A stretch of DNA of 64,000 nt from an uncultured Acidimicrobiia bacterium (GTDB lineage Bacteria; Actinomycetota; Acidimicrobiia; Spongiisociales; JAENVV01). Shown one piece after another: positions 1-64,000 of the stretch. How positions within the stretch are numbered: position 1 is the first letter of the stretch; every line of letters begins with the position of its first letter. The notes below the pieces were generated by a model. It searched no databases, was not told the origin of the DNA, and was given only the letters and a program-made list of their open reading frames with translations. Both the position numbers and the translations under genes were made by a program. The stretch is taken from positions 4 to 64,003 of the forward strand of contig CAZTLW010000001.1 in NCBI GenBank assembly GCA_964614585.1, written 5' to 3'.

Positions 1-1707
<1,707 letters not shown>

Positions 1708-1721
<14 letters not shown>

Positions 1722-2877
1722 CGGCGGCCTCCTCGATGAGGCGGGTGAAGTCGTCGAACAGCCCGACGGCGTCGTGGGGGCCGGGGGCGGCCTCGGGGTG
1801 GTACTGCACCCCGAAGGCGGGCACCTCGAGGCAGGCGAGGCCCTCGAGGGTGCCGTCGTTGAGGTTCTGGTGGGTGGCCACCGCCCGCCCGACGACCGTC
1901 TCGAGGTGGTCGGGGAACGGCCGGTCCCACGGATTGCCGGCCTCGGGCGCCGCCGGCATGGGCACCCCGAAGCTGCCGGGGTCGACCGCGAAGCCGTGGT
2001 TCTGGCTCGTGATGGCCACGGTGCCGTCGGCGATGCGCCGCACCGGGTGGTTGCCGCCGTGGTGGCCGAAGGGGAGCTTGAAGGTGGCGCCGCCGAGGGC
2101 GAGGCCGAGGACCTGGTGGCCGAGGCAGATGCCGAAGGTGGGCACCTCGCCCAGCAGTGCCCGCACGGTGGCGATGGGGCCCTCGAGTGGCTCGGGGTCC
2201 CCGGGTCCGTTGGAGATGAAGAAGCCGTCGGGGCCCAGTGCCCGCACGTCGTCGGCGGTCGCCGTGGCCGGCAGCACCTCGACGTCCCAGCCCCGGGCGG
2301 CCAGTTGGGTGGTGATGTCGCGCTTCATGCCGAGGTCGAGGGCGGCGACGAGTCCCCGCCGCTCGGCGGTGGCCTCGACCCGGTGCGACTGGGTCGTGCC
2401 CACCGCGGTCGCCAGGTCCTGTCCCTCCATGCGGGGGGCGTCGGCGGCGAGCCGCCGCAGTTCGGCCTCGTCCACGTCGGTACCGATGGCGATGGGTTGG
2501 GCGCCGTGGTCTCGGACGTGGCGGGTGAGCGCCCGGGTGTCGACGTCGGCGAGGGCGACGAGCCCGTGGTGCCGGAGCCATGCGGCGAGGTTGCCGGTGG
2601 CCCGCCAGTTCGAGTGCCGTCGGGCAAGCGCCCGGATGATCAGGCCCCGGGCGTGGGGGCCGGCGGCCTGGTCGTCGTCGGGGGTCGTGCCGTAGTTGCC
2701 CACGTGGGAAGCGGTGAGCACGACGACCTGGCCGGCGTAGGACGGGTCGGTGAGGATCTCCTGGTAGCCGGCCATGGCCGTGTTGAAGACGACCTCGCCG
2801 ACGGCGACGCCGCCGGCGCCCACCCCCCGTCCTCGGAAGACGGCGCCGTCGGCGGTGACGGCGATGGCGGTGCTCAT
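1708..2877 (-). CDS. carA: carbamoyl-phosphate synthase small subunit (glutamine amidotransferase) CarA
   Basis: ORF 1708..3057 contains [21 protein letters not shown]...[15 protein letters not shown]...FGVQYHPEA (CarA hallmarks). Internal ATG chosen at 2877-2875; the Arg-rich N-terminal extension was rejected. Confidence 0.9.
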
Positions 2878-4151
2878 GGGGCCTCCTCGTCGAGATGGGT
2901 GATGCGGCCGCCGAAGACGGTGGCGACGACCCGGCCGCCGAGCTCCCGCCCCACCCAGGGGGAGTTGGCGGACTTGGAGCGGAAGACCGGGCCGACCGTC
3001 CAGCGACGATCGGGACCGAACACGGTCAGGTGACCGATCCCGCCCTCGGCGGGCCACTGGCCGTGGGCGTCGAGTTGGGCGATGCGGGCGGGTCGCACGC
3101 TCAGGCGGTCGAAGAAGTCGACCGGTCCGAGCCCGACGTCGGTGTGGACGGCGGCCGCCGCGGTCTCGAGGCCGATCACCCCGCGGGGCGCCTCCTCGAA
3201 GGGGACGTCCTTCTCGTTCGCCGAGTGCGGGGCGTGGTCGGTGGCGACGGCGTCGATGGTGCCGTCGGCGAGGGCCTCGGCGAGCGCCGCCCGGTCGTCG
3301 GGCGTCCGCAGCGGCGGGTACATCTTGGCGACGCCGTCCATGGCCTCGACCAGCCCGTGGTCGAAGGCGAGGTGGTGGGGGGCGACCTCGGCGGTCACCG
3401 GGAGCCCCGCCGCCTTGGCCTCGGCGACGAGGCGCACGGTGCCGGCCGTGGAGACGTGTTGGACGTGGTAGCGACAGCCGGTCAGCTCGACGAGGCGGAG
3501 GTCGCGGGCGACCACCACCTCCTCGGCCACGGCCGGCAGCCCGCGCATGCCGAGGCGGGCCGAGACACTGCCCTCGTGCATGTGGCCGCCCCGCGCCAGG
3601 CCCGGGTCCTCGGCGTGTTGGGCGATGACGGCCCCGCGGTCGGCGAGGTACTCCATCGCCCGGCGGAGGACTCCCGCGTCGGCGACGGTGTCGCCGTCGT
3701 CGGAGAAGAGCCGCGCCCCGGCGGCCCAGAGCTCGTCGAGGTGGGCGAGTGCCTCACCGCGTCGGCCGAGGGTGATGGCGCCGGCGACGGCGACGTCGAC
3801 GAGGCCGACCTCCCGCCCCCTGGCGACGACGTGGCGGGCCACGTGGCCGGCGTCGATCGCCGGCTCGGTGTTCGGTTGGGCCACGACGGCGGTGAACCCG
3901 CCGGCGGCGGCCGCGTCCGACCCGGTGGCGACGTCCTCCTTCCACTCCTGGCCCGGTTCGCGCAGGTGGACGTGGAGGTCGACCAGTCCGGGGCCGATCC
4001 AGGCGCCGCGGCAGTCGATGGTGGCGTCGACCCCGTCTCGGGGCAGGTCGGGACCGATCCGTTCGATGACGCCGTCGACGACGAGGACATCGGCGGTGAT
4101 GGTGCCGTCGGCGCCGACGACGTCGCCGTCGGTGAGCAGGAGCCTGGTCAT
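2874..4151 (-). CDS. pyrC: dihydroorotase PyrC
   Basis: [12 protein letters not shown]...[10 protein letters not shown]...DHAPH motifs. ATG at 4151-4149; the upstream part of ORF 2874..4763 is a read-through artefact. Overlaps the pyrB stop (ATGA). Confidence 0.9.
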
Positions 4152-5059
4152 GGCGATCCCCCCAGCAGGTGGAAGAGGACCGCCATTCGGATGGCGACCC
4201 CGTTGCGGACTTGGGTCGTGACGAGTGAGCGGGGCCCGTCGGCCACGGACGGGTCGATCTCCACCCCACGGTTCATCGGCCCGGGGTGGAGCACGACGGC
4301 GTGGTCGGGAAGCCGGTCGCCTCGGGCCACCGTGAGGCCGTAGCGATCGATGTACTCCGCGACCGAGGGGAACACGTCGCCGCCGCCGCGTTCGGTCTGG
4401 ATCCGGAGCAGGTAGACGGCATCGAGGTCGGGGAGGATGGCGTCGAGGTCGTCGGTGACGTCGACCGGCCAGTCCTCGACCGTCGGGGGGAGCATCGTCC
4501 GAGGCCCCACCAGCGTCACCCGGGCCCCGAGGGTGGTGAAGGCGTCGATGTCCGATCGCGCCACCCGGCTGTGGCGGATGTCGCCGACGAGGGCGATCCG
4601 GAGCCCGGTGAGTTCGCCGAAGTGCTGGCGGAGGGTGAGGGCGTCGAGCAGGCCCTGGGTGGGGTGCTGGTGGGCCCCGTCGCCGGCGTTGACGGTGGGG
4701 ACGCCGGTCCACTCGGCGATGCGCCACGGCGCCCCCGTGGCGGTGTGGCGGACGACGAGGCACTCGGGGCCCATGGCGAGGAGGGTGAGGGCCGTGTCCT
4801 TGAGGCTCTCGCCCTTCGAGAGGGACGAGCCCGACGGCGAGAAGGCCATCGTGTCTGCCGACAACGCCCGAGCGGCCCGGTCGAACGAGAGCTTCGTGCG
4901 GGTGGACGGTTCGAAGAAGAGCATGGCGACGGTGCGGCCGCGCAGGGCGGGGACCTTGGGGATGGGTCGCTCGAGGACCTCGAGGAACTCGTCCGCCTGG
5001 TCGAGGAGCCCCGTCATCGTGGTCTCGCCGAGGTCGCGGAGCGACAGCAGGTGGTTCAC
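4148..5059 (-). CDS. pyrB: aspartate carbamoyltransferase catalytic subunit PyrB
   Basis: [10 protein letters not shown]...[12 protein letters not shown]...HPTQGLLD... Probable GTG start at 5059-5057, by analogy with MKHLLSIDDL-type N-termini. 4-nt overlap with the pyrR stop. Confidence 0.85.
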
Positions 5060-5679
5060 GGTCGCTCCAGGAGCACGGCGTCGGCGCCGTCGACCTCGTC
5101 GACCTGGACGGTCACCCGCTCGCCCGAAGCGGTGGGCAGGTTCTTGCCGACGTAGTCGGCGCGGATGGGGAGTTGGCGGTGGCCGCGGTCGACGAGCACC
5201 GCCAGTTGGACGGCGGCCGGCCGGCCGAGGTCGGCCAGGGCGTCGAGGGCGGCCCGGATCGTGCGACCGGTGTAGAGGACGTCGTCGACGAGCACCACGG
5301 TGCGGCCGTCGAGGTCGACGGGGATGTCGGTGCGGGCGAGGACGGGGGTCGGGCGGGTGCCGAGGTCGTCCCGATAGGGGCCGATGTCGAGGGTCCCGAC
5401 CGGCACCTCGGTGCCGGTCACCTCGGCCAGGTCGGCGCCGAGGCGGCGGGCGAGCGGGACACCTCGGGTGTGGAGGCCGACGAGGACGACGTCGTCGACG
5501 CTGCGGCATCGCTCCACGATCTCGTGGGCGATCCGACGCAACGAACGCCGCACGTCGGCGGCGTCGAGGATGGTGGCGGTCACCGCTGACCGCCGTTCGT
5601 GTGTCGCATTCGGCTCCTTCCCGGCCTCACGGGACCGGCTTAAAGGGTTCGTCCCCGACCCTAGCGCCTCGGACGCCAA
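5056..5679 (-). CDS. pyrR: bifunctional pyr operon regulator / uracil phosphoribosyltransferase PyrR
   Basis: ...[21 protein letters not shown]...[17 protein letters not shown]...[20 protein letters not shown]...[24 protein letters not shown]. Start at ATG 5679; an alternative GTG at 5583 would give 176 aa. Mycobacterial PyrR also carries a ~20-aa N-terminal lead. Confidence 0.8.
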
Positions 5680-5761
5680 CCCTGGGTTGTGAGCGTCGCC
5701 TTCCCGCCGACCCTGGGTTGTGAGCGTCGGATTCCGACGCTCACAGCCCTCGGTTGGCGCC
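5675..5761. repeat. intergenic palindromic repeat element, family 1 copy A (ccctgggttgtgagcgtcg arms; two direct copies plus one inverted copy around an attc loop)
   Basis: Direct inspection: aaccctgggttgtgagcgtcg (5679-5699), gaccctgggttgtgagcgtcgg (5709-5731), inverted ccgacgctcacagccctcggttgg (5735-5758). Outer arms cgccaacc/ggttggcg pair. The same element recurs at 32665-32752. Confidence 0.8.
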
Positions 5762-5790
5762 GACCGAGGATCGTTGGTCCCGCCCGATCG

Positions 5791-6177
5791 CTAGTGCGGC
5801 GGCGCCGGTCCGGATGTCCGTTCCGCCGCCACCGCCGAGAGGACCCCGTTGACGAACGGTGCGCTCTTCTCGGTCGAGTAGGCCGAGGCGAGGCGGGCCG
5901 CTTCCGAGAGCACCACACCCGGCGGCGTGTCCTCCCACAGCAGTTCGTAGACGCCCATGCGGAGGACGGTGAGGTCGACGACGGGCATGCGATCGGTCCG
6001 CCAATGGGCGGAGAGCCGGTTGAGCGTGGCGTCGATGTCGGCGAGGTGCTCGGTGACCCCGTGGACGATCCGCGCCGCCTTCCCGGTGAGGGGCCCCAGA
6101 TCGGGCTCCTCGAAGCCGCGCCGCTCGGCCTCGTAGAGGATCTGCAGCGCCCGGTCGCGTGGTTCGCCGTCGGTCAC
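5791..6177 (-). CDS. nusB: transcription antitermination factor NusB
   Basis: 128 aa, MTDGEPRDRALQILYEAERRG...NGVLSAV, NusB family. 4-nt overlap with the efp stop. Confidence 0.9.
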   Translation of the reverse strand: MTDGEPRDRALQILYEAERRGFEEPDLGPLTGKAARIVHGVTEHLADIDATLNRLSAHWRTDRMPVVDLTVLRMGVYELLWEDTPPGVVLSEAARLASAYSTEKSAPFVNGVLSAVAAERTSGPAPPH

Positions 6178-6731
6178 ACGCGGGTCATGTACTCGCCGGA
6201 ACGGGTGTCGACCTTGATGCGGTCGCCCTGCTCGACGAAGAGTGGGACCTGCACGACGAGGCCGGTCTCGGTGGTCACCGGTTTGGTGGCCCCCGACACC
6301 CGATCGCCCTTGACGGCCGGCTCGGCGTGGGCGACCTCCAACTCCACCGAGGTCGGGAGGTCGACGCCGATGGCGGTGCCCTCGAAGATCGTGATGGAGA
6401 CCGTGGCGCCCTCGAGCAGGTAGTCGGCAGCGTCACCGACCAGGTCCTCGGAGAGGGCGAACTGGCCGTAGTCGTCGAGGTTCATGAAGTGGAAGCCGAG
6501 GTCGTCGCGGAAGAGGTACTGGTGGTCGCGGGTCTCGACGATCGCCCGGGGCACGTCCTCCCCGGCCCGGAACGTCCGATCGAGCACCTGCCCGGTCTCG
6601 ATGTTCTTCAACTTGATCCGCACGAAGGCCTTGCCCTTGCCCGGCTTCACGTGCTCCTGCTGGACGACCGAGTACAGGCCGTCGGGCAGATTGAGCGCCA
6701 TCCCGGGGCGCACGTCATTGGTGGAGATCAT
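6174..6731 (-). CDS. efp: elongation factor P
   Basis: MISTNDVRPGMAL...KPGKGKAFVRIKLKN...VQVPLFVEQGDRIKVDTRSGEY. Internal ATG at 6731-6729; the 56-aa N-terminal extension of ORF 6174..6899 was rejected. Confidence 0.9.
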   Translation of the reverse strand: MISTNDVRPGMALNLPDGLYSVVQQEHVKPGKGKAFVRIKLKNIETGQVLDRTFRAGEDVPRAIVETRDHQYLFRDDLGFHFMNLDDYGQFALSEDLVGDAADYLLEGATVSITIFEGTAIGVDLPTSVELEVAHAEPAVKGDRVSGATKPVTTETGLVVQVPLFVEQGDRIKVDTRSGEYMTRV

Positions 6732-6780
6732 GGCCCGGCGAGGGTACCCGTCCGCCGGCGCTGCACCGCCCCGGAGCGCC

Positions 6781-6915
6781 GTTCTTGTGTCGTCCAGCCC
6801 TTCTCTCGAGGGCTGGACGACACAAGAACGGGCGTGGGCGGGCCTGTCACCGGCGTTCTGGTCGGGCGGGGCCATGCCTGGGACGGTTGAGCCCGACAAG
6901 AACGAGCGTGGGCGG
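6781..6915. repeat. intergenic palindromic repeat element, family 2 (20-bp perfect hairpin plus partial second copy)
   Basis: gttcttgtgtcgtccagccc (6781-6800) pairs perfectly with gggctggacgacacaagaac (6810-6829); loop ttctctcga. The right-arm motif gacaagaacg(a/g)gcgtgggcggg recurs at 6894-6915 and a related copy sits at 43660-43720. Lies downstream of the aroB stop, so it may also act as a terminator. Confidence 0.75.
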
Positions 6916-6918
6916 GGT

Positions 6919-7935
6919 CTACGCGAGGACGGCGGCGATACCCGCCCGGACGTCGTCGAGGTCGACGACCTCGACGACCGGCCGTTGGTAGGCCTCGAGG
7001 AGCACCATGCGAATCCCCGCCGCGGTGCGCTTCTTGTCGAGGCCGACGAGCTCGAGCACCTCCTCGGGGTCGAGGCCCCCGACCGCGATGGGCAGTCCCA
7101 CGACCTCGAGCGTCGACCGGTGCTCGTTGCTCGGGTCGAAGCCGGTGCGGCGCGCCCCGACGGCAGCGGCCGCGACCATCCCGACGGCCACGGCCTCGCC
7201 GTGGCTCAGTCCCGCCAGTCGCTCGATCGCATGGCCGATGGTGTGCCCGTAGTTGAGGATCGCCCGCCGTCCCGCCTCCCGCTCGTCCTCTCCCACCACG
7301 GCCACCTTCACGGCCACGGCGCGCTCGACGACCTCCCGCAGGGGGGCACCGAGACCGTCCCGGGACACCATCGCCTGCAACTCGGCATCGGCGAGGTAGC
7401 CCACCTTGAGCGCCTCGGCCATGCCCTCTCGGCGCAGGTGGGCGGGGAGCGTCTCGAGCACCGACACGTCGATGGCGACCCGGGCGGGCTGCCAGAACGA
7501 GCCCACGAGGTTCTTGCCGGCCACGTTGATCCCGGTCTTGCCGCCGATGGCCGCGTCGACGGCGGCCAGCAGCGTCGTGGGGACGTGGACCACCTCCACG
7601 CCCCGCATCCAGGTGGCGGCCGCGAACCCGGCCAGGTCCGTCACCGCTCCCCCGCCGACGCCGACCACCGTGTCACCGCGTCCCAGGCCGATGTCGGCGA
7701 ACCAGGCCCAGACGTCGGCCAGCGCCTCGGGCGTCTTGGCGGCATCGCGGTCGGGCAGCACCCGGACGTCGACGGGCAGGTCGACGCGTCGGACGACCCG
7801 GTCGGCGATGTCCGAGGCGCCGGGCTGGGTGAGGACTGCGACCCGTCGGCGGCCCTCCCGTGGTGGGAGCACCTGGGGAAGCACGTCGTCGACGAGGACG
7901 TTGCCGCCGCCGGGCAGGGTCAGCGCGGTCGACAC
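6919..7935 (-). CDS. aroB: 3-dehydroquinate synthase AroB
   Basis: ...GGGAVTDLAGFAAATWMRGV...AIGGKTGIN...NYGHTIGHAIE. GTG start at 7935-7933 (VSTALTLPGGGNVLV); the Arg/Pro-rich 67-aa N-terminal extension was rejected. Confidence 0.85.
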   Translation of the reverse strand: MSTALTLPGGGNVLVDDVLPQVLPPREGRRRVAVLTQPGASDIADRVVRRVDLPVDVRVLPDRDAAKTPEALADVWAWFADIGLGRGDTVVGVGGGAVTDLAGFAAATWMRGVEVVHVPTTLLAAVDAAIGGKTGINVAGKNLVGSFWQPARVAIDVSVLETLPAHLRREGMAEALKVGYLADAELQAMVSRDGLGAPLREVVERAVAVKVAVVGEDEREAGRRAILNYGHTIGHAIERLAGLSHGEAVAVGMVAAAAVGARRTGFDPSNEHRSTLEVVGLPIAVGGLDPEEVLELVGLDKKRTAAGIRMVLLEAYQRPVVEVVDLDDVRAGIAAVLA

Positions 7936-8426
7936 AGCTCGATCACCTCGCCGGCGATGTCCGCCGGTTCCCGGCCCGTCGTGGTCACCCGGTGGTGGGC
8001 GGCGGCCTCGTAGAGCGGGGCCCGGCGGGCGAGGAGGTCGCCGAGACTGCCCTCGACGTCGTCGTCGGCCAGCAGCGGGCGTCCCTCGCCGGCACCCACC
8101 CGGTCGGCGAGGTCGCCGGTGGCGGCGGTGAGCCACACGACATCGCCGGAGGCCCGCATGTGCTCGACGGAGGCCGGGTCGAGGACGACGCCGCCGCCGG
8201 TGGAGACCACGACGTCCCCCCCGTCGGCCGCGAGCTCGGCCACCACGGCCGCCTCGAACAACCGGAACGTGGGCTCCCCGACGGTCTCGAAGAGGCGGTT
8301 GATCGACGAGTCCGATCGGCGTTCGATCTCGGCATCGGTGTCCACGTGGCGGAGGCCGGTGGCGGCGGCGACGGCCTCACCGACGGCCGACTTGCCCACC
8401 CCCATCATCCCGACCAGCCAGATCAT
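7920..8426 (-). CDS. aroK: shikimate kinase AroK
   Basis: MIWLVGMMGVGKSAVGEAV (P-loop) ...VVSTGGGVV. 168 aa at the C-terminal end of ORF 7920..9677. Its ATG overlaps the aroC stop by 1 nt. Confidence 0.85.
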   Translation of the reverse strand: MIWLVGMMGVGKSAVGEAVAAATGLRHVDTDAEIERRSDSSINRLFETVGEPTFRLFEAAVVAELAADGGDVVVSTGGGVVLDPASVEHMRASGDVVWLTAATGDLADRVGAGEGRPLLADDDVEGSLGDLLARRAPLYEAAAHHRVTTTGREPADIAGEVIELCRPR

Positions 8427-9580
8427 CAGAACGCAGCGACCCGGGCCCGGTACCGATCGACGGCGGCGACCACGTCGTCGACGGTGTCGCCGCCGAACAT
8501 CCGCAGGACCTCGTCGGCCAAGGTGATGGCAACGACCTGCTCGGCCACGACGCCCGCCCGGGGCACCGCGCAGACGTCGCTGCGCTCCCGGAAGGCGACG
8601 TCCGGTTCCTTCGTCGCCACGTCGACGGTGCGCAACGGACGCATGACGGTGGAGATCGGCTTCATGGCCGCCCGCACCCGCAGGGGCTCCCCGGTGGTCA
8701 TGCCGCCCTCGGTGCCGCCCGACCGGTTGGTGGCCCGGGCGAACCCGTCGCCGTCGGGGAGGATCTCGTCGTGGGCCGCCGACCCGCGCCGGCGCGCCGT
8801 CTCGAAGCCGTCGCCGATCTCGACCCCCTTGATGGCCTGGATCGACATGAGGGCGGCCGCGAGGCGGGCGTCGATCTTGCGGTCCCAGTGCACGTGGCTG
8901 CCGAGACCGGGCGGCAGGCCGTGGACGACCACCTCCACGACACCGCCCAACGTGTCGCGATCGGCCTTGGCGGCGTCGATTGCCGCCACCATCGCCGCCG
9001 AGGAGTCGGGGTCGAGGCACCGCACCGGGTCGTCGTCGATCGCGTCCTGACTTCCCCGCTCGGGCACCAGTTCGCCGGGTGCGGTCACGTCGCCGATGGC
9101 GACGACATGGCCGAGGATCTCGACGTCGATCGCGGCGAGCAGTTGGCGGGCGATGAGGCCGACCACCGTTCGGGCGGCGGTCTCGCGGGCCGACGCCCGC
9201 TCGAGGATGTCCCGGGCGTCGTGGGTGTCGTACTTCTGCATCCCGACGAGGTCGGCATGGCCGGGACGGGGTGCCGTCAGGGTCCGGCGGGCCTCGCCGC
9301 CGGGATGGGGGGACATGTCCTGCTCCCAGCGCGGCCACTCGGTGTTGCGGACCAGGACGGCCACCGGGGAGCCCAGCGTGCGGCCGAAGCGGACCCCACC
9401 GAGGATCTCCAACTCGTCGCGTTCGAGCTTCATCCGGTTGCCGCGACCGTGGCCGAGGCGCCGCCGGGCCAGTTGGTGGGCGAGGCCGTCGACGGTCACC
9501 TCGAGACCGGCAGGGACGCCCTCGACGATGGCGACGAGTCCGGGCCCGTGCGATTCGCCGGCGGTGAGGTAGCGAAGCAT
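8426..9580 (-). CDS. aroC: chorismate synthase AroC
   Basis: 384 aa, MLRYLTAGESHGPGLVAIVEGVPAGL...GRSSARETA-like motifs. aroC-aroK-aroB order as in actinobacteria. Confidence 0.92.
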   Translation of the reverse strand: MLRYLTAGESHGPGLVAIVEGVPAGLEVTVDGLAHQLARRRLGHGRGNRMKLERDELEILGGVRFGRTLGSPVAVLVRNTEWPRWEQDMSPHPGGEARRTLTAPRPGHADLVGMQKYDTHDARDILERASARETAARTVVGLIARQLLAAIDVEILGHVVAIGDVTAPGELVPERGSQDAIDDDPVRCLDPDSSAAMVAAIDAAKADRDTLGGVVEVVVHGLPPGLGSHVHWDRKIDARLAAALMSIQAIKGVEIGDGFETARRRGSAAHDEILPDGDGFARATNRSGGTEGGMTTGEPLRVRAAMKPISTVMRPLRTVDVATKEPDVAFRERSDVCAVPRAGVVAEQVVAITLADEVLRMFGGDTVDDVVAAVDRYRARVAAF

Positions 9581-9642
9581 CCGCCGCAGGATAGGGGCCG
9601 GGTCGCACCTGCCCCGGGCTCGACGCGTACGCTGGCCGGGCC

Positions 9643-10998
9643 ATGGCCCACACCGTCGAGGACCTCCCGGCCGCCAAGCAGGCGGCCTATGCCATCGGCC
9701 AGCTCGGCTGGTCGACCCTCATCAACATCGTCGGCGTCTCGCTCGTCTACTTCTACCTGCCCCCTGAGGCGGCCGGACTCCCCCAACTGATCACCGGGGT
9801 GACGTTCCTCGGCGTGCTCAATGCGATCACGCTCATCGCCGCCTCCGGCCGGCTCCTCGACGCCGTCACCGACCCATGGATCGCCGGGCTCAGCGACCGG
9901 TCGACGAACCCACGCGGCCGTCGGATCCCGTTCATGGCCCGGGGCGCCCTGCCCGCCGCGGTGTTCCTGGTGCTCATGTTCACCCCACCGGTCGGCGAGG
10001 TGTCGGGCTGGAACATCGTGTGGCTCGTGGTCGTCCAGGCCGCGTTCTACGTCTCGCTGACCGTCTACGTGACGCCGTTCTTCGCCCTGCTGCCCGAGAT
10101 GGGCCACACCCCCGAGCAGCGCCTCAACCTCAGCACGTGGATCTCCATCACGTTCGCCCTGGGCATCATCCTCGCCGGGCTGGTGCCGGCGATCGCCGAC
10201 GCGGTGGGCACCGGGCTGGGACTCGAACCCCTGCGGGCGTTCCAGGTGGCGATCGGGGGGTTGGCGCTGCTGGCCGTCATCTGCATGTTCGTCCCGGTGC
10301 TGGCCATCGACGAGCGCCGCTACTCCACCGGCCGACCGAGCACGGTCCCGCTGCTGGAGGCCATCCGGGCGACCTTCGCCAACCTGCAGTTCCGCCGGTT
10401 CATCGTCTCGGACTTCGCCTACTTCACCGGGCTCACGATCGTGCAGACCGGTCTCCTGTTCTACGTCACCGTGCTGCTGGGCCAGGAGGAGGCGCTGGTG
10501 GCCACCCTGCTGGCGCTGTTGGTCATCGTGTCGTTCGTCTTCTATCCGATCGTCAACCTCCTCGCCCGCCGAACCGGCAAGAAGCCGCTCATGGTCGGGG
10601 CCTTCGTCTGGATGTCACTCGTCTTTCTCGCCGTCCCCCTGCTGGGCGCCGAGGCGGTCCCGGCCCTCGCCCAGGCCTACCTGTTGGTCCTGCTGCTCTC
10701 GGTGCCCCTGGCCTTCCTCGGGGTGTTGCCCAACGCGGTGCTCGCCGACATCGCCGAGTTCGACGCCAACGAGACGGGCGAGCCCCGGGAGGGCATGTTC
10801 TTCGCGTCCCGCACCCTCATGCAGAAGTTCGGCCAGACGTTCGGGGTGATGAGTTTCGCCATGCTCACCAGCCTCGGTCGCGACGTCGGCGACGACCTGG
10901 GCATCCGCCTGTCGGGCGTCGTCGGCTTCGCCCTGTGCGCCGTCGCCGCCGTGGTCTTCGCCCGCTACGACGAGGCGACGACGACGGCTCGGTCATGA
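9643..10998 (+). CDS. MFS transporter, GPH (glycoside-pentoside-hexuronide:cation symporter)-like
   Basis: 451 aa, ~12 predicted TM segments, MelB-like N-terminus ([16 protein letters not shown]...). Divergent from aroC across a 62-bp intergenic region. Confidence 0.75.
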
Positions 10999-11750
10999 CC
11001 GAGCTCCTCGACCCCCTGGCCGCCGGGTTCCGCCTCGACGGCGACCGCAACGAGGCGGTGGTGCTGCTCCATGGCTTCACCGGCGTGCCCGCCCACTTCC
11101 GGCCGCTGGCGGGCGACCTGCACGAGGCCGGGTACACGGTGATCGTGCCCAGGCTCGCCGGCCACGGCACGTCGATGGAGGACATGGACCGCACCGGCGC
11201 CGACGACTGGATCGAGAGCGCCACCGCCGCCTACGAGGAGGCGGCGGCCGACAAGGCCCTCGTCCACCTCGGCGGCCTCTCGATGGGCGGCCTCATCTCC
11301 ATCCTGCTCGCCGCCCGGCTGCCGGTGGCGTCCGTGACGACCATCGACAGCCCGGTCGTCGTGCGCGATCCGCGCAGCTACGTGGCGCCCCTGTTCGCCC
11401 GGTGGATGCCCGAGATCCGCTGGGAGGAGGAGCAACTCGACCTCGACCCCGAGGTGGAGCCCTATTGGCTGACCTACCCGGGCTTTCCGACCCGCCGGCT
11501 CGGCGATCTCAATCGCATCATCGGCCGAGCGCTCCTGGCCGCCCGCCGGGTGGACGTCCCCGCCCTCGTCATCCAGTCGAGGACCGACGAGACGGTGGCC
11601 TCGATCAGCGCCCGCATCCTCGCCAACGCCTTCACCGGTGACACCCGCCTCGTCTGGCTCGAACGGTCCATGCACAACGCCCTGCTGGACCGGGAACGGG
11701 ACGTGATCTCGGCGGCCGTCCGATCCCACCTGGCGGACGCCGCTCCATGA
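10995..11750 (+). CDS. alpha/beta hydrolase (carboxylesterase / lysophospholipase-like)
   Basis: [12 protein letters not shown]...VVLLHGFTG...HLGGLSMGG (GxSxG nucleophile elbow). Its ATG overlaps the MFS stop (ATGA). It is the C-terminal part of ORF 9876..11750, whose N-terminal region is an out-of-frame artefact. Confidence 0.8.
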
Positions 11751-11777
11751 CCGAGGCCCCGGGGCATCGCCCCGGGG
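11749..11777. terminator. bidirectional intrinsic terminator-like hairpin between convergent genes
   Basis: gaggccccgggg-catcg-ccccggggcctc: 12-bp GC stem with a 5-nt loop, immediately after the hydrolase stop. A second hairpin ggccgg-tgaag-ccggcc follows at ~11804-11820. Confidence 0.6.
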
Positions 11778-11822
11778 CCTCGTCTCGATACTCGGTACTC
11801 GGTACGGCCGGTGAAGCCGGCC

Positions 11823-12353
11823 TCACTTCAGGATCGACTGCCCGACACTCGCTTCGAAGGTGTTGTCCCCGAACTGGAACACACCCGAGGCGGTCGACCC
11901 GTCATCGGACGGGGTGAGCGAGACGACCTTGAAGTTGCCGGCGAAGGTGTCGCCGACCCCGACGGTGTACTCGACGTTGTCGACCTGTACGACCGCCCGG
12001 GGCACGCCGTCCACCTCATTGACGGACACGAGCCCGAAGGTCAGGCGGTCGCCGGGGTCGGTGGCGCCACCGTCACCGCCATCCGACACGAGTGGTCGGA
12101 ACGGGTCGCGTGGCTGGGCCACCTGGATCGACGTCGAGATCCGGACGCCTTCGCTGAGCGCCGCCGCCGGGGCGGCATCGGCCACCACCGTCTCGGCGTA
12201 CGCCCCGTCGAGGTTCCCGATCGCGGGGGTGTCGGCGCCCAGGACCGTCGGGGCGACGGCCCACCAGGCGGCGGCGAATCCGACCCCGATCAGGAGGATG
12301 GCGAGGGCTGTCGCCAGACCCGAGCGAGGCCGAGGGTTTGCATGCGCTGCCAT
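11823..12353 (-). CDS. pilP: PilP-like type IV pilus assembly protein
   Basis: MAAHANPRPRSGLATALAILLIGVGFAAAWW (signal anchor) ...RDPFRP (PilP-type motif). ATG sits immediately after the pilO stop and is the last gene of pilMNOP. The Arg/Pro-rich N-terminal extension of the ORF was rejected. Confidence 0.6.
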   Translation of the reverse strand: MAAHANPRPRSGLATALAILLIGVGFAAAWWAVAPTVLGADTPAIGNLDGAYAETVVADAAPAAALSEGVRISTSIQVAQPRDPFRPLVSDGGDGGATDPGDRLTFGLVSVNEVDGVPRAVVQVDNVEYTVGVGDTFAGNFKVVSLTPSDDGSTASGVFQFGDNTFEASVGQSILK

Positions 12354-12354
12354 C

Positions 12355-13041
12355 TCAGCCTCCATTCGTTTCCGCCGAGGCACCCTCGGCTTCGTCGACG
12401 GCGTCCTCCGTGTCGGAGGTGGCGTCGTCGGTGGGCGGATCGGCGTCGGACATGCCGTCCCCGCCCGTCCCGAGATCGCCTCCGGGCACGTCGACGACCG
12501 GTGCCGCAATGTCACCCGTGGTGAACGCCGTCGCCTGGATCGTCACGGTGAGCTCGACCGTGTTGTCCTCCACGGCCGGCGAGAACGCCGCCGAGTCCAG
12601 ACGGATCAGCCGGTCGAGGTCCTCCATGCCATACAGGTAGCCGAGGAGCTCGAAGTACTGGCCGGTCACCGAGACCGTCGTCTGGATTTCGTTGTAGCCG
12701 CCCTCGTCGTTCGGCGCCGGGGTGCCGAACGACGCCCCGTTCCAGGTGACGGCCGATTCCGTCGCCAGCGTCTCGAGGGCATTGATGAGCTCGCTCTGGG
12801 ATGGGCTCGCCGGGATCGACGCCTCGAGCTCGCCGACGGCGTCGATGTATTGGAGCTCGGCCTCCTGGATGCGGAGCAGCTCATTGCGCTCGGCGGTCAG
12901 CGCCGCCTCCCGCTGCTGTTCCGACTCCGTCTGGGCGGCGATCTCGTTGGTGTTGTCGATGATCGGGGAGATCACGAGGAACCAGAACCCGGCGGCGACG
13001 AGGATCGCCAGCAGGGTCCCGAGTAGCAGTCGGGCTCTCAT
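12355..13041 (-). CDS. pilO: PilO-like type IV pilus assembly protein
   Basis: MRARLLLGTLLAILVAAGFWFLVISP (single TM), coiled-coil region, acidic C-terminus. Position between pilN and pilP. Internal ATG at 13041 abuts the pilN stop. Confidence 0.7.
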   Translation of the reverse strand: MRARLLLGTLLAILVAAGFWFLVISPIIDNTNEIAAQTESEQQREAALTAERNELLRIQEAELQYIDAVGELEASIPASPSQSELINALETLATESAVTWNGASFGTPAPNDEGGYNEIQTTVSVTGQYFELLGYLYGMEDLDRLIRLDSAAFSPAVEDNTVELTVTIQATAFTTGDIAAPVVDVPGGDLGTGGDGMSDADPPTDDATSDTEDAVDEAEGASAETNGG

Positions 13042-13664
13042 TCGGCCACCTCCGGGATCCGGGTCTCGGCCCGGTCGGACAGGGCCCCACCGGTGATCGA
13101 GGTCGTCAGGTTCCAGGCGACGAGGCTCGCCTCGTCGTCCTCGTTCTGGAGCACGGATGCGGCCCAGGCCCCGGTCACCGAGTCCCAGTCCTGGGAGTCG
13201 AGGGTGAGGAGCCACGACGAGACGTCCGGGTAGTCGAACCCGGAGCCGGCCATGGCGACGCCGCCATAGACGCCGGGCGCCTCCTCGGTCGGGACCCCGG
13301 CGGTGATCGACAGCGACTCCATCCAGACCCGCTTGTCGGAGATCATCCGGCCGAAGTCGCCCAGCAGGCGGCCCCAGGCGACGTCTGCCGCCAGGGCGTG
13401 CCGGACGCGGTCGGCGCCCTGGTCGTAGTCATCACGGAGTTCCCGATAGGGCTCGAGTGCGGCGATCTCCGCCTGGAGTTGGGCGTTCTGGGCCACCTGG
13501 GCGTCGTACTCGGCCTGGGCCGTTGTCTCCTGGCCCTTGAAGAACATGAACACGGCGCCGAGGAGGGCGAGGTAGGCGATGGCCACGAAGGCCGTGCCGA
13601 TCCACCCTCGCCGGGCCTTCTGGGCCTCGGCTCGCTCCTGGGGCAGCAGGTTGATCTTCGACAT
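13038..13664 (-). CDS. pilN: PilN-like type IV pilus (fimbrial) assembly protein
   Basis: MSKINLLPQERAE... INLLP hallmark plus TM helix. Its ATG overlaps the pilM stop (ATGA); an alternative start 5 codons upstream is possible. Confidence 0.75.
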   Translation of the reverse strand: MSKINLLPQERAEAQKARRGWIGTAFVAIAYLALLGAVFMFFKGQETTAQAEYDAQVAQNAQLQAEIAALEPYRELRDDYDQGADRVRHALAADVAWGRLLGDFGRMISDKRVWMESLSITAGVPTEEAPGVYGGVAMAGSGFDYPDVSSWLLTLDSQDWDSVTGAWAASVLQNEDDEASLVAWNLTTSITGGALSDRAETRIPEVAE

Positions 13665-14746
13665 CAGACGAGCCCCCATTCGGCCAGGCCCACCGCCACC
13701 GGCAGCACCGGCTGGGCATGGGCGAGTTGTTCGTCGCTCAACCCCGTCTTGCCGACCTGGACGGACTCCCCCAACAGCTTCACCGGTGTGACGGGCATGT
13801 CGAGGGCCATCCCCATCCGGGTGGCGAGGTGTGGGAGTCGGGCAGCGTTGCCGCTGATCATGAGTTCGCCGACGGCGGCGTCGGCCGACGAGGAGTTGTA
13901 GAACTCCAGCGTCCCGCGAATCTCCTCGATCAACTGGGCCGCCTGTTCGGTGAGGATGTCGCGGGCCCGGTCGTCGGGCATGGACGACGCACCGAAGACG
14001 GCGCCCGGGTCGGCGTGGACGCCCACCCGCCGCTTGACCTCCTCGGCCTCCTCGGGAGCGATCCCGAGTCCGGTCGACAGTGCCCGGGTCATGTCGTTGC
14101 CGCCGATCGGGATGAGGCGCAGGAAGCGGAGAGTGCCGTCCTTGGTGACGATCACCTGGGTCATCCCGGCGCCGAGACTGACGACCGCCTGGGGGGCGTC
14201 CCCGAGCGGGATCCGGGCCCCGAACACCGATCGCACGAGGGCGAACGCCTGCAGGTCGACCGCGTCGACGCGGACACCGGCGGACTCGACGACGCCGAGG
14301 AACTGGTCGATCATCTCCCGTTGGGCGGCGACGACGAGGATGGCCCGTCGGGACTCCTCACCCTCGCCGCCGGGGATGTCCTCGAGCGGCACGAAGTCGA
14401 GGATCGCGTCCTCGGTCGCCATGGGGATGTGCTCGCCGACGTGCTGGGGCAGCGAAGCCCGGAGGGCCTCGTCGCTCATGTCGGGGACCTCCACCCGGCG
14501 GACGATGATCCGCTGGTTGGCGAGTCCCATGACGACGCCCTTCTTGGGTAGCTTCGACGACTTCCAGAGGCGCGAGACGGCGTCCGCCACCACGGCCGGG
14601 TCGACGATCTCACCGCCTTCCACGGCCCCCTTGGGGAGGCCGACCTCCCCGTACTTGCGGAGCACGGGGGCGCCCTTCTTGCCTCCTTGCAGCACGGCAG
14701 CCCTTACGGCGCTCGTGCCGATGTCGAGGCCGACTGTGGCAGTCAT
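13664..14746 (-). CDS. pilM: type IV pilus assembly protein PilM (actin-like ATPase fold)
   Basis: 360 aa, MTATVGLDIGTSAVRAAVL... PilM/FtsA-like family. Heads a pilMNOP operon with overlapping stops and starts. Confidence 0.85.
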   Translation of the reverse strand: MTATVGLDIGTSAVRAAVLQGGKKGAPVLRKYGEVGLPKGAVEGGEIVDPAVVADAVSRLWKSSKLPKKGVVMGLANQRIIVRRVEVPDMSDEALRASLPQHVGEHIPMATEDAILDFVPLEDIPGGEGEESRRAILVVAAQREMIDQFLGVVESAGVRVDAVDLQAFALVRSVFGARIPLGDAPQAVVSLGAGMTQVIVTKDGTLRFLRLIPIGGNDMTRALSTGLGIAPEEAEEVKRRVGVHADPGAVFGASSMPDDRARDILTEQAAQLIEEIRGTLEFYNSSSADAAVGELMISGNAARLPHLATRMGMALDMPVTPVKLLGESVQVGKTGLSDEQLAHAQPVLPVAVGLAEWGLV

Positions 14747-14882
14747 GCCCTCCTCCTGGGTTCGGTCGCGTTCAGGGTCACACGGCTCCGTACATGGGTG
14801 TAATTACCGTTCTGTGATTTCGGAGCGTAGTGGGTGGGTCCGATCGCACCAACGATCGGGGACCCGGCGTCGCGGGATCCGC
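14747..14882 (-). promoter_or_regulatory. putative pilMNOP promoter / 5' leader; also holds a hairpin after the pilD stop
   Basis: Comparatively AT-richer tract gtgtaattaccgttctgtgatttcgg. SD aggaggag precedes the pilM ATG on the minus strand. Hairpin ccgatcg-ttggtg-cgatcgg lies just downstream of the pilD stop. Confidence 0.35.
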
Positions 14883-15695
14883 TCAGCCGAGATAGAGGTC
14901 GAGGAGCTCCGTGCCCGCCACGGTCGCCACCCATGCGGCGACGATCATCGGCGGCCCGAAGGCGAGGTGGTCCTTGCGGCCCCGCCGGCGCAACACCAGC
15001 AGCACGATCGCCGCCAACCCGCCGATCAGGAACGAACCGAATATCGCCACGCCCACCGAGCCGAGCGCTTCGAGCGCTCCCACGGTCGGCTGGCGCACCT
15101 GGAAGGCCACGAAGAGGCCCAACAGGAACGAGAGCTTCACGTCCCCGAAGCCGAAGCCGCCCGGTACCGCGAGGGCCAGGACGAGCATCACCGCGAAGTA
15201 GAGCGCTGCCCCGGCGAAGGCCCACCCCAGCCGGTCGGCGGTCGTCGAGGCGAACGACCCGGCCACCAGCAGCAGCGTCGCCACCACGGTCCCCGGGTAG
15301 ACGATGCGATTCGGCAGTCGGTGCGTGTCCAGGTCGGTGAGGATCAGCGCCACCGTCATCGAGAGCGCCCAGAGGTGGGCGGGCAGCTCCCAGCGGAAGC
15401 CGATGAGCAGCGTCGCCGCCGCCCACAGCAGGCCGGTCGCCAACTCGACCGCCGGGTAGCGCCACGAGATCGGCGCCCGGCAGTGACGGCACTTCCCCAC
15501 CAACAACAACCAGCCGACCACCGGCAGCAGGTCGATCGGCCCGATCGCGTGACCGCAGGCGGGACAATGGGAGCGTCCCATCACCGAGCGGCCGAGCGGG
15601 ATCCGGTAGGCCACCACGTTCACGAACGAGCCGGTCGCCAGGCCGAAGAGGCCCATCGCCGTCGGCCAGAACCAGAGGGGCAGGTCGGCGGTCAT
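14883..15695 (-). CDS. pilD: prepilin peptidase PilD (A24 family aspartic peptidase / N-methyltransferase)
   Basis: 270 aa, N-terminal CPACGH...CRHCRAPI zinc-binding cysteines, multiple TM helices, GFGDVKL-type motif. Confidence 0.85.
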   Translation of the reverse strand: MTADLPLWFWPTAMGLFGLATGSFVNVVAYRIPLGRSVMGRSHCPACGHAIGPIDLLPVVGWLLLVGKCRHCRAPISWRYPAVELATGLLWAAATLLIGFRWELPAHLWALSMTVALILTDLDTHRLPNRIVYPGTVVATLLLVAGSFASTTADRLGWAFAGAALYFAVMLVLALAVPGGFGFGDVKLSFLLGLFVAFQVRQPTVGALEALGSVGVAIFGSFLIGGLAAIVLLVLRRRGRKDHLAFGPPMIVAAWVATVAGTELLDLYLG

Positions 15696-15907
15696 CGGCC
15701 GCGCACCCTAGGGGGGCGTCCGGTCGCGCCGACGCCTTTGGGTCGGTCGTCGCCGTGGTCGCCTCGAGGTCGTGGTGGTGCATGCGTTCCGCTCATTCGC
15801 CGGGCCTCCCAACCCACGAGTGGGTATCGGAGCAAGTCGCGAAACCTTGAGGAGGAACCCTGCCGGGCAGGACTGCGGAACCGCACGACCACCGAGCTCG
15901 GGTCTCG

Positions 15908-15958
15908 GCGGCCCGGGGCAACCGCCAGACGCGAACCGCCCCGGGCCGGTTGGCCCGG
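15908..15958 (-). terminator. intrinsic terminator-like GC hairpin(s) downstream of pilA1
   Basis: cggcccgggg...ccccgggccg 10-bp stem, and ccgggcc-ggtt-ggcccgg perfect 7-bp stem, within 100 nt after the pilA1 stop. Confidence 0.5.
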
Positions 15959-16002
15959 GGCGAGTTCCGTGGTCCCGTGGTTCCGCGGTTCGAGTCGTGT
16001 CG

Positions 16003-16476
16003 CTAGTCCCATCCGCCGACGCACTCGGCGAGGGTGTCGAGCGACGCTCCTCCGGTGAGCGACCGGCCGAAGCGGGTGCCGGTGTTGGAACCGCTCACCT
16101 CGTCGGCGAGGCAGTACCACTCACCCGACTCACTGGCGGTCAGGAAGATGACTGCCTGGTCGGCGGTGCCATCGGTGTTCGGCAGGATCAGGAAGCCGAC
16201 CTGGTCGTCGGCCGGGGCATTGCCGGCCACGAACTCGAGGTTGGCGTGGACGTCGTCGAGGTCGGCGACGGCGAAGCCGTAGTCCTCCTCGTCGGTGTAG
16301 TAGACGCGGGCGGCGGTGAGCGCATTTCGCAAGTCGCTCTGGGCCGACCGGTCCTGGGCTCGGACGCGGGCTCCAAGGAAGACCGGGATGGCGATCGCCA
16401 GGAGAATGGCGATGATCAGGACGACCACCATCAACTCGATCAGCGTGAAGCCCTCGTCCCGCTTGATGCGGGCCAT
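16003..16476 (-). CDS. pilA: type IV major pilin (PilA-type), prepilin with class III signal peptide
   Basis: MARIKRDEG|FTLIELMVVVLIIAILLAIAIP: prepilin cleavage/methylation motif (G-FTLIE). C-terminal Cys pair (disulfide loop). 157 aa. Confidence 0.9.
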   Translation of the reverse strand: MARIKRDEGFTLIELMVVVLIIAILLAIAIPVFLGARVRAQDRSAQSDLRNALTAARVYYTDEEDYGFAVADLDDVHANLEFVAGNAPADDQVGFLILPNTDGTADQAVIFLTASESGEWYCLADEVSGSNTGTRFGRSLTGGASLDTLAECVGGWD

Positions 16477-16548
16477 GGGTTCCCCTCACTCTGGGTTGTC
16501 GAAGTGACCATCGGCCGTGGCGGCCGATTCCTTTAGCCCGAACGCGTC

Positions 16549-16576
16549 GAGGGCGGGGGCCGAAGCCCCCGCCCTC
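16549..16576 (-). terminator. intrinsic terminator hairpin after pilA2
   Basis: gagggcgggggc-cgaa-gcccccgccctc: perfect 12-bp GC stem with a 4-nt loop, 25 nt downstream of the pilA2 stop. Confidence 0.65.
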
Positions 16577-16600
16577 GGACGGTCTAGCTGATGGGTCGGA

Positions 16601-17101
16601 CTACCAGGAGGCGCCGTTGCACTCGCCGGCGGTGTCGACATCGACGAGTGCCGTCTCGCTCGAGGCGAAGAACGTGCCGGAACCGGCACCGGTCGCCGTC
16701 TCGTTGATGCAGAACCAGGTCCCCGACGCCGACTGCTTGGCGAAGGTGATCTGCTGGCGATCGGTACCGGCAACGCTCTCGACCGCATAGCCGACGTTGT
16801 CGGCATCGGACGCAGCGATGGCCACGAACTGCAGGCTCGGCTCGATCGCCTCGAGCTGGGCCACGGTGACGTCGGCCCCAGCGCCGTCCGAGAAGTCCTC
16901 GGTGTCCGTGTAGTGCACCTTCGCCGCCGTGAGGGCGTTCCGAAGGTCCGACTGGGCGGCCCGGTCCTGGGCACGCTCACGGGCACCGAGGAAGGTCGGG
17001 ATGGCGATGGCAATCAGGATGGCGATGATGAGCACCACGACCATCAGCTCGATGAGGGTGAAGCCCTCATCCTTCTTCAGCTGGTTGCGGATCCACGACA
17101 T
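16601..17101 (-). CDS. pilA: type IV pilin paralog (PilA-type), prepilin
   Basis: MSWIRNQLKKDEG|FTLIELMVVVLIIAILIAIAIP... N-terminal 40 aa nearly identical to pilA1, with a C-terminal Cys pair. ~166 aa at the C-terminal end of ORF 16601..17887; the rest of that ORF is antisense to pilC and was rejected. Confidence 0.88.
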   Translation of the reverse strand: MSWIRNQLKKDEGFTLIELMVVVLIIAILIAIAIPTFLGARERAQDRAAQSDLRNALTAAKVHYTDTEDFSDGAGADVTVAQLEAIEPSLQFVAIAASDADNVGYAVESVAGTDRQQITFAKQSASGTWFCINETATGAGSGTFFASSETALVDVDTAGECNGASW

Positions 17102-17343
17102 GTTGTCGTACTCCTTTGTTTGCGTATGGGCGTTGGCGCCCCTTCTCCGATGGTGGATATCGGGGCCGGAGCGCCGGTTCTTGAGGACTTTTCTTCGACG
17201 CTCCGTGGTCGAAGGACCACGCAGCAACCCGACGCGAGACCACGGGATCCGGCATGGGCGCCGGTACCCGATACCCGAGACCGCGCCACGCGCCGGGGCC
17301 CCGACCGATCGGCCGGGGCCCCGTCCGTCGCAGGCGCCAGCGC
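17102..17343 (-). promoter_or_regulatory. pilA2 promoter / leader region (242-bp intergenic)
   Basis: Largest intergenic gap in the pil cluster. SD aggag lies 7 nt before the pilA2 ATG. A separate terminator after pilA2 implies independent, probably high-level transcription of the pilins. Confidence 0.4.
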
Positions 17344-18567
17344 CTACTGGACCAGGTTGACGATGTTGAACATCGGCAGGTAGAGGGCGATGAGCATGCC
17401 GCCGACCACGCCGCCGAGCACCACGATGAGGAGCGGCTCGATGAGGCTCGTGAGCCCCTCGACCATCGTCTCGACCTCGTTGTCGTAGAACTCGCCGATC
17501 TTCTCGAGCATCGTGTCGAGGGCGCCGGTCTCCTCGCCGACGGCCACCATCTGGACGACCATCGGCGGGAAGATCTTCCGCTCGGCCATCGGCTTGGCGA
17601 TCGACTCGCCCTCCGAGACCGAGGCCCGGGAGGCCATCACGGCTTCCTCGACCACGGCGTTGCCCGAGGTCTCCGCCACGATCTCCATGGCCTGGAGGAT
17701 CGGGACACCGCTCTTGGTGAGGGCGGCCATCGTCTGGGCGAATCGGGCGAGTGCGGACTTGTGGATGAGCTTGCCGAAGATGGGCATGCGGAGCTTGATG
17801 CTGTCCCAGGCGTAGCGGCCGCCCTCGGTCTGCTTCCACCGCCGGAACACGACCCAACTCACGATCCCACCGAGGACGGCGACCCACCAGAACGAGGTGA
17901 GGAAGCCCGAGATGGCCAGCAGGATCTGGGTGGGCACCGGCAGCGACGCCCCACCGAGGTCGGCGTAGAGGCCGTCGAACATCGGGACGATGAAGATGAG
18001 CATGGCGGCGGTGATCAGCACCACGAGCACCGCCACGGCCATCGGGTACATCATCGCCGAGCGGATCTTGTTCTTCAGCGCAACCTGGGCCTCGAGCGTG
18101 TCGGCGAGGCGGAGCAGGGAGTCGTCGAGGAGGCCGCCCGTCTCGCCGGATCGCACCATCGAGACGTAGAGCTTGCTGAACACCTTCGGGTGGGCCTCGA
18201 GGGCCTGGCTGAGGCTCTTGCCCTGCTCCACGTCCGTCTTCACGCCGAGGATCACCTCGGCGAGTGTCGTGTTCTCGGTCTGCTCGGCGAGGATCGAGAG
18301 CGCCCGCAGCAGCGAGAGACCCGACGCGATCATCGTGGCGAACTGGCGGCTGAAGACCGCCACCTCCTTGGCGGCCACCCGGTCGGTGATCCCGGGGATG
18401 CGGACCTCGCCGCTCAGCCCCGCCGCATCGGTCTCCTCGAGGGTGACCGGCTTGAGCCCCTTCTGGGCGAGCTCGCGGGCGGCCGCCTCGGCGTTGACGG
18501 CCGACACCTTCCCGTTCTTGACCCGGCCCTTGTCGTCCTGGGCCTTGTAGGCGTATGTCGTGGCCAT
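17344..18567 (-). CDS. pilC: type IV pilus inner-membrane platform protein PilC (GspF family)
   Basis: 407 aa, two GspF-type repeats, ...MMYPMAVAVLVVLITAAML...PILQAMEIVAETSGN... Confidence 0.9.
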   Translation of the reverse strand: MATTYAYKAQDDKGRVKNGKVSAVNAEAAARELAQKGLKPVTLEETDAAGLSGEVRIPGITDRVAAKEVAVFSRQFATMIASGLSLLRALSILAEQTENTTLAEVILGVKTDVEQGKSLSQALEAHPKVFSKLYVSMVRSGETGGLLDDSLLRLADTLEAQVALKNKIRSAMMYPMAVAVLVVLITAAMLIFIVPMFDGLYADLGGASLPVPTQILLAISGFLTSFWWVAVLGGIVSWVVFRRWKQTEGGRYAWDSIKLRMPIFGKLIHKSALARFAQTMAALTKSGVPILQAMEIVAETSGNAVVEEAVMASRASVSEGESIAKPMAERKIFPPMVVQMVAVGEETGALDTMLEKIGEFYDNEVETMVEGLTSLIEPLLIVVLGGVVGGMLIALYLPMFNIVNLVQ

Positions 18568-18577
18568 GGGCTACCTC

Positions 18578-20170
18578 CTAGGCGACGCGTCCGAGCAGGC
18601 GCCGCAGGTCCTCGATGTTGGTGCAGCGCTCGACTGCGGTGTCGAAGTCGATGACGTTCTGGCGGACCAGGTGCGCGAGCGACTGGTCCATCGTCTGCAT
18701 GCCGTGCTTGCCGCCGGCCTGCATCGCGGTGGTGATCTGGTGGATCTTCGCCTCCCGGATGAGGTTCCGGATCGCCGGCGTCGCCAGCATCACCTCGGTC
18801 GCCACCGCCCGCGAGCGGCGGTCACGCGTGGGCAGGAGCTGCTGGGTGACGATCGCCTGGATCGTCGCGGCCAACTGGACCCGCACCTGCGACTGCTGGT
18901 GGCTGGGGAACACGTCGATGATCCGGTCGATCGACTGGGGGGCGTCCTGGGTGTGCAGGGTGGCGAACACGAGGTGGCCGGTCTCGGCGGCGGTCAGCGC
19001 GGTCTGGATCGTCTCGAGGTCGCGCATCTCGCCCACGAGGATCACGTCGGGGTCCTGGCGCAGGGCGTGCTTGAGGGCGGCGCCGAAGTCCATGGTGTCC
19101 GCACCCACCTCGCGCTGGTTCACCAGCGCCCGCTTGTGGGTGTGGACGAACTCGATCGGGTCCTCGATCGTGAGGATGTGGCACGACCGCCGCAGGTTGA
19201 TCTGGTCGATGATCGATGCCAAGGTCGTCGACTTGCCCGAACCGGTCGGCCCGGTGACGAGCACGAGCCCGCGGGGATACTCGGCAAACCCGTCGAGCAC
19301 CTTCGGGAGGCCGAGCTCCCCGAGCGGCTTGACCACCTCGGGGATGGCCCGGAAGACGGCGCCGACGGCGTCGCGCTGGAAGAAGACGTTCATCCGGAAG
19401 CGGGCATGGCCGGGCACGGGGTGGGAAGCGTCGAGTTCGAGCGTGTTCTCCAGCGTCTCGCGCTGCTTCTCGGTGAGGATCGAGTAGATCATGGCCCGCA
19501 ACTCGGCCGGGGTGAGGACGTCGTAGTCCTCCAGCGCCGTGAGGTGCCCATTGATGCGCACGATCGGCTTGGTGCCGGCGGTCAGGTGCAGGTCGGAGCC
19601 GGCCCGTTCGAGCAACTCGAGGAGCAGCGTGTTCGGATGGACCCGGGGGATCTCGTCCTGGCGGGCCGCGGCGATGCGTTCGGCGTCCCCGCCGACCCCG
19701 GGGGGGAGTTCGACGCCGAAGATCCCGTCGATCGCCTTCTCGATGGCTCGCGCCGGGGCGACGGCGACCCGGATGCCACACCCGGCCCGTGCCTCCACCC
19801 GGTCGAGGACCTCCTCGTCGTAGGGGTCGGCGACGGCCACCTTCAGCTCGTTGCCGACCATCTCGATCGGCACGACCTGGAGGGCGCGGCAGGTGTCGGC
19901 GTCGAGGCGGTGGACGATGTCGGGGGCGAAGATGATGCCCTCGAGGTCGACGTACTCGAGGCCCACCCGGGCGGCGAAGACCCGGACGAGGTCCGCCTCG
20001 AGCACCAGGCCCTCGGAGACGACGAGCTCGTCGAACGAGGTGCCGGTCTCCTCCTCGAGGGCGAGCAGTCGCTCGAGTTGGTCGCGCGAGAGGAGACGCT
20101 GGTCGACCAGCAGTTCGCCGAGGGTTCGTGAGTGGTTCGCCATGTCCCGTTGCTCCTTCGTCCGTACCAA
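18578..20170 (-). CDS. pilT: twitching-motility retraction ATPase PilT with N-terminal MshEN/T2SSE_N-like domain
   Basis: C-terminal region carries Walker A GPTGSGKSTT, IEDPIEF, and AIRNLIREAK (PilT/PilU signature). The N-terminal ~170 aa has tandem RTLGELLVDQRLLSRDQLERLL / FDELVVSEGLVLEADLVRVFAARVGL motifs resembling MshEN. Start may be the ATG at 20143. Confidence 0.85.
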   Translation of the reverse strand: MVRTKEQRDMANHSRTLGELLVDQRLLSRDQLERLLALEEETGTSFDELVVSEGLVLEADLVRVFAARVGLEYVDLEGIIFAPDIVHRLDADTCRALQVVPIEMVGNELKVAVADPYDEEVLDRVEARAGCGIRVAVAPARAIEKAIDGIFGVELPPGVGGDAERIAAARQDEIPRVHPNTLLLELLERAGSDLHLTAGTKPIVRINGHLTALEDYDVLTPAELRAMIYSILTEKQRETLENTLELDASHPVPGHARFRMNVFFQRDAVGAVFRAIPEVVKPLGELGLPKVLDGFAEYPRGLVLVTGPTGSGKSTTLASIIDQINLRRSCHILTIEDPIEFVHTHKRALVNQREVGADTMDFGAALKHALRQDPDVILVGEMRDLETIQTALTAAETGHLVFATLHTQDAPQSIDRIIDVFPSHQQSQVRVQLAATIQAIVTQQLLPTRDRRSRAVATEVMLATPAIRNLIREAKIHQITTAMQAGGKHGMQTMDQSLAHLVRQNVIDFDTAVERCTNIEDLRRLLGRVA

Positions 20171-20216
20171 GTGTCGGTCGCCGAGTCGCCTACCTTGAGG
20201 GGCGACTCCGGCCGAC

Positions 20217-21899
20217 TCAGACCGTGACCCGGAGGACCTCCTCGAGGCTGGTGTCGCCCGCGGCCACCTTGCGGAGCCCGTCGACGCGCAGCGGCGTCAT
20301 GCCCTGCTCGAGCGCCTTGTGGGTGAGCGCCTCCGTGGTGGCGTGCTGGACCACCATCCGCTCCACGTCCTCGGTCATCGTCATGAGTTCGTGCACCGCC
20401 ATGCGTCCCCGGTAGCCGGTGCCGGCGCACGCCGTGCAACCCACCGCCCGAAAGATGGTGGCGTTCCCGCCGGGGTCGACCACGGCCGGGTCCCACCCGA
20501 TGCGGTCCAGGGCGTCCTGGGTGGGCTCGTGCGGCTCCTTGCACTTCGTGCACAGGCGCCGGGCGAGGCGCTGGGCGAGCACGGCGTCGAGCGCCGACCC
20601 CACGAGGAACGGCTCCACGCCCATCTCGATGAGGCGGCTGACGGCGGCAGGCGCCGTGTTGGTGTGGAGGGTCGACAGCACCAGGTGACCGGTCAGCGCC
20701 GATTCGATGGCGATGTTGGCCGTCTCGAGGTCCCGGATCTCGCCCACCAGCATGATGTCGGGGTCCTGGCGGAGGAAGGAGCGGAGGGCGTTGGCGAAGC
20801 CGAGCCCCGCCTTGCGGTTGACCTGCACCTGGTTGACACCGGCGAGCCGGTACTCGACGGGGTCCTCCACGGTGACGATGTTGCGCTCGGCGTCGTTGAG
20901 CACGTTGAGGGTGGCGTACAGCGTCGTCGACTTGCCGGAGCCGGTGGGGCCGCACACGAGGATCGTGCCGTAGGGCCGGCGAAACGCGTCCTGGTAGCGC
21001 TCGAGGTTGTCGTGGTGGAAGCCGAGATCGGTGAGGTCCAGCATTGCCGTCGAGTTGTCGAGGATCCGCATGACGACCTTCTCCCCGTAGATCGTGGGGA
21101 GGGTGGAGACACGGAGGTCGACCGACCCGCTGGGGGTCTTCACCGAGATGCGGCCGTCCTGGGGACGACGACGCTCGGCGATGTCGATGTCGGCCATGAT
21201 CTTCAGGCGGGACACCACCCCGGCGAGGAGCCGGCGATTGGTGCGCATCACCTCGTGGAGCACACCGTCGATTCGGTAGCGGACGCGGACGTCGTGGTCG
21301 CCGGGCTCGACGTGGATGTCGGAGGCGCCATCGCTCACTGCTTTGAGGATCACCTGGTTGACGAACTTGACGATCGGGGCGTCCGCGGACGCGGCCTCGA
21401 CCGCGGCCAGGTCCTCCACGTCGATGCCGTCCTCCGACGACCCGACGAAGTCGCTGACGGCGTCCTCGAGCGAACCGAGGCGCTTCACGACCGCATCGAT
21501 GTCGGGCTTCATCGCCACGTGCAGGTCGATCGATCGCCCGGTGGCGGCCTGGATGTCGTCCTTGGCGAGGATGTCGTAGGGGTTGGCGGTGGCGACGAGC
21601 AGCTTCTCGCCGTCGAAGGCGTAGGGGATCGCCTGGTGCTTGCGAGCCAACGGCTCCGGCAGGAGGGCGGCGGCAGCGGGGTCGACGGTGATCTCGCCGA
21701 GGTCGACGAACTGGTAGCCCATGTGCTTGGCGATGACCCGAACGAGCGTCTTCTCGTCGACCAACGACTCCGCCACGACGTACTTGGACAGGGTCATGCC
21801 TGCCGTCTCGGCCGCGTCGGCGGCCGAGTACAACTGGTCGTAGGTGAGCAGGCCCTCCTCGATGAGGACGGCTGCGACACCGGCCTGTTCCTCGGTCAT
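20217..21899 (-). CDS. pilB: type IV pilus assembly (extension) ATPase PilB (GspE family)
   Basis: 560 aa, N-terminal T2SSE_N-like region (LIEEGLLTYDQLYSAADAAETAG), Walker A GPTGSGKSTT, VEDPVEY, tetracysteine CTKC...CTAC motif. Confidence 0.9.
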   Translation of the reverse strand: MTEEQAGVAAVLIEEGLLTYDQLYSAADAAETAGMTLSKYVVAESLVDEKTLVRVIAKHMGYQFVDLGEITVDPAAAALLPEPLARKHQAIPYAFDGEKLLVATANPYDILAKDDIQAATGRSIDLHVAMKPDIDAVVKRLGSLEDAVSDFVGSSEDGIDVEDLAAVEAASADAPIVKFVNQVILKAVSDGASDIHVEPGDHDVRVRYRIDGVLHEVMRTNRRLLAGVVSRLKIMADIDIAERRRPQDGRISVKTPSGSVDLRVSTLPTIYGEKVVMRILDNSTAMLDLTDLGFHHDNLERYQDAFRRPYGTILVCGPTGSGKSTTLYATLNVLNDAERNIVTVEDPVEYRLAGVNQVQVNRKAGLGFANALRSFLRQDPDIMLVGEIRDLETANIAIESALTGHLVLSTLHTNTAPAAVSRLIEMGVEPFLVGSALDAVLAQRLARRLCTKCKEPHEPTQDALDRIGWDPAVVDPGGNATIFRAVGCTACAGTGYRGRMAVHELMTMTEDVERMVVQHATTEALTHKALEQGMTPLRVDGLRKVAAGDTSLEEVLRVTV

Positions 21900-21927
21900 C
21901 GTCGTTCTCCCCAGCCCGGCCCCGGCG

Positions 21928-23190
21928 TCAGTCGCCGAGGGAGCTCAGTTCCTTGGCGAGGAGGCCCTTGGAGCGTCGCCTGAGCAGGTTCGGCAGGCCC
22001 CCGTTGGACTCTTCCTCGACGGCGGGTTCGTCGTCGGCGTCCCCGTCGTCGTCGACGGGCTCGTCGGCGGGCTCGTCGGCGGGCTCGTCCGCGTCCCCGT
22101 CGGCGTCCCCGTCGACCGCCTCGGCGTACTCGCCGGAGGCATCGTCGTCGACGCCCAGTTGAGCGAGCGCGTCCTCTTCGTGCATGGCCGCCACGTCGTC
22201 GTCGATCTCGTCGAGGGCCTCGTCCTGGTCGTCCTCGTCGTCGGCCCGGATGCCGGGCTTGGGGGCGTAGCCCTTGAGGCCGAAGTCGACGCCGGAGTCC
22301 TCGTCGCCGTCGCCCGCCCCTTCTGCGAGCGGGAAGGGCTCGGCGTCCATCAACGGCGGCTCCTCCTCGGGTTCCGGCTCGTCGGTGGCGGCGATGGACA
22401 CCAACTCGTTGGTCCAACCGGTGGGCCCCTCGGCCGACAGCGGGTCCTCGTCGACCTCGACGCCGGGGAACCGGTCCAACCCGCCGGTGGCCCGGCCGGC
22501 CCGGACGTTGTCGCCGACCCAGGCCAGCCCGCGGCTCACGAACGCGGCGACCTTGGAAGCGGCGTCGAACTCGCTCTCGCCGGTGTGCGACGACAGGCGC
22601 TTGACGGTGGTCCCCGACGCGATGAGGCCGAGCAGGGACCATTCGTCCTGGTTCAGCTCGACGAACTCGCTGCCCTCGGGCAGGCTCTCGGCGAGGTGGA
22701 TGCGGGCCGTCATGGACGGCACGATCTCGCGGATGGCGTTCCAGGCCCGGAGCCGCTCGTCGACCTCGTCGAGGGTGTCGTCGATGGAGAGTTCGGTGCC
22801 GAGGCGGATCGAGGTGGTGACGCCCTCCTCGAACTCGAACGAGCCCTGGCGGCGGCGCATGATCTCGACGAAGGCGTCGACCGTGAGGGAGCGGACGGCT
22901 CGGTCGTAGTCGAGCGGCGAGACCTCGTCCGTGAGGAGCTCGTCGGCCGACACGTCACCCGAGGAGACCTGCTCCCAGCCGTCCCGGTCCAACAACCCCC
23001 CACCGACGAGGCGGGACTTCACGGCCCGCTCGTCGCCCGCGCAGGCGAACAGCAGTCGACCGCCCTGCAAGTAGGCCCGCATCTCCTGGTCATCCGCCTT
23101 CACGAGCAACAGGCCCGTCTGTCCCGAGCGGCCGAGCAGGCGCAGGACCTCGGGCAGGGGGAATGAATCCAGGGTGCCCGACAACGCCAT
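21928..23190 (-). CDS. DUF4388 (PATAN-like) domain protein with long acidic C-terminal tail
   Basis: N-terminus MALSGTLDSFPLPEVLRLLGRSGQTGLLLV matches the DUF4388 signature. The C-terminal ~150 aa is extremely D/E-rich. First gene of the pil cluster. Confidence 0.7.
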   Translation of the reverse strand: MALSGTLDSFPLPEVLRLLGRSGQTGLLLVKADDQEMRAYLQGGRLLFACAGDERAVKSRLVGGGLLDRDGWEQVSSGDVSADELLTDEVSPLDYDRAVRSLTVDAFVEIMRRRQGSFEFEEGVTTSIRLGTELSIDDTLDEVDERLRAWNAIREIVPSMTARIHLAESLPEGSEFVELNQDEWSLLGLIASGTTVKRLSSHTGESEFDAASKVAAFVSRGLAWVGDNVRAGRATGGLDRFPGVEVDEDPLSAEGPTGWTNELVSIAATDEPEPEEEPPLMDAEPFPLAEGAGDGDEDSGVDFGLKGYAPKPGIRADDEDDQDEALDEIDDDVAAMHEEDALAQLGVDDDASGEYAEAVDGDADGDADEPADEPADEPVDDDGDADDEPAVEEESNGGLPNLLRRRSKGLLAKELSSLGD

Positions 23191-23230
23191 CGGTTTGAAC
23201 CTCCTTGTCTAGGAGGTGAATCGGCCTCGC

Positions 23231-24016
23231 TCAGGAGCCCCTTGAGTGCTTTGCCGCGGCGGCCATCGCCTCGACGGGCGGCTCGGCAGCGAACCAGAGG
23301 GCGAACGCGGCTGCGGCCTGGCCGACGAGCATGTCGAGCCCCCAACCGATGGGGAGGCCGTTGGCTCGGGCGCGGCTGACGGCCGGCGTCACCTCGGGTG
23401 CGTAGACCATCTCGAACAGGCCGGCAGCCTCTTCCACGACCCCGTCGGGCAGGTCGTCGCCGGCCATCCCGATCGGGGTCGCGTTGACGACGACAGCACC
23501 GGTGAGTGGCTCACCCCACGCCAGTGCGCCGGCCGCTCCCAGCGAGTCGAGGGCCGCGGCGGCCTCGGGGCGGCGGGCGGCCACCCAGACCTCGTGCCGG
23601 CCGGCGAGGACGTCCACCGCCGCGCGAGCCGCTCCCCCGGCCCCAAGGACCAGCACCGGGGCGTCGATGGGCAGCCCACCCCTCGCCCAGGCGTGCAGCA
23701 CGCCCGCGCCGTCGGTGGCGTGGCCGACGACCCGACCGCCGTCGACGTCGAGGGTGTTGAGCGCCCCCAGCCGCGCCGCCACCGGGTCGAGGCGGTCGAC
23801 GAGGCCGACGGCGGCGGACTTGTGGGGCATGGTCACGTTGGCCCCGTCCAGACGCCCTCGACGCAGGTCCTCGATGGCGGCGGCGAGCCCGGCGGGGTCG
23901 ACGTCGCGACGGCCGTAGGTGGCGTCGAGGTCCAACTCGGCGTAGGCGGCCTCGTGGATGGCGGGTGACAGGGAGTGGGCGACCGGATGGCCGAGGACGA
24001 CGAACCGCCGGGTCAC
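23231..24016 (-). CDS. aroE: shikimate dehydrogenase AroE
   Basis: 261 aa, MTRRFVVLGHPVAHSLSPAIHEAAY...NVTMPHK...VLGAGGAARA. Confidence 0.9.
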   Translation of the reverse strand: MTRRFVVLGHPVAHSLSPAIHEAAYAELDLDATYGRRDVDPAGLAAAIEDLRRGRLDGANVTMPHKSAAVGLVDRLDPVAARLGALNTLDVDGGRVVGHATDGAGVLHAWARGGLPIDAPVLVLGAGGAARAAVDVLAGRHEVWVAARRPEAAAALDSLGAAGALAWGEPLTGAVVVNATPIGMAGDDLPDGVVEEAAGLFEMVYAPEVTPAVSRARANGLPIGWGLDMLVGQAAAAFALWFAAEPPVEAMAAAAKHSRGS

Positions 24017-25080
24017 GGGATGACGCCGTCGGCCTTGGCCTGGTCCTTGAGGGCGAGGAACTCGTCGTAGTCGACCGTGAAGGAGTGACTGCCGTCGGTG
24101 GAGGTGAGCACGTAGAAGAGGTAGTCACTCTCGGCCGGAGCGGCCGCTGCCTCGAGGCTGGCGACGCCCGGGGCCCCGATGGGCGTCGGCGGCAGCCCGT
24201 CCACCCGGTAGGTGTTCCAGGGGGAGTCGACCTGCAGGTCGTCGAGGGTCACGGCGCCACCCCGCCGGTCGAGCGCATAGAGGACGGTGGCGTCGATCTG
24301 GAGCCGCATCCCCATCTCCAACCGGTTGGCGATGACCGAGGCGATGAGCGGCCGGTCCTCGTCGATGGCCGCCTCCGATTCGATCAGCGAGGCCATGACG
24401 ATCCCCTCGTACACGGTGAAGCCGGCCTCCTCGAGGCCCGACCAGTCGACGGCCGCCACCCGCTGCTCCATGGTGTCGGCGAGCAGGCCCAGCACGTCGG
24501 CGGCGGTGGCGTCGTCGAAGAACTCATAGGTGTCGGGGAACAGCAATCCCTCCCAGTCCTGCAGGCTTGCCTCGTCCGTGTCCTGGAGCAGCGACGAGGT
24601 CACGGCACCCGACAGCAAGGCCGACTCGAGCTCGGACCGCTCGATGGGCGACTCACGGACGATGACGTCGAGGATCTCATCGACTCGGAGACCCTCGGGG
24701 ATCGTCAGGCGGTAGGTCTCGATGACCGGCCCGGCGACGAGGGCGTCGATGATGACGTCGGCCGATGACCCCGAGACGAGCGTGTACTCCCCCGCCTGCA
24801 GCTGCGCACCCGCCGATCGCTCCCGGACTGCCTGGTCGAATGCCGAGGCCGCGATGACGCCCTCCTCCTCGAGCAGCCCGGCGATGGAGCGGGCCGTGGA
24901 TCCCTCGGGGACCACGACCACCACCTCCTGGCCGGCCACGATCGTGGCGTCCGGCCCCCCGCCGAGCCCCGACGCCCACTCTGCGAGCCCCGTGGCACCC
25001 CACCACGTCACGAGACCCACGGCGGCGACGACGGCGACGATGACGAGCGGACGTAGGGCAGAGCGCGACATGGGTGCCAC
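24013..25080 (-). CDS. mltG: endolytic murein transglycosylase MltG (YceG-like)
   Basis: 355 aa, N-terminal TM, YceG-like domain (...LQIDATVLYAL...). 4-nt overlap with aroE. Conserved aroE-mltG-ruvX-alaS synteny. Confidence 0.85.
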   Translation of the reverse strand: MAPMSRSALRPLVIVAVVAAVGLVTWWGATGLAEWASGLGGGPDATIVAGQEVVVVVPEGSTARSIAGLLEEEGVIAASAFDQAVRERSAGAQLQAGEYTLVSGSSADVIIDALVAGPVIETYRLTIPEGLRVDEILDVIVRESPIERSELESALLSGAVTSSLLQDTDEASLQDWEGLLFPDTYEFFDDATAADVLGLLADTMEQRVAAVDWSGLEEAGFTVYEGIVMASLIESEAAIDEDRPLIASVIANRLEMGMRLQIDATVLYALDRRGGAVTLDDLQVDSPWNTYRVDGLPPTPIGAPGVASLEAAAAPAESDYLFYVLTSTDGSHSFTVDYDEFLALKDQAKADGVIP

Positions 25081-25116
25081 GAATTGTGGCAGCGGCGCGA
25101 CTGAATCAGTAGCAAG

Positions 25117-25170
25117 GTGGGTACCGAGTACTTCGTACTGAGTACTCGGTACGTGGTACTCGGTACCCGG
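25117..25170. repeat. cluster of GTAC-containing palindromes (ggtaccgagtac / gtactgagtac / gtactcggtac x2)
   Basis: ggtaccgagtac (25120-25131) is the perfect reverse complement of gtactcggtacc (~25157-25168), with nested palindromes between. Related motifs lie downstream of other genes (see findings). Confidence 0.7.
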
Positions 25171-25174
25171 CCCC

Positions 25175-25591
25175 TCAGGGCCGAGCCTGCACGTCCAGCC
25201 AGCCCTGCAGCATCACGCTGGCCGCCACCGCGTCGACCTGCTCCCGGCGCCGACGGCGATCGCGCTCACGGGCGGCGAGCAGCTCCTCGGCCCGCGTCGT
25301 GGTGAAGCGCTCGTCGGCGAACTCGACCGGGAGCCCCGTGGCATCGGAGACGAGTTCGGCGAGGGCACGGGCTCCCTCGGCAGAGGGACCCTCGTGCCCG
25401 CCGAGTCCCGTGGGCAGGCCCACGACGACGCGGGCCGGGTCGAGCTCCTCGACGAGGGCGGGGAGCCGGTCCTCGAACTCGCCTGCCGGGACGCTCCCCA
25501 CGGGGCGGGCGGTGATGCCCAGGGGATCGGAGACGGCGACGCCGATTCGCACGGTTCCGTAGTCGAGGCCGAGGACTCGCCCGACGCTCAT
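25175..25591 (-). CDS. ruvX: Holliday junction resolvase-like protein RuvX/YqgF
   Basis: 138 aa, MSVGRVLGLDYGTVRIGVAVSD (RNase H-like fold). Confidence 0.88.
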   Translation of the reverse strand: MSVGRVLGLDYGTVRIGVAVSDPLGITARPVGSVPAGEFEDRLPALVEELDPARVVVGLPTGLGGHEGPSAEGARALAELVSDATGLPVEFADERFTTTRAEELLAARERDRRRRREQVDAVAASVMLQGWLDVQARP

Positions 25592-28203
25592 CGGTCGGCG
25601 ATCGCCCTCCCGGCGGCCTCCCGGGCGACGTCGATGGCTCGGTCGATGCCGGAGCCCTCGGGGCCACCGGCCTGGGCGAGTCGCGGGTCACGGGAGCCGC
25701 CTCCGCCGACCTCGCGCGCAGCGAGTCCGGCGATCTCACCGGCGCTGACCCCCTCGTCCACGAGGTCGTCGGAGACCACCGCGACGAGCGCGCCCTTGGG
25801 ACCGTTCATCGCTCCGAGCACGACCACCCCCGATCCCAGCCGGGCGATGAGCTCGAGGGCGAGGTTGCGCAGTTCGTTGGGGGGCAGGTCCTCGCGGGCG
25901 ACGAGCAGCGAATGCTCACCCACCATCTCCGCCTGGTCGAGGAGCGCGGTAGCCGTCTCGCCGCGCTGGGCATCGCGAAGGGTGGCCAACTCGGTCTCGA
26001 GTCCCTTCGTTCGCTCGATGAGCGCCTCGATCCGAGCCGGCACCTCCTCCTCCGGGGCACGCAGCAGCGCTGCGGCCCGGGACAGCGATCCCCGCAGGGC
26101 CGCGAACCGGTCGTAGCCGGCCTCCCCCACGAGGGCCTCGACGCGACGGGTGTTGGCACCGATCGACGACTCGCCGGTCACGACGAGTGGCCCGACGGCG
26201 CCGGAGGTGTCGACATGGGTGCCGCCGCAGAACTCCTTGGAGTAGGCGCCGACGCTGACCACGCGCACGATCTCGCCGTACTTGTCACCGAAGAAGGCGA
26301 CGGCCCCCGACTCCAGGGCCTCCTCCTTCGGCATGACGTCGGTGTGGACCGGGAGGTTGGCGACGACGTGCTCGTTGGCGATGCGCTCGACCTCCCCGAG
26401 GGTCTCGATGTCGACGCCCTGGTAGTGCGAGAAGTCGAACCGCAACCGACTCGCCTCGTTCAGGGAGCCCGCCTGGCGGACGTGGTCACCGACGACGTCG
26501 CGCAGGGCGGCGTAGAGGATGTGGGTACCGGTGTGGGCCTTGCGGATCTCGTCGCGACGGGGCGAGTCGATGGCCGCCTCGGCCTCCTGGCCCACGGCGA
26601 CCGAGCCCCGGGTCACGACGCCCCGGTGGCCGTGGAGACCCTGGACGGCATGTTGGGTGTCGGTGACCCGGACGGTGCCGGTGGGCGTGGTGATGGTGCC
26701 GACGTCGCCGACCTGGCCACCGGCCTCGGCGTAGAAGGGCGACACGTCGAGGAAGACCTCGACCTCTCGCCCCCGCTCGGCGGCATCGAGCTGCTCGCCG
26801 TCGGCAAGGATGGCGAGCACCTGGCCGGTGGCGAGCTCGGCGTCGTAGCCCACGAAGTCGGTGAGGCCGGTGACGTCGAGGATGCGCCGGTAGGCATCCT
26901 CGCGGGCAGCCGTCTCGCCGCCCTTCCACGCCGCCCGGGCCCGATCCCGCTGGGCCTCCATGGCGGCCTCGAACCCGTCGAGATCGACGGTGACGCCACG
27001 CTCGAGGGCGATCTCGGTCGTCAACTCGATGGGGAACCCGAAGGTGTCGTGGAGCGTGAAGGCCGCGTCCCCCGACAGGGTGTCGCCCCCAGACAGCCCC
27101 TCGAGTGCCACCTCCAGCTCCCGCTCCCCCTGTCCGAGGGTCCGCAGGAAGCGTTCCTCCTCGCGGGTGGCGACCTCGATGACGTGGTCCTTGGCGGCGG
27201 CGAGGTCCTCGTAGGCCTCGCCGAGCACGCCGACCGTCTCGTCGATGAGGGCCGGCATGACCAGGTCGTCGGCCCCGAGCTGGTGGGCGGCCCGAATCGC
27301 GCGCCGCATGATGCGCCGCAGCACGTAGCCCCGACCCTCGTTCGAGGGCATGACGTGGTCGCCGATGAGCATGGCGGTCGTTCTGGCGTGGTCGCCGATG
27401 ATGCGCAGCCGGGTGTCGCCCTCCCCGCCGTAGGCGGTCCCGGTGAGGTGCTCGGCAACGGTGATGATCGGGCGGATGAGGTCGGTCTCGAAGTTGGATC
27501 CGGCGTCCTGGAGCACCATGGCGAGTCGTTCGAGGCCCATGCCCGTGTCGATGTTCTTGCTCGGCAGGTCGCCGACCACGTGGTACGGCTCGTCCTGGAT
27601 GTTCTGCATGAAGACGAGGTTCCAGATCTCGACGAAGCGGTCCTCGCCCCCACCGATCGGGCCGCCGTCGGGACCGTGCTCGGGTCCCCGGTCCACGAAG
27701 ATCTCCGAGGCCGGTCCGCACGGGCCGGGGACGCCCATCTGCCAGAAGTTGTCCTTCCCACCCCGCTGGACCCGGTCGCCCGGCACGCCGATGACGTCCG
27801 TCCAGATGTCGGCGGCCTCGTCGTCGGTCTCGTGGACGGTGTACCAGAGCCGCTCGGGGGCGATTCCGAGCACCTCGGTGACGAACTCATGGGCGAGCGA
27901 GATCGCCCCTTCCTTGAAGTAGTCCCCGAAGCTGAAGTTGCCGAGCATCTCGAAGAACGAGAGATGGCGGTCGGTGGTGCCGATGATGTCGATGTCGATC
28001 GTGCGGACGCACTTCTGGACGCTCACGGCCCGGGGAAACGGCGGGGGCTCCTCACCGAGGAAGTACGGCTTGAACGGAACCATGCCGGCGTTGTTGAGCA
28101 GCAGGGTCGGGTCCGTGGGGATGAGCGACGCGGACGGGCGGTAGGTGTGCTCCCGCTCGACGAAGAAATCCACGAAGGCGCGCCGGATCTGGTTGGAGTC
28201 CAT
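25588..28203 (-). CDS. alaS: alanine--tRNA ligase AlaS
   Basis: MDSNQIRRAFVDFF...FFEMLGNFSFGDYFK...HTGTHIL...CGGTHV. ATG at ~28203; the 5' part of the 1284-aa ORF 25588..29442 is read-through and was rejected. Confidence 0.9.
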   Translation of the reverse strand: MDSNQIRRAFVDFFVEREHTYRPSASLIPTDPTLLLNNAGMVPFKPYFLGEEPPPFPRAVSVQKCVRTIDIDIIGTTDRHLSFFEMLGNFSFGDYFKEGAISLAHEFVTEVLGIAPERLWYTVHETDDEAADIWTDVIGVPGDRVQRGGKDNFWQMGVPGPCGPASEIFVDRGPEHGPDGGPIGGGEDRFVEIWNLVFMQNIQDEPYHVVGDLPSKNIDTGMGLERLAMVLQDAGSNFETDLIRPIITVAEHLTGTAYGGEGDTRLRIIGDHARTTAMLIGDHVMPSNEGRGYVLRRIMRRAIRAAHQLGADDLVMPALIDETVGVLGEAYEDLAAAKDHVIEVATREEERFLRTLGQGERELEVALEGLSGGDTLSGDAAFTLHDTFGFPIELTTEIALERGVTVDLDGFEAAMEAQRDRARAAWKGGETAAREDAYRRILDVTGLTDFVGYDAELATGQVLAILADGEQLDAAERGREVEVFLDVSPFYAEAGGQVGDVGTITTPTGTVRVTDTQHAVQGLHGHRGVVTRGSVAVGQEAEAAIDSPRRDEIRKAHTGTHILYAALRDVVGDHVRQAGSLNEASRLRFDFSHYQGVDIETLGEVERIANEHVVANLPVHTDVMPKEEALESGAVAFFGDKYGEIVRVVSVGAYSKEFCGGTHVDTSGAVGPLVVTGESSIGANTRRVEALVGEAGYDRFAALRGSLSRAAALLRAPEEEVPARIEALIERTKGLETELATLRDAQRGETATALLDQAEMVGEHSLLVAREDLPPNELRNLALELIARLGSGVVVLGAMNGPKGALVAVVSDDLVDEGVSAGEIAGLAAREVGGGGSRDPRLAQAGGPEGSGIDRAIDVAREAAGRAIADR

Positions 28204-28280
28204 CGTGGCGGCAGGATAGGGCGGTGGCCGGGCCTGCGGCCCGGAGGTACCTCGGTACGACGGTATGACGGTACGACGGA

Positions 28281-29615
28281 TCAGCGGTCGCGGTGGCGCT
28301 TCGTGACGCGGTCGACGTCCGAGAGCCGCTTGGCCACCTCCGCTTCGGCACCTTGGTCCGTCGGGTGGTACAGGGTCGCCTCCCCGATCTCGTCGGGGAA
28401 GTACGGCTGGGCGACGACGTGGCCGGCGTGGTCGTGGGGGTACCGATACCCCTCGCCATGGCCGAGGGCGGCGGCACCCCGGTAGTGGGCGTCGCGCAGG
28501 TGCATCGGCACCGACACGCGGCTCTGCTCCCCCACCAACCGGCGGGCCTCGCCCATGGCCCGGGTGACGCTGTTCGACTTGGGGGCGGTGGCGAGGGCGA
28601 CGGCGGCGTGGGAGAGCGCATACGAGGCCTCGGGGAGCCCCACGTAGGCGAGGGCGTCGGCGGCGGCCACCGCCAGCGGCAAGGCGGTGGGGTCGGCCAT
28701 CCCGACGTCCTCGGACGCGAAGATCACCATCCGGCGGGCGATGAACTCCGGGTCCTCCCCCGCCTCGAGCATGGTGTGGAGCCAGTACAGGGCAGCATCG
28801 GGATCCGTGCCCCGGAGGCTCTTGATGAACGCCGAGATCACGTCGTAGTGGGCGTCGCCCGCCTTGTCGTAGCGGATGACCCGACGTTGGAGGGCCTCCT
28901 CGACGTCGGTCACCTCGATCCGATCGGCGCCCCGGCCCGCCGCCACGATGGCGGCGGTCTCCAGTGCGTTGAGGGCGAGGCGGGCATCGCCTCCTGAGCG
29001 GTCGGCGAGGCCATCGCGGGCATCGTCCTCGAGACCGAGCCCGTCCCGGGCCAGACCCTCGGGGTCGGTGGCGGCCCGCTCCAACAGGATGGCGACGTCC
29101 TCGGTCGACAACGGTTCGAGCCGGAACAGGGTAAGACGACTGAGCAGGGGCGCGTTGACCTCGAAGAACGGGTTCTCGGTCGTCGCACCCACCAGCACGA
29201 CGGTGCCGTCCTCCACCCCAGGGAGGAGGGCGTCCTGTTGGTTGCGGCTGAACCGGTGGATCTCGTCGAGGAACAGCACGGTTCTCCGGCTGTCGTCCTC
29301 CAGTCGGCGGCGGGCGGCGGCAAGTGTCTCGCGCACCTCCTTCACCCCGGCCGTGACCGCCGAGAGTTGGTCGAAGCGGGCATCGGTCTCGGCCGCCATC
29401 GCCCGGGCGATGGTCGTCTTGCCCGTCCCCGGGGGCCCCCACAGCAACACCGAGACCAGCCGGCCGCTCCCCACCATCGCCCGAAACGCCGAACCCTCGG
29501 CGAGGAGATGACGCTGGCCGACGACCTCGGTGAGCCGCTCCGGCCGCATGCGGGCCGCCAGGGGGGCGGCGGCCTGGCGCCGCTCGGCCCGCTGCTCGGA
29601 GAAGAGGTCGTCCAT
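28281..29615 (-). CDS. rarA: replication-associated recombination protein A (RarA/MgsA, AAA+ ATPase)
   Basis: 444 aa, LLWGPPGTGKTT Walker A, DEIHRFS, MgsA C-terminal domain. Confidence 0.88.
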   Translation of the reverse strand: MDDLFSEQRAERRQAAAPLAARMRPERLTEVVGQRHLLAEGSAFRAMVGSGRLVSVLLWGPPGTGKTTIARAMAAETDARFDQLSAVTAGVKEVRETLAAARRRLEDDSRRTVLFLDEIHRFSRNQQDALLPGVEDGTVVLVGATTENPFFEVNAPLLSRLTLFRLEPLSTEDVAILLERAATDPEGLARDGLGLEDDARDGLADRSGGDARLALNALETAAIVAAGRGADRIEVTDVEEALQRRVIRYDKAGDAHYDVISAFIKSLRGTDPDAALYWLHTMLEAGEDPEFIARRMVIFASEDVGMADPTALPLAVAAADALAYVGLPEASYALSHAAVALATAPKSNSVTRAMGEARRLVGEQSRVSVPMHLRDAHYRGAAALGHGEGYRYPHDHAGHVVAQPYFPDEIGEATLYHPTDQGAEAEVAKRLSDVDRVTKRHRDR

Positions 29616-29640
29616 GCTCTCAGTACTCAGTACCGAGTCC

Positions 29641-31410
29641 TCAGTACTGAGACGACTCCTCCAACGCCGCTCGTGTCTCCGGGCGCAGATCCAGGCCCAA
29701 CTCGATCAGTTGGGCCTCCTCGACCGGGGTCGGGGAGCCGGTGAGGGGGTCGACGCCACGCTGGGTCTTGGGGAAGGGGATGACCTCGCGGATCGAGTCG
29801 GCGCCCACGAGGATGGCCACGAACCGGTCCAGGCCGACTGCGAAGCCGGCGTGGGGTGGCGTGCCGTACCGCAGGGCCCGCAGGAACCAGCCGAAGCGCC
29901 GTTCGGCCTCCTCGGCCGAGATGCCCAGCACCTCGAAGACCGTGGACTGCACGGCGGGGTCGTGGATCCGCACGGAACCCGACCCGAGTTCGGAGCCGTT
30001 GAGGACGAGGTCATAGGCCTGGGCGATCGCCTCGGCGGGTCGCTCGGTGAGGTCGGCGACCGACTTCGGGGCGGTGAACGGGTGATGGGCCGGCACCAGA
30101 CCCTCGTCGGTCTGCTCGAACACCGGGAAGTCGACCACCCACAGGAAGGCGAGTTCCCCTGGGTCCTCGGGGGTCCCCAGATGGGCCCGGAGGGCGCCGA
30201 GGGCCTCGACGGTGGTCCGCCACGGCCCGGCCACCAGCAGCAGGGTGTCGCCCTCGACCGCCCTGAATGCGTCGATGAGCCCGGCGACCTCGGCCTCGGA
30301 GAGGAACTTGGCGACCGGGGAGCGGAGGGTGCCGTCCGCTTCGACGACGGCCCACACGAGGCCGGCGGCGCCGTGGGCCCGGGCCCGGTCGGTGAGGTCG
30401 TCGAACCCGGCTCGGGAGAGCCCGAGCTGCCCGGCGTTGATCCCGCGGACGATGCCGCCCGCCTCGAGGGCGCCGCCGAAGCCCCGGAAGCCCGTGTGGG
30501 CGAAGACGGCCGAGACGTCGACCAACTCCAGGCCGAAGCGGGTGTCGGGCTTGTCGATCCCGTAGCGGTCCATGGTTTCCCGCCACGTCAGCGTCGGGAA
30601 GGGGGCCGGGGGTGGGGTGCCCCGTACCGCCTCGGTGGCGGCGACGATGGCCGCCTCGATGGCGGCCCGCACGTCCGCCTCGCCCCAGAACGCACCCTCG
30701 AGATCGAGCTGGGTGAACTCCAGCTGGCGGTCGGCCCGGAAGTCCTCGTCCCGGTAGCAGCGGGCGAACTGGAAGTACCGGTCGATCCCGCCGACCATGA
30801 GCAGCTGCTTGAAGATCTGGGGGCTCTGGGGCAGGGCGTAGAACGAGCCCTGGCGGAGCCGGGACGGCACGAGCATGTCCCGGGCGCCTTCGGGAGTGGA
30901 GGCGATGAGCGTCGGGGTCTCCACCTCGAGGAAGTCCCGCTCCACGAGCGCGGAGCGCATGGCGGCGGTGGCATGCGACCTGGCGCGCAGGTTGGCGGCC
31001 ATCCGGTCGCGGCGGAAGTCGAGGTAGCGGTACTGGAGTCGGGTGAGCTCGTCGACGTCGAATCGGTCGTCGACCATGAACGGCAACGGGTCGGCGGCGG
31101 ACAGCACCTCGACGTCCGTGGCGTGGACCTCGACGGTGCCCGTGGCCAACTCGGGGTTCTCGGTGCCGGGCGGGCGGGGCTGCTTGGTGCCCACCACCCG
31201 GACGCAGTACTCCATCTTCAGTTCGTCCACGCCGGGGATCGCGGCGGGATCGGCCACGACCTGCACCTTGCCGCTGGCATCGCGGAGGTCGAAGAAGACG
31301 ACGCCGCCCATGTCCCGGGTGCGGGCCACCCAGCCGCCGAGTACGACCTCGGTGTCGTCGGCCGCCTCGGGCACGTCACCGGCGTAGTGGGTTCTCAGCT
31401 GCGCAGCCAT
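29641..31410 (-). CDS. aspS: aspartate--tRNA ligase AspS
   Basis: MAAQLRTHYAGDV...FYALPQSPQ...class II motifs...GLDR. ATG at 31410-31408; the 26-aa upstream extension was rejected. Overlaps the hisS 3' end by ~16 nt. Confidence 0.88.
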   Translation of the reverse strand: MAAQLRTHYAGDVPEAADDTEVVLGGWVARTRDMGGVVFFDLRDASGKVQVVADPAAIPGVDELKMEYCVRVVGTKQPRPPGTENPELATGTVEVHATDVEVLSAADPLPFMVDDRFDVDELTRLQYRYLDFRRDRMAANLRARSHATAAMRSALVERDFLEVETPTLIASTPEGARDMLVPSRLRQGSFYALPQSPQIFKQLLMVGGIDRYFQFARCYRDEDFRADRQLEFTQLDLEGAFWGEADVRAAIEAAIVAATEAVRGTPPPAPFPTLTWRETMDRYGIDKPDTRFGLELVDVSAVFAHTGFRGFGGALEAGGIVRGINAGQLGLSRAGFDDLTDRARAHGAAGLVWAVVEADGTLRSPVAKFLSEAEVAGLIDAFRAVEGDTLLLVAGPWRTTVEALGALRAHLGTPEDPGELAFLWVVDFPVFEQTDEGLVPAHHPFTAPKSVADLTERPAEAIAQAYDLVLNGSELGSGSVRIHDPAVQSTVFEVLGISAEEAERRFGWFLRALRYGTPPHAGFAVGLDRFVAILVGADSIREVIPFPKTQRGVDPLTGSPTPVEEAQLIELGLDLRPETRAALEESSQY

Positions 31411-32621
31411 GTGGCCACCTCCAGGCGATCGATGTCGGATTCGGTGCCGTCGGCCATGCGTCGGGCCCGCACGATCCCGGCGTCCCATTCGTCACCCACC
31501 ACGAGCGTCACCGGGGCGCCCGACCGGTCGGCGGCCTTGAACTGGGCCTTGACCGAGCGTCCGGGGTCGGTGGCGTCGACGCGCAGGCCGTCGCGGCGGA
31601 GCTCGGAGAGCAACCGGGCCGACTCGGTGGCCCGCTCCCCCGCCGTCACGACGAAGGCGTCGAGGTCGGCAGGCGGGGTCTCGTCCCCGAGCGCCAGGAT
31701 GATCCGGTCGACGCCCATGGCGAGGCCGACGCCCGGCACCCGGCGCCCACCGATCTCCTCGGCGAGGCCGTCGTAGCGGCCACCACCACCGAGGGCCACC
31801 TGGGCGATGTCGAGCGACCCGCCGACGTATTCGAAGGCAGTGCGGGTGTAGTAGTCGAGGCCGCGGACGAGCCGCGGGTCGTCCTCCCAGGGCACACCAA
31901 CGGCGTCGAGTCGGGCCTTCACCACCTCGTAGGCGGCGGCGGCGTCGGCGCCGAGACGGTCCCGGGGCGTGGGTGCGTCCACGAGGAGCGGGGCGCACGT
32001 CTTGCAGTCCAGCACCCGCATCGGGTTGACCACCAGGGTCTCTCGGGAGTCGGCGCAGAGGTCGTCGACACGGTCCTCGAGCCACGACCGGAGCTCGGCC
32101 ACGTAGGCGGGTCGGTCGCCGGGGTCGCCGAGGGAGTTGAGCTGGACGACCACGTCGGGGACGCCGAGGTCGACGAGGAAGCGGTAGCCGAGCTCGATGA
32201 CGTCGGCGTCGGCCTCGGGCCGCTCGGTGGCGAGGTGCTCGACGCCGACCTGCCAGAACTGGCGGCGGCGGCCGGCCTGGGGCCGCTCGTAGCGGAACAT
32301 GGCGCCGCCGTAGGCGACCTTCAGCTCGCCCTGCAGGCCGGCGTTGAGGTAGGCGCGCACGACACCGGCGGTGCCCTCGGGGCGGAGTGTGACGGACCGC
32401 CCACCGAGGTCGGTGAACGTGTACATCTGCTTGCGGACGATCTCGGTGCTCTCGCCCACCCCGCGCTCGAACAACTCGGTCGCCTCGAAGAGCGGGGTCA
32501 TGGCCAGTTCGTACCCGAACCGCTCGGCCCAGTCGTCCCAGACGCGCAGGACGCGCCGCCAGGTCCGGGAGGCGGGCGGGAGGATGTCGTCGGTGCCCTT
32601 GGGCGGGCGCAGAGAGGCCAC
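31395..32621 (-). CDS. hisS: histidine--tRNA ligase HisS
   Basis: 408 aa, ...RPEGTAGVVRAY...MFRYERPQAGRRRQFWQ...GGGRYDGL. Confidence 0.9.
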   Translation of the reverse strand: MASLRPPKGTDDILPPASRTWRRVLRVWDDWAERFGYELAMTPLFEATELFERGVGESTEIVRKQMYTFTDLGGRSVTLRPEGTAGVVRAYLNAGLQGELKVAYGGAMFRYERPQAGRRRQFWQVGVEHLATERPEADADVIELGYRFLVDLGVPDVVVQLNSLGDPGDRPAYVAELRSWLEDRVDDLCADSRETLVVNPMRVLDCKTCAPLLVDAPTPRDRLGADAAAAYEVVKARLDAVGVPWEDDPRLVRGLDYYTRTAFEYVGGSLDIAQVALGGGGRYDGLAEEIGGRRVPGVGLAMGVDRIILALGDETPPADLDAFVVTAGERATESARLLSELRRDGLRVDATDPGRSVKAQFKAADRSGAPVTLVVGDEWDAGIVRARRMADGTESDIDRLEVATWLRS

Positions 32622-32664
32622 GGGGGCGGCATGGTACCGGCGCTCCCGCCCCCACCCACACCCG

Positions 32665-32752
32665 AACCGTCAACCCTGGGTTGTGAGCGTCGACAGCGGG
32701 TGGACCGAGGGCCGTGAGCGTCGGAATCCGACGCCCACAACCCAGGGTTGGA
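32665..32752. repeat. intergenic palindromic repeat element, family 1 copy B (inverted orientation relative to copy A)
   Basis: caaccctgggttgtgagcgtcg ... gagggccgtgagcgtcggaatccgacgcccacaacccagggttgg. Reverse complement aligns with 5709-5758 of copy A. Confidence 0.8.
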
Positions 32753-33403
32753 TCAGGTCCAGAGGTCGCGGAACGGGTTGGTGCGGCGCTCGCGGCCGAT
32801 CGTGGTCTCCGGACCGTGGCCGGTGAGGACTCGCACGTCGTCGTCGAGCGACATCACCTCGTTGGCCATCGACGCTGCCAACTGTGGGAGCGAACCACCG
32901 GGCAGGTCGGTGCGACCGATCGACCCGGCGAACAACTGGTCCCCCGAGCAGAGGACGCCCTCGTCGGCGAACAGGAACACGCAATGGCCGGGCGTATGGC
33001 CCGGCGTGTGCCGCACCTCGACGGACAGCCCTGCCACCTCCAGCAGCTGACCGTGGACGAGCTCATGTCGCTCGGTCGGAGCCTCGTAGGAACCCGGCGG
33101 CACCATCCCGAACAGGCCCCGCAGTTGATCGGCCGGATGCAGGGTGAGGAAGTCGTCGGCCGGATGGACGAACGTGGTCATCGTGGGATGGGAGGCCGCC
33201 AGGCCTCCCGAACCGCCCATGTGGTCGACATGCCCGTGGGTGAGTAGCAATGCCTCCGGCCACAGGTCATGGTGGGCCAACAGGGTGTCGATCCCCTCGG
33301 GGTCCGGCGGAGCATCGACCACCAAGCAGGGGCCACTTCGCTCGGGAGCGAGGACCCACGTGTTGGTGGCGGCGAACCAGAGGACGCGATGGTCGACGAT
33401 CAC
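32753..33403 (-). CDS. MBL-fold metallo-hydrolase (hydroxyacylglutathione hydrolase / GloB-like)
   Basis: 216 aa, THGHVDHMGG (HxHxDH motif) ...TPGHTPGH... Confidence 0.8.
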   Translation of the reverse strand: MIVDHRVLWFAATNTWVLAPERSGPCLVVDAPPDPEGIDTLLAHHDLWPEALLLTHGHVDHMGGSGGLAASHPTMTTFVHPADDFLTLHPADQLRGLFGMVPPGSYEAPTERHELVHGQLLEVAGLSVEVRHTPGHTPGHCVFLFADEGVLCSGDQLFAGSIGRTDLPGGSLPQLAASMANEVMSLDDDVRVLTGHGPETTIGRERRTNPFRDLWT

Positions 33404-33424
33404 TCCCGCGAGGCTAGGGACCGC

Positions 33425-35125
33425 TCAGGGGATGGTGGTCGTCGTCACCACTCCCTCGATCCGACCCCACGGCGGGAGTGGGTCCTCCTGCCAGTCCTCG
33501 TAGCGCCACTGGTCGACCAGCAGCGGCCAGAAGGGCGGACGGAGGAAGGCGAGGCGGTCGTCGAACTGGTAGTTGCGGACCGAGAACAGGGCGGAGCCCG
33601 ACATCGCCGACGTGCTCCGCGACGCCCGCGATCCGTGGAAGTCGAGCACCGAGTTGGGCGGGGTCACGCCGTTGCCGCTGTTGCGCCCGCAGGCCCGGGA
33701 GGTGAAGTTGGAGTTGGGGGACTGGCCGAGCCAGGCGACCCAGGTCTCGAGTTCCCGGTCGACCGTCGAGATCGCATACGGGTTGATGGCGATCGACTCC
33801 GAAGCCGCCAACCCGAGGACGTCGGTGAACCCGGTCTCGTTGCTCAGGAGGATGTCGGCGTTGATCGTGATGTTCTTCGAGTCGGCCGACGAACCGGCGT
33901 AGACCGTGAGCCCGCCCTTCATGACGATCTCCTTGAATCCGTCGCCGTTGGAGTCGGTGGCCGACGGGAACCCCCGGTAGCCCATGACGACCGCCTCGTT
34001 GGCCCACACCACCCCGGCGTCGGGGTACTCGACGTCGTCCCACAGGGTCCAGAGGTCGCTGAACGCGCCGGCAGGGGCCGGCGTCGTCGATCCGTTGCGG
34101 CCCTCCTCGGGCAGCGCCGGCTCGGGGTTGAGGATCCACCACTCGTCGCTGTTCAGACAGGAGTTGGTGGGCGGGTTGACCGTCGACTTCCAGATCGCGA
34201 TCCGACCGATGCCGGCGGAGACGTACGGATGGAGCATCCAGGCGGTGGCGTCGGCATCGTCGAGGCAGATGCCGGCCCCGGCGTCACAGGCAACCCCCCG
34301 GATGAGGTCGAGGTCGTCCCAGAAGTTGTTGAAGTCGAGCGGCTCGGGGAACACTTCGCGGATGTCCTCGTGCTCGCCCCGCCCGTCGTACAACACGGCG
34401 TCGTCGCGGACGATCGGCTCGCTGAAGATCTGATCCTCGGCGTAGATGTTGTAGAAGGTCTCGTTGTCCGAGGCGAAGTCGAGGTCGTCCCCGGAATAGA
34501 CGGGACCGTTGAGGATGGCGCCGGACCCGAAGGAGATGTCGCCTTCGGCCACCCGGGCGAACTCCGACAGGGCGGTGGCCCGCACCGACGCCGAGATGGC
34601 CCGACGGTTCACCGAGTCACCGCGCCGGCCGACCACGGTCACCCGCACGGGCTCGCCGTCACCCGGGGGCGCGACCTCCATCATCACGGCCGCGTCCTTG
34701 GATCCGAGGGTGGCGGGGTCGCCGTCCTGGTCGAAGAGCGGGTGCACCCACCAGTCGGGTCGGCCGTCGCCATCGCCGTCGGGAGGATCGACGTAGTCCC
34801 ACGTCCCACACGAGTCGTCCCAGTCCGAGCCGGGGTCGAATGAAACGCCCAGCGAGACGGACGAAACATCGGTGCAGACCCGGGTGCGCTCGGCCTCGTC
34901 CACTCGGTGGAAGTAGTAGGCGGGATCGAGGGTCAGCTTGGTGGCGTAGCGCTCGAGCATGGCCTCCGTCGCCGCGAGGGTGACGTCCTCCTGCTCCTGG
35001 AACGACGCCTGGCGCACCTCGCGCACCGACAACTGGGCGAGGAGCACGGAGAAGCCCATGATGACGGTGCCGATGAGAATGGCGGTGATGAGGGCGGTCC
35101 CCTCGTCGCGACGGAGGTCACGCAT
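33425..35125 (-). CDS. large PilX-like / TadG-like putative minor pilin or pilus-associated protein
   Basis: 566 aa. N-terminus MRDLRRDEGTALITAILIGTVIMGFSVLLAQL resembles PilX_N/TadG N-terminal hydrophobic segments. Large Trp/Asp-rich extracellular region. Confidence 0.55.
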   Translation of the reverse strand: MRDLRRDEGTALITAILIGTVIMGFSVLLAQLSVREVRQASFQEQEDVTLAATEAMLERYATKLTLDPAYYFHRVDEAERTRVCTDVSSVSLGVSFDPGSDWDDSCGTWDYVDPPDGDGDGRPDWWVHPLFDQDGDPATLGSKDAAVMMEVAPPGDGEPVRVTVVGRRGDSVNRRAISASVRATALSEFARVAEGDISFGSGAILNGPVYSGDDLDFASDNETFYNIYAEDQIFSEPIVRDDAVLYDGRGEHEDIREVFPEPLDFNNFWDDLDLIRGVACDAGAGICLDDADATAWMLHPYVSAGIGRIAIWKSTVNPPTNSCLNSDEWWILNPEPALPEEGRNGSTTPAPAGAFSDLWTLWDDVEYPDAGVVWANEAVVMGYRGFPSATDSNGDGFKEIVMKGGLTVYAGSSADSKNITINADILLSNETGFTDVLGLAASESIAINPYAISTVDRELETWVAWLGQSPNSNFTSRACGRNSGNGVTPPNSVLDFHGSRASRSTSAMSGSALFSVRNYQFDDRLAFLRPPFWPLLVDQWRYEDWQEDPLPPWGRIEGVVTTTTIP

Positions 35126-35762
35126 TGCGAAGCCTCACTTCCTCGAGGATCCGGAGGGTGCCTGGGTTCGCCCGGGTGCGCAGCGGTTGGACCCGCAGGT
35201 CGATGGTGATGGCGCCGACGTCACATGACGTGCAGGTGTCGACCGTCGTACGAGTCGAGGAAGCAGAGTCCCAGTCGACGCCCTCGAAGAGCGGCTCGGC
35301 GTCGCTGGCGACGACACCCTCGAGGAGGGTCCGGGCAGGGAGGGCGTCGTCGTCGTCGTAGCTCAACACCGCGGCGGCGGGGTCGACCGGTGGGGTGACG
35401 ACCAAGCGCAGATCACAGAACTGGCCATCGCAGTTGACGAGGTCATAGCGGATGCGGTCCGGCACGCCGTCGCTCGGGGCGACGTCGGCGAACACCGTCA
35501 TCCCGTCCCAGTCGAGATCCACGACCAGGTCGCCCGACCCCGGGTCGGAGGCCTCCCGAAGGTGGATGAGCATCTCGCGCAGGACCACCCGGCTGTCGGA
35601 CTCGGCCTCCGACAGGGCGATCTGGCCCTGCGTGTGGCGGAGGAAGCCCCAGATGATGCCGAACGCGATCGCCAGGGCGGCGGTGGTGACCACCGACGCA
35701 ACGAACGCCTCCATGAGGGTGGTGCCCCGCTCGTCGGCGTGGATGCGGCGGATCAAGGACAT
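35118..35762 (-). CDS. PilW-like putative minor pilin (degenerate prepilin N-terminus)
   Basis: MSLIRRIHADERG|TTLMEAFVASVVTTAALAIAFGII. ATG at 35762-35760; the 84-aa Arg/Gly-rich N-terminal extension of ORF 35118..36014 was rejected. Overlaps the neighbouring start by 8 nt. Confidence 0.5.
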   Translation of the reverse strand: MSLIRRIHADERGTTLMEAFVASVVTTAALAIAFGIIWGFLRHTQGQIALSEAESDSRVVLREMLIHLREASDPGSGDLVVDLDWDGMTVFADVAPSDGVPDRIRYDLVNCDGQFCDLRLVVTPPVDPAAAVLSYDDDDALPARTLLEGVVASDAEPLFEGVDWDSASSTRTTVDTCTSCDVGAITIDLRVQPLRTRANPGTLRILEEVRLRNA

Positions 35763-37372
35763 GAGCTCACCCCCGCAGCATCCGAGTAGCGCCACTCGCC
35801 GAGGGAGACGTAGTTCGCCACCGGGCCCCCGACCCGCACCTCGTTGCACCACCATTCGACTCGCTGGGACACGTACGGTGGGGCGACCCAGGTGTGGTGC
35901 CCGAAGGCATCCGGCTTCGGGTCGATGACGAGGGTGTCTGGCTCCCCGCTGACGTACGTCCGCCACTCGAGGTCGCCCTTGTCGTCGATGTTGTACAGCG
36001 TCCAGTGGCCCCACCCGGCCGGGGGCTCCAGCGTCAGGGCGGTCGGCAGGTCCTCGACGAGCTCCGTGAACGTCTGGGGCACGAGCCCGTTGGTGGGGTC
36101 GACGATCATCTGCACCGGATCGGTCGTGACGGGCAGGTCGATGTCAAGCTTCCCCTCGCCGTCGGCGGTGCCGAACAGGTCGATGCCCGTGCCGAGGAAT
36201 CGAACCTCCACCCAGGGGGCGGGTTGGCCGTCGCGGAGCGTCAGCACGAGCTCGTAGGGGACCGTGGTCGCCTCGGCGAGGGTGAAGTCGACACTCGCCA
36301 CCGTCCCGACCTCGACCTGCTGCGTCTGGCTCTCCTTGCCCGGTGCCGAGGCGGTGATCGAGTACTCGCCGGCGGTGAGCGGCACCCCGGCGTCGAGGGT
36401 GTTGATGTCCACCGTGCCGCCGGTGACCGTGACCGGATACGTGGCGGCCCCGTCATCGACCTCGAGCACGGCGTCGATCGGCGTCGCCGTGTCGTCGAAG
36501 ACGTTGACGGTCAACTGCTCGGCCTTGGTGAGCGTGAGGCTGATCGTGGCGGTGGCGGTCGGCGCCACGTGCGCCCGGTCGGCACCGGACGTCAGGTCGG
36601 CGGGCACGATCATCCAACCGCTGAGGGCGTCGACCGTGTCGCAGGCGGCACCGATCCTGGCCGTGTACCAGTAGTCGGGGAAGGCGGCATCGTCGTTGTT
36701 GGGATCGACGCCGATGAAGACCGACTCGCCGACCGCATCGGGGGTGGCGGTGAACGTGTCGGTGCCGTCGGTCAGACAGACCTGCGGCAGCGGGGTGGTG
36801 TCGGAGGCGAGGATGGCCGACTTCACGAGCTGGACGCGCACGTTGGACAAGCCCTCGTTGGCGGCGATGTCGGGTGGGGCGACGATGGTCTCGAACACCG
36901 TCGGCGAGAGGAGGCGACCGTTGTCGTCGGTGACCGTGATCTCGACGCGCTTGTAGTCGATGCCCGAGTCGTACGACAGCGGGGTGCCGTCACCGGACGG
37001 CGTGGCCCCACCGGGGTCGATGACGTCGAGGCCCGTGGCAGAACCCTCGTAGGTCACCGAGTAGTTGACCGTGAAGTCCCGGCCGTCGATCGAGACGGTG
37101 TCGGTGCTCGGGAACACCCCCAGGGGGACCCCGGCGGTGGTACCCACGTCGTCGTAGTCGACGAGCCGGACCTCCTCGATGAGGGCCTGGCCGAGGTTGG
37201 AGGCCATCGCCTCCACGCGCGCCCGGGAGAGCGAGTTGAGCGACGAGGCGAGCACGGCGGCGCCGAGGGTGAAGATGACGGCGAGCATGGCCAACGCCAC
37301 CATCGATTCGATGATGGAGAAGCCGTCGTCATCCCGGGCCAGCTTCGTGGACGCGCCTCGGTCCACACACAC
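35753..37372 (-). CDS. large PilV-like putative minor pilin with prepilin-type N-terminal cleavage/methylation motif
   Basis: 539 aa. ...KLARDDDG|FSIIESMVALAMLAVIFTLGAAVL: G-FS(I/M)IE motif typical of PilV. Start is GTG (ggaggtgtgtgtgg), exact start codon uncertain. Confidence 0.6.
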   Translation of the reverse strand: MCVDRGASTKLARDDDGFSIIESMVALAMLAVIFTLGAAVLASSLNSLSRARVEAMASNLGQALIEEVRLVDYDDVGTTAGVPLGVFPSTDTVSIDGRDFTVNYSVTYEGSATGLDVIDPGGATPSGDGTPLSYDSGIDYKRVEITVTDDNGRLLSPTVFETIVAPPDIAANEGLSNVRVQLVKSAILASDTTPLPQVCLTDGTDTFTATPDAVGESVFIGVDPNNDDAAFPDYWYTARIGAACDTVDALSGWMIVPADLTSGADRAHVAPTATATISLTLTKAEQLTVNVFDDTATPIDAVLEVDDGAATYPVTVTGGTVDINTLDAGVPLTAGEYSITASAPGKESQTQQVEVGTVASVDFTLAEATTVPYELVLTLRDGQPAPWVEVRFLGTGIDLFGTADGEGKLDIDLPVTTDPVQMIVDPTNGLVPQTFTELVEDLPTALTLEPPAGWGHWTLYNIDDKGDLEWRTYVSGEPDTLVIDPKPDAFGHHTWVAPPYVSQRVEWWCNEVRVGGPVANYVSLGEWRYSDAAGVSSCP

Positions 37373-37456
37373 CTCCGTGTCCTTGTGGTGCGTGTCGGAG
37401 GAATCGAACGCCGACTTGAGAGGTTTCTGCGCGAATCCCTCGCGGCTCCGGGCCGG

Positions 37457-39640
37457 TCAGCGGGCCGGCACCATCCGGTGGACGTCGTAGACACCGTCGA
37501 CACCGCGCACCTCGTCGAGGAGCCGGGCGATCTGGGTCGTGTCCGAGAGTTGGACCTCGTAGCGGAGCCAGGCGATGCGGTCGCCGTCGGTGGCCGACGA
37601 CGAGGCGAGGATGTAGGCATCGAGCCCGGAGATGGCCGACGTCACGTCGCGCAGCAATCCGGTGCGGTCCAGCGCCTCCACCTCGATCCAGACCGAGAAG
37701 AGGCCGGTGGCATCGTCGGACCACGCCACGTCGACCATGCGGCCCGGGTCCATCTGGCCGATGTTGGCGCAGTCGGTGCGGTGGACGGAGATGCCCCGTC
37801 CGACCGTCACGAAGCCCACGAGCGGATCGCCGGGCGCCGGGGCGCAGCACCGGGCCAGGCGCACCATCATCCCGTCCCACCCGTCCACCACGATGCCGGG
37901 CCCCTCGGTCGTCCGCCGGCGGACCGGTGGGGGCGGGGCGAGGAACTCGGACGGCTCCGGCTCGGCCTCCTCGGGACGCACCGCACGCAGGACCCGCGTC
38001 ACCACCATGGCCGGGCTGATCCCACCCTCCCCCACCGCCACGAACATGGCGTCGGCATCCCGGTGGCCCAGGTCGGCCGCCACCTCGGCGAGTACTCGCT
38101 CGCGGGCGGCGTGACCGAGGCCGACACCCTCCTTGCGGAGGAGCTCCAGCACCCGATCCCGCCCGTCGCCCGCGGCCGCCTCCCGCCGTTCCCGCTGGAA
38201 CCACTGCTTGATGCGGGAGCGGGCACGTGACGACGACACGAACTTGGACCAGTCCCGGCTCGGGCCGGCGTCCGACCGTTTGGAGGTGAGGATCTCGACG
38301 ACGTCCCCGGACTGGAGTTCGGTGTCGAGGGGTACGAGCCGCCCGTTCACCTTGGCGCCCACGCACCGGTGCCCGACCTCGGTGTGCACGGCGTAGGCGA
38401 AGTCCACCGGGGTGGCCCCGATCGGGAGGGTCTTCACGTCGCCGGCGGGCGTCACCGCGAACACCTCGTCCCGGTACAGGTCGAGCTTCAGCGACTCGAG
38501 GAACTGCTCGGGGTCGGTCGATTCCTCCTGCAGCACCCGGAGGTCGGCGAGCCAGGGGACGTCGTCGGCGTTGATGCCCTCCTTGTACCGCCAATGGGCG
38601 GCGATCCCGTACTCGGCCCGCTGGTGCATGTCCCACGACCGAACCTGCACCTCGAGCGGCTTGCCGTCGGGGCCCACGACCGTCGTGTGCAACGACTGGT
38701 AGAGGTTGAACTTGGGCATGGCGATGTAGTCCTTGAAGCGCCCGGTCAGGGGCGTCCAGAGGGCGTGCACCTCGCCCAGCGCGGCGTAACAAGCGGGGAG
38801 GTCGGCCGTCACGACCCGGATGCCGATCAGGTCGTAGATCTGCTCGAACGCCTGCCCGGAGTCGACCATCTTCCGCCAAATCGAGTAGTGGTGCTTGGGG
38901 CGGCCGGTCACCTCGGCGTCGACGCCCCGGGCCGCGAGCCGATCCACGATCGCGGCAACCGCCTCGTCGACCACCGCCTGCCGCTGGGGCGCACGCTCGG
39001 CGATGAGCTCGCTGATCTCGTCGAACGGCCCGGGGTGGAGGATCGCGAAGCAGGTGTCCTCCATCTCGTGCTTGATGTCCTGGGCCCCGAGGCGATGGGC
39101 GAGGGGGGCGTACACCTCGAGCGTCTCGGCGGCGATTCGCCGCTGCTTGTCCTCCGGCATCGCGTCGAGGGTGCGGACGTTGTGCAGCCGGTCGGCGAGC
39201 TTGATGAGGATGACCCGGACGTCCTGGGCCATCGCCACGACCATCTTGCGAATCGTGGCGGCCTGGGCCTCCTCCCGCGACTCGAAGCGGATCCGATCGA
39301 GTTTGGTGACCCCGTCGATCAGAGCGGCGACCTCGGGGCCGAAGCGTTCGATCAGCTCACCGAGGTCCACCTCGGTGTCCTCCACGGTGTCATGGAGGAG
39401 CGCCGCCTCGATCGTGACGGCATCGAGGCCGTAGCCGGCGAGGATGAGGGCCACCGCGACCGGGTGGGTGATGTAGGGGTCACCGGTCTTGCGGAACTGG
39501 CCCTCATGGGCGGCGGCCGCCACGTCGTGGGCGCGCCTGATGCCTTCCACGTCGCCGTCGGGATGGTGGCGACGGAACTCGTCGAGCAGGTCGACCAACT
39601 GGGGTGCCCGCCCGACGTCATGGGTCGGCACGGCCGTCAT
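37457..39640 (-). CDS. relA: bifunctional (p)ppGpp synthetase/hydrolase Rel (RelA/SpoT family)
   Basis: HD domain (...HDTVEDT...), synthetase domain, TGS, ACT. ATG at 39640 (MTAVPTHDVG); the longer start at 39766 would overlap secF and was rejected. Confidence 0.9.
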   Translation of the reverse strand: MTAVPTHDVGRAPQLVDLLDEFRRHHPDGDVEGIRRAHDVAAAAHEGQFRKTGDPYITHPVAVALILAGYGLDAVTIEAALLHDTVEDTEVDLGELIERFGPEVAALIDGVTKLDRIRFESREEAQAATIRKMVVAMAQDVRVILIKLADRLHNVRTLDAMPEDKQRRIAAETLEVYAPLAHRLGAQDIKHEMEDTCFAILHPGPFDEISELIAERAPQRQAVVDEAVAAIVDRLAARGVDAEVTGRPKHHYSIWRKMVDSGQAFEQIYDLIGIRVVTADLPACYAALGEVHALWTPLTGRFKDYIAMPKFNLYQSLHTTVVGPDGKPLEVQVRSWDMHQRAEYGIAAHWRYKEGINADDVPWLADLRVLQEESTDPEQFLESLKLDLYRDEVFAVTPAGDVKTLPIGATPVDFAYAVHTEVGHRCVGAKVNGRLVPLDTELQSGDVVEILTSKRSDAGPSRDWSKFVSSSRARSRIKQWFQRERREAAAGDGRDRVLELLRKEGVGLGHAARERVLAEVAADLGHRDADAMFVAVGEGGISPAMVVTRVLRAVRPEEAEPEPSEFLAPPPPVRRRTTEGPGIVVDGWDGMMVRLARCCAPAPGDPLVGFVTVGRGISVHRTDCANIGQMDPGRMVDVAWSDDATGLFSVWIEVEALDRTGLLRDVTSAISGLDAYILASSSATDGDRIAWLRYEVQLSDTTQIARLLDEVRGVDGVYDVHRMVPAR

Positions 39641-39692
39641 GGGCCCATGGTACCGGGGTGATGCCCCTCCCCCGGTGGGGGCGGGCGCCTGT

Positions 39693-40733
39693 TCAGCCAG
39701 GTCGTTGGGGTGGGCGGCGGCGACCACTCGATCGGCCGCTCGGCGGCTTGGCCGACTCGTAGGCACCGGCCGCGTAGGTGCCGCCCTTGCGCCGGCGGGA
39801 CGCGACCTCCGGGCGGGTCGGGTCCTCGCCCCGCCACGCCTTCCAGGAGACGAGGATCGGTGAGGCGAGGAAGATCGACGAATAGGTCCCCAGCGAGATG
39901 CCGACGAAGAGGGCGAGGGCGAACTCCTGCAGGGTGCTGGCGCCGAGGAGCAGGCTGCCGACGAAGAGCAAGCTGCCCACGGGGACCAGGGAGGTCAGGG
40001 AGGTCATGATCGACCGGACGAGCACCTGGTTGATGGAGCCGTTGATCACATCGGCGTACGGCGCCCGTCCCTCGGCGGCCTCGAGGTTCTCGTTGATCGT
40101 GTCATAGACGACGACGGTGTCATAGAGCGAGTACCCGAGGATCGTGAGGATGGCGACGATGGTGGCCGGCGTGACCTCGAAGCGGACCACGGCGTAGACG
40201 CCGGCCGTGATCGTCAGGTCGTGCAGCAGCGCCGTGATGGCGCCGACCGCCATCGGGAACTCGAACCGCCACGAGATGAAGAGGATGACGACGCCGAGGA
40301 ACACGCCGAGCGCAATGAGCGCCTGGCGGGTGATGGCCGCCCCGAAGGTCGGCCCGACCGAGGCGATCTCGGTGTCGGCATTGCTGGCCCCGGCGATCTC
40401 CTCGACCGTGGCGACGAAGACGAGCTCCTCCTCCTCGGTCAACTGCTCGGTGCGTACCCGGAGGTCGGCCCCCTCATCGAGCTCCTCGACCCGCACCTGG
40501 TCGAATCCGGCGGCCACCAGGGAGTCGGTCATCTCCTGGGCCGACACCCCCGCCTCGTTGGGGACGAGGACGGTGGTGCCGCCCGTGAAGTCGATCGAGA
40601 GGTTCAGCCCGAAGATCGCCAGGGCGGCGATCGACAGGATCACCGCCGCCCCCGAGATGCGGTACCAGAGGACCCGTCGACCGATGAAGTCGAACGCCGC
40701 CTGGCCACGCAGGAGTCGGCCCACGGCGCTCAT
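39693..40733 (-). CDS. secF: protein translocase subunit SecF
   Basis: MSAVGRLLRGQAAFDFIGRR... SecF family TM topology. Internal ATG at 40733; 4-nt overlap with the secD stop. Confidence 0.88.
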   Translation of the reverse strand: MSAVGRLLRGQAAFDFIGRRVLWYRISGAAVILSIAALAIFGLNLSIDFTGGTTVLVPNEAGVSAQEMTDSLVAAGFDQVRVEELDEGADLRVRTEQLTEEEELVFVATVEEIAGASNADTEIASVGPTFGAAITRQALIALGVFLGVVILFISWRFEFPMAVGAITALLHDLTITAGVYAVVRFEVTPATIVAILTILGYSLYDTVVVYDTINENLEAAEGRAPYADVINGSINQVLVRSIMTSLTSLVPVGSLLFVGSLLLGASTLQEFALALFVGISLGTYSSIFLASPILVSWKAWRGEDPTRPEVASRRRKGGTYAAGAYESAKPPSGRSSGRRRPPQRPG

Positions 40734-42115
40734 GCCGGCACCTCCTCGGCTCGCTTCCGGGCACCGGCGGCCGCCGGGATGGACAGGAAGCCCCTGCGTC
40801 CGAGTCCGGTGCCCGAGACGATCGCCACGGCGTGGGCGGTGTAGAGGCGGGCCACGACGACGTCGATGATCGTGGCGATGCCCAGGGAGATCGCGAAACC
40901 CTTGACGGGACCGATCGCCAGCACCCACAGCAGGAAGGCGCCCGTGAGCGAGACGAAGTCGGCGGTCAGGATGGTGCGGAAGGCCTTCTTGAACGCGATC
41001 GGCGCCGCCTCCTCGGTGTCGACCCCGAGGCGCACCTGTTCCTTGAGACGCTCGAAGTAGACGATGTAGGAGTCGGAGGTGATGCCGATCGCCACGATGA
41101 TGCCCGTCACGCCGGCGAGTGTGAGCGTCAGGCCGATGCCCTGGCCGAGCACCGAGAACACCAGCAGGAGCAGCGACCCGAAGATGGTGAGACCGACCAC
41201 GGCCACGAGGCCCAGGCTGCGGTAGTAGGCCACCAGGAGCAGGGCCACCACACCGAGCCCGACGAGGCCGGCGAGCACCCCGGTGCGCAGGGCCTCCTCA
41301 CCGAGCGTGGCCGAGACCTGCTGCAGGGACTGTCGCTCGAGCTCCACCGGGAGGGCGCCGTAGCGAAGGATGACGGCGAGGTCCTCGGACTCCTCCCGGG
41401 CCTCGGCGCCGGTGCCGAGCGTGATCACGGCCTGCCCCCCGGCGATGCCGGTGGACGGGGAGACGTCGGCGGCCACCGGCGGGGCGTTGATGACCTCGGC
41501 GTCGAGCACGATGGCGATCTCGCGGCGGGGGTCGCCGAAGGGGAAGGACGCCGCCTCGGCCGTGAGTTCGGCGAAGAGGACGGCGCCCTCGTCGTCGAAG
41601 GAGATGTTGACCCCGGCACTGCCATCGGGCTGGGGCGCCGCCACCGCCTCGGAGATCAGGCTGCCCACGAGCTCCGAGGGACCCACCCGGTAGGCGAGCC
41701 CACCCGGGCCCGGCAACCACGACTCGGCACCGGGACTGTCGTCGTCGGCCAGCGTGACCTGGTCGGGTGGTGCCACCTCGAGTACCGGGCGGAACGACAG
41801 CTGGCCGGTCTGGCCGATGATCTCGAGGGCGGCCTCGGTGTCCGTGACGCCGGGGAGCTGCACCAGCACGGCGTTGTCGCCCTGGATGGAGATCTCGGGC
41901 TCGGCGACACCGGCATCCTCGATGCGGTTCCGCATCACGTCCACGGCCTGCTCGAGTTGGTCTCGCGGGGTGTCGGGCGGGGCCGAGAGGATGACCGAGA
42001 TGCCACCCTGGAGGTCGAGGCCGAGCGCCGGGGTCACCCCGGCCGAGAGGGCCCACGCGATGCCTCCCCACGCGAACGCGGCGATGAGGAGGATCGAGAC
42101 GACCCGACGGGCCAC
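40730..42115 (-). CDS. secD: protein translocase subunit SecD
   Basis: SecD periplasmic and TM domains. GTG start at 42115 (VARRVVSILLIAAF) abutting the yajC stop; the ATG at 42187 would overlap yajC by 70 nt. Confidence 0.85.
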   Translation of the reverse strand: MARRVVSILLIAAFAWGGIAWALSAGVTPALGLDLQGGISVILSAPPDTPRDQLEQAVDVMRNRIEDAGVAEPEISIQGDNAVLVQLPGVTDTEAALEIIGQTGQLSFRPVLEVAPPDQVTLADDDSPGAESWLPGPGGLAYRVGPSELVGSLISEAVAAPQPDGSAGVNISFDDEGAVLFAELTAEAASFPFGDPRREIAIVLDAEVINAPPVAADVSPSTGIAGGQAVITLGTGAEAREESEDLAVILRYGALPVELERQSLQQVSATLGEEALRTGVLAGLVGLGVVALLLVAYYRSLGLVAVVGLTIFGSLLLLVFSVLGQGIGLTLTLAGVTGIIVAIGITSDSYIVYFERLKEQVRLGVDTEEAAPIAFKKAFRTILTADFVSLTGAFLLWVLAIGPVKGFAISLGIATIIDVVVARLYTAHAVAIVSGTGLGRRGFLSIPAAAGARKRAEEVPA

Positions 42116-42116
42116 G

Positions 42117-42434
42117 TCAGTCCTCGGAGACGGGCGAGTCGACGATCTTCTCGGCGATCGCCCGCCGAAGGATGCGCAGGCTGCCACCGTCCTCGACGGT
42201 GATCACGACGTCGTCGTCGCCGAGCTCCCGGACGCGGCCGTAGATGCCGCCGATCGTCCGCACCCGGTCGCCGATGCCGATCGAACCGAGCAACTCGCGC
42301 TGCTCCTTCTGGCGCTTGCGCTGGGGTCGGATCACCAGAAACCAGAAGACGACGCCGATCAACAGGAAGGGCAGCAGGGACGTCAGCAGGTTGCCGGTGC
42401 CGGCCTCGGCCTGGGCGAGCACGATCAGGGGCAT
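42117..42434 (-). CDS. yajC: preprotein translocase subunit YajC
   Basis: 105 aa, LLPFLLIGVVFWFLVIRPQRKRQKE. Confidence 0.88.
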   Translation of the reverse strand: MPLIVLAQAEAGTGNLLTSLLPFLLIGVVFWFLVIRPQRKRQKEQRELLGSIGIGDRVRTIGGIYGRVRELGDDDVVITVEDGGSLRILRRAIAEKIVDSPVSED

Positions 42435-42497
42435 GAGGACCTCGGGGAGATGACCGGCGGCAGGGTAGCGAGCGCGACCGCCGTACGCCCACCACCC

Positions 42498-43595
42498 TCA
42501 GGCACGCGCCGCCAGCACCTCGGCGCGGAACCCGTCGAACCGACTCTCCGCGATGGCGACCCGCGCCCCACGCAGCACCTCGAGCGTGTAGTGGAGGTTG
42601 TGGATGGAGAGCAACCGGTGGGCGGTGAGCTCGCCGGTTCGATGCAGGTGCCGCAGATAGGCGCGACTGTGGCGGCGGCACGTGAGGCAGCCGCAGTCGT
42701 CGTCCAGCGGTCGACCGTCCTCGACGTTGGCCAGGGTGCGGATGTTGTAGTCACCTGTCGCGGTCAGCACCTTGCCGTGGCGGGCGAGTCGGGTCGGCCA
42801 CACGCAGTCGAACAGGTCGGCACCCCGGGCGACCGCGTCGAGGACGCCCTCCGTGTCGCCGAGCCCCATGACGTAGCGGACCTTGCCGGCGGGCAGTTCG
42901 GCGATGCAGGCATCGAGGGCGACGTTGCGATCGGCGGCGGACTCGCCCACCGACAGCCCGCCGATCCCGAATCCGGGGAGCCCGAGGTCGGCGGTACGGC
43001 GGGCCGACTCGGCCCGCAGGTCGGGGTCGACGCCGCCCTGGACGATGCCGAACAGGGCCTGGTCGTCGCGGTCGTGGACCGACATCGCCCGCTCGGTCCA
43101 GCGCAGCGTCCGTTCCATGGCCTCGCGCACCGCCTCGCGGGGTGCAGGGAGGCCGATGAGGTGGTCGAAGGCCATCACCACGTCGGCGCCGAGGGCCTGC
43201 TGGATCGCCATGGACGACTCGGGCCCGATGTGGACGGTCGAGCCGTCGTAGGTGGACCGGAACTCGGCGCCGGACTCGGTGATCGTCGGCTCCAGCGAGA
43301 ACACCTGGTACCCGCCGGAGTCGGTCAGGAACGGACCGGACCAGCCGGTGAAGCCGTGCAGCCCACCGAGCCGTTCGATGACGTCGGCTCCCGGTCGGAG
43401 CATGAGGTGGTACGTGTTGGCCAGCACCATCGACGCCCCGAGCGCCTCGAGGTCGGTGGTGTCGAGCGCCTTCACCACGCCCCGGGTCCCGACCGGCATG
43501 AACGTGGGCGTCGGCACCGCGCCGTGGGCGAGTTCCAGGGTCCCGGCCCGGGCAGCGCCGTCGGTCGCCTCGACGGTGAAGGGAGCCGGGTGCAT
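42498..43595 (-). CDS. tgt: queuine tRNA-ribosyltransferase Tgt
   Basis: MHPAPFTVEATDGAARAGTLELAHG...LGDTEGV...CxCxxC...H zinc motif (CGCLTCRRHSRAYLRHL). ATG at 43595; the upstream 190 aa of ORF 42498..44168 is a translated repeat region and was rejected. Confidence 0.9.
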   Translation of the reverse strand: MHPAPFTVEATDGAARAGTLELAHGAVPTPTFMPVGTRGVVKALDTTDLEALGASMVLANTYHLMLRPGADVIERLGGLHGFTGWSGPFLTDSGGYQVFSLEPTITESGAEFRSTYDGSTVHIGPESSMAIQQALGADVVMAFDHLIGLPAPREAVREAMERTLRWTERAMSVHDRDDQALFGIVQGGVDPDLRAESARRTADLGLPGFGIGGLSVGESAADRNVALDACIAELPAGKVRYVMGLGDTEGVLDAVARGADLFDCVWPTRLARHGKVLTATGDYNIRTLANVEDGRPLDDDCGCLTCRRHSRAYLRHLHRTGELTAHRLLSIHNLHYTLEVLRGARVAIAESRFDGFRAEVLAARA

Positions 43596-43659
43596 GGCCG
43601 GGAGGGTATCGGGTACCAAGCATCGGCCAGCAGGCGCGGAGGTGGGGCCCCTCCCCCAT

Positions 43660-43720
43660 TCCTGTGTCGGTGGGCCCTTCCCTTGAGGGCTGGGCGACAC
43701 GAGAACGAGCGTGGCGGCCG
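43660..43720. repeat. family 2 palindromic repeat element copy (queA-tgt intergenic)
   Basis: gtgtcggtgggccc-ttcccttga-gggctgggcgacacgagaacgagcgtggcgg. Shares arms and loop (ttc(t/c)c(t)tga) with 6781-6855. Confidence 0.7.
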
Positions 43721-43800
43721 GCTTGGGGACCGGCTTGGGGACCGGCTTGGGGACCGGCTCAGGAACCGGCTTGGGGGCCGGCTCAGGAACCGGCCGGACC
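43711..43800. repeat. 12-bp tandem repeat (ccggcttgggga x ~7, degenerating)
   Basis: ggcttggggaccggcttggggaccggcttggggaccggctcaggaaccggcttgggggccggctcaggaaccgg. Overlaps the last codons and 3' flank of queA. Confidence 0.85.
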
Positions 43801-44841
43801 GTCCCGACCGCCGCGCGGCACCTCGGCGAGCATGGCGTCGCCGAAGCTGAGGAACCGATAGCCCCGTTCGAGGGCCGTGCGATAGACGTCCCGCCACCGA
43901 TCGCCCAGCACCGCCGCCACCAGCGCCACCAGCGTCGAACCGGGCACGTGGAAGTTGGTGACCAGCAGATCGGCGAACCGGAACGCGAAGCCGGGCACGA
44001 TGAACAGGTCGGTGCTGCCCCCACCCGGCTCGATCCCGCCCGCGCCGTCGGCGGTCGACTCGAGGGTGCGCAGCACGGTGGTCCCCACGGCCACCACCCG
44101 CCCGCCCCGGGCCCGGCACTCGGCCACCGCGGTGGCGGCCTCGGGTGGCACGACGTAGCGCTCGGCATGCATGACGTGGTCGGCTACCCGCTCGGTCGCC
44201 ACCGGGCGGAAGGTGCCGAGGCCGACCTCCAACTCCACCTCGGTCATCGCCACGCCCCGGGCCGCGAGGCCATCGACCACACCCGCCGTGAAGTGGAGGG
44301 CGGCGGTCGGCGCGGCGGCCGAGCCGACCGTCCTGGCAAAGATCGTCTGGTAGCGCTCGGGGTCCTCGAGTTCCCGGGTGATGTAGGGCGGGAGCGGCAC
44401 CTGCCCGGCCTGGTCGAACCACGCCTCGGGATCGACGTCGCCGTGGAGTCGGAACCGGACGCGGGCCCGTCCCTCGACGGGGTCGGAGACCACCTCGGCG
44501 TCCACCCCGTCGGGGAACTCGACGACCACCCCGGGACGGAGACGTCGGGCGGGTCGCAGCAGCGCCTCCCAGGTGTCGTCGCCGACGGGCGCCAGGACCA
44601 ACACCTCCACCGAGCCACCGGTCCCCCGCCGGGTCCCCACGAGCCGAGCGGCACGCACCCGCGTGCGGTTCACCACCACCAGGTCACCGGGTTCGAGGAG
44701 GTCGGGGAGGCCGGCGAAGCGATGGTCGGACAGGTCGCGGGTGTCGAGCAGGCGGGCGGCGTCACGCGGTTCGACGGGCTGCTGGGCGATCGCCGTCTCC
44801 GGCAGGTCGTACCAGAGGTCGTCGCGGGTGAGGTCCCCCAC
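43783..44841 (-). CDS. queA: S-adenosylmethionine:tRNA ribosyltransferase-isomerase QueA
   Basis: 352 aa, MGDLTRDDLWYDLPETAIAQQP...GTTVLRTLES. Confidence 0.9.
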   Translation of the reverse strand: MGDLTRDDLWYDLPETAIAQQPVEPRDAARLLDTRDLSDHRFAGLPDLLEPGDLVVVNRTRVRAARLVGTRRGTGGSVEVLVLAPVGDDTWEALLRPARRLRPGVVVEFPDGVDAEVVSDPVEGRARVRFRLHGDVDPEAWFDQAGQVPLPPYITRELEDPERYQTIFARTVGSAAAPTAALHFTAGVVDGLAARGVAMTEVELEVGLGTFRPVATERVADHVMHAERYVVPPEAATAVAECRARGGRVVAVGTTVLRTLESTADGAGGIEPGGGSTDLFIVPGFAFRFADLLVTNFHVPGSTLVALVAAVLGDRWRDVYRTALERGYRFLSFGDAMLAEVPRGGRDGPAGS

Positions 44842-44858
44842 CTATCCGATGCCCGCCG

Positions 44859-45896
44859 TCACAGCAGGCGCCCCTGGGTGTCGTCCCCGTCGGCGGTGTC
44901 GGCCGGGGGCTGGAGGCCGAGGTGGAGGTAGGCGGCCGTCGTGACGGTCCGACCCCGCGGGGTGCGCTGGAGCAGGCCGCGGATGAGCAGGTAGGGCTCG
45001 TAGGCCTCCTCCACGGTGTCGGGCTCCTCGCCGACCGCCACGGCCAGGGTGGAGAGCCCCACCGGTCCCCCGCCGAAGCGCTGGGCGATCGCCCGCAGGA
45101 TGGCCCGATCGACGGGGTCGAGGCCCAGTTCGTCGACCTGGAACACCTCGAGGGCCCGGCCGGTGGTGGCCGGGTCGATGGTGCCGTCGGAGCGGGCGAC
45201 GGCGTAGTCCCGGACCCGGGCGAGCAGCCGGTTGGCAACCCGGGGGGTGCCCCGAGCGCGACGGGCGATCTCGTCGGCGGACTCGTCGTCGGCGGCGATC
45301 TCGAGGATGCCGGCGGAGCGACGCACGATCTCGGCGAGTTCGTCGGCGTCGTAGTGGTCGAGGCGGTCGACGATGCCGAACCGGTCGCGCAGCGGGCTGG
45401 CGACCATCCCGAGACGGGTGGTGGCGCCGACGAGGGTGAACCGCGGCAGGGTCAGTCGGATGCTCTGGGCGGCCGGGCCCTTGCCCAGCACCACGTCGAG
45501 TTGGAAGTCCTCCATCGCCGTGTAGAGGACCTCCTCGACGGTCCGGGGAAGGCGATGGACCTCGTCGATGAAGAAGACGTCGCCCTCGTCGAGATTGGAG
45601 AGGATGGCGGCCAGGTCGCCGGGCCGCTCGAGCGCCGGTCCCGACGTGATCTGGATGCGGGCACCGAGCTCGTTGGCGACGATGCCCGCCAGCGTCGTCT
45701 TGCCGAGGCCGGGCGGTCCCGAGAGCAGCAGGTGGTCGAGGGGGCGCTCCATGGCCCGGGCCGCCTCGATCGAGATGGAGAGCCGCTCCTTGAGGGCGGC
45801 CTGGCCGATGAACTCGCCGAGCCGCTGGGGCCGCAGCGTCCGCTCGAGCTCGTCGTCCCAGGTGGTCCCGGGGTCGAGGAGTCGTTCGTCCCTCAC
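44859..45896 (-). CDS. ruvB: Holliday junction branch migration DNA helicase RuvB
   Basis: [10 protein letters not shown]...[14 protein letters not shown]...DEVHRL... GTG start at ~45896, 4-nt overlap with ruvA. The upstream portion of ORF 44859..46616 was rejected. Confidence 0.88.
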
Positions 45897-46474
45897 CCGC
45901 GTCGCCTCCCCGCCAGGCTCCGGAGCGCCGCCCGCAGCTGCTCCTCGGGGGTGGTGGCCGGGTCGACGTCGGGCAGCACCTCGGCAACCTCGGCATCGGA
46001 GTAGCCGAGTTGGCCGAGGGCGAGCCGCACCTCGGTCAGTGCTCCCGACGAGCCGACGGCGGCGACCTCGGCGGCACTGACCTTCGGTTTGAGCTCGAGC
46101 ACCATCTTCTGGGCCGTGCGCTTGCCGATGCCCGGCACCGAGGCGAGCGTGGTGATGTCCTCCTCGGCGATCGCCAACGTCACCGCATCGGGGTCGAGCG
46201 TCGAGAGCACGGCGAGGGCGACCCGGGGACCGACCCCGGGGGCGGCGAGCAGGAGTCGGAAGGTGGTGAGCCCCCGCTCGGAGGGGAACCCGAACAAGGT
46301 GAGGGCGTCCTCGCGGACGTGGAGGTGGGTGTGGAGGACGACCTCCTCGCCGACACCCGGCAACTCGGTCACACCACGGGTGGGGACGTGGACCTCGTAG
46401 CCGACGCCCGCAACGTCGACGATGAGCCGGTCGCCCATCACCGCCGCCAGCGTCCCGCGCAACCGGCCGATCAC
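45893..46474 (-). CDS. ruvA: Holliday junction branch migration protein RuvA
   Basis: 193 aa, [10 protein letters not shown]...VGYEV...[12 protein letters not shown]... Confidence 0.9.
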
Positions 46475-46959
46475 GAGGCGGCCGCCCCGAATCGAGCCTG
46501 GGCGAGGTGGCAGAGGGCCACTGCGAGGGCGTCGGCGGCGTCGGCCGGACGGGGTGCCTCGTCGAGGCCGAGCCGGGAGGCGACCAGTCGGGCCACCTGG
46601 CCCTTGTCGGCGGCACCGTCGCCCGCGACGGTCGCCTTCACCTCGCTCGGCGTGTACTCGTGGAGGGCGACGCCGGCACGGGCCGCACAGAGCATGGCGA
46701 CGCCCGACGCCCGGGCGACGGACATGGCATTGGTCAGGTTGCGGCGGACGAAGACCCGTTCGAGGGCGACGACGTCGGGGCGGACCTCGGCCAGCAACTC
46801 GTCGAGGTCATCGGCGAGCTCCGCCAGGCGGGCCGGGACCGGCCGATCGGGTTCGGTACGGAGCACGCCGAAGCGCTCCGCGGTCGGCCCCCCACGCGTG
46901 GAGCGAACGACGCCGAAGCCGGTGCGGGTCAACCCCGGATCGAGGCCCAACACGAACAT
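46471..46959 (-). CDS. ruvC: crossover junction endodeoxyribonuclease RuvC
   Basis: [18 protein letters not shown]... RuvC catalytic Asp residues. Internal ATG at 46959. Confidence 0.88.
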
Positions 46960-47034
46960 GTGTACGAGTGTATGCCGGGCATGCGACCGAACCAAGCACC
47001 GAGCCCCTCTGAGGTACTGAAGTACCGGCGCCCG

Positions 47035-47778
47035 TCAGGTCGCCTGCTCGAGCACCGACTCGTCGACGTCGAAGTTGGCGTAGACGTCCTGGACGTCGTC
47101 GATGTCCTCGAGGGCATCCACCAGCCGCAGGACCTTGCCGGCCGACTCGGCATCGAGGGGCACCGTGACCGAGGGCAGGTAGGTCACCTCGGCCTGCTCG
47201 ATGACGAGGCCGGCGTCCTCGATCGCCTGCCGCACCGTCATGAAGTCGGACGGGTCGGTGATCACCTCGTAGCGGCCGTCGCCGGCATCGCGAACGTCGT
47301 CGGCCCCGGCGTCGAGCGCCACGAGCATGACGTCCTCCTCGTCGCCGGCGACCAGCACGTAGCCCCGCTGGTCGAAGAGGTAGGCGACCGAGCCCGGCTC
47401 ACCGAGGCTGCCGCCGTGGCGGGTGAACCCCACTCGCACGTCGGACGAGGCCCGGTTGCGGTTGTCGGTGAGGATCTTGACGAGGACGGCCACCCCGCTG
47501 GGGCCGTAGCCCTCGTAGAAGAACTCGTCGTAGGTGACGCCCTCGTCGAGCTCGCCGGAGCCCCGCTTGATGGCTCGCTCGATGTTGTCGTTGGGCATCG
47601 AGGCGGCCTTGGCCTTGGCGACGGCTTGGGCGAGCGTGGCATTGGTGTCGGGGTCGCCCCCACCCTGGCGGGCAGCCGCCTCGATGGCCCGGGCGAGCTT
47701 GGCGAACAGCTTGCCGCGGGCCGCGTCCTGACGGCCCTTGCGATGCTTGATGTTGGCCCACTTGGAGTGACCGGCCAT
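47035..47778 (-). CDS. yebC: YebC/PmpR family DNA-binding transcriptional regulator
   Basis: [23 protein letters not shown]. 247 aa. The upstream part of ORF 47035..48027 was rejected. Confidence 0.9.
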
Positions 47779-47813
47779 CAGCGCCCTCCTTCGACGCTCC
47801 GAGGTGGTGCTCG

Positions 47814-48398
47814 GTGTCGGAAATGACCCTAGAGGTCCGCTCCGGCTGTGCGATGATGGCCACCATGACCCGTCGCATCTTCGTCGACACCGAATGGACC
47901 GCTCCGCCCTGGTCGGAGAGCTCCGAGTTGTTGTCGCTGGGGCTCGCCGACGAGGCCGGGGCCACCTGGAGCGCCGTGGCCGCCGAGGTGGATCTCGGGC
48001 CACTCTCCGGCAGCTCGGTCGTGGCACTCATCACCGCCGACCAGCCACGACTCACGAGCCCGGAGATGTCGGCGGAAGTGGCGGCATTCTGCGGCGACGT
48101 CGACGAGTTCTGGGCGTGGATCCCCACCGAGGAGAGCGTGGCGGCGTGGTTCGGACTCGACGCCGACGAGGCGCCCGAGTTGTTCGCCCGCCACTGGGAC
48201 GTCGACCTCCAGCACCTGCAAGCGTTGGTGCAGCCGTGGCCGGAGCGGTGGCCCACCCGACTGTCGAACCTGCGGGTCGCTGCGGAGGAGGCCGGCGTCG
48301 AGTTGCCCCCGAGACGTCCCGACCACCTGAACCCCCGCGTCCACGCCGAGTGGAACCGGGAACTCTTCGAGCGGATCCGTCGGTCCGGCGACACCTGA
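47814..48398 (+). CDS. hypothetical protein (sole plus-strand gene in a minus-strand block; weak DEDD-exonuclease-like RIFVDTEW motif)
   Basis: 194-aa ORF exactly fills the yebC-pdxT gap. Strong GC3 bias and Trp-rich, non-low-complexity composition. No confident family assignment from sequence alone. Confidence 0.5.
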
Positions 48399-48421
48399 GG
48401 TCCCGGACCTCGGGCAGGCCG

Positions 48422-49000
48422 CTACCCCTGGCCCCCCTCGATCAGGTCCAACAGCATCCGATGGATGCGGTCGTCGTCGGTGAGTTCGGGGTGGAACGAG
48501 GCGGCGAGGACCGATCCCTGACGGACCATCACCGGTCGGTCGGCCCACGTCGCCAGCACCTCGACCTCGTCGCCGACCCGCGTGATCCACGGCGCCCGGA
48601 TGAAGACGGCGCGGACCGGGTCACCGAGTCCGGCGACCGCGAGATCGGCCTCGAAGGACTCGTTCTGGGTCCCCCAGGCGTTGCGACGCACCGTCGCGTC
48701 GAGCACGCCGAGCTGGTCCTGGGTCCCCTCCTCGACGTCGGTGGCCAGCAGGATCATCCCCGCGCAGGTGCCGAAGGTCGGCAGCCCCGAGGCGATGTGC
48801 TTGCGGAGCGGGTCGAGGAGGCCGTAGAGGCGGGCGAGGCGCCCGATCGTGGTCGACTCCCCGCCGGGGATCACCAGTCCGTCGAGCCCATCGAGGTCGG
48901 TGGCCCGACGCACCTCGACGACGTCGGCGCCGAGGCGCTCGAGCACGGCCCGGTGTTCGCGTACGTCGCCCTGGAGGGCGAGGACGCCGATCGTCACCAA
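48422..49000 (-). CDS. pdxT: pyridoxal 5'-phosphate synthase glutaminase subunit PdxT
   Basis: 192 aa, [16 protein letters not shown]...GTCAG (Cys nucleophile). Confidence 0.9.
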
Positions 49001-49884
49001 CCGCGCCCCGCCAACCGCTGGTCCGCGGGCAGCTGGTCCATCCCGATCCCGGTCATGGGACCACCGAGGTTGCGTGACACCTTGGCGATCACCTCCGGGT
49101 CGGCGTGGTACGTGGTCGCCTCGACGATCGCCCGCGCCCGGGGCTCGGGGTCCACGGACTTGAAGATGCCCGATCCGACGAAGACGCCGTCGACGCCGAG
49201 CTGCATCATGAGGGCGGCGTCGGCCGGGGTGGCGATGCCGCCGGCGGCGAAGTTGACGACCGGGAGCCGACCGGTCTCGGCGACCTCGCGGACGAGTCCG
49301 TAGGGGGCGCCGAGGTCGCGGGCGGCCGACATGAGTTGCTCGGTACGCATCCCGGCGAGCGCCGTGATCTCGTTCGTGATGGTGCGCATGTGGCGCACGG
49401 CTTCGGCGACGTCGCCGGTGCCGGCCTCGCCCTTGGTACGGATCATGGCGGCCCCCTCACCGATCCGGCGGAGGGCCTCACCGAGGTTGCGGGCCCCGCA
49501 CACGAACGGGGTGGTGAAGGCCCACTTGTCGATGTGGTGCTCGTCGTCGGCGGGGGTCAGGACCTCGGACTCGTCGATGTAGTCGACGCCGAGGGCCTGG
49601 AGCACCTGGGCCTCGACGAAGTGGCCGATGCGCGCCTTGGCCATGACGGGGATGGTCACGGCCTCCTGGATCTCGATGATCTTCTCGGGATCGGACATCC
49701 GGGCGACGCCGCCCTCGACCCGGATGTCGGCGGGCACCCGCTCGAGCGCCATGACGGCCACCGCGCCGGCCGCCTCGGCGACACGCGCCTGGTCGGCGTC
49801 GACGACGTCCATGATGACGCCGCCCTTCAGCATCTCGGCGAGACCCCGCTTGACGAGGTCCGTGCCGCGCTCGGTCTGCTCCAT
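48994..49884 (-). CDS. pdxS: pyridoxal 5'-phosphate synthase lyase subunit PdxS
   Basis: 296 aa, ...GGVIMDVV...[11 protein letters not shown]...[13 protein letters not shown]... Confidence 0.92.
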
Positions 49885-49944
49885 CGAGGCTCTCCGGTTG
49901 GGGTACCCGAGTGTAGGAGGGGGGTCCCGGTTGCGTCGCTGCGT

Positions 49945-50943
49945 TCAGCCGATCGCGTCGGCGTACGCCCGCTCGTAGGCCGCCGTCACCGAGGACCAGT
50001 CGTAGGACCGCGCTCGGCGTCGGGCCTGGTCGGCGAGGTTGGTTCGGATCACCTCGTCGTCGAGGAGGCGGTTGATCGCCGCCGCCAGCGCCCGGGCGTC
50101 GCCGACCGGCACGTAGGCGGCCGCCTCGCCGGCGACGGCCCGGAAGGCGGGGATGTCCGACGCCACCACCGCGCACCCGGCGGCCATCGCCTCGACGAGG
50201 ACGAGGCCGAAGCTCTCGCCCCCGGTGGCGGGGACGCAGGCGACCGCCGAGCCGGCGAGGACGGTCCACTTCACCGGGTCGGCGACCCGACCGAGCGATC
50301 GGGTGCCCGGCCCGGCGTCGCGATCGGAGCCCACGATGACGAGCTCGGCCTCGGGATGGCTCCGTCGCACGCTCGCCCAGGCCTCGACCAGCACGTCGAG
50401 GCCTTTGCGTGGCTCGTCGCGGCCCACGAAGACCACCCGGCCCGGCTCCGGTCGGTCGGGGGCGACGCCGGCGACGTCGACGCCGTTCGGGATGCGTCGG
50501 GCCGACAGGCCGATCGCCTCCCATCGGGCGGCCGCCACATCGGAGACGGCCGTCAGGACCGCATGCCGCAGCCGCCGCCTGACGATCGGCGCCGCCACCG
50601 TCGTGAGCGATGCGACCCAGCCCGGGGGGTCGGCATGGAAGGTGCCGACGGTGGGCCGGTCGGCTCCCAGCGCGGCCCACCCCAGCGGTTGCAGGGGCTC
50701 GTGGACGTGGACCACGTCGCGATCGGCGAGGGCGGGGCCGATCCGCCCGAAGCCCAGCGGCGCAACCGACCCGTTGGCCGGCACGGCCATCACCCGGCCG
50801 ACCCGACGGTCGGCGGCGGCGCCTGGGCCCACCACCACGACCTCGTGCTCCCGGGCGGCGAGATGGTGGGCGAGACCCAGCACCTGGCCCTGCACCCCAC
50901 CGGGCACGTCGAGGTCGTAGGGGCTGACGAGGCCGACCTTCAC
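49945..50943 (-). CDS. pimA: GT4 glycosyltransferase, phosphatidylinositol alpha-mannosyltransferase PimA-like
   Basis: VKVGLVSPYDLDVPGGVQGQVLGLAHHL, cf. mycobacterial PimA MRIGMVCPYSFDVPGGVQSHV. GTG start at 50943 (GTGA overlap with patA). Confidence 0.75.
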   Translation of the reverse strand: MKVGLVSPYDLDVPGGVQGQVLGLAHHLAAREHEVVVVGPGAAADRRVGRVMAVPANGSVAPLGFGRIGPALADRDVVHVHEPLQPLGWAALGADRPTVGTFHADPPGWVASLTTVAAPIVRRRLRHAVLTAVSDVAAARWEAIGLSARRIPNGVDVAGVAPDRPEPGRVVFVGRDEPRKGLDVLVEAWASVRRSHPEAELVIVGSDRDAGPGTRSLGRVADPVKWTVLAGSAVACVPATGGESFGLVLVEAMAAGCAVVASDIPAFRAVAGEAAAYVPVGDARALAAAINRLLDDEVIRTNLADQARRRARSYDWSSVTAAYERAYADAIG

Positions 50944-51836
50944 GCCGGGCTCCCCCACCGCCAGCCCGGGTCGCTCGGCCAGTGCGGCTGCAGCACGTGC
51001 CACTGGCTCGGATCCCGGCGGATGAACCCCTCGAACTCGCCGGCGAGGGCGACCACCGCCGCCACGGCGTCGGCTCGCCGATCGGCCGTCACCGGCACCT
51101 CGACGGGGCGGAGTACGAACCGATGGCCGGTCGGCGCCAGGTAACACGCGACCGCCAGCAGCGGTGCCCCCGACAGCCGGGCGAGGGCGCCGGGCCCGAT
51201 CGGCATCGAGGTCGTCTCACCGAAGAAGGGCACCGCCACCCCGGTGCCGGTGACGTCCCGGTCGCTGACCAGCGCCACGGCGGCGTTCTCCTCCAACGCC
51301 GCCAGCAGCCGCCGGGTCCCCGCCCGCTCGGTGCCGGCCAGCTCGATCTCGATGCCCATACGGGCGCGCATCTGGCGATACCACTCGGTCATGTCGGAGT
51401 CCGGGAGGTCTTCGGCCACCGCGACGAGACGGACGCCGACCCGGAGGGGATGGATGGCGGCGAACTCCCAGTTGCCGACATGGGGCAGGGCGAGGATCAC
51501 GCCCCGGCCTGCCACCACCGCGGCGTCGAAGTGCTCCAACCCGTCGAAGGCGAACCCGGCGGCGACCTCGTCGATGCGACGCTCCCGGAACCACAGGGTC
51601 TCGGCGAGGTACACGCCATAGAGCTCGAACAGTCGGAGCGCCATCGCCCGAGCCCGGGCGTCCGGGTGGTCGGGGTCACCGCCCAGCACCCGGGCCATGT
51701 GTCGTTCGGCCATGTGTCGCCGCCGCTCGTCGCGATCGTGGGACCGACGGCCGCCGAGGGCCCCGAGGCGCCGCGCCATCGAAAGGGGCAGACCCGCCAG
51801 GGCGCCGGAGGCGAGCCGGAAGGCCCGACCCGACAT
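50940..51836 (-). CDS. lysophospholipid / PIM acyltransferase (HtrB/LpxL family; PatA-like)
   Basis: MSGRAFRLASGALAGLPLS... LpxL/HtrB acyltransferase family, with HVGNWE-type motif region. ATG at 51836 (ATGA overlap with pgsA). Confidence 0.7.
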   Translation of the reverse strand: MSGRAFRLASGALAGLPLSMARRLGALGGRRSHDRDERRRHMAERHMARVLGGDPDHPDARARAMALRLFELYGVYLAETLWFRERRIDEVAAGFAFDGLEHFDAAVVAGRGVILALPHVGNWEFAAIHPLRVGVRLVAVAEDLPDSDMTEWYRQMRARMGIEIELAGTERAGTRRLLAALEENAAVALVSDRDVTGTGVAVPFFGETTSMPIGPGALARLSGAPLLAVACYLAPTGHRFVLRPVEVPVTADRRADAVAAVVALAGEFEGFIRRDPSQWHVLQPHWPSDPGWRWGSPA

Positions 51837-52465
51837 CAGTCCTCCAGGCGGCGCCAGATCGCCCAGAACCTGAACGCGACGGTCACCCAGATGCCAACGA
51901 GCAGCACCCACAGCACGGGCTCGAGCCACCCGGTCAGGAGCCCGAGGGACAGGATCACGACCCGCTCGCCTCGACCGACCACGCCACCCCGGCCGTCGGC
52001 GCCGACCGCCTCTGCCTTGGCCCGCAGGTACGAGGTCAGCAGGGCACCGGCGAGGCAGAAGATCGACACCATGACGAGTCGAGGGGTGTCGGACAACCAG
52101 AAGGCGACCCCGCCCCACAGCGCCGTCTCGCCGATGCGATCCGCCACCGAGTCGATGAGGGCGCCACGGCGGGTCGCCCGCCCACTCACCCGGGCGACGG
52201 TGCCGTCGAGGCCGTCGAGCGCCGATCCGGCCAGGAAGAGTCCCCCACCCCAGCCGAGGGCACCACGCGCCACCAGCACGGCACCGGCCACGGCCAGCGC
52301 CAGGCCCAGCAGCGTGAGGGCGGTCGGCGTGATCCCGAGGCGGGCGAGGAACCGTCCGATCGGGTCCAGCAACGGCTCGATCCGTCCCCGGATGCGGGTC
52401 TCGATCATCCCCGAGACGGTACCAGTGGGGTCGCCCGGACCCGGTGCGGTACCCACCGCGTACAA
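51836..52465 (-). CDS. pgsA: CDP-alcohol phosphatidyltransferase (phosphatidylinositol phosphate synthase PgsA1-like)
   Basis: DG...DGxxAR...G...D motif (GSALDGLDGTVARV...ALIDSVADRIGE). Order pgsA-acyltransferase-pimA as in mycobacteria. Alternative start at 52408. Confidence 0.8.
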   Translation of the reverse strand: MYAVGTAPGPGDPTGTVSGMIETRIRGRIEPLLDPIGRFLARLGITPTALTLLGLALAVAGAVLVARGALGWGGGLFLAGSALDGLDGTVARVSGRATRRGALIDSVADRIGETALWGGVAFWLSDTPRLVMVSIFCLAGALLTSYLRAKAEAVGADGRGGVVGRGERVVILSLGLLTGWLEPVLWVLLVGIWVTVAFRFWAIWRRLED

Positions 52466-52524
52466 TGCGGTTCGGCCCGGCGGGCGTCGGGCTTCGACGA
52501 CCCTAGGAAGGACGTGGCCCCGAC

Positions 52525-53808
52525 ATGAGCGACGCGACCCTGACCCTCGACGGCGAGAGCCTCCCCCTCGACGTCATCGTCGGGTCGATGGGCGAACGGG
52601 CCATCGACATCTCGGGGCTTCGGCCAACCACGGGCTACACCACCTTCGACCGGGGATTCGGCAACACCGCCGAGACCACGTCGTCGATCACCTTCATCGA
52701 CGGCGAACAGGGCGTCCTCCGCCATCGTGGCTACGCCATCGAGGAGCTGGCCGCCAACGCCTCCTTCCTCGAGGTCGCCTACCTGCTCATCTACGGGGCC
52801 CTGCCGACCGCCGGCGGATTGGCGTCCTTCGACGAGGAGATCCGGGACCGGGCCGCCCTCCCCGAGGACATCCGCTACCTGTTCGAGGCCTTCCCCCACG
52901 CCGCCCACCCGATGGCCAAGCTGGCCGCCGGCGTGTCGACGCTGGGTGCCTACTACCCCGAAGCGGCCGACCCGCTCGACGACGATGCCGTCGAGTTGGC
53001 CACCCGCATCCTGCTGGGCGCCATGCCCACGATGGTCGCCTGGTCCTTCAAGTACCGCCAGCGCCGCCCGTACATCTACCCCCGCTACGACCTCGACTAC
53101 GCGTCCAACTTCCTGCACATGGTCCACTCGCGGCCCAACCGGCCGTACGTGATCACCCCGGCGATCCAGCGGGCCATGAACATGCTGCTGGTGCTGCACG
53201 CCGACCACGAGCAGAACTGCTCGGCGTCGACCGTCCGCATCGTCGGCTCGTCGCACGCCAGCCTGTTCTCGTCGATCTCCGCCGGCATCCACGCCCTGTC
53301 GGGCCCCCTGCACGGCGGCGCCAACCAGGCCGTGCTGGAGATGCTCCAGCACATCGCCGACGACGGCGGCGACCACCAGAAGTACGTCGCCAAGGCGAAG
53401 GACAAGGACGACCCGTTCCGCCTCATGGGCTTCGGCCACCGGGTGTACAAGAACTTCGACCCTCGCTCGCGCATCCTCAAGGGCGCCGTGGAGGACGTGC
53501 TCGACACGCTCGGCCACGACGACCCGCTCCTCGACGTCGCCATGGGCCTCGAGCGGGTGGCGTTGGAGGACGAGTACTTCGTCGACCGCAAACTCTTCCC
53601 GAACGTGGACTTCTACTCGGGGATCATCTACCGGGCGATGGGCTTCCCGGTGGAGATGTTCACGACGCTCTTCGCCCTCGGCCGCCTGCCCGGCTGGCTC
53701 GCCCAGTGGCGGGAGATGCACTCCGATCCGACGACGCGCATCGGTCGCCCCCGCCAGGTGTACACCGGCGAGACCGAGCGACCGTTCACGCCTCTTGGAG
53801 AGCGCTAG
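52525..53808 (+). CDS. gltA: citrate synthase GltA
   Basis: 427 aa, ...LHADHEQNCSASTVR...GFGHRVYKNFDPR... Confidence 0.92.
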   Translation: MSDATLTLDGESLPLDVIVGSMGERAIDISGLRPTTGYTTFDRGFGNTAETTSSITFIDGEQGVLRHRGYAIEELAANASFLEVAYLLIYGALPTAGGLASFDEEIRDRAALPEDIRYLFEAFPHAAHPMAKLAAGVSTLGAYYPEAADPLDDDAVELATRILLGAMPTMVAWSFKYRQRRPYIYPRYDLDYASNFLHMVHSRPNRPYVITPAIQRAMNMLLVLHADHEQNCSASTVRIVGSSHASLFSSISAGIHALSGPLHGGANQAVLEMLQHIADDGGDHQKYVAKAKDKDDPFRLMGFGHRVYKNFDPRSRILKGAVEDVLDTLGHDDPLLDVAMGLERVALEDEYFVDRKLFPNVDFYSGIIYRAMGFPVEMFTTLFALGRLPGWLAQWREMHSDPTTRIGRPRQVYTGETERPFTPLGER

Positions 53809-53818
53809 TCCGGAGCGA

Positions 53819-54457
53819 TCACTCGCCCCTCGCCGTCAGGGCGAGGTCGACCCCCACACCGACCATCACGACCCCGCCGGCGGCTCGGAGCCGTCCGGAG
53901 CGAACCGGAGAGTCGGCGAGCCAGGTCCGGACCGAACCGGCAACCAGCGCCCACAGCGAGTCGATGACCACGGCGAGTCCTGCGAACAGGAATCCGAGCA
54001 GCAGCATCTGCACGCCGGCCGGCATCCCACCCACCTCGACGTACTGGGGCAGGACCGCGGCGAAGAACACGAGCGACTTCGGATTGGCGATCCCGACCAG
54101 CAGGCCTTGCGCGAAGATGCCTCGATCCGCCGTCGTCGGCAACGCATCGCCCACGTCACCGATGAGGTCCGCCCGATGCCTGATCGCCTGGATCCCGAGC
54201 CACACCAGGTAGGCGGCGCCCACCAACTTCACGATCGTGAAGGCAACGGCCGACCGTTCCACCACGGCACCCAGGCCGACCGCGACCGCCGCGACCTGGC
54301 CCACCAACCCGATTGCGTTGCCGAGCACGGTGACGAGCGCCGCCCGGCGACCCAGCGCCATCGCCCGGCCCACGATGAACAGCACGCTCGGCCCGGGTGC
54401 CGCCACGATCGCCACGGCCAGCACCGTGAAGGCGACCAGTGCCCCCGATTCCGGCAC
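53819..54457 (-). CDS. LysE/RhtB family amino-acid exporter
   Basis: 212 aa, six TM helices, LysE family N-terminal motif (TVLAVAIVAAPGPSVLFIV). Confidence 0.8.
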   Translation of the reverse strand: MPESGALVAFTVLAVAIVAAPGPSVLFIVGRAMALGRRAALVTVLGNAIGLVGQVAAVAVGLGAVVERSAVAFTIVKLVGAAYLVWLGIQAIRHRADLIGDVGDALPTTADRGIFAQGLLVGIANPKSLVFFAAVLPQYVEVGGMPAGVQMLLLGFLFAGLAVVIDSLWALVAGSVRTWLADSPVRSGRLRAAGGVVMVGVGVDLALTARGE

Positions 54458-54472
54458 GGTCCGTCCAAGTCC

Positions 54473-54988
54473 TCAGAGGGCCTCGACGAACGCCGCCTCG
54501 ACCAGGTCGCCGGTCACGGCGTCGACCCGCACGAGGGCCCGGTTGCCGGGCGGCTCGGTGGCGTCGTAGACGACGACGTGCCAGATGGGCTTGGCCCGCC
54601 ACCCGGTGAAGCGCACGGCGGCAGAGGCATGGCCGACCGGGAAGGGCAGCTCGGCGACCGCGATACGCAACGCGTGCTGTTCGTCGACGGCGAGCGGCCA
54701 CGCCGCCACGAAGTGGTAGCCCCCCAGCAGGACCAGCCCGGCGGCAGCCGCCCACAGCCCGACGCCGAGTCCGGCAAGGGCCCCGGCGGCGAGCAGGCCC
54801 GCCCCTGCGAGGTAGATCCAGCCGCCGGTGCGCCGACGCCTCGGAGAGGGCACCAGGAACTCCTCGCCGACGTTGGCATCGAGTTCGCTGGGGACGCCCT
54901 CGGCGTCGGCGATCTCGCGGGGAATCCGGATCCCCGACCGATCGAACTCGGGGTCGATCGGCTCGTCGGCGGCCGACCGGTCGCTCAC
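54473..54988 (-). CDS. hypothetical membrane protein
   Basis: 171 aa, two or three predicted TM helices (WIYLAGAGLLAAGALAGLGVGLWAAAAGLVLLGG). 4-nt overlap with the thrS stop. Confidence 0.5.
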   Translation of the reverse strand: MSDRSAADEPIDPEFDRSGIRIPREIADAEGVPSELDANVGEEFLVPSPRRRRTGGWIYLAGAGLLAAGALAGLGVGLWAAAAGLVLLGGYHFVAAWPLAVDEQHALRIAVAELPFPVGHASAAVRFTGWRAKPIWHVVVYDATEPPGNRALVRVDAVTGDLVEAAFVEAL

Positions 54989-56916
54989 GACCCGGGCTCC
55001 CGGGCCAGCGTCGTCATGGTCGCCACGATCTCGTCGAGCGGGGTACCCCGTCGCTCGTCCTCGCCCCGCAGGCGGAACCCGGCGGTGCGGTGGCTGACGT
55101 CGTCGTCGCCGACGACGAGGAGGGCGGGGACCTTGTGGGTCAGCGCCCGGCGGATCTTCTCCCCCAGCTTCCCGGAGCCGGCATCGACCTCGACCCGCAG
55201 GCCGACCTCGCCGAGACGGTCCGCCACCTCACGGGCGTAGGGCTCGTGGCGGTCGGCGACCGTGACCACCGTTGCCTGCACGGGCGACAACCACATCGGG
55301 AATGCCCCTGCGTAGTGCTCGACGAGCACCCCGAAGAACCGCTCCATCGACCCGGCCTTGGCGGCATGGATCATGTACGGACGAGCCCGTTCGTTGTCCG
55401 TGGTCGTGTACTCGAGGCCGAAGCGCTCGGGCAGGTTGAAGTCGACCTGGATGGTCGACATCTGCCAGCGGCGCCCGATGGCGTCCTTGACGTGGACGTC
55501 GATCTTGGGTCCGTAGAAGGCACCCTCGCCCTCGGCCACCTCGTAGGCGAGGCCGGCCCGGTCGAGGGCCGCCGCCAGCGCCTGCTCGGCCGCCTCCCAG
55601 CGTTCGACCTCGCCGACGTACTTCTCGGGGCGGGTCGACAGGTCGGCCTCGAACTCGGTGAAACCAAAGTCCCGCAGCCACGTGAGCACGAACTCGAGAT
55701 GCATGGCGAGCTCGTCGGGGAGTTGCTCGGGGGTGGCAAAGGTGTGGGAGTCGTCCTGGGTGAACCCCCGCGCCCGCAGCAACCCGTGAATGACCCCGGA
55801 CCGCTCGTACCGATACACCGCCCCCAGCTCGGCGAGCCGGATCGGCAGGTCGCGATACGACCGGGTGGACCCCTGGTAGACGAGCACGTGGAACGGGCAG
55901 TTCATCGGCTTGACCCGGTACTCCTCGTCGGAGTCGAGCTCCATGCCCGGGTACATGTTCTCGGCGTAGAAGTCGAGGTGACCCGACGTCCGCCACAGGT
56001 CGGCCTTGGCGAGGTGGGGCGAGAACACGAACTCGAACCCGAACCGTTCATGGAGGTCGCGGGAGTGGTCCTCGATCAGCTTGCGAGCCTGGCCGCCCTT
56101 CGGGTGCCAGACGGCCAACCCCGGGCCGAGCTCGCGGGGAAAGCTGAACAAGTCCAACTCGGGTCCGAGGCGACGGTGGTCGCGGGCCTCGGCCTGCTCG
56201 AGCCGGTGGAGATGGTCCTCGAGGGCGCTCGGGGACTCCCAGGCAGTGCCATAGATCCGCTGGAGTTGGGGGTTGTGCTCGTCGCCCCGCCAGTAGGCGC
56301 CGGCCGTCCGGAGCAGCTTGACCGCCCGCAGTCGGCCCGTCGAGGGGACGTGGGGGCCCCGGCAGAGGTCGGTGAACGTGTCGGTGTTCCGGTAGGCGCT
56401 CACGACGTCGCCGCCGGCGACCTCCGAGGGGTCGACCGACTCGATGATCTCGCACTTGAACGGGTGGCGGGCGAACACCTCGAGGGCGTCCTCGACGTTC
56501 ATCTCCTCGCGGACGAAGGGCTGGTCCTCCGCGATGATCTCGTCCATCTTCGCCTCGATGGCCTCGAGGTCCTCGGGCGTGAAGGGCTCGGGGTTGGCGA
56601 AGTCGTAGTAGAAGCCGTCCTCGATGGGCGGTCCGATGGCGAAGGTGGCTTCGGGGAACAGCTCCAGCACCGCCTGGGCGAGGACGTGGGCGGCGGAGTG
56701 GCGCAGGATGTGGCGGCCTTCGTCCGAGTCGGCCGTCACCACCTCGAACCGGCCACCCGCCTCGGGCAGCTCGCGGTCGAGGTCCCGGGGGGTGCCATCG
56801 ACCTTCACGGCAACGGCCGCCTTCGCCAGGCGACGGCCGATCGATTCGGCCACCTCGCGACCCGTCGTGCCGGTCGGGAACTCGTGCACGGAGCCGTCGG
56901 GGTACGTCAGCTGCAT
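54985..56916 (-). CDS. thrS: threonine--tRNA ligase ThrS
   Basis: MQLTYPDGSVHEF (TGS domain) ...class II core...anticodon-binding domain. ATG at 56916; the 57-aa upstream extension was rejected. Confidence 0.9.
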   Translation of the reverse strand: MQLTYPDGSVHEFPTGTTGREVAESIGRRLAKAAVAVKVDGTPRDLDRELPEAGGRFEVVTADSDEGRHILRHSAAHVLAQAVLELFPEATFAIGPPIEDGFYYDFANPEPFTPEDLEAIEAKMDEIIAEDQPFVREEMNVEDALEVFARHPFKCEIIESVDPSEVAGGDVVSAYRNTDTFTDLCRGPHVPSTGRLRAVKLLRTAGAYWRGDEHNPQLQRIYGTAWESPSALEDHLHRLEQAEARDHRRLGPELDLFSFPRELGPGLAVWHPKGGQARKLIEDHSRDLHERFGFEFVFSPHLAKADLWRTSGHLDFYAENMYPGMELDSDEEYRVKPMNCPFHVLVYQGSTRSYRDLPIRLAELGAVYRYERSGVIHGLLRARGFTQDDSHTFATPEQLPDELAMHLEFVLTWLRDFGFTEFEADLSTRPEKYVGEVERWEAAEQALAAALDRAGLAYEVAEGEGAFYGPKIDVHVKDAIGRRWQMSTIQVDFNLPERFGLEYTTTDNERARPYMIHAAKAGSMERFFGVLVEHYAGAFPMWLSPVQATVVTVADRHEPYAREVADRLGEVGLRVEVDAGSGKLGEKIRRALTHKVPALLVVGDDDVSHRTAGFRLRGEDERRGTPLDEIVATMTTLAREPGS

Positions 56917-57071
56917 CGCCGGTGCTCTCCTCGGTGGTGGCGGGCGGACGAAGGGTAGGTCGTCCGACGGATTGCGCCCGCCCGATTCGCGCCACGCCAT
57001 GGGGCCGAGGTCGCGAAATCCACCGTTGGGACGGGTTCGCTCCGTACGCTGCGCCTCGTCACACAGGGAGG

Positions 57072-57236
57072 ATGAGCACGGTGGCACTGGGTCTGTTCGG
57101 AAAGCCGATCATCGACCTCGACTCCTATGAGCTCCTGCAAGAGCTCCCGACCGACGACCTGCCCTGTCCATGGTGTCGGTGCGCCACGTCCGAGGACGAC
57201 GACCGCTGCCCCGGCTGCAGCCGCCGGTTCGGCTGA
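57072..57236 (+). CDS. possible small zinc-ribbon protein (CxxC...CxxC), antisense-overlapping the 3' end of the acetyltransferase gene
   Basis: MSTVALGLFGKPIIDLDSYELLQELPTDDLPCPWCRCATSEDDDRCPGCSRRFG. GGGAGG immediately upstream; an alternative GTG start at 57082 has better SD spacing. High GC3. Overlaps ~110 nt of ORF 57125..58066 on the opposite strand. Confidence 0.35.
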   Translation: MSTVALGLFGKPIIDLDSYELLQELPTDDLPCPWCRCATSEDDDRCPGCSRRFG

Positions 57237-58066
57237 TCCACCACGAACGCGAGATCGGTGTGCCCCTCCTCGAATCCCAGCTTCTCGTAGAGCGCCAGGC
57301 CCGCCGGATTGGCCCCGTCGACGTAGAGCTGGGCCTCCCCACACCCCCGGTCCTCGTGGAGGTGCCGAAGGCCCTCGGCGACCAACGCCGTACCCCAGCC
57401 CCGGCCGGCGGCCTCGGGCACGAGGCCGATGACGTAGATCTCACCCAGCCCGCCCGGATGCACCTTGGTCCAGCAGAAGCCGACGACGTCGTCGTCGACC
57501 AACCCGAGTCGCAGCCCCGCCGGGTCCCACCACGGGAGCTCGGTCCGCTCCCAGAAGTCCTCGGCCGTCAGGTCGCCTTGCTCGGGGTGGCCGGCGAACG
57601 CCCGGTTGTTGACGGCGACCCAGGCATCCACGTCGGCTGGTTCGAACCCACGGAACGTGAGGTCGCCCTCGGGTGGCCATGTCTCGGCGGGCAGCGGGCG
57701 GCGTAGGCAATGCAACACCCGGTCGAGCGTGAACCCCGCCGCCTCGAAGACGTCCCGATGGCGACCGCGCAGGCTCCAGGCGCGGACGAGACAGTCCTCG
57801 TGCGCCGCCAGCACGTCGTCGACGAGCGCCGCGGCCACGGCCGGGTCCTCGGTGGCGACCTCGAAGGTGCAGGGCCCCTCGCTGCCGACCACGGGGGCGA
57901 CACCCACGAGACCGTCGTCGTCCTCGGCCAGGACGCCGGTGGGCCGGTGGTCCAACTCGATCCACTTCCGCTCCCCGACGGCTTCTCCGCCGAGACGGTC
58001 GCCCAACTCGGCCAGGAACGACTCCACGGCCGGGACGTCTGCTGGTTCGATCGGCCGCCGTCGCAT
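57125..58066 (-). CDS. mshD: tandem-GNAT acetyltransferase (mycothiol synthase MshD-like)
   Basis: 313 aa, two GNAT-like halves (...GFCWTKVHPGGLGEIYVIGLVPEAAGRGWGTALV...LYEKLGF). The C-terminal 30 aa is low-complexity (Ser/Arg-rich), so the true stop is uncertain. Confidence 0.65.
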   Translation of the reverse strand: MRRRPIEPADVPAVESFLAELGDRLGGEAVGERKWIELDHRPTGVLAEDDDGLVGVAPVVGSEGPCTFEVATEDPAVAAALVDDVLAAHEDCLVRAWSLRGRHRDVFEAAGFTLDRVLHCLRRPLPAETWPPEGDLTFRGFEPADVDAWVAVNNRAFAGHPEQGDLTAEDFWERTELPWWDPAGLRLGLVDDDVVGFCWTKVHPGGLGEIYVIGLVPEAAGRGWGTALVAEGLRHLHEDRGCGEAQLYVDGANPAGLALYEKLGFEEGHTDLAFVVDQPNRRLQPGQRSSSSDVAHRHHGQGRSSVGSSCRSS

Positions 58067-58138
58067 CGCCGCGGCACCCTAGGCCCTCCGGGCCGATAGC
58101 CCATTCGTCCGGACAAACGATCAGTACGCTCTCCCCCG

Positions 58139-59116
58139 ATGGGACGACGCATCGGCATCGTGCTCGGAGGCGGTGGTGTCACCGGAGCCGCCTACGAGAT
58201 CGCCGCGCTCATGGCGATTCGGCTCGCCACCGGCTGGGAGCCGGACGAGGCCGAGGTGGTCATCGGCACCTCCGCGGGCTCGACCGTCGCCGCCCTCATC
58301 CGGGGCGGGCGGCTCGACGTCGGCGCCATGGTCCGGGAGATGGAGGACGAGGACGCCGTGGCCCAGCGGATCACGGAGACGCTCTATCCCAGCAGTCGCA
58401 CCCGCAGCGTCGCCCGGTGGGCCCGACGGGGTCTGCTGCCGGGCCTCCGCTCCCCCGGCGTCTCGTTCGTGCTCGGCGCACCCGGCCGATTCGACCCCAT
58501 CGGCATCGGCGACTGGATCGAGGGACTCATCGGCCCCGACGCGGCCGGGACCTGGCCGGACCGCCCGACCGTCGCGGTCGCCTTCGACCTCGAGGAGCGA
58601 CGGCGCGTGGCGTTCGGGACCGAGCAGGCTCCCGACGTGTCGCTCCGCGACGCCGTGTCGGCGTCCTCGGCGGTGCCGATCATCTTCGACCCCCATCGGA
58701 TCGACGGCCGTTCCTACGTGGACGGGGGCGTGGCCTCGGGCACCCACGCCGACCTCGTGCTGGCCGCCGACCAACCCCTCGACCTGGTGATCATCATCGC
58801 CCCGATGGCGGCCGACGAGGGCCGCCAACGCGCCTACCCCTTCGAGTCCCTGCTGGACCGCGTGGGGCGCAAGGCCCTCGAGACCGAGTTGGCCCAGATC
58901 GGCTCGGCCTGGCCCGACACCGACGTCGTCGTACTGCGACCCCGACCGGCGGTGCTGGCCGCGATGCGCCCCAATCCGATGGATCCCACCCGGGCGGTGC
59001 CCACCTTCGTGGCCACGCTCAACTCGATGAAGCAGCGCCTCGCCTCGCCCGAGGTGTGGGCGATCCTCCGCGAGCACCTCGGGGACGGCGAGGACGCGCT
59101 CCGGGCCCGCAACTAG
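58139..59116 (+). CDS. patatin-like phospholipase family protein
   Basis: 325 aa, GGGGVTGAAYEIAAL (oxyanion GGGxxG), GTSAGS (GxSxG serine), DGG (Asp dyad). Confidence 0.85.
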   Translation: MGRRIGIVLGGGGVTGAAYEIAALMAIRLATGWEPDEAEVVIGTSAGSTVAALIRGGRLDVGAMVREMEDEDAVAQRITETLYPSSRTRSVARWARRGLLPGLRSPGVSFVLGAPGRFDPIGIGDWIEGLIGPDAAGTWPDRPTVAVAFDLEERRRVAFGTEQAPDVSLRDAVSASSAVPIIFDPHRIDGRSYVDGGVASGTHADLVLAADQPLDLVIIIAPMAADEGRQRAYPFESLLDRVGRKALETELAQIGSAWPDTDVVVLRPRPAVLAAMRPNPMDPTRAVPTFVATLNSMKQRLASPEVWAILREHLGDGEDALRARN

Positions 59117-60309
59117 TCGGCGACCTCGACCGGTTCCTCGTCGCCGGGGTCCCACACGGTCTCGGGTGGCTCGATGTCTTCCCGGAACGGTGGCTCGTCG
59201 AGCAACTTGGCGTGGGCGTAGCGGAACCCCTCCCGGGCCACGAGGACGACCGGCACGGCCACCAGCGCCCCGAGGATGCCGGCGACCTGCAGGCCGATGA
59301 TGACGCCGAGGAACACGGTGAGCGGGCTCGTCTGGACCGCGCCACCCATGATCCGCGGCGTCGCCAGCTGCGACTCGACCTGCTGGACCACGAAGTACCA
59401 GGCGACCACGAGGATCGCGAACAGCCAGTTGGGCATCTCCCAGCGCTCCGACCCCTGCACCAACGCCACGATGGTGCCCGGCACCCCCGCCAGGATCGGG
59501 CCGAGGGTCGGGATGATGTTGAGGACGCCGGCGATGGCCCCGAGCGAGAACGCCCCGGGCACCCCCAACAGCCAGAGCCCGAGCCACGTGAAGAGACCGA
59601 TGAAGAGCCCGACCCGCACCATCCCCGACGCGTACATGTCGAGCACGAGCCACATCCGGTCGAGGAGCCGATCGACGTCGGCCCGGTGGTCGGGCGGAGC
59701 CAGGTCGGGGATCCCGGCCCGGACCTGGGGCAGGAAGATCGAGAAGTAGAGGGCCAGGACGAGGATCGTGAAGAACTCGACCACGAACCCCACGAGCAGG
59801 GAGGCGATGCCGACCAGCACCCCGGCGCCGCTCGAGAGGATCTCCAACAGCCGTTGGATGTCCACCTCGACGGCCGTCCCCGGCTCGGCCTCCTGCAGGA
59901 ACTCGATGACCGGGTCGATGACCGCGGAGAGGTCGTAGGTCGTCCCGAACACCTCGATGAAGCGCAGGTCCTCGAGGTTGGCCAGCAACCACTCGGCCGT
60001 CGTCTCCACGATCTCGACCCAGTCGATCTCCCCGAGTGATCGGATCAGGGCGGGGATCCCGAACACCAGCAACAACACCGCTCCCACGGTGACGGTCACG
60101 TACGAGATGCCGACCGCCAGTCCGTGGCCGACCCCCAGCCGGTCGAGGCCCCGGATGGGATACGAGGCCACGAAGGCCAACAGCGCCGCGATGAGGAGCC
60201 GGGTGAAGGACTGGGAGATGAAGGCGAGGAAGAGCGAGATGACGATCGCCAGGGCGATGAGGACGATCGTCTTGGTGCGGGACGACCAGGGCGGCGACGG
60301 GTCGGGCAC
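59113..60309 (-). CDS. AI-2E family transporter (PerM/YhhT, UPF0118)
   Basis: 398 aa, 7-8 TM helices, AI-2E-type organisation. Convergent 4-nt overlap with the patatin gene. Confidence 0.8.
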   Translation of the reverse strand: MPDPSPPWSSRTKTIVLIALAIVISLFLAFISQSFTRLLIAALLAFVASYPIRGLDRLGVGHGLAVGISYVTVTVGAVLLLVFGIPALIRSLGEIDWVEIVETTAEWLLANLEDLRFIEVFGTTYDLSAVIDPVIEFLQEAEPGTAVEVDIQRLLEILSSGAGVLVGIASLLVGFVVEFFTILVLALYFSIFLPQVRAGIPDLAPPDHRADVDRLLDRMWLVLDMYASGMVRVGLFIGLFTWLGLWLLGVPGAFSLGAIAGVLNIIPTLGPILAGVPGTIVALVQGSERWEMPNWLFAILVVAWYFVVQQVESQLATPRIMGGAVQTSPLTVFLGVIIGLQVAGILGALVAVPVVLVAREGFRYAHAKLLDEPPFREDIEPPETVWDPGDEEPVEVAD

Positions 60310-60348
60310 GGTGGCCAGCCTACGGGGCCGGCAGGCGACCGGCGTCGA

Positions 60349-60759
60349 TCACGACTGCGTCCACGGCAGGCCGGAGACCTTCCACCCGGCGACGGTGCCC
60401 CGATGGCGGGTCGCGTCGGGCGGGCCCTCGAAGCCATGGGCGACGTTGTAGGCCGCATCGAAGCCGGCGGCGGTGGCTGCCTGGGCGGCAGCCGCGGAGC
60501 GGGCACCCGACCGGCAGATGAAGTAGACGGCGTCGTCCTCGCCGACACCGGCCCGGCGAAGGTCATCCACGAACCCACGGTTGACCGAGCCGTCGGGCCG
60601 CTGCCACTCGAGCAGGAGCGGCCGCTTGCCGAGGGTCGAGAGGTCCGGCGTCCCCACGAAGACCCACTCCGCCTGGGTGCGCACGTCGACCAACACGGCG
60701 TCGGGGTCGGCGCCGAGGGCGGCGTAGGCATCCTCGGGGGTCACGTCTCCGGCATGCAT
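60349..60759 (-). CDS. single-domain rhodanese-like sulfurtransferase
   Basis: MHAGDVTPEDAYAAL...VLVDVRTQAEW...YFICRSGARS (active-site Cys loop). 136 aa at the C-terminal end of the 695-aa ORF 60349..62436; the rest was rejected. Confidence 0.75.
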   Translation of the reverse strand: MHAGDVTPEDAYAALGADPDAVLVDVRTQAEWVFVGTPDLSTLGKRPLLLEWQRPDGSVNRGFVDDLRRAGVGEDDAVYFICRSGARSAAAAQAATAAGFDAAYNVAHGFEGPPDATRHRGTVAGWKVSGLPWTQS

Positions 60760-60831
60760 GTCGGCTCCCTCGGGTCGGGGGGCGGCAGGGTACCCGCGTC
60801 GGTGCCGCCACCCGGCCGGTACGGTCGCCCC

Positions 60832-61404
60832 ATGCCCGCTCCCATGGCCACCCGCCTGCTCGCATCGCCGGGCGTGGTCGAGAAGGTCCACCTCGGCGGC
60901 GACGTCGGCGTGCTGGCCCTCCACGGGCGGTTGGAGAAGCGGACGGAGTGGCTCGCCGAGGTGGTGGCGACGTCCACCGGCGCCTCGCTCTACACGGTGA
61001 CCCTGCCCCCCGACCTGTGGTGGCACGTACCCTCGACGCGCTTCGGTGAGACACCGAGCCCGCGCCTGGCCGCCTTCCTCGGGCGCGTGCGCCGGGTCGT
61101 CTCGATCCACGGATACGGCCGGCCGGGGCTCGAGCACTCGGTGTTGTTGGGCGGTCGCAACCGCCGGCTCGCCGCTGCCGTTGCGGCGCATGTCCGCGCC
61201 ACGGGTCTGCTGGCGGCGGTGGACGACCTGGAGGCGATCCCCCGGGGGCTGCGGGGCATGGCCGCCGCCAACCCGGTGAACCTGCCACCGGAGGCCGGGG
61301 TCCAGGTGGAGGTACCGGGCGGGGCCCGTTCCGGCCGGCGTTTCGACGCGCTCGCCGAGGCGTTGGCAGCCGCCGTCGGCCGAGGTCAGTCGCCGGGGAA
61401 CTGA
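60832..61404 (+). CDS. poly-gamma-glutamate hydrolase family protein (phage-related, UPF0714-like)
   Basis: MPAPMATRLLASPGVVEKVHLGGDVGVLALHGG...VVSIHGYGRPG... resembles the PghP/YjqB family. C-terminal portion of ORF 60124..61404. Confidence 0.55.
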   Translation: MPAPMATRLLASPGVVEKVHLGGDVGVLALHGRLEKRTEWLAEVVATSTGASLYTVTLPPDLWWHVPSTRFGETPSPRLAAFLGRVRRVVSIHGYGRPGLEHSVLLGGRNRRLAAAVAAHVRATGLLAAVDDLEAIPRGLRGMAAANPVNLPPEAGVQVEVPGGARSGRRFDALAEALAAAVGRGQSPGN

Positions 61405-62213
61405 TCGGGGTCGGGGCCGGTCCGCTCCCCGGCCTCCAGGCCGTCGATCACCGCGATCTCCTCGTCGGTCAGGTCGAAGCCGAACACGTCGAAGTTCGAC
61501 CCGATCCGGTCGGCGTGCACCGACTTGGGAATCACCGACAGACCCGACTGGAGGCCCCACCGCAGCACGACCTGGGCCGGTTCGGCGCCGTGGTGGGCGG
61601 CGATCCCGGCGATGGTCGGGTCGTCGAGGACCAGGCCGGTCTGGATCGGGCTCCAGGCCTGGACGACGGCACCGAGGGCCTCGGTGGCCCGCCACGCGTC
61701 CCGTTGTTGGAGGCGGGGATGCAACTCGATCTGGTTGAGCGACGGGGCGACCTCGGCGGTCTGCATGAGTTCGTCGAGGTGGTGGGGCAGGAAGTTGGAC
61801 ACGCCGATGGCTCGGGTCAACCCCTCCTCGCGCAGGCCCTCGAGGGCTCGCCAGGTGTCCGCCATGCGGGAGCGGCGGGGCCAGTGGATGAGGTAGAGGT
61901 CCAGGTGGTCGAGGCCCAGTCGTCCGAGGCTGGCCTCGGCGGCCCGGAGGGTCTCGTCGTAACCCTGTTGGTCGTTCCAGACCTTGGTGGTGACGAAGAC
62001 CTCGTCGCGATCGAGGCCCGATTGCCGGATCCCCTCGCCCACGCCGGCCTCGTTGCGGTAGACCGCGGCCGTGTCCACGAGCCGGTAGCCGGTGTCGAGC
62101 GCCACCCGTACGGCGTCGGTGACCTCGGGCCCGTCCTTGGACTTGTAGGTCCCGAGCCCGAGGCGGGGCATCGGGACCGTGCCGTGCAGCGCGAAGGTGG
62201 GTTGGTCGTCCAT
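61386..62213 (-). CDS. aldo/keto reductase (2,5-diketo-D-gluconate reductase-like)
   Basis: MDDQPTFALHGTVPMPRLGLGTYK...DTAAVYRNE...LYLIHWP...IGVSNF... Internal ATG at 62213. Confidence 0.85.
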   Translation of the reverse strand: MDDQPTFALHGTVPMPRLGLGTYKSKDGPEVTDAVRVALDTGYRLVDTAAVYRNEAGVGEGIRQSGLDRDEVFVTTKVWNDQQGYDETLRAAEASLGRLGLDHLDLYLIHWPRRSRMADTWRALEGLREEGLTRAIGVSNFLPHHLDELMQTAEVAPSLNQIELHPRLQQRDAWRATEALGAVVQAWSPIQTGLVLDDPTIAGIAAHHGAEPAQVVLRWGLQSGLSVIPKSVHADRIGSNFDVFGFDLTDEEIAVIDGLEAGERTGPDPDQFPGD

Positions 62214-62281
62214 GGATTCGACGGTACCCCGGCGATTGTCGGGGGTATGACACGCCCGGCCATACACTGCCGGAGCAGACG

Positions 62282-64000
62282 ATGTCTCGCCGCCTCACCA
62301 TCTTCCTCGTAGCCGTCCCCACCGCAGTCGTGCTCGCGGTGGTCGGCTGGTTCGTGGCCGACGAGGTCGTGAACGACCACGAGGTGCCGCGCAACGTCGT
62401 CGCCGGTGAGGTCGACCTGACCCGGCTCTCACCCACCGAGGCCGTCGAGGCGATGGCGGCCTACGAGCGGGAACTGGCCTCGACGCCGCTCGCCGTGGAG
62501 GTCGAGGGCACCGAGGTCACCGTCGATCCGGCCGCCATCGGGTTGTCGCTCGACGAGGAGGCCATCGTCGCCGAGGCCCTCGCCACCCGACCCGACGGCT
62601 TCTGGTCCGTGCTCGGCGACTGGTTCGCCTCGTGGTTCACCGAGGTGACGATCGACGTTCCCATAGAGGTCGACGACGAGGCGCTCGACGAGTTGGTCGA
62701 CGGCTGGACCCGCGACCTCGTGGCGGAGCCGGCCTTCGAGGGCGCCGTCCAGGTGGTCGACTTCGAGGCCGTACCCGAGTACCCGCAAGCGGGTCGACAG
62801 GTGGACCGGGAGGCGCTCGAACCGGTGTTGGTGGAGGCGCTCGGCGCGACCGTTCGGGGCGAGCCCATCGTGGCGCCGATCACGGTCCTGGAACCCGAGA
62901 TCACCGACGCAGCGGTCGACGAGGCCGTGGCGGTCGCCGCCGATCTGATCGACGACACCGTGATCCTCGTCCCCGAGGAAGGCATCGCACGCCTCGTCTA
63001 CGGGCCCGCGGTGCTGGCCGACCTGCTCAGGAGCGAGGTCGTCCGCCGGTCACCGGCACGTCTCGAGGTCAGCCTCGACGCCGATCGGCTGCAGGAGCTG
63101 GTCGCCGACCAGGCCGAGCTCTTCACCATCGATCCGGTCGACGCCACCTTCGAGTTCGACCAGGAGACGAAGGAGATCACGATCGTCCCCTCGGAGATCG
63201 GGAAGGTCCTCGACCTCGAGGCGCTGCCCGAGGTGGTCACCGCGGCTGCACTCGGCTCCGGTACCGGCGCCGTGCCCCTCACCGACGGGGCCGAGCCGTC
63301 GTTCACCACCGAGGACGCCGAGGCCATGGGCCCGCTCGGCGAGGTCTCCTCGTTCACGACCACCCACTCGTGCTGCGAGTCGCGGGTCACCAACATCCAA
63401 CTCATGGCCGACTACATCGACGGGTCGATCGTCATGCCCGGCGAGGTCTTCTCGATCAACGAGACCGTCGGCCAGCGAACCCGGGAGAAGGGCTTCGTGG
63501 CGGCCGGGGCCATCATCGGCGGTCGCGTCGAGTGCTGCGACAGCCCGATCAACATCGGCGGCGGGACCAGCCAATTCGCCACGACGATGTACAACGCCAT
63601 GTACTTCGGGTGCTACGAGGACGTCTTCCACCAGCCCCACAGCATCTACTTCTCCCGGTACCCCTTCATCCGGGAGGCGACGATCGGGTTCCCCGCTCCC
63701 GACCTGCAGTGGCGCAACGACACGGACGCCGTGGCCATCGTCGACACGTCCTACACGCCGACCTCCATCACCGTGACCATCTTTGGCAACAACGGCGGCC
63801 GGATCTGTGAGTCGGAGACGAGCGGGAACACCAATACCCGGATCATGACGTTCCCCGACGGCACCGTCGAACGCCAGTCCTGGAGTTGGACCTACCGCCC
63901 CGAACTCCCCCCCGAGACGACCACCACGACCGCCCCGGCCACGACGACCACCGAGGCGCCCACCACGACGACGGCGACCACCATCCCGCCGACGACGACC
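62282..64000 (+). CDS. VanW-like domain protein with N-terminal TM anchor and Thr/Pro-rich C-terminal linker; 3'-truncated by window end
   Basis: Read directly from sequence (not in ORF track because no stop is reached). MSRRLTIFLVAVPTAVVLAVVGWFVA... then GGGTSQFATTMYNAMYFGCYEDV (VanW core) ...PETTTTTAPATTTTEAPTTTTATTIPPTTT. Confidence 0.75.
   Translation, partial: MSRRLTIFLVAVPTAVVLAVVGWFVADEVVNDHEVPRNVVAGEVDLTRLSPTEAVEAMAAYERELASTPLAVEVEGTEVTVDPAAIGLSLDEEAIVAEALATRPDGFWSVLGDWFASWFTEVTIDVPIEVDDEALDELVDGWTRDLVAEPAFEGAVQVVDFEAVPEYPQAGRQVDREALEPVLVEALGATVRGEPIVAPITVLEPEITDAAVDEAVAVAADLIDDTVILVPEEGIARLVYGPAVLADLLRSEVVRRSPARLEVSLDADRLQELVADQAELFTIDPVDATFEFDQETKEITIVPSEIGKVLDLEALPEVVTAAALGSGTGAVPLTDGAEPSFTTEDAEAMGPLGEVSSFTTTHSCCESRVTNIQLMADYIDGSIVMPGEVFSINETVGQRTREKGFVAAGAIIGGRVECCDSPINIGGGTSQFATTMYNAMYFGCYEDVFHQPHSIYFSRYPFIREATIGFPAPDLQWRNDTDAVAIVDTSYTPTSITVTIFGNNGGRICESETSGNTNTRIMTFPDGTVERQSWSWTYRPELPPETTTTTAPATTTTEAPTTTTATTIPPTTT

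Follow-up and report, generated by a model that had tools for sequence, protein, structure and literature searches.

In high-GC Actinobacteria, hairpins that lack a U-tract are said to act as 'terminators' at gene ends, where a repeated motif, TRIT, reportedly occurs as well; the terminator activity of such hairpins and of TRIT in vitro is disputed. Other short palindromic sequences form dispersed families. The REP and BIME sequences of Enterobacteria and Pseudomonas are RAYT-associated repetitive extragenic palindromes, and in REPs the palindrome is preceded on its 5' side by a conserved GT(A/G)G head (Nunvar et al. 2010, PMC2817692). REPINs are doublets of REPs that form long hairpins (Bertels and Rainey 2011, PMC3116915; PMC3337134), and intergenic hairpin-forming repeats also include MITEs of the Correia and ERIC type (PMC3184786, PMC2229807). 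Our literature search retrieved no paper on a repeat family of the kind reported here in Acidimicrobiia, and none linking REP or RAYT with Actinobacteria.

Results

Two copies of a three-unit palindromic element

The window, that is, the whole stretch of DNA analysed here, comprises 64,000 nucleotides from an uncultured Acidimicrobiia bacterium. It has a G+C content of 70.8%, and according to gene calls from a codon model trained on its own sequence, nearly every gene lies on the minus strand. The gene order of interest is carB, carA, pyrC, pyrB, pyrR (5056-5583), a spacer of 207 nt (5584-5790), nusB (5791-6177), efp and aroB. The element studied here, E1, takes up 86 nt of that spacer (5674-5759), and not the whole pyrR leader as the original prediction had it. 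A second copy, E2 (32671-32750), which has the canonical three-unit form, sits between the gene of an MBL-fold hydrolase (stop codon 32753-32755) and hisS (start 32621). Each copy consists of three 22-nt units, two of them direct and the third inverted. In the window, CAACCCWGGGTTG-TGRG-CGTCG, the pattern of the unit, is matched five times against an expectation of 0.04, and none of 100 shuffled sequences reached five. The 19-mer CCCTGGGTTGTGAGCGTCG is found exactly at 5680-5698 and 5711-5729 in E1 and, inverted with three mismatches, at 5735-5753, in agreement with the two direct copies and the inverted copy across a loop that had been described before; in E2 it is exact at 32674-32692 and inverted, with one mismatch, at 32729-32747.

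Read on the minus strand, in the sense of the genes, E1 is ordered U1 (a degenerate 'b' unit), loop, U2' (a'), spacer and U3' (a'). The unit on the pyrR side, U3 (5677-5698, plus strand), reads C-AACCCTGGGTT-GTGAG-CGTCG and holds an intact 11-bp palindrome at 5678-5688. A spacer of 9 nt, ccttcccgc (5699-5707), separates it from the middle unit, U2 (5708-5730, plus strand; C-GACCCTGGGTT-GTGAG-CGTCG-G), which forms the 5' arm of a tight hairpin on the plus strand. The loop ATT (5731-5733) is followed by the inverted b unit (5734-5756; C-AACCGAGGGCT-GTGAG-CGTCG-G on the minus strand), located 35 nt past the nusB stop codon. A short extra inverted repeat, GCCGACCGAGG (5759-5769), can form pairs with the outer portion of the b unit (5748-5758). 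This repeat is found only in the window lineage and may be the relic of a fourth unit. In E2 the minus-strand order is U1 (an 'a' unit with GTGGG), loop, U2' (b'), spacer and U3' (a'). Viewed from the genes beside them, both window copies present the hairpin first and the extra unit second.

The inverted unit of E1 can pair with either the nearer or the farther direct copy. Two inverted repeats compete there, 5705-5731/5733-5759 (27 nt, 85%) and 5674-5698/5735-5759 (25 nt, 88%), and the direct repeats have a period of 31 nt, with unit starts at 5677 and 5708. The same direct period is found in E2, together with inverted repeats at 32671-32692/32729-32750 (95%) and 32704-32725/32727-32748 (77%). 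Compared with shuffled sequences, single-strand DNA folds gave z values of -4.7 to -7.7, with both alternative pairings appearing, and RNA folds in genomic context were 3.0-4.4 standard deviations more stable. The mutually exclusive hairpins proposed earlier are thus real. The opposite orientation attributed to the copy upstream of hisS holds for the 45-nt hairpin core, which matches best when inverted (95.6%), but not for the three-unit layout, where the match runs collinearly on one strand (81 nt, 80%). As for the peptide PTLGCERR, already dismissed as a by-product of nucleotide conservation, the ORFs that encode it are indeed shadow frames opposite nusB.

At the Rfam gathering score, the whole window returned no match. 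At E ≤ 10, the region around E1 returned only the PyrR site described below and noise, the hairpin itself giving miRNA-type chance matches with E ≥ 1.4. A reading of the element as an integron attC site was rejected, since GTTRRRY fits only the end of E2 and the neighbours are core housekeeping genes. Half-sites resembling those of CRP or LacI (TGTGA...TCACA, TTGTGAGCG) were judged coincidental, their spacing being wrong.

The pyrR control region is separate from E1

The PyrR-binding RNA in whose place E1 had been thought to stand is present beside it. A stem-loop, GAACCCUUUAAGCCGGUCCCGUGAGGCCGGGAAGGAG (5650-5614, minus strand), holds in its 3' arm the Shine-Dalgarno sequence GGAAGGAG (5621-5614). 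It matches the Rfam model RF00515 over 5541-5650, outside E1, with 30.7 bits (E = 0.021), a score below the gathering value of 54, and its core GGTCCCGTGAGGCCG is invariant in six relatives with 72-99% PyrR identity. E1 itself has no match to this PyrR model, whose binding-loop core is UCC.G.GAGGC. A candidate -10 box of pyrR, TAGGGT (5663-5658, minus strand), lies 14 nt downstream of E1 within the box GCTAGGGT. It follows the family pattern GCTAnGGT, which is invariant in the six relatives amid sequence that cannot be aligned. The variable middle base of this pattern would fit an actinobacterial TAnnnT -10 box and not a paired RNA segment, and TAGGGT is probably the -10 box of the pyrR promoter; a consensus promoter scan was negative at pyrR because there is no -35 box.

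A leader ORF of nine codons, read from the sequence as ATG CGA CAC ACG AAC GGC GGT CAG CGG TGA (5609-5580, minus strand), overlaps with its stop codon the GTG start of pyrR (GTGA, 5583-5580). Equivalent coupled leader ORFs are found in three related loci (L004, L051 and L052) and not in L053. In its layout, the control region appears to resemble the mycobacterial translational-repression type, with a PyrR loop that would sequester the Shine-Dalgarno sequence of the leader ORF and an ORF that would be coupled to pyrR.

The element-free relatives L052, L053 and L055 keep both the GCTAnGGT box and the PyrR loop. A comparison of pyrR leaders among relatives had been suggested by the original prediction, and it indicates that loop, Shine-Dalgarno sequence and box are conserved whether or not the element is there. 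E1 therefore neither replaces nor contains the PyrR site. Moreover, the conserved -10-like box between the PyrR loop and E1 places the element probably outside the pyrR leader RNA; most likely E1 is transcribed as the 3' end of the efp-nusB message, with the promoter of pyrR downstream of it. E1 is no RNA switch dedicated to pyrimidines, and the family as a whole is not pyr-specific either, since the E1 architecture occurs at many unrelated loci and the PyrR site is separate and conserved. At hisS (32619-32636, minus strand), a conserved ggTACCAT box is located 34 nt downstream of E2, and 9 nt separate its end from the GTG. This TACCAT-GTG arrangement, which is also found in L059, L060 and L061, suggests that the hisS mRNA is leaderless.

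Architecture of the family and constraint on its units

Fifteen three-unit copies, aligned with the tight hairpin first, share the layout U1, 3-nt loop, U2', spacer of 9-10 nt and U3'. The 'a' unit is C-AACCCWGGGTT-GTGRG-CGTCG-(G), with an 11-bp palindrome of its own centred on CCWGG, and the degenerate 'b' unit keeps GTGRG-CGTCGG, its outer part being AACCGWGGGCY. U3' is an intact 'a' unit (CGACGCTCACAACCCAGGGTTGG) in all 15 copies; the hairpin is of the a/b' type in E2 and eight others, and of the b/a' type in E1 and five others. A cluster always comprises one forward unit and two inverted ones, or the reverse complement of that. In every unit, GTGRG (GTGAG or GTGGG) stands before CGTCGG-loop-CCGACG and is paired with CYCAC on the opposite arm. 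Mean pairwise identity among the 15 copies is 0.97-1.0 in the CGTCG/CGACG stems, 0.8-0.96 in the GTGRG blocks and 0.94 in the U3' palindrome; it is 0.42-0.45 in the spacer, of which the length is fixed and the sequence is not, and 0.3 in the flanks.

Over these copies, 79% of cells are paired in the inner pairing and 87% in the outer one, and compensatory covariation exceeds column shuffles in neither. The high degree of pairing is therefore due to conserved columns and not to compensatory change, and we see no sign of an RNA selected for its structure. At the centre of each palindrome, W is A or T independently of the other palindrome (pair 19/93 of the 15-copy alignment), a pattern more in keeping with units recognised as duplex DNA than with pairing of the two arms. 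A recurrent GTGGG/CTCAC asymmetry produces an A.C mismatch in the mRNA in four of the six copies with a single upstream gene, so that the quality of the RNA hairpin does not seem to be optimised. The corresponding orientation test, G.U versus A.C, gave 2 versus 4 and revealed no bias toward the better RNA hairpin, and the orientation of the intact U3' toward downstream gene starts (6 versus 2-3) was not significant.

The sister metagenome-assembled genome (MAG), Acidimicrobiia bacterium RS1.bin36, carries E1 at the equivalent locus (L004). Between the window and this genome, 2 of 68 sites differ in the three E1 units, among which the unit at 5677-5698 is identical, as against 8 of 25 in the loop, spacer and flank (Fisher p = 3e-4) and 13.9% of the 4-fold codon sites (110/793; binomial test of the units against this rate, p = 0.003). 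One metagenome contig of 1 kb is nearly identical to the window, the loop being the sole difference. The loop, which reads ATT in the window, AAC in that contig and AAT in the sister MAG, is therefore free to vary. Judged from these alignments, the constraint on the units is one on primary sequence, without covariation, and such selection suggests that the units are recognised by a protein.

Dispersal and position relative to genes

A scan for the exact core, with one genome per species, returned 16 loci, 11 of which (ten distinct places) belong to RS1.bin36. All of these 11 have the three-unit layout; the other five matches are unrelated hairpins. A scan of metagenomes for the unit returned 33 contigs, mostly with a two-unit hairpin, gcgAACCCAGGGTT-GTGAG-CGTCG-ctgag-CGACG-nnnnn-AACCCTGGGTTcgc, and in the viral contigs and plasmids scanned there was no copy of either unit or element. 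The copy number amounts to two in the 64 kb of the window and to at least 10 distinct exact-core matches in the sister MAG, which is fragmented.

Copies of the family lie nearly always 1-30 nt past a stop codon, the neighbouring genes being tandem or convergent, and occur in either orientation; in 11 of the 13 copies of the window and the MAG, the stop codon is 1-6 nt from the element. About 17 gene contexts are tandem, about 11 are convergent and 2 are divergent, and all copies but two are intergenic. In three convergent cases (L009, L015 and L018), the element makes up nearly the entire spacer. Both orientations relative to the upstream gene are represented. Such a distribution, over many unrelated loci including convergent gene pairs, supports the earlier view that the element is no pyr-specific attenuator; a riboregulator would have been favoured by the existence of two copies only, both in 5' leaders of fixed orientation, and this is not what we found. 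The scan for promoter and terminator consensus sequences gave no site of either kind, and no T-run follows the hairpin on either strand.

Other repeats were seen in the same DNA. A second short family, GTACCGAGTAC, in tandem or inverted, gave 8 matches against 0.48 expected (11788-11805, 25121-25166 and 29623-29640), each site lying directly 3' of a stop codon: that of a gene ending at 11750, of ruvX and of aspS. Long perfect hairpins that are unique in sequence occur at 11752-11782 and 6779-6831; one starts 1 nt past a stop codon and the other, with a 24-bp stem, is located between aroB and efp. Hairpins next to stop codons thus seem to be a normal 3'-end signal of the window genome. In the sister MAG, locus L009 contains small intergenic palindromes (1940-2040 and 3480-3600) with GAACC(C/G)WGGGTTC-like cores and no GTGRG-CGTCG, which suggests that the 11-bp palindrome is also a stand-alone motif there. 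The direct repeats at 16339-16459 and 16952-17072, and at 19010-19064 and 20721-20775, are of another kind: they are paralogous coding segments, not intergenic ones, and belong to two adjacent pilin-like genes (FTLIELMVV N-termini) and two pilus ATPase paralogues.

Persistence, turnover and spread

The E1 locus and the E2 locus both hold an element also in relatives whose proteins are 75-79% identical. The nusB-pyrR spacer of L051 (79% PyrR identity) holds a degraded b/a'/a' element, and the MBL-hisS spacer is occupied in L057 (94%), L059 (77%), L060 (76%) and L061 (75% identity). In the latter spacer, U3' and its right flank can be aligned among the window, L060 and L061, which suggests an old copy that has been retained. 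L059 carries there an E1-type element in the opposite orientation, whose spacer GGCGGGAAGG is identical to that of E1 in the window, whereas the orthologous E1 copies of L051 and L004 have spacers unlike it. This identity between different loci and species points to the occasional copying or re-seeding of whole elements. One relative at 71% identity has at the E2 site a plain hairpin, GACTCCggcgGGAGTC, one base past the stop codon, and no element. The relative at 90% (L058) also lacks the element, but its synteny is different and insertion boundaries are therefore not definable. In the relative at 94%, a short-read contig ends exactly inside the E2 hairpin (L057, 1445-1500), consistent with an assembly break at the repeat.

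A phmmer search with the E. coli RayT protein against the six-frame ORFs of the window and 55 loci (about 0.4 Mb) gave a best E-value of 1.3. In the flanks of at least 15 copies the palindrome is prolonged (C...G), but a direct repeat that could be a target-site duplication is absent, and in the DNA examined there is no parent transposon with matching ends, the only insertion sequence (IS) seen being of the IS30 family. The mobile REP/MITE-like repeat of the original prediction is supported as a dispersed repeat at many unrelated loci, but its MITE part finds neither target-site duplications nor a cognate transposon. The IS30-family IS (387-aa transposase with HTH_38 and rve domains; L050 3486-4699 and L046 ~1-1165) lies in both loci within 2-3 nt of the hairpin loop and abuts different arm variants. 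These insertions indicate that the palindromes of the family are IS targets, as REPs are. An origin of the family as a MITE of the IS in L050 was rejected, because this IS has ends of its own and sits inside the hairpin. Mobility of the family is supported only indirectly, and the way in which it spreads is one that we infer.

A gene encoding an AbiEi_4 HTH together with a DUF559/MTES_1575 nuclease fold directly follows a three-unit element on two metagenome contigs, L041 (7503-8588) and L021 (2499-2891). In L041 there are elements on both sides of the gene, and its TAG stop codon lies inside the AACCTAGGGTT palindrome. No such gene occurs near the copies of the window or the MAG. From its gene neighbourhood, this protein could be a nuclease associated with the repeat, and in some lineages it is a candidate partner of the units.

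Discussion

A repeat in the proposed place of a terminator hairpin

We read E1 as a copy of a dispersed palindromic repeat of about 80 bp of the Acidimicrobiia that occupies the niche of a terminator hairpin, and not as a pyr switch, and we give this joint reading a probability of roughly 0.6. According to the scenario that we propose, the family would fill the position that ordinary terminator-type hairpins take in a compact genome. A very stable stem-loop would there end the upstream mRNA or shield its 3' end from 3' exonucleases, and would insulate the upstream transcript from the next promoter, a task for which either orientation would work. PyrR control would act separately, through the binding loop, the Shine-Dalgarno sequence and the leader ORF downstream. 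The units would be kept by selection on their primary sequence, some protein recognising them, and whole elements would now and then be copied into, or re-seeded at, sites that were either new or occupied before. We favour such a REP/BIME-like role because the family sits in a terminator-hairpin niche and is kept in it by selection; the 3'-end function itself, be it termination or protection, is a putative one, deduced from position and sequence. Against this reading stand the missing U-tract and the negative terminator scan, the pairings that show no covariation, the A.C mismatch, the independently varying W, the apparently low copy number and the search of about 0.4 Mb in which neither a RAYT nor another mobiliser turned up.

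Reading of the units by a protein, possibly as duplex DNA, would be the main rival of the favoured role or else its complement, and it is argued for by sequence-level conservation, the uncorrelated W and the A.C mismatch in four of six copies. Taken as a rival, it makes the element a duplex-DNA module on which a dimeric host protein would bind the CAACCCWGGGTTG palindromes or the 22-bp units, the RNA hairpin being incidental; the module could be a roadblock terminator, a nucleoid-organising site or, given its CCWGG centre, a site related to methylation or repair. Primary sequence conserved without covariation is what such a module should display, as are a central W that is A or T independently in both palindromes of one element, units under strong constraint beside loops and spacers that drift at fixed length, and an element that would function in either orientation relative to genes. 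However, no candidate protein was found, and the distance to the downstream promoter varies (14 nt at pyrR, 34 nt at hisS, no such promoter in convergent pairs). A role at the transcript end is the simpler explanation of the strict placement past stop codons, and the most invariant part, the inner CGTCGG/CCGACG stem, is sensible only as a palindrome or hairpin. We consider this alternative unlikely, if worth keeping in mind. A narrower version, in which the 22-bp unit or the CAACCCWGGGTTG core with its CCWGG centre is the site of a dedicated protein other than RAYT, and the three-unit module a factor-dependent, orientation-independent terminator or insulator of a lineage with few U-tract terminators, would amount to a new partnership between repeat and protein; it is offered here as a long shot.

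The element might instead be purely selfish, a non-autonomous REPIN (mobilised by RAYT) or MITE (by a DDE transposase) that is tolerated only in 3' untranslated DNA and has no role for the host. A dispersed family with conserved ends, a match that covers the entire element with its spacer between E1 and L059, which differ in locus and species, the assembly break inside the hairpin of L057 and the use of the repeat as a target by the IS30-family IS in L050 and L046, as known for REPs and ISs, would all be expected of such an element. The GTGRG motif next to a GC-rich palindrome also resembles the GT(A/G)G head and palindrome of REPs (PMC2817692). Yet copies are flanked by no target-site duplications, the sole transposase seen has different ends of its own and interrupts the hairpin, and the roughly 0.4 Mb searched hold no RAYT homologue. 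In addition, most copies have spacers and loops in which changes have reached saturation, beside units that remain about 90-100% identical; purifying constraint acts on orthologous copies; and useless palindromes of 80 bp should be lost from a streamlined genome; we therefore hold a purely selfish nature to be quite improbable. As to a pyr-specific attenuator or riboregulator, with alternative hairpins that switch pyrR-pyrB-pyrC-carAB in response to PyrR or nucleotides, the nusB-pyrR location and the existence of mutually exclusive pairings are in its favour. It can hardly be reconciled with E1-like elements after many unrelated genes and between convergent ones, with a PyrR loop and Shine-Dalgarno sequence that lie separately downstream and are kept in element-free relatives, with the -10-like box conserved between E1 and that loop, or with an element that has no Rfam match, and we give it next to no credence.

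Relation to known repeats and terminators

Coming back to a repeat in the terminator niche, we propose that the family works like REP/BIME. Common to both are a short, GC-rich, imperfect palindrome that is extragenic, dispersed and mostly found directly 3' of genes, clusters of units with a fixed spacing, the role of IS insertion target, conservation at the level of sequence and long persistence. The foot of the palindrome carries a motif that resembles the GTRG type, but GTGRG is here itself base-paired, unlike the head of classical REPs. On the other hand, each unit contains a nested second palindrome of 11 bp (AACCCWGGGTT), and there are always three units, one forward and two inverted, whereas BIME units alternate in orientation. 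The copy number is apparently in the tens and not in the hundreds (typical REPs exceed 100 per genome), the host belongs to the Acidimicrobiia, and no RAYT was found among the ~0.4 Mb searched. Because of the nested palindrome, the three-unit layout, the apparently low copy number, the host and a mobiliser that is at most hypothetical, membership in the RAYT-REP system is not established. With REPINs the family shares two inverted units with a short spacer and a long hairpin (U1 with U3'; 22 nt, 95% complementary in E2), as well as vertical persistence at orthologous sites over long times; it differs by a third unit inside the doublet and by spacers that are mostly unconserved, whereas in REPIN populations the spacer is part of the master sequence around which the members cluster. 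Like Correia- and ERIC-type MITEs, the element is non-coding, intergenic and hairpin-forming with terminal inverted repeats of about 22 bp, but it lacks target-site duplications, no IS that shares its ends was seen in the DNA examined, and it measures only about 47-80 bp.

A canonical intrinsic terminator has the hairpin in common with the element, which lacks the U-tract. Closer in this respect are the U-tract-less terminators and the TRIT motif, which reportedly also place a GC-rich stem-loop without a U-run right after stop codons in high-GC actinobacterial genomes, TRIT being repeated as well. Their sequence is nevertheless unrelated, and the three-unit architecture with its nested palindrome is, as far as those accounts go, undescribed there.

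Significance

The finding is a modest and fairly ordinary one, of a repeat family that is undescribed. Its immediate use is to avert a mis-annotation: the nusB-pyrR spacer holds no unusual pyr attenuator, and the PyrR site, the coupled leader ORF and what is likely the promoter are all conventional and lie apart from the repeat. In practical terms, such repeats break short-read assemblies and mark operon boundaries. A REP/BIME-like repeat family is added to the Acidimicrobiia, a class known mostly from MAGs, and this family is distinguished by an unusually clear purifying constraint on its units and by a position that is kept across genera. If the units are protein-recognised terminator modules, the family would bear on how transcripts are ended without U-tracts in high-GC Actinobacteriota.

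Follow-up and report, generated by a model that had tools for sequence, protein, structure and literature searches.

For type IVa pili (T4aP) in Actinomycetota, no systematic functional analysis was found in the literature that we searched, zoospore pili being the exception among those pili of this type in the phylum that have been functionally analysed. For this phylum, PMC6916266 describes Tad-type pili only. T4aP do occur in monoderm phyla, Actinobacteria included, with several losses of the secretin (PMC6668835), and absence of the secretin PilQ is expected in a monoderm (PMC6668835; PMC6916266); the absence of PilP from monoderms has been called 'logical' (Pelicic, 2019; PMC6916266). T4aP genes are already known from metagenome-assembled genomes (MAGs) of Acidimicrobiia, as the accessible part of one report states (PMC12008989): in UBA5794, genes of the pilABCMOT type, recorded as KEGG-type presence, occur in free-living and not in sponge-associated genomes. 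In that part of the report, no mention was found of an aroE-aroC position, a retained pilD, a PilP-like gene, a MshEN-PilT fusion or a relA-linked triad of minor pilins.

The locus studied here lies in a window of 64,000 nucleotides from an uncultured member of the Acidimicrobiia. On the minus strand, from 23190 to 11823, an 11-kb block is flanked by aroE (23231..24016, minus strand; Shikimate_dh_N and SDH_C domains), the upstream boundary of the interval, and by aroC (8426..9580, minus strand; Chorismate_synt, 396 bits), its downstream boundary. Gene calling by GC3 frame plot combined with Pfam and NCBIfam scans placed the ends of the block at the start of a PatA_N gene (23190) and at the stop of a PilP-like gene (11823), with the order PatA_N/DUF4388, PilB, PilT, PilC, two pilins, PilD, PilM, PilN, PilO and PilP-like, which reproduces exactly the pil gene order and end coordinates of a first-pass annotation of this DNA. 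The complete-looking T4aP gene set that it had placed between aroE and aroC was also confirmed by HMMs and motifs: PilM, PilT, PilC, PilO, PilD, the N-termini of the pilins and the PatA_N protein score above curated cutoffs, whereas PilB (645.6 bits) falls slightly below the TIGR02538 equivalog cutoff of 675.65, and for PilN and the PilP-like protein no dedicated HMM gave a match. The backbone genes are present, with aroE, mltG, ruvX, alaS and rarA on one flank and carB, carA, pyrC, pyrB, pyrR, nusB, efp, aroB, aroK and aroC on the other, but the host belongs to the Acidimicrobiia and not to the Corynebacteriales. The PatA_N, pilB, pilT and pilC genes are separated by 10-73 nt on a single strand, gaps of 124-307 nt surround the pilin genes and pilD, and the junctions between pilM, pilN, pilO and the PilP-like gene measure -16, -4 and +1 nt, pilN sharing 16 nt with the end of pilM and 4 nt with the beginning of pilO. 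ATP-binding and catalytic motifs of the Pil proteins are intact, and from its sequence the 11-kb block is a genuine cluster of type IVa pilus genes that appears to be intact.

The first gene of the block (21928..23190, minus strand) encodes a protein of 420 amino acids with an N-terminal PatA_N (PATAN/DUF4388) domain (PF14332, E 4.9e-16, residues 4-151) and an acidic, low-complexity C-terminal tail. This gene also stands upstream of pilB in two related loci (L081 and L082), and it still adjoins pilD in 16 relatives from which the other genes of the block are missing. In Synechocystis, the PATAN domain binds PilB1 and the N-terminus of PilC (10.1101/2021.06.11.447907), and the protein encoded here may regulate the motor formed by PilB and PilC. 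PilB, the extension ATPase (20217..21899, minus strand; 560 amino acids), matches the full profile of PF00437 (T2SSE) with 468.5 bits, and its translation contains the Walker A sequence GPTGSGKST, a His box and a CxxC...CxxC motif. PilC, the platform protein (17344..18567, minus strand; 407 amino acids), contains two T2SSF domains (222 bits) and scores 380-423 bits against the NCBIfam models for PilC and GspF.

The retraction ATPase PilT (18578..20143, minus strand) measures 521 amino acids from its ATG, and an alternative TTG start at 20170 would extend the range to 521-530. Residues 181-518 match TIGR01420 with 476.8 bits (cutoff 319.1), among PDB entries Geobacter PilT matches best (5zfq, E 1.5e-116), and the AIRNLIRE motif, Walker A and B and the His box are all present. 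With its length and an MshEN-type N-terminal domain of about 175 amino acids, the protein is therefore not an ordinary 350-residue PilT. The MshEN fold (PF05157, cutoff 23.1) was detected with 60.6 bits in residues 70-154 of PilT, and similarly with 66.9 bits in residues 61-146 of PilB. The MshEN-PilT fusion is found in all 12 relatives with a visible pilT and throughout the 120 top-ranking database clusters, and no description of it was found in the literature retrieved on these pili. Both scores against NF053729, the model for the c-di-GMP motif (35.8 bits, for PilT, and 21.7), are below the cutoff of 38, and the tandem motif is degenerate in both ATPases of the window, PilT retaining 8 and 9 of the 11 constrained positions and PilB at most 8 of 11, so that control by this second messenger is doubtful in the window genome. 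In PilB of more distant relatives, 11 of 11 positions are retained.

Two pilin genes follow, one for PilA2 (16601..17101, minus strand; 166 amino acids, N_methyl 34.5 bits) and one for PilA1 (16003..16476, minus strand; 157 amino acids, N_methyl 35.1 bits; cutoff 21.2). Both match TIGR02532, PilA2 also by motif scan, and the products are 53% identical (pairwise BLASTP). Each carries a class III signal peptide, DEG/FTLIELMVV, with Gly-1, Phe+1 and Glu+5, and a hydrophobic alpha1-N helix (a slash marks the end of the leader here and below): the sequence is MSWIRNQLKKDEG/FTLIELM (KKDEG/FTLIEL) in PilA2 and MARIKRDEG/FTLIELM in PilA1, and both proteins have a pair of cysteines at the C-terminus. 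The prepilin peptidase PilD (14883..15695, minus strand; 270 amino acids) matches PF06750 (A24_N, 107.6 bits) and PF01478 (Peptidase_A24, 41.6 bits) and possesses the four-cysteine N-terminal domain as well as both catalytic Asp residues.

PilM, the actin-like cytoplasmic component (13664..14746, minus strand; 360 amino acids), was recognized by PF11104 (E 1.7e-43) and TIGR01175 (179.9 bits, cutoff 133). The next frame (13038..13679, minus strand; 213 amino acids) encodes a bitopic protein that gave no match to a PilN HMM in the Pfam and NCBIfam scans and is called PilN-like from its N-terminal INLLP motif and its position. It matches positions 355-476, the PilN-equivalent part, of the Amuc_1101 PilM-like family (E 2.3e-6), positions 6-346 of which match PilM, and pilN is kept between pilM and pilO in 21 loci. 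PilO (12355..13041, minus strand; 228 amino acids) matches PF04350 with 32.6 bits (cutoff 22) and, weakly, GspM. The last gene of the block (11823..12353, minus strand) encodes 176 amino acids, with a transmembrane helix, the invariant motif QPRDPFRPL and a disordered linker ahead of the C-terminal beta domain, a small beta-sandwich of the HR type whose fold resembles GspC-HR more than PilP. There were no Pfam or NCBIfam matches for this protein, none of 15 homologues scanned individually matched the PilP HMM, and at the N-terminus the transmembrane helix was found and no lipoprotein signal (lipobox) of the PilP kind. In view of the missing PilP or GspC HMM match and lipobox, we file this fourth protein as PilP/GspC-HR-like by fold and position and not as a family member. 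A perfect GC-rich hairpin, GAGGCCCCGGGG-CATCG-CCCCGGGGCCTC (11753..11781), separates the PilP-like gene from a convergent hydrolase gene and is a probable terminator; an equivalent hairpin lies 3' of the PilP-like gene in the relative L002. In agreement with the first-pass annotation, which had reported no PilQ gene in the window, no Secretin domain was detected in any open reading frame scanned over the 64 kb.

No minor pilin is encoded within the pil block; three minor-pilin-like genes are found elsewhere in the window, 10 kb away, at a conserved position. The first (35753..37372, minus strand) encodes a large PilV-like protein of about 539 amino acids with the leader ARDDDG/FSIIESM, and it alone of the three exceeds the TIGR02532 cutoff (19.5 bits, cutoff 16.3). 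The second (35118..35762, minus strand; 214 amino acids) has the leader MSLIRRIHADERG/TTLMEA, and the third (33425..35125, minus strand; 566 amino acids) is a tip minor pilin with the leader MRDLRRDEG/TALITA, no Glu5, a beta-solenoid domain and fold matches to ComZ and GspK. Homologues of the large pilin follow relA in L083 and L084 with leaders DDDG/FTIVE, and the L084 homologue of the small one has the leader RGDGG/FTLIEM; the L084 homologues have canonical leaders.

Some of these matches could be taken to indicate a non-retractile pseudopilus, either of the competence type or of a T2SS-like exporter, in place of a dynamic type IVa pilus. PilB scores 587.8 bits against GspE, the pilins score high on GspG and ComGC models, the tip pilin is like the Thermus competence pilin ComZ, and the fourth gene of the pilMNO group is nearer to GspC-HR than to PilP. 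However, a bona fide PilT with AIRNLIRE is encoded between pilB and pilC, PilM, PilN and PilO are T4aP-specific (PMC6916266), and the cysteine pair in the D-region of the pilins is typical of type IVa pilins. Also, GspL, GspM and GspC-PDZ, GspD and a short ATPase of the ComGA type are all absent from the window. We consider a pseudopilus highly improbable at this locus; DNA uptake by a retractile T4aP, as in Thermus, is compatible with a resident T4aP.

The block had been interpreted as a lineage-specific accessory insertion into the conserved aroE-aroC backbone, and occurrence of the same block at the same position in related genomes had been named as what would refute this. An AroC-anchored scan returned 80 Acidimicrobiia loci, and exactly such an occurrence was found: of the 61 related species that could be scored, at least 22 have the full block, in identical order and at the identical site. 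In the 22 full-block loci, whose AroC is 62-81% identical, the order pilB-pilT-pilC-pilA-pilD-pilMNO-PilP-like lies directly upstream of aroC, and also downstream of aroE in those contigs that are long enough to show it. The arrangement aroE-PatA_N-pilB-pilT-pilC-pilin...aroC was seen in L081 (PilT 72%) and in L082 and L002, which are one MAG (PilT 88%, AroC 81%). Many relatives have a short interval without the block, aroE-pilD-aroC in 24 loci and aroE-PatA_N-pilD-aroC in 16; the Ca. Spongiisociaceae locus L025 is of the pilD-only kind, and such patchy presence is paralleled by the pattern in UBA5794 MAGs, as far as it is given in the accessible part of that report (PMC12008989).

The many short intervals, and a bulk GC content slightly lower in the block (0.69) than in its flanks (0.72), are what a recent horizontal acquisition as an accessory island would have in its favour. 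On the other side, the pil genes have a GC3 of 0.87-0.97, the same as the flanks, and codon usage matches too, so that the proposed check for compositional skew revealed none. No tRNA gene is present in the window, and no integrase or other mobility genes and no border repeats were found. Distances of Pil and housekeeping proteins are congruent (Mantel r = 0.81; none of 2000 permutations reached this value). Through its same-site presence in relatives and its typical GC3 and codon usage the block does not qualify as a genomic island, and a recent insertion is very unlikely indeed. The position of pilD also bears on this question: loci that lack the block still have this gene, which is central in the full block, so that gain of the block would have called for two coordinated insertions, one on each side of pilD. 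At the least, pilD is almost always contained in the interval between aroE and aroC; relatives without the block keep it, sometimes with PatA_N, which indicates an old resident locus that was lost repeatedly. The pil block is thus, judging from these comparisons, very probably a resident, vertically inherited T4aP locus of this Acidimicrobiia lineage; in relatives without pili, the genes on either side of pilD seem to have been lost.

The distribution could also stem from a single ancient acquisition, in which a T4aP set was recruited once around a resident pilD in the ancestor of a large subclade of the Acidimicrobiia, the ancestral interval being aroE-(PatA_N)-pilD-aroC, followed by vertical inheritance and several losses. 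In the deepest clade of the three-protein tree, most loci have pilD only or PatA_N plus pilD, with PilD lacking the cysteine motif, and in the distant locus L080 pilD-M-N-O lies about 4.7 kb from aroC instead of abutting it; both observations would suit this scenario. In other Actinomycetota, a gene for an A24 peptidase is located between aroE and aroC as well, which would also count in its favour. On the other hand, it requires insertion on either side of pilD, or replacement of pilD, and PilD of the full loci is slow-evolving and closest to that of nested pilD-only lineages, as fits loss and not gain. In these nested lineages, PilD is in turn closest to PilD of their pil-bearing neighbours. 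Both catalytic Asp residues of PilD are kept in every locus state, and all 19 of the full loci examined have the complete four-cysteine motif, as opposed to 1 of 24 pilD-only loci, five more of which keep three of the four cysteines. On 100 bootstrapped trees, presence and absence of the block required 6-11 changes (median 9), compared with 18 for the shuffled trait; these are neighbour-joining trees of three proteins, the topology and rooting of which are weak evidence either way. An ancient gain around pilD is unlikely, though less so than a recent one, and long residence with repeated loss remains our preferred explanation.

The gap was also said to contain a divergent MFS transporter and an alpha/beta hydrolase, and both were found as described. 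The MFS_2/GPH-family symporter gene (9643-10998, plus strand) and the hydrolase gene (10995-11750, plus strand), each identified by Pfam and NCBIfam, overlap end to end by 4 nt and are oriented opposite to the backbone. An MFS gene adjoins aroC elsewhere only in the same-species contig L001, which stops before the hydrolase position; the pair is absent from L002 and all other relatives, and alignment of the junction shows the PilP-like gene abutting aroC in L002, the 81%-identical relative. Absence from the same site in close relatives is what is expected of a genomic island, and as read from these alignments the symporter-hydrolase pair is the sole recent insertion at the aroE-aroC site.

When the established roles of the families are combined with the memberships, motifs, fold matches, synteny and co-inheritance observed here, the following machine can be proposed. 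PilD would cleave, and probably N-methylate, the two paralogous major-type pilins and the three minor pilins, and a PilB hexamer would drive the PilC platform for assembly of the fibre. PilM would bind the INLLP tail of PilN, and PilN, PilO and the membrane-anchored PilP/GspC-HR-like protein may make up that portion of the assembly complex which lies outside the cytoplasm. PilT, with its N-terminal MshEN-like domain, would retract the fibre. The motor of PilB and PilC is probably modulated by the PatA_N protein, whose gene directly precedes pilB, and at the tip the ComZ-like minor pilin with its beta-solenoid probably serves as a capping adhesin or DNA receptor. A cell with one membrane only, the usual state in the phylum Actinomycetota, would have no need of a secretin. 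We infer from the sequence that a pilus is made, retracts and binds, and likewise the roles of the PatA_N, MshEN-like and PilP-like parts. Tentatively, the locus might represent a distinct secretin-less T4aP variant in which an HR-fold PilP-like protein joins PilMNO and PilT has gained an MshEN sensor or docking domain. In that case PilP would have a core function independent of the secretin, for example in stabilising PilN-PilO or in spanning the wall, and the regulated step could be retraction and not extension.

These results explain the insertion claim away, the apparent filling of a gap being repeated loss in relatives. One chromosomal site in three states, full locus, PatA_N plus pilD and pilD only, constitutes a natural series that is useful for studying the decay of pilus machines and the reasons for the longer survival of the prepilin peptidase. 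A protein of the PilP/GspC-HR fold without a secretin in the window bears on the role of PilP beyond its link to PilQ, and the conserved MshEN-PilT fusion in this group of uncultured Acidimicrobiia is the remaining useful point.

Compared with PixE and PixG of Synechocystis, the PatA_N protein has the same N-terminal PATAN/PatA_N domain, but no CheY-like receiver was detected in it, its C-terminal half being acidic and of low complexity, and its gene is also kept beside pilD where the site has no pilB. In the competence T4aP of Thermus thermophilus, a diderm with PilQ, GSPII/MshEN domains are located on the extension ATPase PilF, whereas in the window PilT has one too; the ComZ-PilA2 tip of that system has its counterpart in a tip pilin 16% identical to ComZ. 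With the diderm T4aP of Pseudomonas aeruginosa, Myxococcus xanthus and Neisseria the locus shares the same core families, the pilM-N-O-P order with overlapping or abutting frames, a PilT with AIRNLIRE, pilins with a C-terminal disulfide loop and a tip pilin of the GspK/PilX type without Glu5. In contrast to those systems, the window has neither a PilQ secretin nor a pilotin, its PilP-like protein matches no PilP HMM and is anchored by a GspC-like transmembrane helix and not through a lipobox, and its core genes form one block, whereas the diderm loci are scattered. Like the T4aP of monoderm Firmicutes (Streptococcus sanguinis, Clostridium perfringens; PMC6916266), the locus combines PilD, PilB, PilC, PilM, PilN, PilO, PilT and pilins at a single site, lacks a secretin, and has more than one major-type pilin gene and modular or large minor pilins. 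It differs from them in a fourth component of PilP/GspC-HR fold after PilO, the MshEN-like N-domain of PilT, a leading PatA_N gene, minor pilins encoded at a separate locus, and a host from the Actinomycetota, where the experimentally studied pili are of the Tad/type IVc kind.

The window has a G+C content of about 70%, and spurious frames dominated the raw lists of open reading frames, so genes were called from a frame plot of third-position GC and the calls were then tested against Pfam and NCBIfam. This confirmed the gene order of the type IVa pilus (T4aP) block on the minus strand between aroE and aroC, and its end coordinates, 23190 and 11823, proved exact. The block is led by a gene for a PatA_N/DUF4388 protein (21928-23190; PF14332, E = 4.9e-16), followed by pilB (20217-21899; full T2SSE match with 468 bits, plus MshEN), pilT (18578-20143; TIGR01420, 476.8 bits versus a cutoff of 319.1), pilC (17344-18567; two T2SSF domains) and two pilin genes (16601-17101 and 16003-16476), whose products are 53% identical to each other and both carry the leader end DEG/FTLIELMVV (the slash marks the end of the leader). 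Further along lie pilD (14883-15695; A24_N and Peptidase_A24), pilM (13664-14746; TIGR01175, 179.9 bits versus a cutoff of 133), a pilN-like gene (13038-13679; INLLP motif), pilO (12355-13041; PF04350) and a fourth, PilP-like gene (11823-12353), named from fold and position. The junctions from pilM through pilN and pilO to this fourth gene measure -16, -4 and +1 nt, and those of PatA_N, pilB, pilT and pilC 10-73 nt. The flanks agree with the first-pass annotation and read carB, carA, pyrC, pyrB, pyrR, nusB, efp, aroB, aroK, aroC on one side and aroE, mltG, ruvX, alaS, rarA on the other, and an MFS_2/GPH symporter gene (9643-10998, plus strand) and an alpha/beta hydrolase gene (10995-11750, plus strand) lie between aroC and the block. 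Its statement that a PilQ secretin gene is absent also held, as no Secretin domain was present in any ORF scanned across the 64-kb window. A sigma-70 promoter consensus scan of 9400-25300 returned no promoter-like sites and a terminator consensus scan of the same region returned terminator-like sites at chance level, both scans being uninformative for a high-GC organism. The PatA_N protein ends in an acidic low-complexity tail rich in Asp, Glu, Pro and Ala, which makes up its C-terminal half (21999-22340) and is encoded by imperfect 12-nt periodic repeats, and in most relatives only the first 215 or so residues align (in one relative, up to 416).

The block had been read as a lineage-specific insertion into a conserved backbone. 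An AroC scan of one genome per species yielded 80 loci, essentially all from Acidimicrobiia MAGs, of which L001, a contig of the same species, has the closest AroC (97% identical) and L002 the next closest (81%), and all window proteins were placed on these loci by tblastn. Three states of the aroE-aroC interval were found: the full block in identical order (22 loci, partial contigs counted), aroE-PatA_N-pilD-aroC (16 loci) and aroE-pilD-aroC (24 loci). The closed chromosomes OZ244034, OY970200, OZ251578 and OZ246890 are in the pilD-only state. Homologue context look-ups added further loci. L082, found with PilT (88% identical) and belonging to the same MAG as L002, reads rarA-alaS-ruvX-mltG-aroE-PatA_N-pilB-pilT-pilC-pilin...aroC-aroK-aroB-efp-nusB, and L081, on a 1.34-Mb contig and with a 72% identical PilT, shows the same arrangement (rarA...aroE-PatA_N-pilB-pilT-pilC-pilin...aroC...nusB). 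The same block at the same site in relatives, that is, in the 22 loci as well as in L081 and L082, is what the first-pass annotation itself had named as refuting an insertion, and the claim falls. In L081, the gene with a PilM_2 match (within 13033-17481) encodes 559 amino acids and may be a fusion of PilM and PilN; in contrast to nearly all other loci, the L081 interval yielded no gene call with A24 peptidase domains.

Pairwise distances of PilD, PilM and PilN follow those of AroC, AroB and EF-P (Pearson r = 0.81), with none of 2000 Mantel permutations giving as high a value. On a neighbour-joining tree of three proteins, pil-bearing and pil-less species are interleaved, and explaining presence and absence takes a minimum of 6-11 changes (median 9; 100 bootstraps) versus about 18 for a shuffled trait. 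The proposed check of the block for GC or codon skew against its flanks revealed none in GC3 or codon usage: pil genes have a GC3 of 0.87-0.97 and resemble correctly framed housekeeping genes in both respects, a comparison that leaves out the carA, aspS, tgt and thrS rows with their out-of-frame coordinates (GC3 of about 0.73). There is no tRNA gene in the window, and neither mobility genes nor direct or inverted border repeats were found in the interval; the only repeats seen in the search for island signatures were due to pilA1/pilA2 paralogy, pilB/pilT paralogy and the acidic tail of the PatA_N protein. Loss is the more parsimonious reading, since pilD, placed mid-block, is the gene that survives: two deletions account for a loss, while each of the repeated gains would take two coordinated insertions. 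In the nested pilD-only lineages L004, L028, L036, L032 and L025, PilD is closest to that of pil-bearing neighbours. The pil genes might instead have been recruited a single time, deep in the class, around a resident pilD; most of the deepest clade sampled lacks the block and the trees used here are crude, and we nevertheless hold such an ancient recruitment to be improbable. An A24 peptidase gene between aroE and aroC is presumably also present in other Actinomycetota, as with Rv2551c of M. tuberculosis. A table in the literature lists Rv2551c with a mass of 13.8 kDa and four TM segments.

Loss of the surrounding pil genes is also in line with the state of PilD itself. In an alignment of PilD from L003-L080, both catalytic aspartates are kept in all three interval states. 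All 19 full loci keep the four-cysteine motif (CxxC...CxxC) of the N-domain intact, as do 12 of the 16 loci with PatA_N and pilD; among the 24 pilD-only loci it is intact in one, with three of the four cysteines present in five more. PilD appears to persist under altered constraints after pilus loss, a pattern that fits the loss reading.

The gap does hold a recent lineage-specific insertion: it is the 2.1-kb MFS/hydrolase pair (9643-11750), rather than the pil block. The two genes overlap by 4 nt, are oriented against the backbone, and do not occur as a pair in L002 (81% identical) or in any other relative, L001 covering the MFS gene only. In L001 the MFS gene adjoins aroC and the contig stops short of the position of the hydrolase, for which it is uninformative. 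L002 has a GC-rich hairpin behind the PilP-like gene, with aroC coming directly after it. In the window, where the PilP-like and hydrolase genes converge, a perfect 12-bp GC hairpin (11753-11781) separates them, with the hydrolase gene's 3' end right behind it, and since an equivalent hairpin lies 3' of the PilP-like gene in L002, the hairpin predates the insertion.

The pilT product has 521-530 residues instead of about 350. Its core (residues 181-518) is unambiguous by its TIGR01420 score (476.8 bits versus 319.1), has Geobacter PilT (5zfq; E = 1.5e-116) as closest solved structure and contains the AIRNLIRE, Walker A/B and His-box motifs, and residues 1-178 form an MshEN/GSPII-type domain (PF05157, 60.6 bits). 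The fusion is kept in 12 of 12 relatives with pilT visible and throughout the best 120 database clusters, for which NCBI/JGI use the names "twitching motility protein PilT" or "PilT/PilU family". Of the representatives in a 50%-identity library, about ten are MshEN-PilT fusions of colinear layout, and others have a PilT core behind a longer N-terminal extension. Some of these clusters hold PilT-core proteins of 700-1100 amino acids whose N-terminal regions also match the MshEN-like part of the query, which makes N-terminally extended PilT ATPases a wider, apparently unstudied phenomenon. The accessible parts of the MshEN paper (PMC5013675) and of a PilB-cofactor review make no mention of such a fusion. 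As described in those parts of the former, the c-di-GMP motif of MshEN is a tandem, 24-residue motif (PMC5013675). The window PilT matches it at 8 and 9 of 11 constrained positions and scores 35.8 bits with the NCBIfam c-di-GMP motif model, slightly below the cutoff of 38; the window PilB matches at most 8 of 11. As the tandem motif, in its published relaxed form, is unsatisfied in both window ATPases, no binding of c-di-GMP is claimed, and control of PilT or PilB by c-di-GMP was dropped. PilB of more distant relatives (L017, L033, L034, L039, L051, L060) has a canonical motif (11 of 11). The degenerate state of the motif at the PilB N-terminus of the window (21750-21899) and in the close relative L082 suggests that c-di-GMP regulation of PilB was lost in their lineage.

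No Pfam or NCBIfam match was obtained for the product of the fourth gene, and individual scans of 15 homologues gave no PilP or GspC match with E up to 1, the only hits being two weak T2SSB matches; its structure was therefore predicted. The protein has a TM helix and an invariant QPRDPFRPL motif; a disordered linker leads to a conserved C-terminal domain of some 70 residues, whose pLDDT exceeds 90 in an AlphaFold model for which 35 homologues were used. By predicted fold and by position it is PilP-like, and GspC-like through its TM anchor; judged by sequence it is outside the PilP family. Among the best 120 of about 196 homologues, annotation never goes beyond "hypothetical", and those with names are nearly all from Acidimicrobiia MAGs.

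Two ORFs of about 570 residues without Pfam match belong to a three-gene minor-pilin module on the minus strand (33425-37372), just downstream of relA and between relA and the MBL-fold hydrolase/hisS genes, again a conserved housekeeping context. It encodes a PilV-like protein of 539 amino acids (leader DDDG/FSIIESM; TIGR02532 above cutoff, weak PilV/GspI matches), a small protein of 214 amino acids (DERG/TTLMEA) and a ComZ/GspK-like beta-solenoid protein of 566 amino acids (RDEG/TALITA), which lacks Glu5 like GspK/PilX-type subunits. The same relA-to-MBL/hisS position holds homologues in L083, a locus on the contig of the L081 pil block and about 10 kb away from that block, and in L084, where the homologues have the canonical leaders DDDG/FTIVE, GDGG/FTLIEM and RDEG/FGLITA. 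This triad is the probable minor-pilin or tip module of the same pilus. Since it sits at a second locus, the first-pass view that the block encodes a complete pilus machine needs amending: the core gene set is there, and the machine is complete only if 33425-37372 is counted. L084 (7718-15580) has two consecutive triads of 543/226/514 and 659/184/477 amino acids between relA and the MBL hydrolase gene, amounting to a duplicated tip module.

Judging from what is established for these families, PilD would process the two major pilins and the three minor pilins, PilB would power PilC for fibre assembly, and PilT would retract the fibre. PilM would bind the INLLP tail of PilN, and PilN, PilO and the PilP-like protein would form the assembly complex at the outer face. 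A single-membrane cell would need no secretin, and for monoderm T4aP several independent secretin losses were inferred by Denise et al. (PMC6668835). For the PatA_N protein, a role in regulating the motor is plausible by analogy with cyanobacterial PixE, whose PATAN domain binds PilB1 and PilC (10.1101/2021.06.11.447907). The ComZ/GspK-like pilin and its two partners would prime and cap the fibre, and this pilin could be an adhesin or, as in Thermus, a DNA receptor.

The locus is no new kind of system, because T4aP or pil genes have already been reported in monoderm phyla and in Acidimicrobiia MAGs. Type IV pili of Actinoplanes missouriensis zoospores have reportedly been characterised and are mentioned in later papers. 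In surveys, monoderm phyla, Actinobacteria among them, have T4aP gene sets (PMC6668835), and in the accessible part of a study on Acidimicrobiia MAGs, pil genes are listed as present in the free-living and as lacking in the sponge-associated genomes (PMC12008989), a patchiness that agrees with the patchy presence described here. With the insertion claim gone, what remains is a set of features that are conserved, though uncharacterised, in an uncultured group. Compared with described monoderm T4aP, the locus is distinguished by its PatA_N lead gene, by its MshEN-PilT fusion and by a component with a predicted PilP/GspC-HR fold, whereas the absence of PilP in monoderms has been called "logical" (Pelicic, 2019; PMC6916266).

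Follow-up and report, generated by a model that had tools for sequence, protein, structure and literature searches.

Within the 64-kb stretch of DNA analysed here (hereafter the window), pilT and pilB are neighbours on the minus strand, at the coordinates given in the initial annotation, and the product of each begins with an MshEN-like domain (Table 1). Most likely the locus is a type IVa pilus operon of the kind standard in Acidimicrobiia, arranged as PATAN-pilB-pilT-pilC-pilins-pilD-pilMNO and situated inside an aro operon. The short distance of 10 nt between pilT and the start of pilC places pilT within this operon. The operon context is the same in locus L001, where the PATAN gene also keeps its position next to pilB, and from this context the PATAN protein is a probable motor regulator.

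Table 1. Genes, protein domains and sequence elements around pilT, by position in the window
Feature	Coordinates	Strand	Basis or remarks
pilC, platform gene	17344..18567	(-)	T2SSF 222 bits; start 10 nt after pilT
pilT	18578..20143	(-)	ATG 20143 gives 521 aa; ORF reaches TTG 20170, giving 530 aa
PilT ATPase core	18578..19630	(-)	TIGR01420, catalytic boxes, PilT signature
Putative flexible linker, N-domain to PilT core	19655..19708	(-)	About residues 155–172
MshEN/GSPII (N1D-type) domain of PilT, residues 10–152	19715..20143	(-)	PF05157, PDB phmmer, AF2 and Foldseek
Motif II equivalent, residues 45–68, SFDELVVSEGLVLEADLVRVFAAR	19967..20038	(-)	Degenerate: position 1 S, position 3 D; position 24 R
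Motif I equivalent, residues 16–39, TLGELLVDQRLLSRDQLERLLALE	20054..20125	(-)	Deviant: position 1 T, position 10 R, position 24 E
Shine-Dalgarno sequence GAAGGAG	20153..20159	(-)	9 nt upstream of ATG 20143
pilB, extension ATPase, 560 aa	20217..21899	(-)	TIGR02538 645.6 bits (cutoff 675.65), T2SSE 468 bits, tetracysteine
PilB N-terminal MshEN/GSPII domain	21462..21899	(-)	PF05157 66.9 bits; NF053729 only 21.7 bits
PATAN (DUF4388/PatA_N) protein, acidic tail	21928..23190	(-)	PF14332 59.3 bits; directly upstream of pilB

The length of 530 aa initially assigned to PilT holds for the open reading frame counted from its TTG codon, but translation most probably begins at the downstream ATG, which gives 521 aa, because the Shine-Dalgarno sequence is suitably placed for this codon (9 nt upstream) and a database protein that is 100 % identical to the window PilT, P0001, is itself 521 aa long. 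Residue numbers for PilT nevertheless follow the 530-aa numbering throughout. On the TIGR01420 pilT_fam model the protein scores 476.8 bits over residues 181–518 (cutoff 319.1), and its core contains a Walker A box (GPTGSGKST, residue 307), an Asp box (EDPIE, 336), a Walker B box (DPDVILVGEMRD, 373), a His box (TGHLVFATLHT, 397) and the PilT-specific signature AIRNLIRE (466), with no PilB-type tetracysteine CxxC...CxxC anywhere in the PilT sequence. By these sequence marks the ATPase is a genuine PilT-family member. It resembles the PilT/PilU retraction ATPases of TIGR01420, such as PilT of P. aeruginosa and V. cholerae, in the core boxes, in AIRNLIRE, in having no Zn tetracysteine and in its operon position between pilB and pilC, and differs from them by about 170 extra N-terminal residues, which comprise a GSPII/MshEN domain and a linker. 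The linker is predicted to be flexible, with a pLDDT below 50 at model residues 146–163 of the full-length AF2 model. For PilB, TIGR02538 was the top-scoring model, with a full-length match that stays slightly below the model's cutoff, and the tetracysteine reads CTKC...CTAC.

An MshEN-type domain at the N terminus of PilT

Reviews treat the GSPII/MshEN N-domain as a mark that distinguishes extension from retraction ATPases, and canonical PilT, of about 345–370 aa, is described as being without an N-terminal GSPII/N1D domain (PMC11656802, PMC4624772). We found no description in the literature of a PilT with an MshEN, GSPII or T2SSE_N domain, nor of the pili of Acidimicrobiia. In the Pfam search that the initial annotation had proposed as a check, PF05157 was above the gathering threshold in both N-domains (cutoff 23.1 bits), with 60.6 bits at residues 70–154 of PilT and 66.9 bits at residues 61–146 of PilB. 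Searched against the PDB with phmmer, residues 13–150 of PilT matched PilF GSPII-A/B/C, Geobacter PilB and MshEN (5htl) with E values of 2e-27 to 6e-10. Structure prediction, another check proposed there, likewise returned an MshEN fold for the PilT N-domain: the AF2 model (pLDDT 89) consists of a four-helix bundle (helices 2–14, 20–33, 37–43 and 49–60) followed by an alpha/beta subdomain, and its top Foldseek matches were 9g1w, 5htl and 8pdk, with target-normalised TM scores of 0.72–0.73 to MshEN and GSPII-B. The C-subdomain resembles the GspL-binding N1E of GspE (4pht and 2bh1, Foldseek probability 0.90–0.94). In sequence and predicted fold, then, the PilT N-domain is a true MshEN homologue and not a chance likeness.

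Two domains that bind c-di-GMP, V. cholerae MshEN (5HTL) and T. thermophilus PilF GSPII-B (8PDK), share with this domain 26–30 % identity, the two-subdomain fold, tandem 24-residue repeats with a 5-residue spacer, leucine clusters and the L-G of motif I. They sit on extension ATPases, whereas the window domain sits on PilT, where motif I has lost their key residues at positions 1, 10 and 24 and motif II those at positions 1 and 3. The fold is also shared with GspE N1E and the N-domains of XpsE and X. citri PilB (2d27, 2d28, 7lkm, 4pht, 2bh1), in which the c-di-GMP residues have been lost too and the domain has been kept for protein interaction (GspL or PilZ docking); these are again domains of extension or secretion ATPases, unlike that of the window. 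Between PilT and its own PilB the N-domains are 34 % identical (65 bits), and since PilB N-domains of unrelated phyla score alike (60–70 bits), an origin of the PilT domain as a duplicate of the adjacent pilB N-domain was unsupported.

A fusion of this kind had been called uncommon, which proved correct across bacteria but not within the class. Among 80 PilT loci sampled from at least 600 genome stretches, a sample rather than a census, tblastn identified a single true fusion, in Egicoccus (L002); loci of Planctomycetales (L011) and Omnitrophota (L039) were rejected as full-length fusions, their HSPs having been joined from a neighbouring gene. The best 120 homologue clusters (90 %-identity), on the other hand, all combine PF05157 with PF00437, with the N-domain conserved in frame at 55–88 % identity. 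Their lengths are 498–551 aa in 116 cases and 464–485 aa in the other four, and all organism names given among them are Acidimicrobiia or Acidimicrobiales. The initial annotation had stated that its reading would be refuted if PilT orthologues of such a length proved universal in the clade, and with the architecture in 120 of the 120 best clusters this refuting outcome has occurred; the PilT-MshEN fusion is the norm within Acidimicrobiia and typical of the clade.

Equivalents of the c-di-GMP motifs in PilT and PilB

Receptors of the MshEN type are recognized by two tandem 24-residue motifs with a 5-residue spacer, with R, K or L at position 1, Gly at position 3 and Q at position 24, and the motif criteria used here are those of Wang 2016 as extended by Neissner 2024 (PMC5013675, PMC11731258). 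R9 is needed for c-di-GMP binding (PMC4624772), and in MshE replacement of the Gly at motif position 3 (G11L/I and G40I) abolishes it (PMC5013675). In PilF GSPII-A, binding is abolished by Ser at position 1 of motif II (S39) and weakened 10–30 fold by Ala at position 3 (A41), while binding was still absent from GSPII-A rebuilt to a perfect consensus (PMC12002112), so that motif content alone does not settle binding either way. A change of Q to E causes a loss of about 100 fold at pH 8.5, with the mutants still binding at 0.4–0.8 uM, and a protonated Glu can still hydrogen-bond the c-di-GMP phosphate (PMC12207366). Canonical PilB and GspE with comparable degenerate N-domains do not bind c-di-GMP, and PilF GSPII-C, a c-di-GMP binder, carries Pro at position 1 of motif II.

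The strings that the initial annotation quoted as c-di-GMP-binding motifs do occur, at residues 15–36 and 46–71 of PilT and 12–34 of PilB, in a register that is off by one: the PilT sequence runs R-T-L-G where the motif has R-L-G, and homology alignment puts T16 at position 1. The repeat geometry is kept in PilT, with residues 40–44 as the 5-residue spacer between the two tandem 24-residue motifs. The residues that depart from the strict consensus are T16, R25 and E39 (motif I) together with S45, D47 and R68 (motif II); of the Gly residues at position 3, G18 is kept in motif I, whereas motif II has D47 instead. R68, at position 24 of motif II, was kept outside the mismatch count, the strict consensus requiring Q there and the relaxed motif permitting R. 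By this count, which scores 11 positions per motif (22 in total), there are 5 mismatches in the window PilT, 6 in PilB and 3 in the non-binder PilF GSPII-A; PilF GSPII-C was left out as a control, having three motifs and being represented by a fragment that may miss the binding pair.

Neither PilT nor PilB matches the strict, extended or relaxed published c-di-GMP motifs (Wang 2016; Neissner 2024), and both stay below the cutoff of 38 bits on the NCBIfam model NF053729 c-di-GMP_motif (35.8 and 21.7 bits, respectively), contrary to the reading of these strings as receptor motifs. On the same model, binders score 60–67 bits and the proven non-binder PilF GSPII-A scores 53.8, 18 bits more than the window PilT; since GSPII-A exceeds the cutoff, passing it is no proof of binding. 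The same caution applies to a Pfam 'MshEN' match or an RLGxxLL look-alike, neither of which predicts c-di-GMP binding. GSPII-A of T. thermophilus (9G1W), a non-binder by experiment, is also the best Foldseek match to the PilT N-domain (E = 2e-10), and the degeneracy of motif II is of a like type in both (S-L-A...R in GSPII-A, S-F-D...R in PilT). Motif I of GSPII-A is near-perfect, however, whereas the window PilT deviates there too, and its residue at the Gly position of motif II is Asp, against Ala in GSPII-A.

The relaxed motif defined by Wang 2016 is matched by none of the 120 PilT orthologues. Family-wide, motif I always has R, K or H at position 10, its position 24 is E in 116 of 121 aligned sequences and never Q, and position 3 of motif II is A, S, D, V or P, with G in none of the 120 orthologues. 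The ligand-contact positions of motif I are highly conserved (R15 93 %, G18 100 %, L21 100 %, L36 98 %, E39 98 %), and typical members of the family score at the cutoff of NF053729, with 38.3 and 38.9 bits. T16 and D47 are common to the four closest relatives of the window PilT, which marks them as features of the lineage and not sequencing errors. As these alignments indicate, the c-di-GMP-contacting positions are systematically replaced.

In place of RLG and Q, PilB has GVA and A (motif I) and TLS and H (motif II). Both motifs are thus mismatched at positions 1, 3 and 24, with A9 and S38 at the Gly positions; we infer that its N-domain is an ordinary degenerate N1D, incompetent for c-di-GMP. 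Signatures of GGDEF, HD-GYP and PilZ were absent from the ORFs of at least 150 aa throughout the window. Together with the state of the PilB domain, this argues against the initial suggestion that a second messenger controls extension as well as retraction.

Near-intact motifs do occur in rare PilT-MshEN fusions, namely P0152, P0262 and P0134, which score 46–100 bits on NF053729. P0152 lies ~800 nt from a GAF-GGDEF gene, and P0262 has two MshEN domains. P0149 was rejected as a near-canonical PilT-MshEN, being ambiguous or chimeric: its score on the PilB model exceeds that on the PilT model (435 against 390 bits), and its source is a 2.6-kb contig.

Possible roles of the PilT N-terminal domain

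Architecturally this PilT is a variant typical of its clade, and a dual second-messenger switch is improbable. The explanation that we favour, with some reservation, is that PilT of Acidimicrobiia stably gained a complete N-terminal GSPII/MshEN (N1D-type) domain, joined to it through a flexible linker, and that this domain is not a canonical c-di-GMP binder and serves as a tethered docking or regulatory module. Canonical binding of c-di-GMP as in MshE would be absent, above all from the sub-lineage of this genome with its T16 and D47, and the domain would work in the way proposed for the N1D of PilB and GspE, either by placing the hexamer at the cytoplasmic platform formed by PilM/PilC or by binding a partner, for example the adjacent PATAN protein. 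A docking role is suggested by analogy with the GspE N1E-GspL pair, and the extension and retraction motors would then share one kind of handle.

The conservation of the contact positions of motif I (R15, G18, L21, L36 and E39), which is stronger than structure alone demands, makes a functional pocket of altered chemistry conceivable. The PilT N-domain might in that case be a sensor that gates retraction, through weak or pH-dependent binding of c-di-GMP (with E39 protonated) or through another cyclic dinucleotide, with PilB being no sensor. Residues that contact the ligand in MshE are strongly kept family-wide, among them R15, equivalent to the MshE Arg that lies ahead of motif I and binds phosphate, as well as L17, G18, L32, L36 and the hydrophobic residues at 46, 61 and 65; the Pro at position 1 of motif II in the binder GSPII-C, the residual binding of Q to E mutants and the near-intact motifs of the related fusions, with the GAF-GGDEF gene close to P0152, point in the same direction. 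We nevertheless consider such a sensor unlikely, since the window PilT combines five or more adverse substitutions (among them the D at the essential Gly position and, at position 1 of motif II, an S that by itself abolishes binding in the GSPII-A reconstruction), falls well below a proven non-binder on NF053729 and has no c-di-GMP enzymes encoded in the window around it. An extension of the idea, similarly doubtful, is that PilT-type ATPases with GSPII/MshEN make up a class that has gone unrecognised within the generic 'MshEN-T2SSE' architecture and in which a small molecule directly gates retraction. Members with intact motifs (P0152, P0262, P0134) would be true c-di-GMP-controlled motors, and the pocket of Acidimicrobiia, altered in motif I by the basic residue at position 10 and the Glu at position 24, and in motif II by Ala or Asp at position 3, would still bind c-di-GMP weakly or pH-dependently, or bind a different dinucleotide.

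It is far less probable that PilB and PilT are both canonical MshEN-type c-di-GMP receptors through which the messenger controls extension and retraction. Apart from PF05157 in both proteins and their weak, sub-threshold NF053729 matches, which would agree with this, the motif tests already contradict it: both PilB motifs lack the R-L-G and Q positions, the motifs of PilT are degenerate, and canonical PilB and GspE with such N-domains have been shown not to bind. Slightly less credible still is an artefactual long PilT, produced by a wrong start, a frameshift or an assembly error that joined it to a fragment of pilB, or representing a decaying remnant. Spurious long ORF extensions do arise in high-GC genomes, and the N-termini of many long PilT-family database entries are unannotated; however, the N-domain here is confidently folded and homologous, follows a proper Shine-Dalgarno sequence and ATG, has conserved residues of its own and is no nearer to the adjacent pilB than to the PilBs of other phyla, and its in-frame conservation in 120 independent clusters effectively refutes an artefact.

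A whole class of bacteria with an N1D on the retraction motor runs counter to the published generalisation by which the two motors are, in part, told apart. It also bears on the function of the N1D: if the docking role on PilM/PilC of the explanation favoured above applies, a handle shared by both motors would affect models of motor exchange. Direct c-di-GMP control is currently thought to be restricted to extension motors, and the PilT N-domain bears on whether ligands can directly control retraction as well. Outside this window, fusions of the P0152 type, with their near-intact motifs, offer a lead on retraction under the direct control of c-di-GMP.

Domain architecture of PilT and its operon

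The ATPase encoded downstream of pilB is, as judged from its sequence, a bona fide PilT. Residues 181-518 (530-aa numbering) score 476.8 bits against the PilT family model TIGR01420 (cutoff 319.1), and the protein has Walker A and B motifs, an Asp box, a His box and AIRNLIRE, the signature of PilT; a search of it for the PilB-type tetracysteine motif found none. The best database match, protein P0001, is 100 % identical. A full MshEN/GSPII domain (Pfam PF05157, 60.6 bits) precedes this core, and the similarity reflects homology rather than chance. In a phmmer search against PDB sequences, residues 13-150 aligned to all three Thermus PilF GSPII domains (E = 2e-27), as well as to Geobacter PilB and, at E = 6e-10, to V. 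cholerae MshEN. The AF2 model of the N-domain (pLDDT 89) comprises a four-helix bundle and an alpha/beta subdomain, and its Foldseek matches at E < 1e-3 were exclusively GSPII/MshEN structures, with target-normalised TM values of 0.72-0.73 for 5HTL (V. cholerae MshEN) and 8PDK (PilF GSPII-B). A disordered linker joins the domain to the core in the full-length model. In PilB the expected N-terminal domain scores 66.9 bits on PF05157 and the tetracysteine motif is present, and the initial annotation was thus right to place MshEN-like domains at the N-termini of both ATPases. The 530 aa that it gave for PilT hold for the ORF read from its first start, a TTG at 20170, but a strong Shine-Dalgarno sequence, GAAGGAG at 20153-20159 (minus strand), lies 9 nt upstream of an ATG at 20143, and this and the database annotation point to a protein of 521 aa.

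Both genes belong to a complete type IVa pilus operon on the minus strand of the window, whose G+C content is about 70 %. The entire operon sits inside a shikimate (aro) cluster, with aroE on the upstream side and aroC-aroK-aroB on the downstream side. Gene order and aro insertion are kept in the 72 %-identical relative L001 (5698-20185), a locus on a 1.3-Mb contig, where aroC-aroK-aroB is followed by efp and nusB. At their N-termini the tandem pilins are nearly identical in the class III signal and the hydrophobic segment (KRDEGFTLIELMVVVLIIAILLAIAIP / KKDEGFTLIELMVVVLIIAILIAIAIP); their C-terminal globular parts have diverged.

Coordinates of the pilus genes in the window and of PilT-encoding loci elsewhere
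Feature	Coordinates	Strand	Remark
Entire pilus operon	~6900-24000	-	
PATAN/DUF4388 protein gene	23190-21928	-	420 aa; directly upstream of pilB
pilB	21899-20217	-	560 aa
pilT	20170/20143-18578	-	alternative starts TTG / ATG
pilC	18567-17344	-	
Two pilins, prepilin peptidase, pilM, pilN- and pilO-like genes		-	after pilC in the operon
The two pilin genes, in tandem	16003-16476 and ~16601-17100	-	
Fused PilT of Egicoccus sp. MAG	L002 5965-7566		
P0152 pilT and GAF-GGDEF gene	L082 4308-5495 and 6286-7881	- and +	

Motif degeneration in PilT and PilB

The motif for c-di-GMP binding defined by Wang et al. 2016 (PMC5013675), RLGxx(L/V/I)(L/V/I)xxG(L/V/I)(L/V/I)xxxxLxxxLxxQ, occurs in two tandem copies with a five-residue spacer. 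In MshE, binding is abolished by G11L/I and by G40I, and XpsE loses it through changes of the G11/G40 kind (PMC5013675); R9 is also needed (Roelofs 2015, PMC4624772). Position 1 was later widened to R/K/L, with Thermus PilF GSPII-A recognized as a non-binder (Neissner 2024). In motif II of GSPII-A (S39-L-A41...R62), Ser at position 1 suffices to abolish binding, replacement of Gly by Ala weakens it 10-30 fold and Gln residues are required at position 24 (Neissner 2025, PMC12002112). Q to E mutants lose ~100 fold at pH 8.5 (PMC12207366).

Read in homology register and scored against the published consensus, motif I of PilT is T16-L-G-EL-LV-DQ-R25-LL-SRDQ-L-ERL-L-AL-E39 and motif II is S45-F-D47-EL-VV-SE-G-LV-LEAD-L-VRV-F-AA-R68. 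Motif I is mismatched at positions 1, 10 and 24, motif II at positions 1 and 3, and in the latter R68 also occupies position 24, Gln in the strict consensus. R15 had been taken for the motif Arg, but an extra residue (R-T-L-G) shifts the register. T16 and D47 are common to the four closest relatives (86-88 % identical) and are therefore fixed lineage features. PilB deviates at positions 1, 3 and 24 of both motifs.

The proposed match to the c-di-GMP pattern does not hold: neither the strict nor the relaxed motif was found in either protein, and both fall below the 38-bit cutoff of the NCBIfam c-di-GMP_motif model NF053729 (PilT 35.8, PilB 21.7). In calibration, binders scored 60-67 and the proven non-binder GSPII-A, far above both window proteins, 53.8. 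Since this lies well over the cutoff, NF053729 over-calls c-di-GMP binding, and annotation based on it will over-predict c-di-GMP receptors.

Distribution of the PilT-MshEN fusion

Within Acidimicrobiia the fusion is clade-typical. Each of the 120 best clusters at the 90 % level (55-100 % identical to the window PilT) contains PF05157 and PF00437; 116 are 498-551 aa long and four are shorter (464-485 aa), and every named organism among them belongs to Acidimicrobiia or Acidimicrobiales. An unfused PilT paralog is also present in at least one Acidimicrobiia MAG. The family motif region reads roughly SR[KR]LGELLVD[RQ][RH]LLS...L...L..E / P[LF]A..L[VI]..G[HL]V....L...[VI]..[RQ]. Across 121 aligned sequences, position 10 of motif I and position 3 of motif II are never Gly, and position 24 of motif I is Glu in 116 and Gln in none; the relaxed motif matched 0 of the 120 orthologs. 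Median identity to the window protein is 42 % for the N-domain and 72 % for the core, so the N-domain evolves faster.

The fusion had been called uncommon, which is correct outside the clade but not within it. Among 80 PilT loci listed from GTDB species, Egicoccus (Nitriliruptoria) alone is truly fused, and the closest actinobacterial PilTs outside Acidimicrobiia (Solirubrobacterales, Rubrobacter; core identity 61-64 %) are unfused. The Egicoccus core is 50 % identical to that of the window PilT and its N-domain 34 %, no closer than generic PilB N-domains; because of this low value, the Egicoccus fusion may be independent, or the domain very fast-evolving. Its motifs are likewise degenerate, with Pro at position 3 of motif II.

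When 1.84 billion representatives were searched exhaustively, 18 among the 150 best clusters of PilT type had an MshEN-like N-domain, many others being apparent tandem PilT-PilT fusions or having unannotated N-termini. Putative tandem fusions of ~720-770 aa are numerous in PilT-family clusters (P0122, P0124, P0282-P0336), some of them named Myxococcota or Deltaproteobacteria. The literature treats PilT as devoid of a GSPII/MshEN domain: a published listing enters it as 'no binding', and the 'MshEN-T2SSE' representatives in the architecture table of Wang 2016 (PMC5013675) are PilB, GspE and MshE proteins only. No description of a PilT-MshEN fusion turned up in our literature search, and PilT with a GSPII N-terminal domain is apparently an undescribed variant.

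Near-intact motifs were found in only three PilT-type clusters, all over the TIGR01420 cutoff: P0152 (LLGERLLESKLIT..L...L..Q / MLGKILTDLGFV..L...L..Y; NF053729 56.5 bits), P0262 (two MshEN domains, 100 bits) and P0134 (45.8 bits). On their motifs, it is these proteins rather than the window PilT that are candidates for retraction controlled directly by c-di-GMP. P0152 is encoded by an orphan pilT that adjoins smc; a GAF-GGDEF gene for a diguanylate cyclase, transcribed divergently from it, lies ~800 nt away.

Possible roles of the N-terminal module

The initial observation is partly confirmed and its interpretation partly supported. That the long PilT is an artefact is excluded by the conservation of the fused architecture. 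Second-messenger control of both extension and retraction, with PilB and PilT each sensing c-di-GMP, is very unlikely, since the PilB N-domain is plainly degenerate. We favour, with reasonable though far from full confidence, a clade-typical PilT whose tethered module lacks canonical c-di-GMP competence and would serve docking or regulation. Mutational benchmarks applied to the degenerate motif suggest that the domain does not bind c-di-GMP, and the proposed role follows the analogy of GspE N1E-GspL and X. citri PilB-PilZ, structures that are among the fold matches of the PilT N-domain. The main alternative, a pocket conserved because it still binds some ligand, appears unlikely, even though R15, G18, L21, L36 and E39 are 93-100 % conserved in the family, a protonated Glu is able to hydrogen-bond the c-di-GMP phosphate (PMC12207366) and consensus-type Acidimicrobiia members lie exactly at the NF053729 cutoff.

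The PATAN (DUF4388/PatA_N) protein encoded beside pilB has its domain at the N-terminus, followed by a long, strongly acidic low-complexity tail. The PATAN-pilB arrangement recurs in L001, where the PATAN N-domain is 51 % identical. In Synechocystis, PATAN regulators bind the PilB motor (bioRxiv 10.1101/2021.06.11.447907), and an MshEN-HD-GYP-REC-DUF4388 architecture is on record (Wang 2016, PMC5013675). In the 1024-aa database protein P0121, DUF4388 is fused to two PilT domains.
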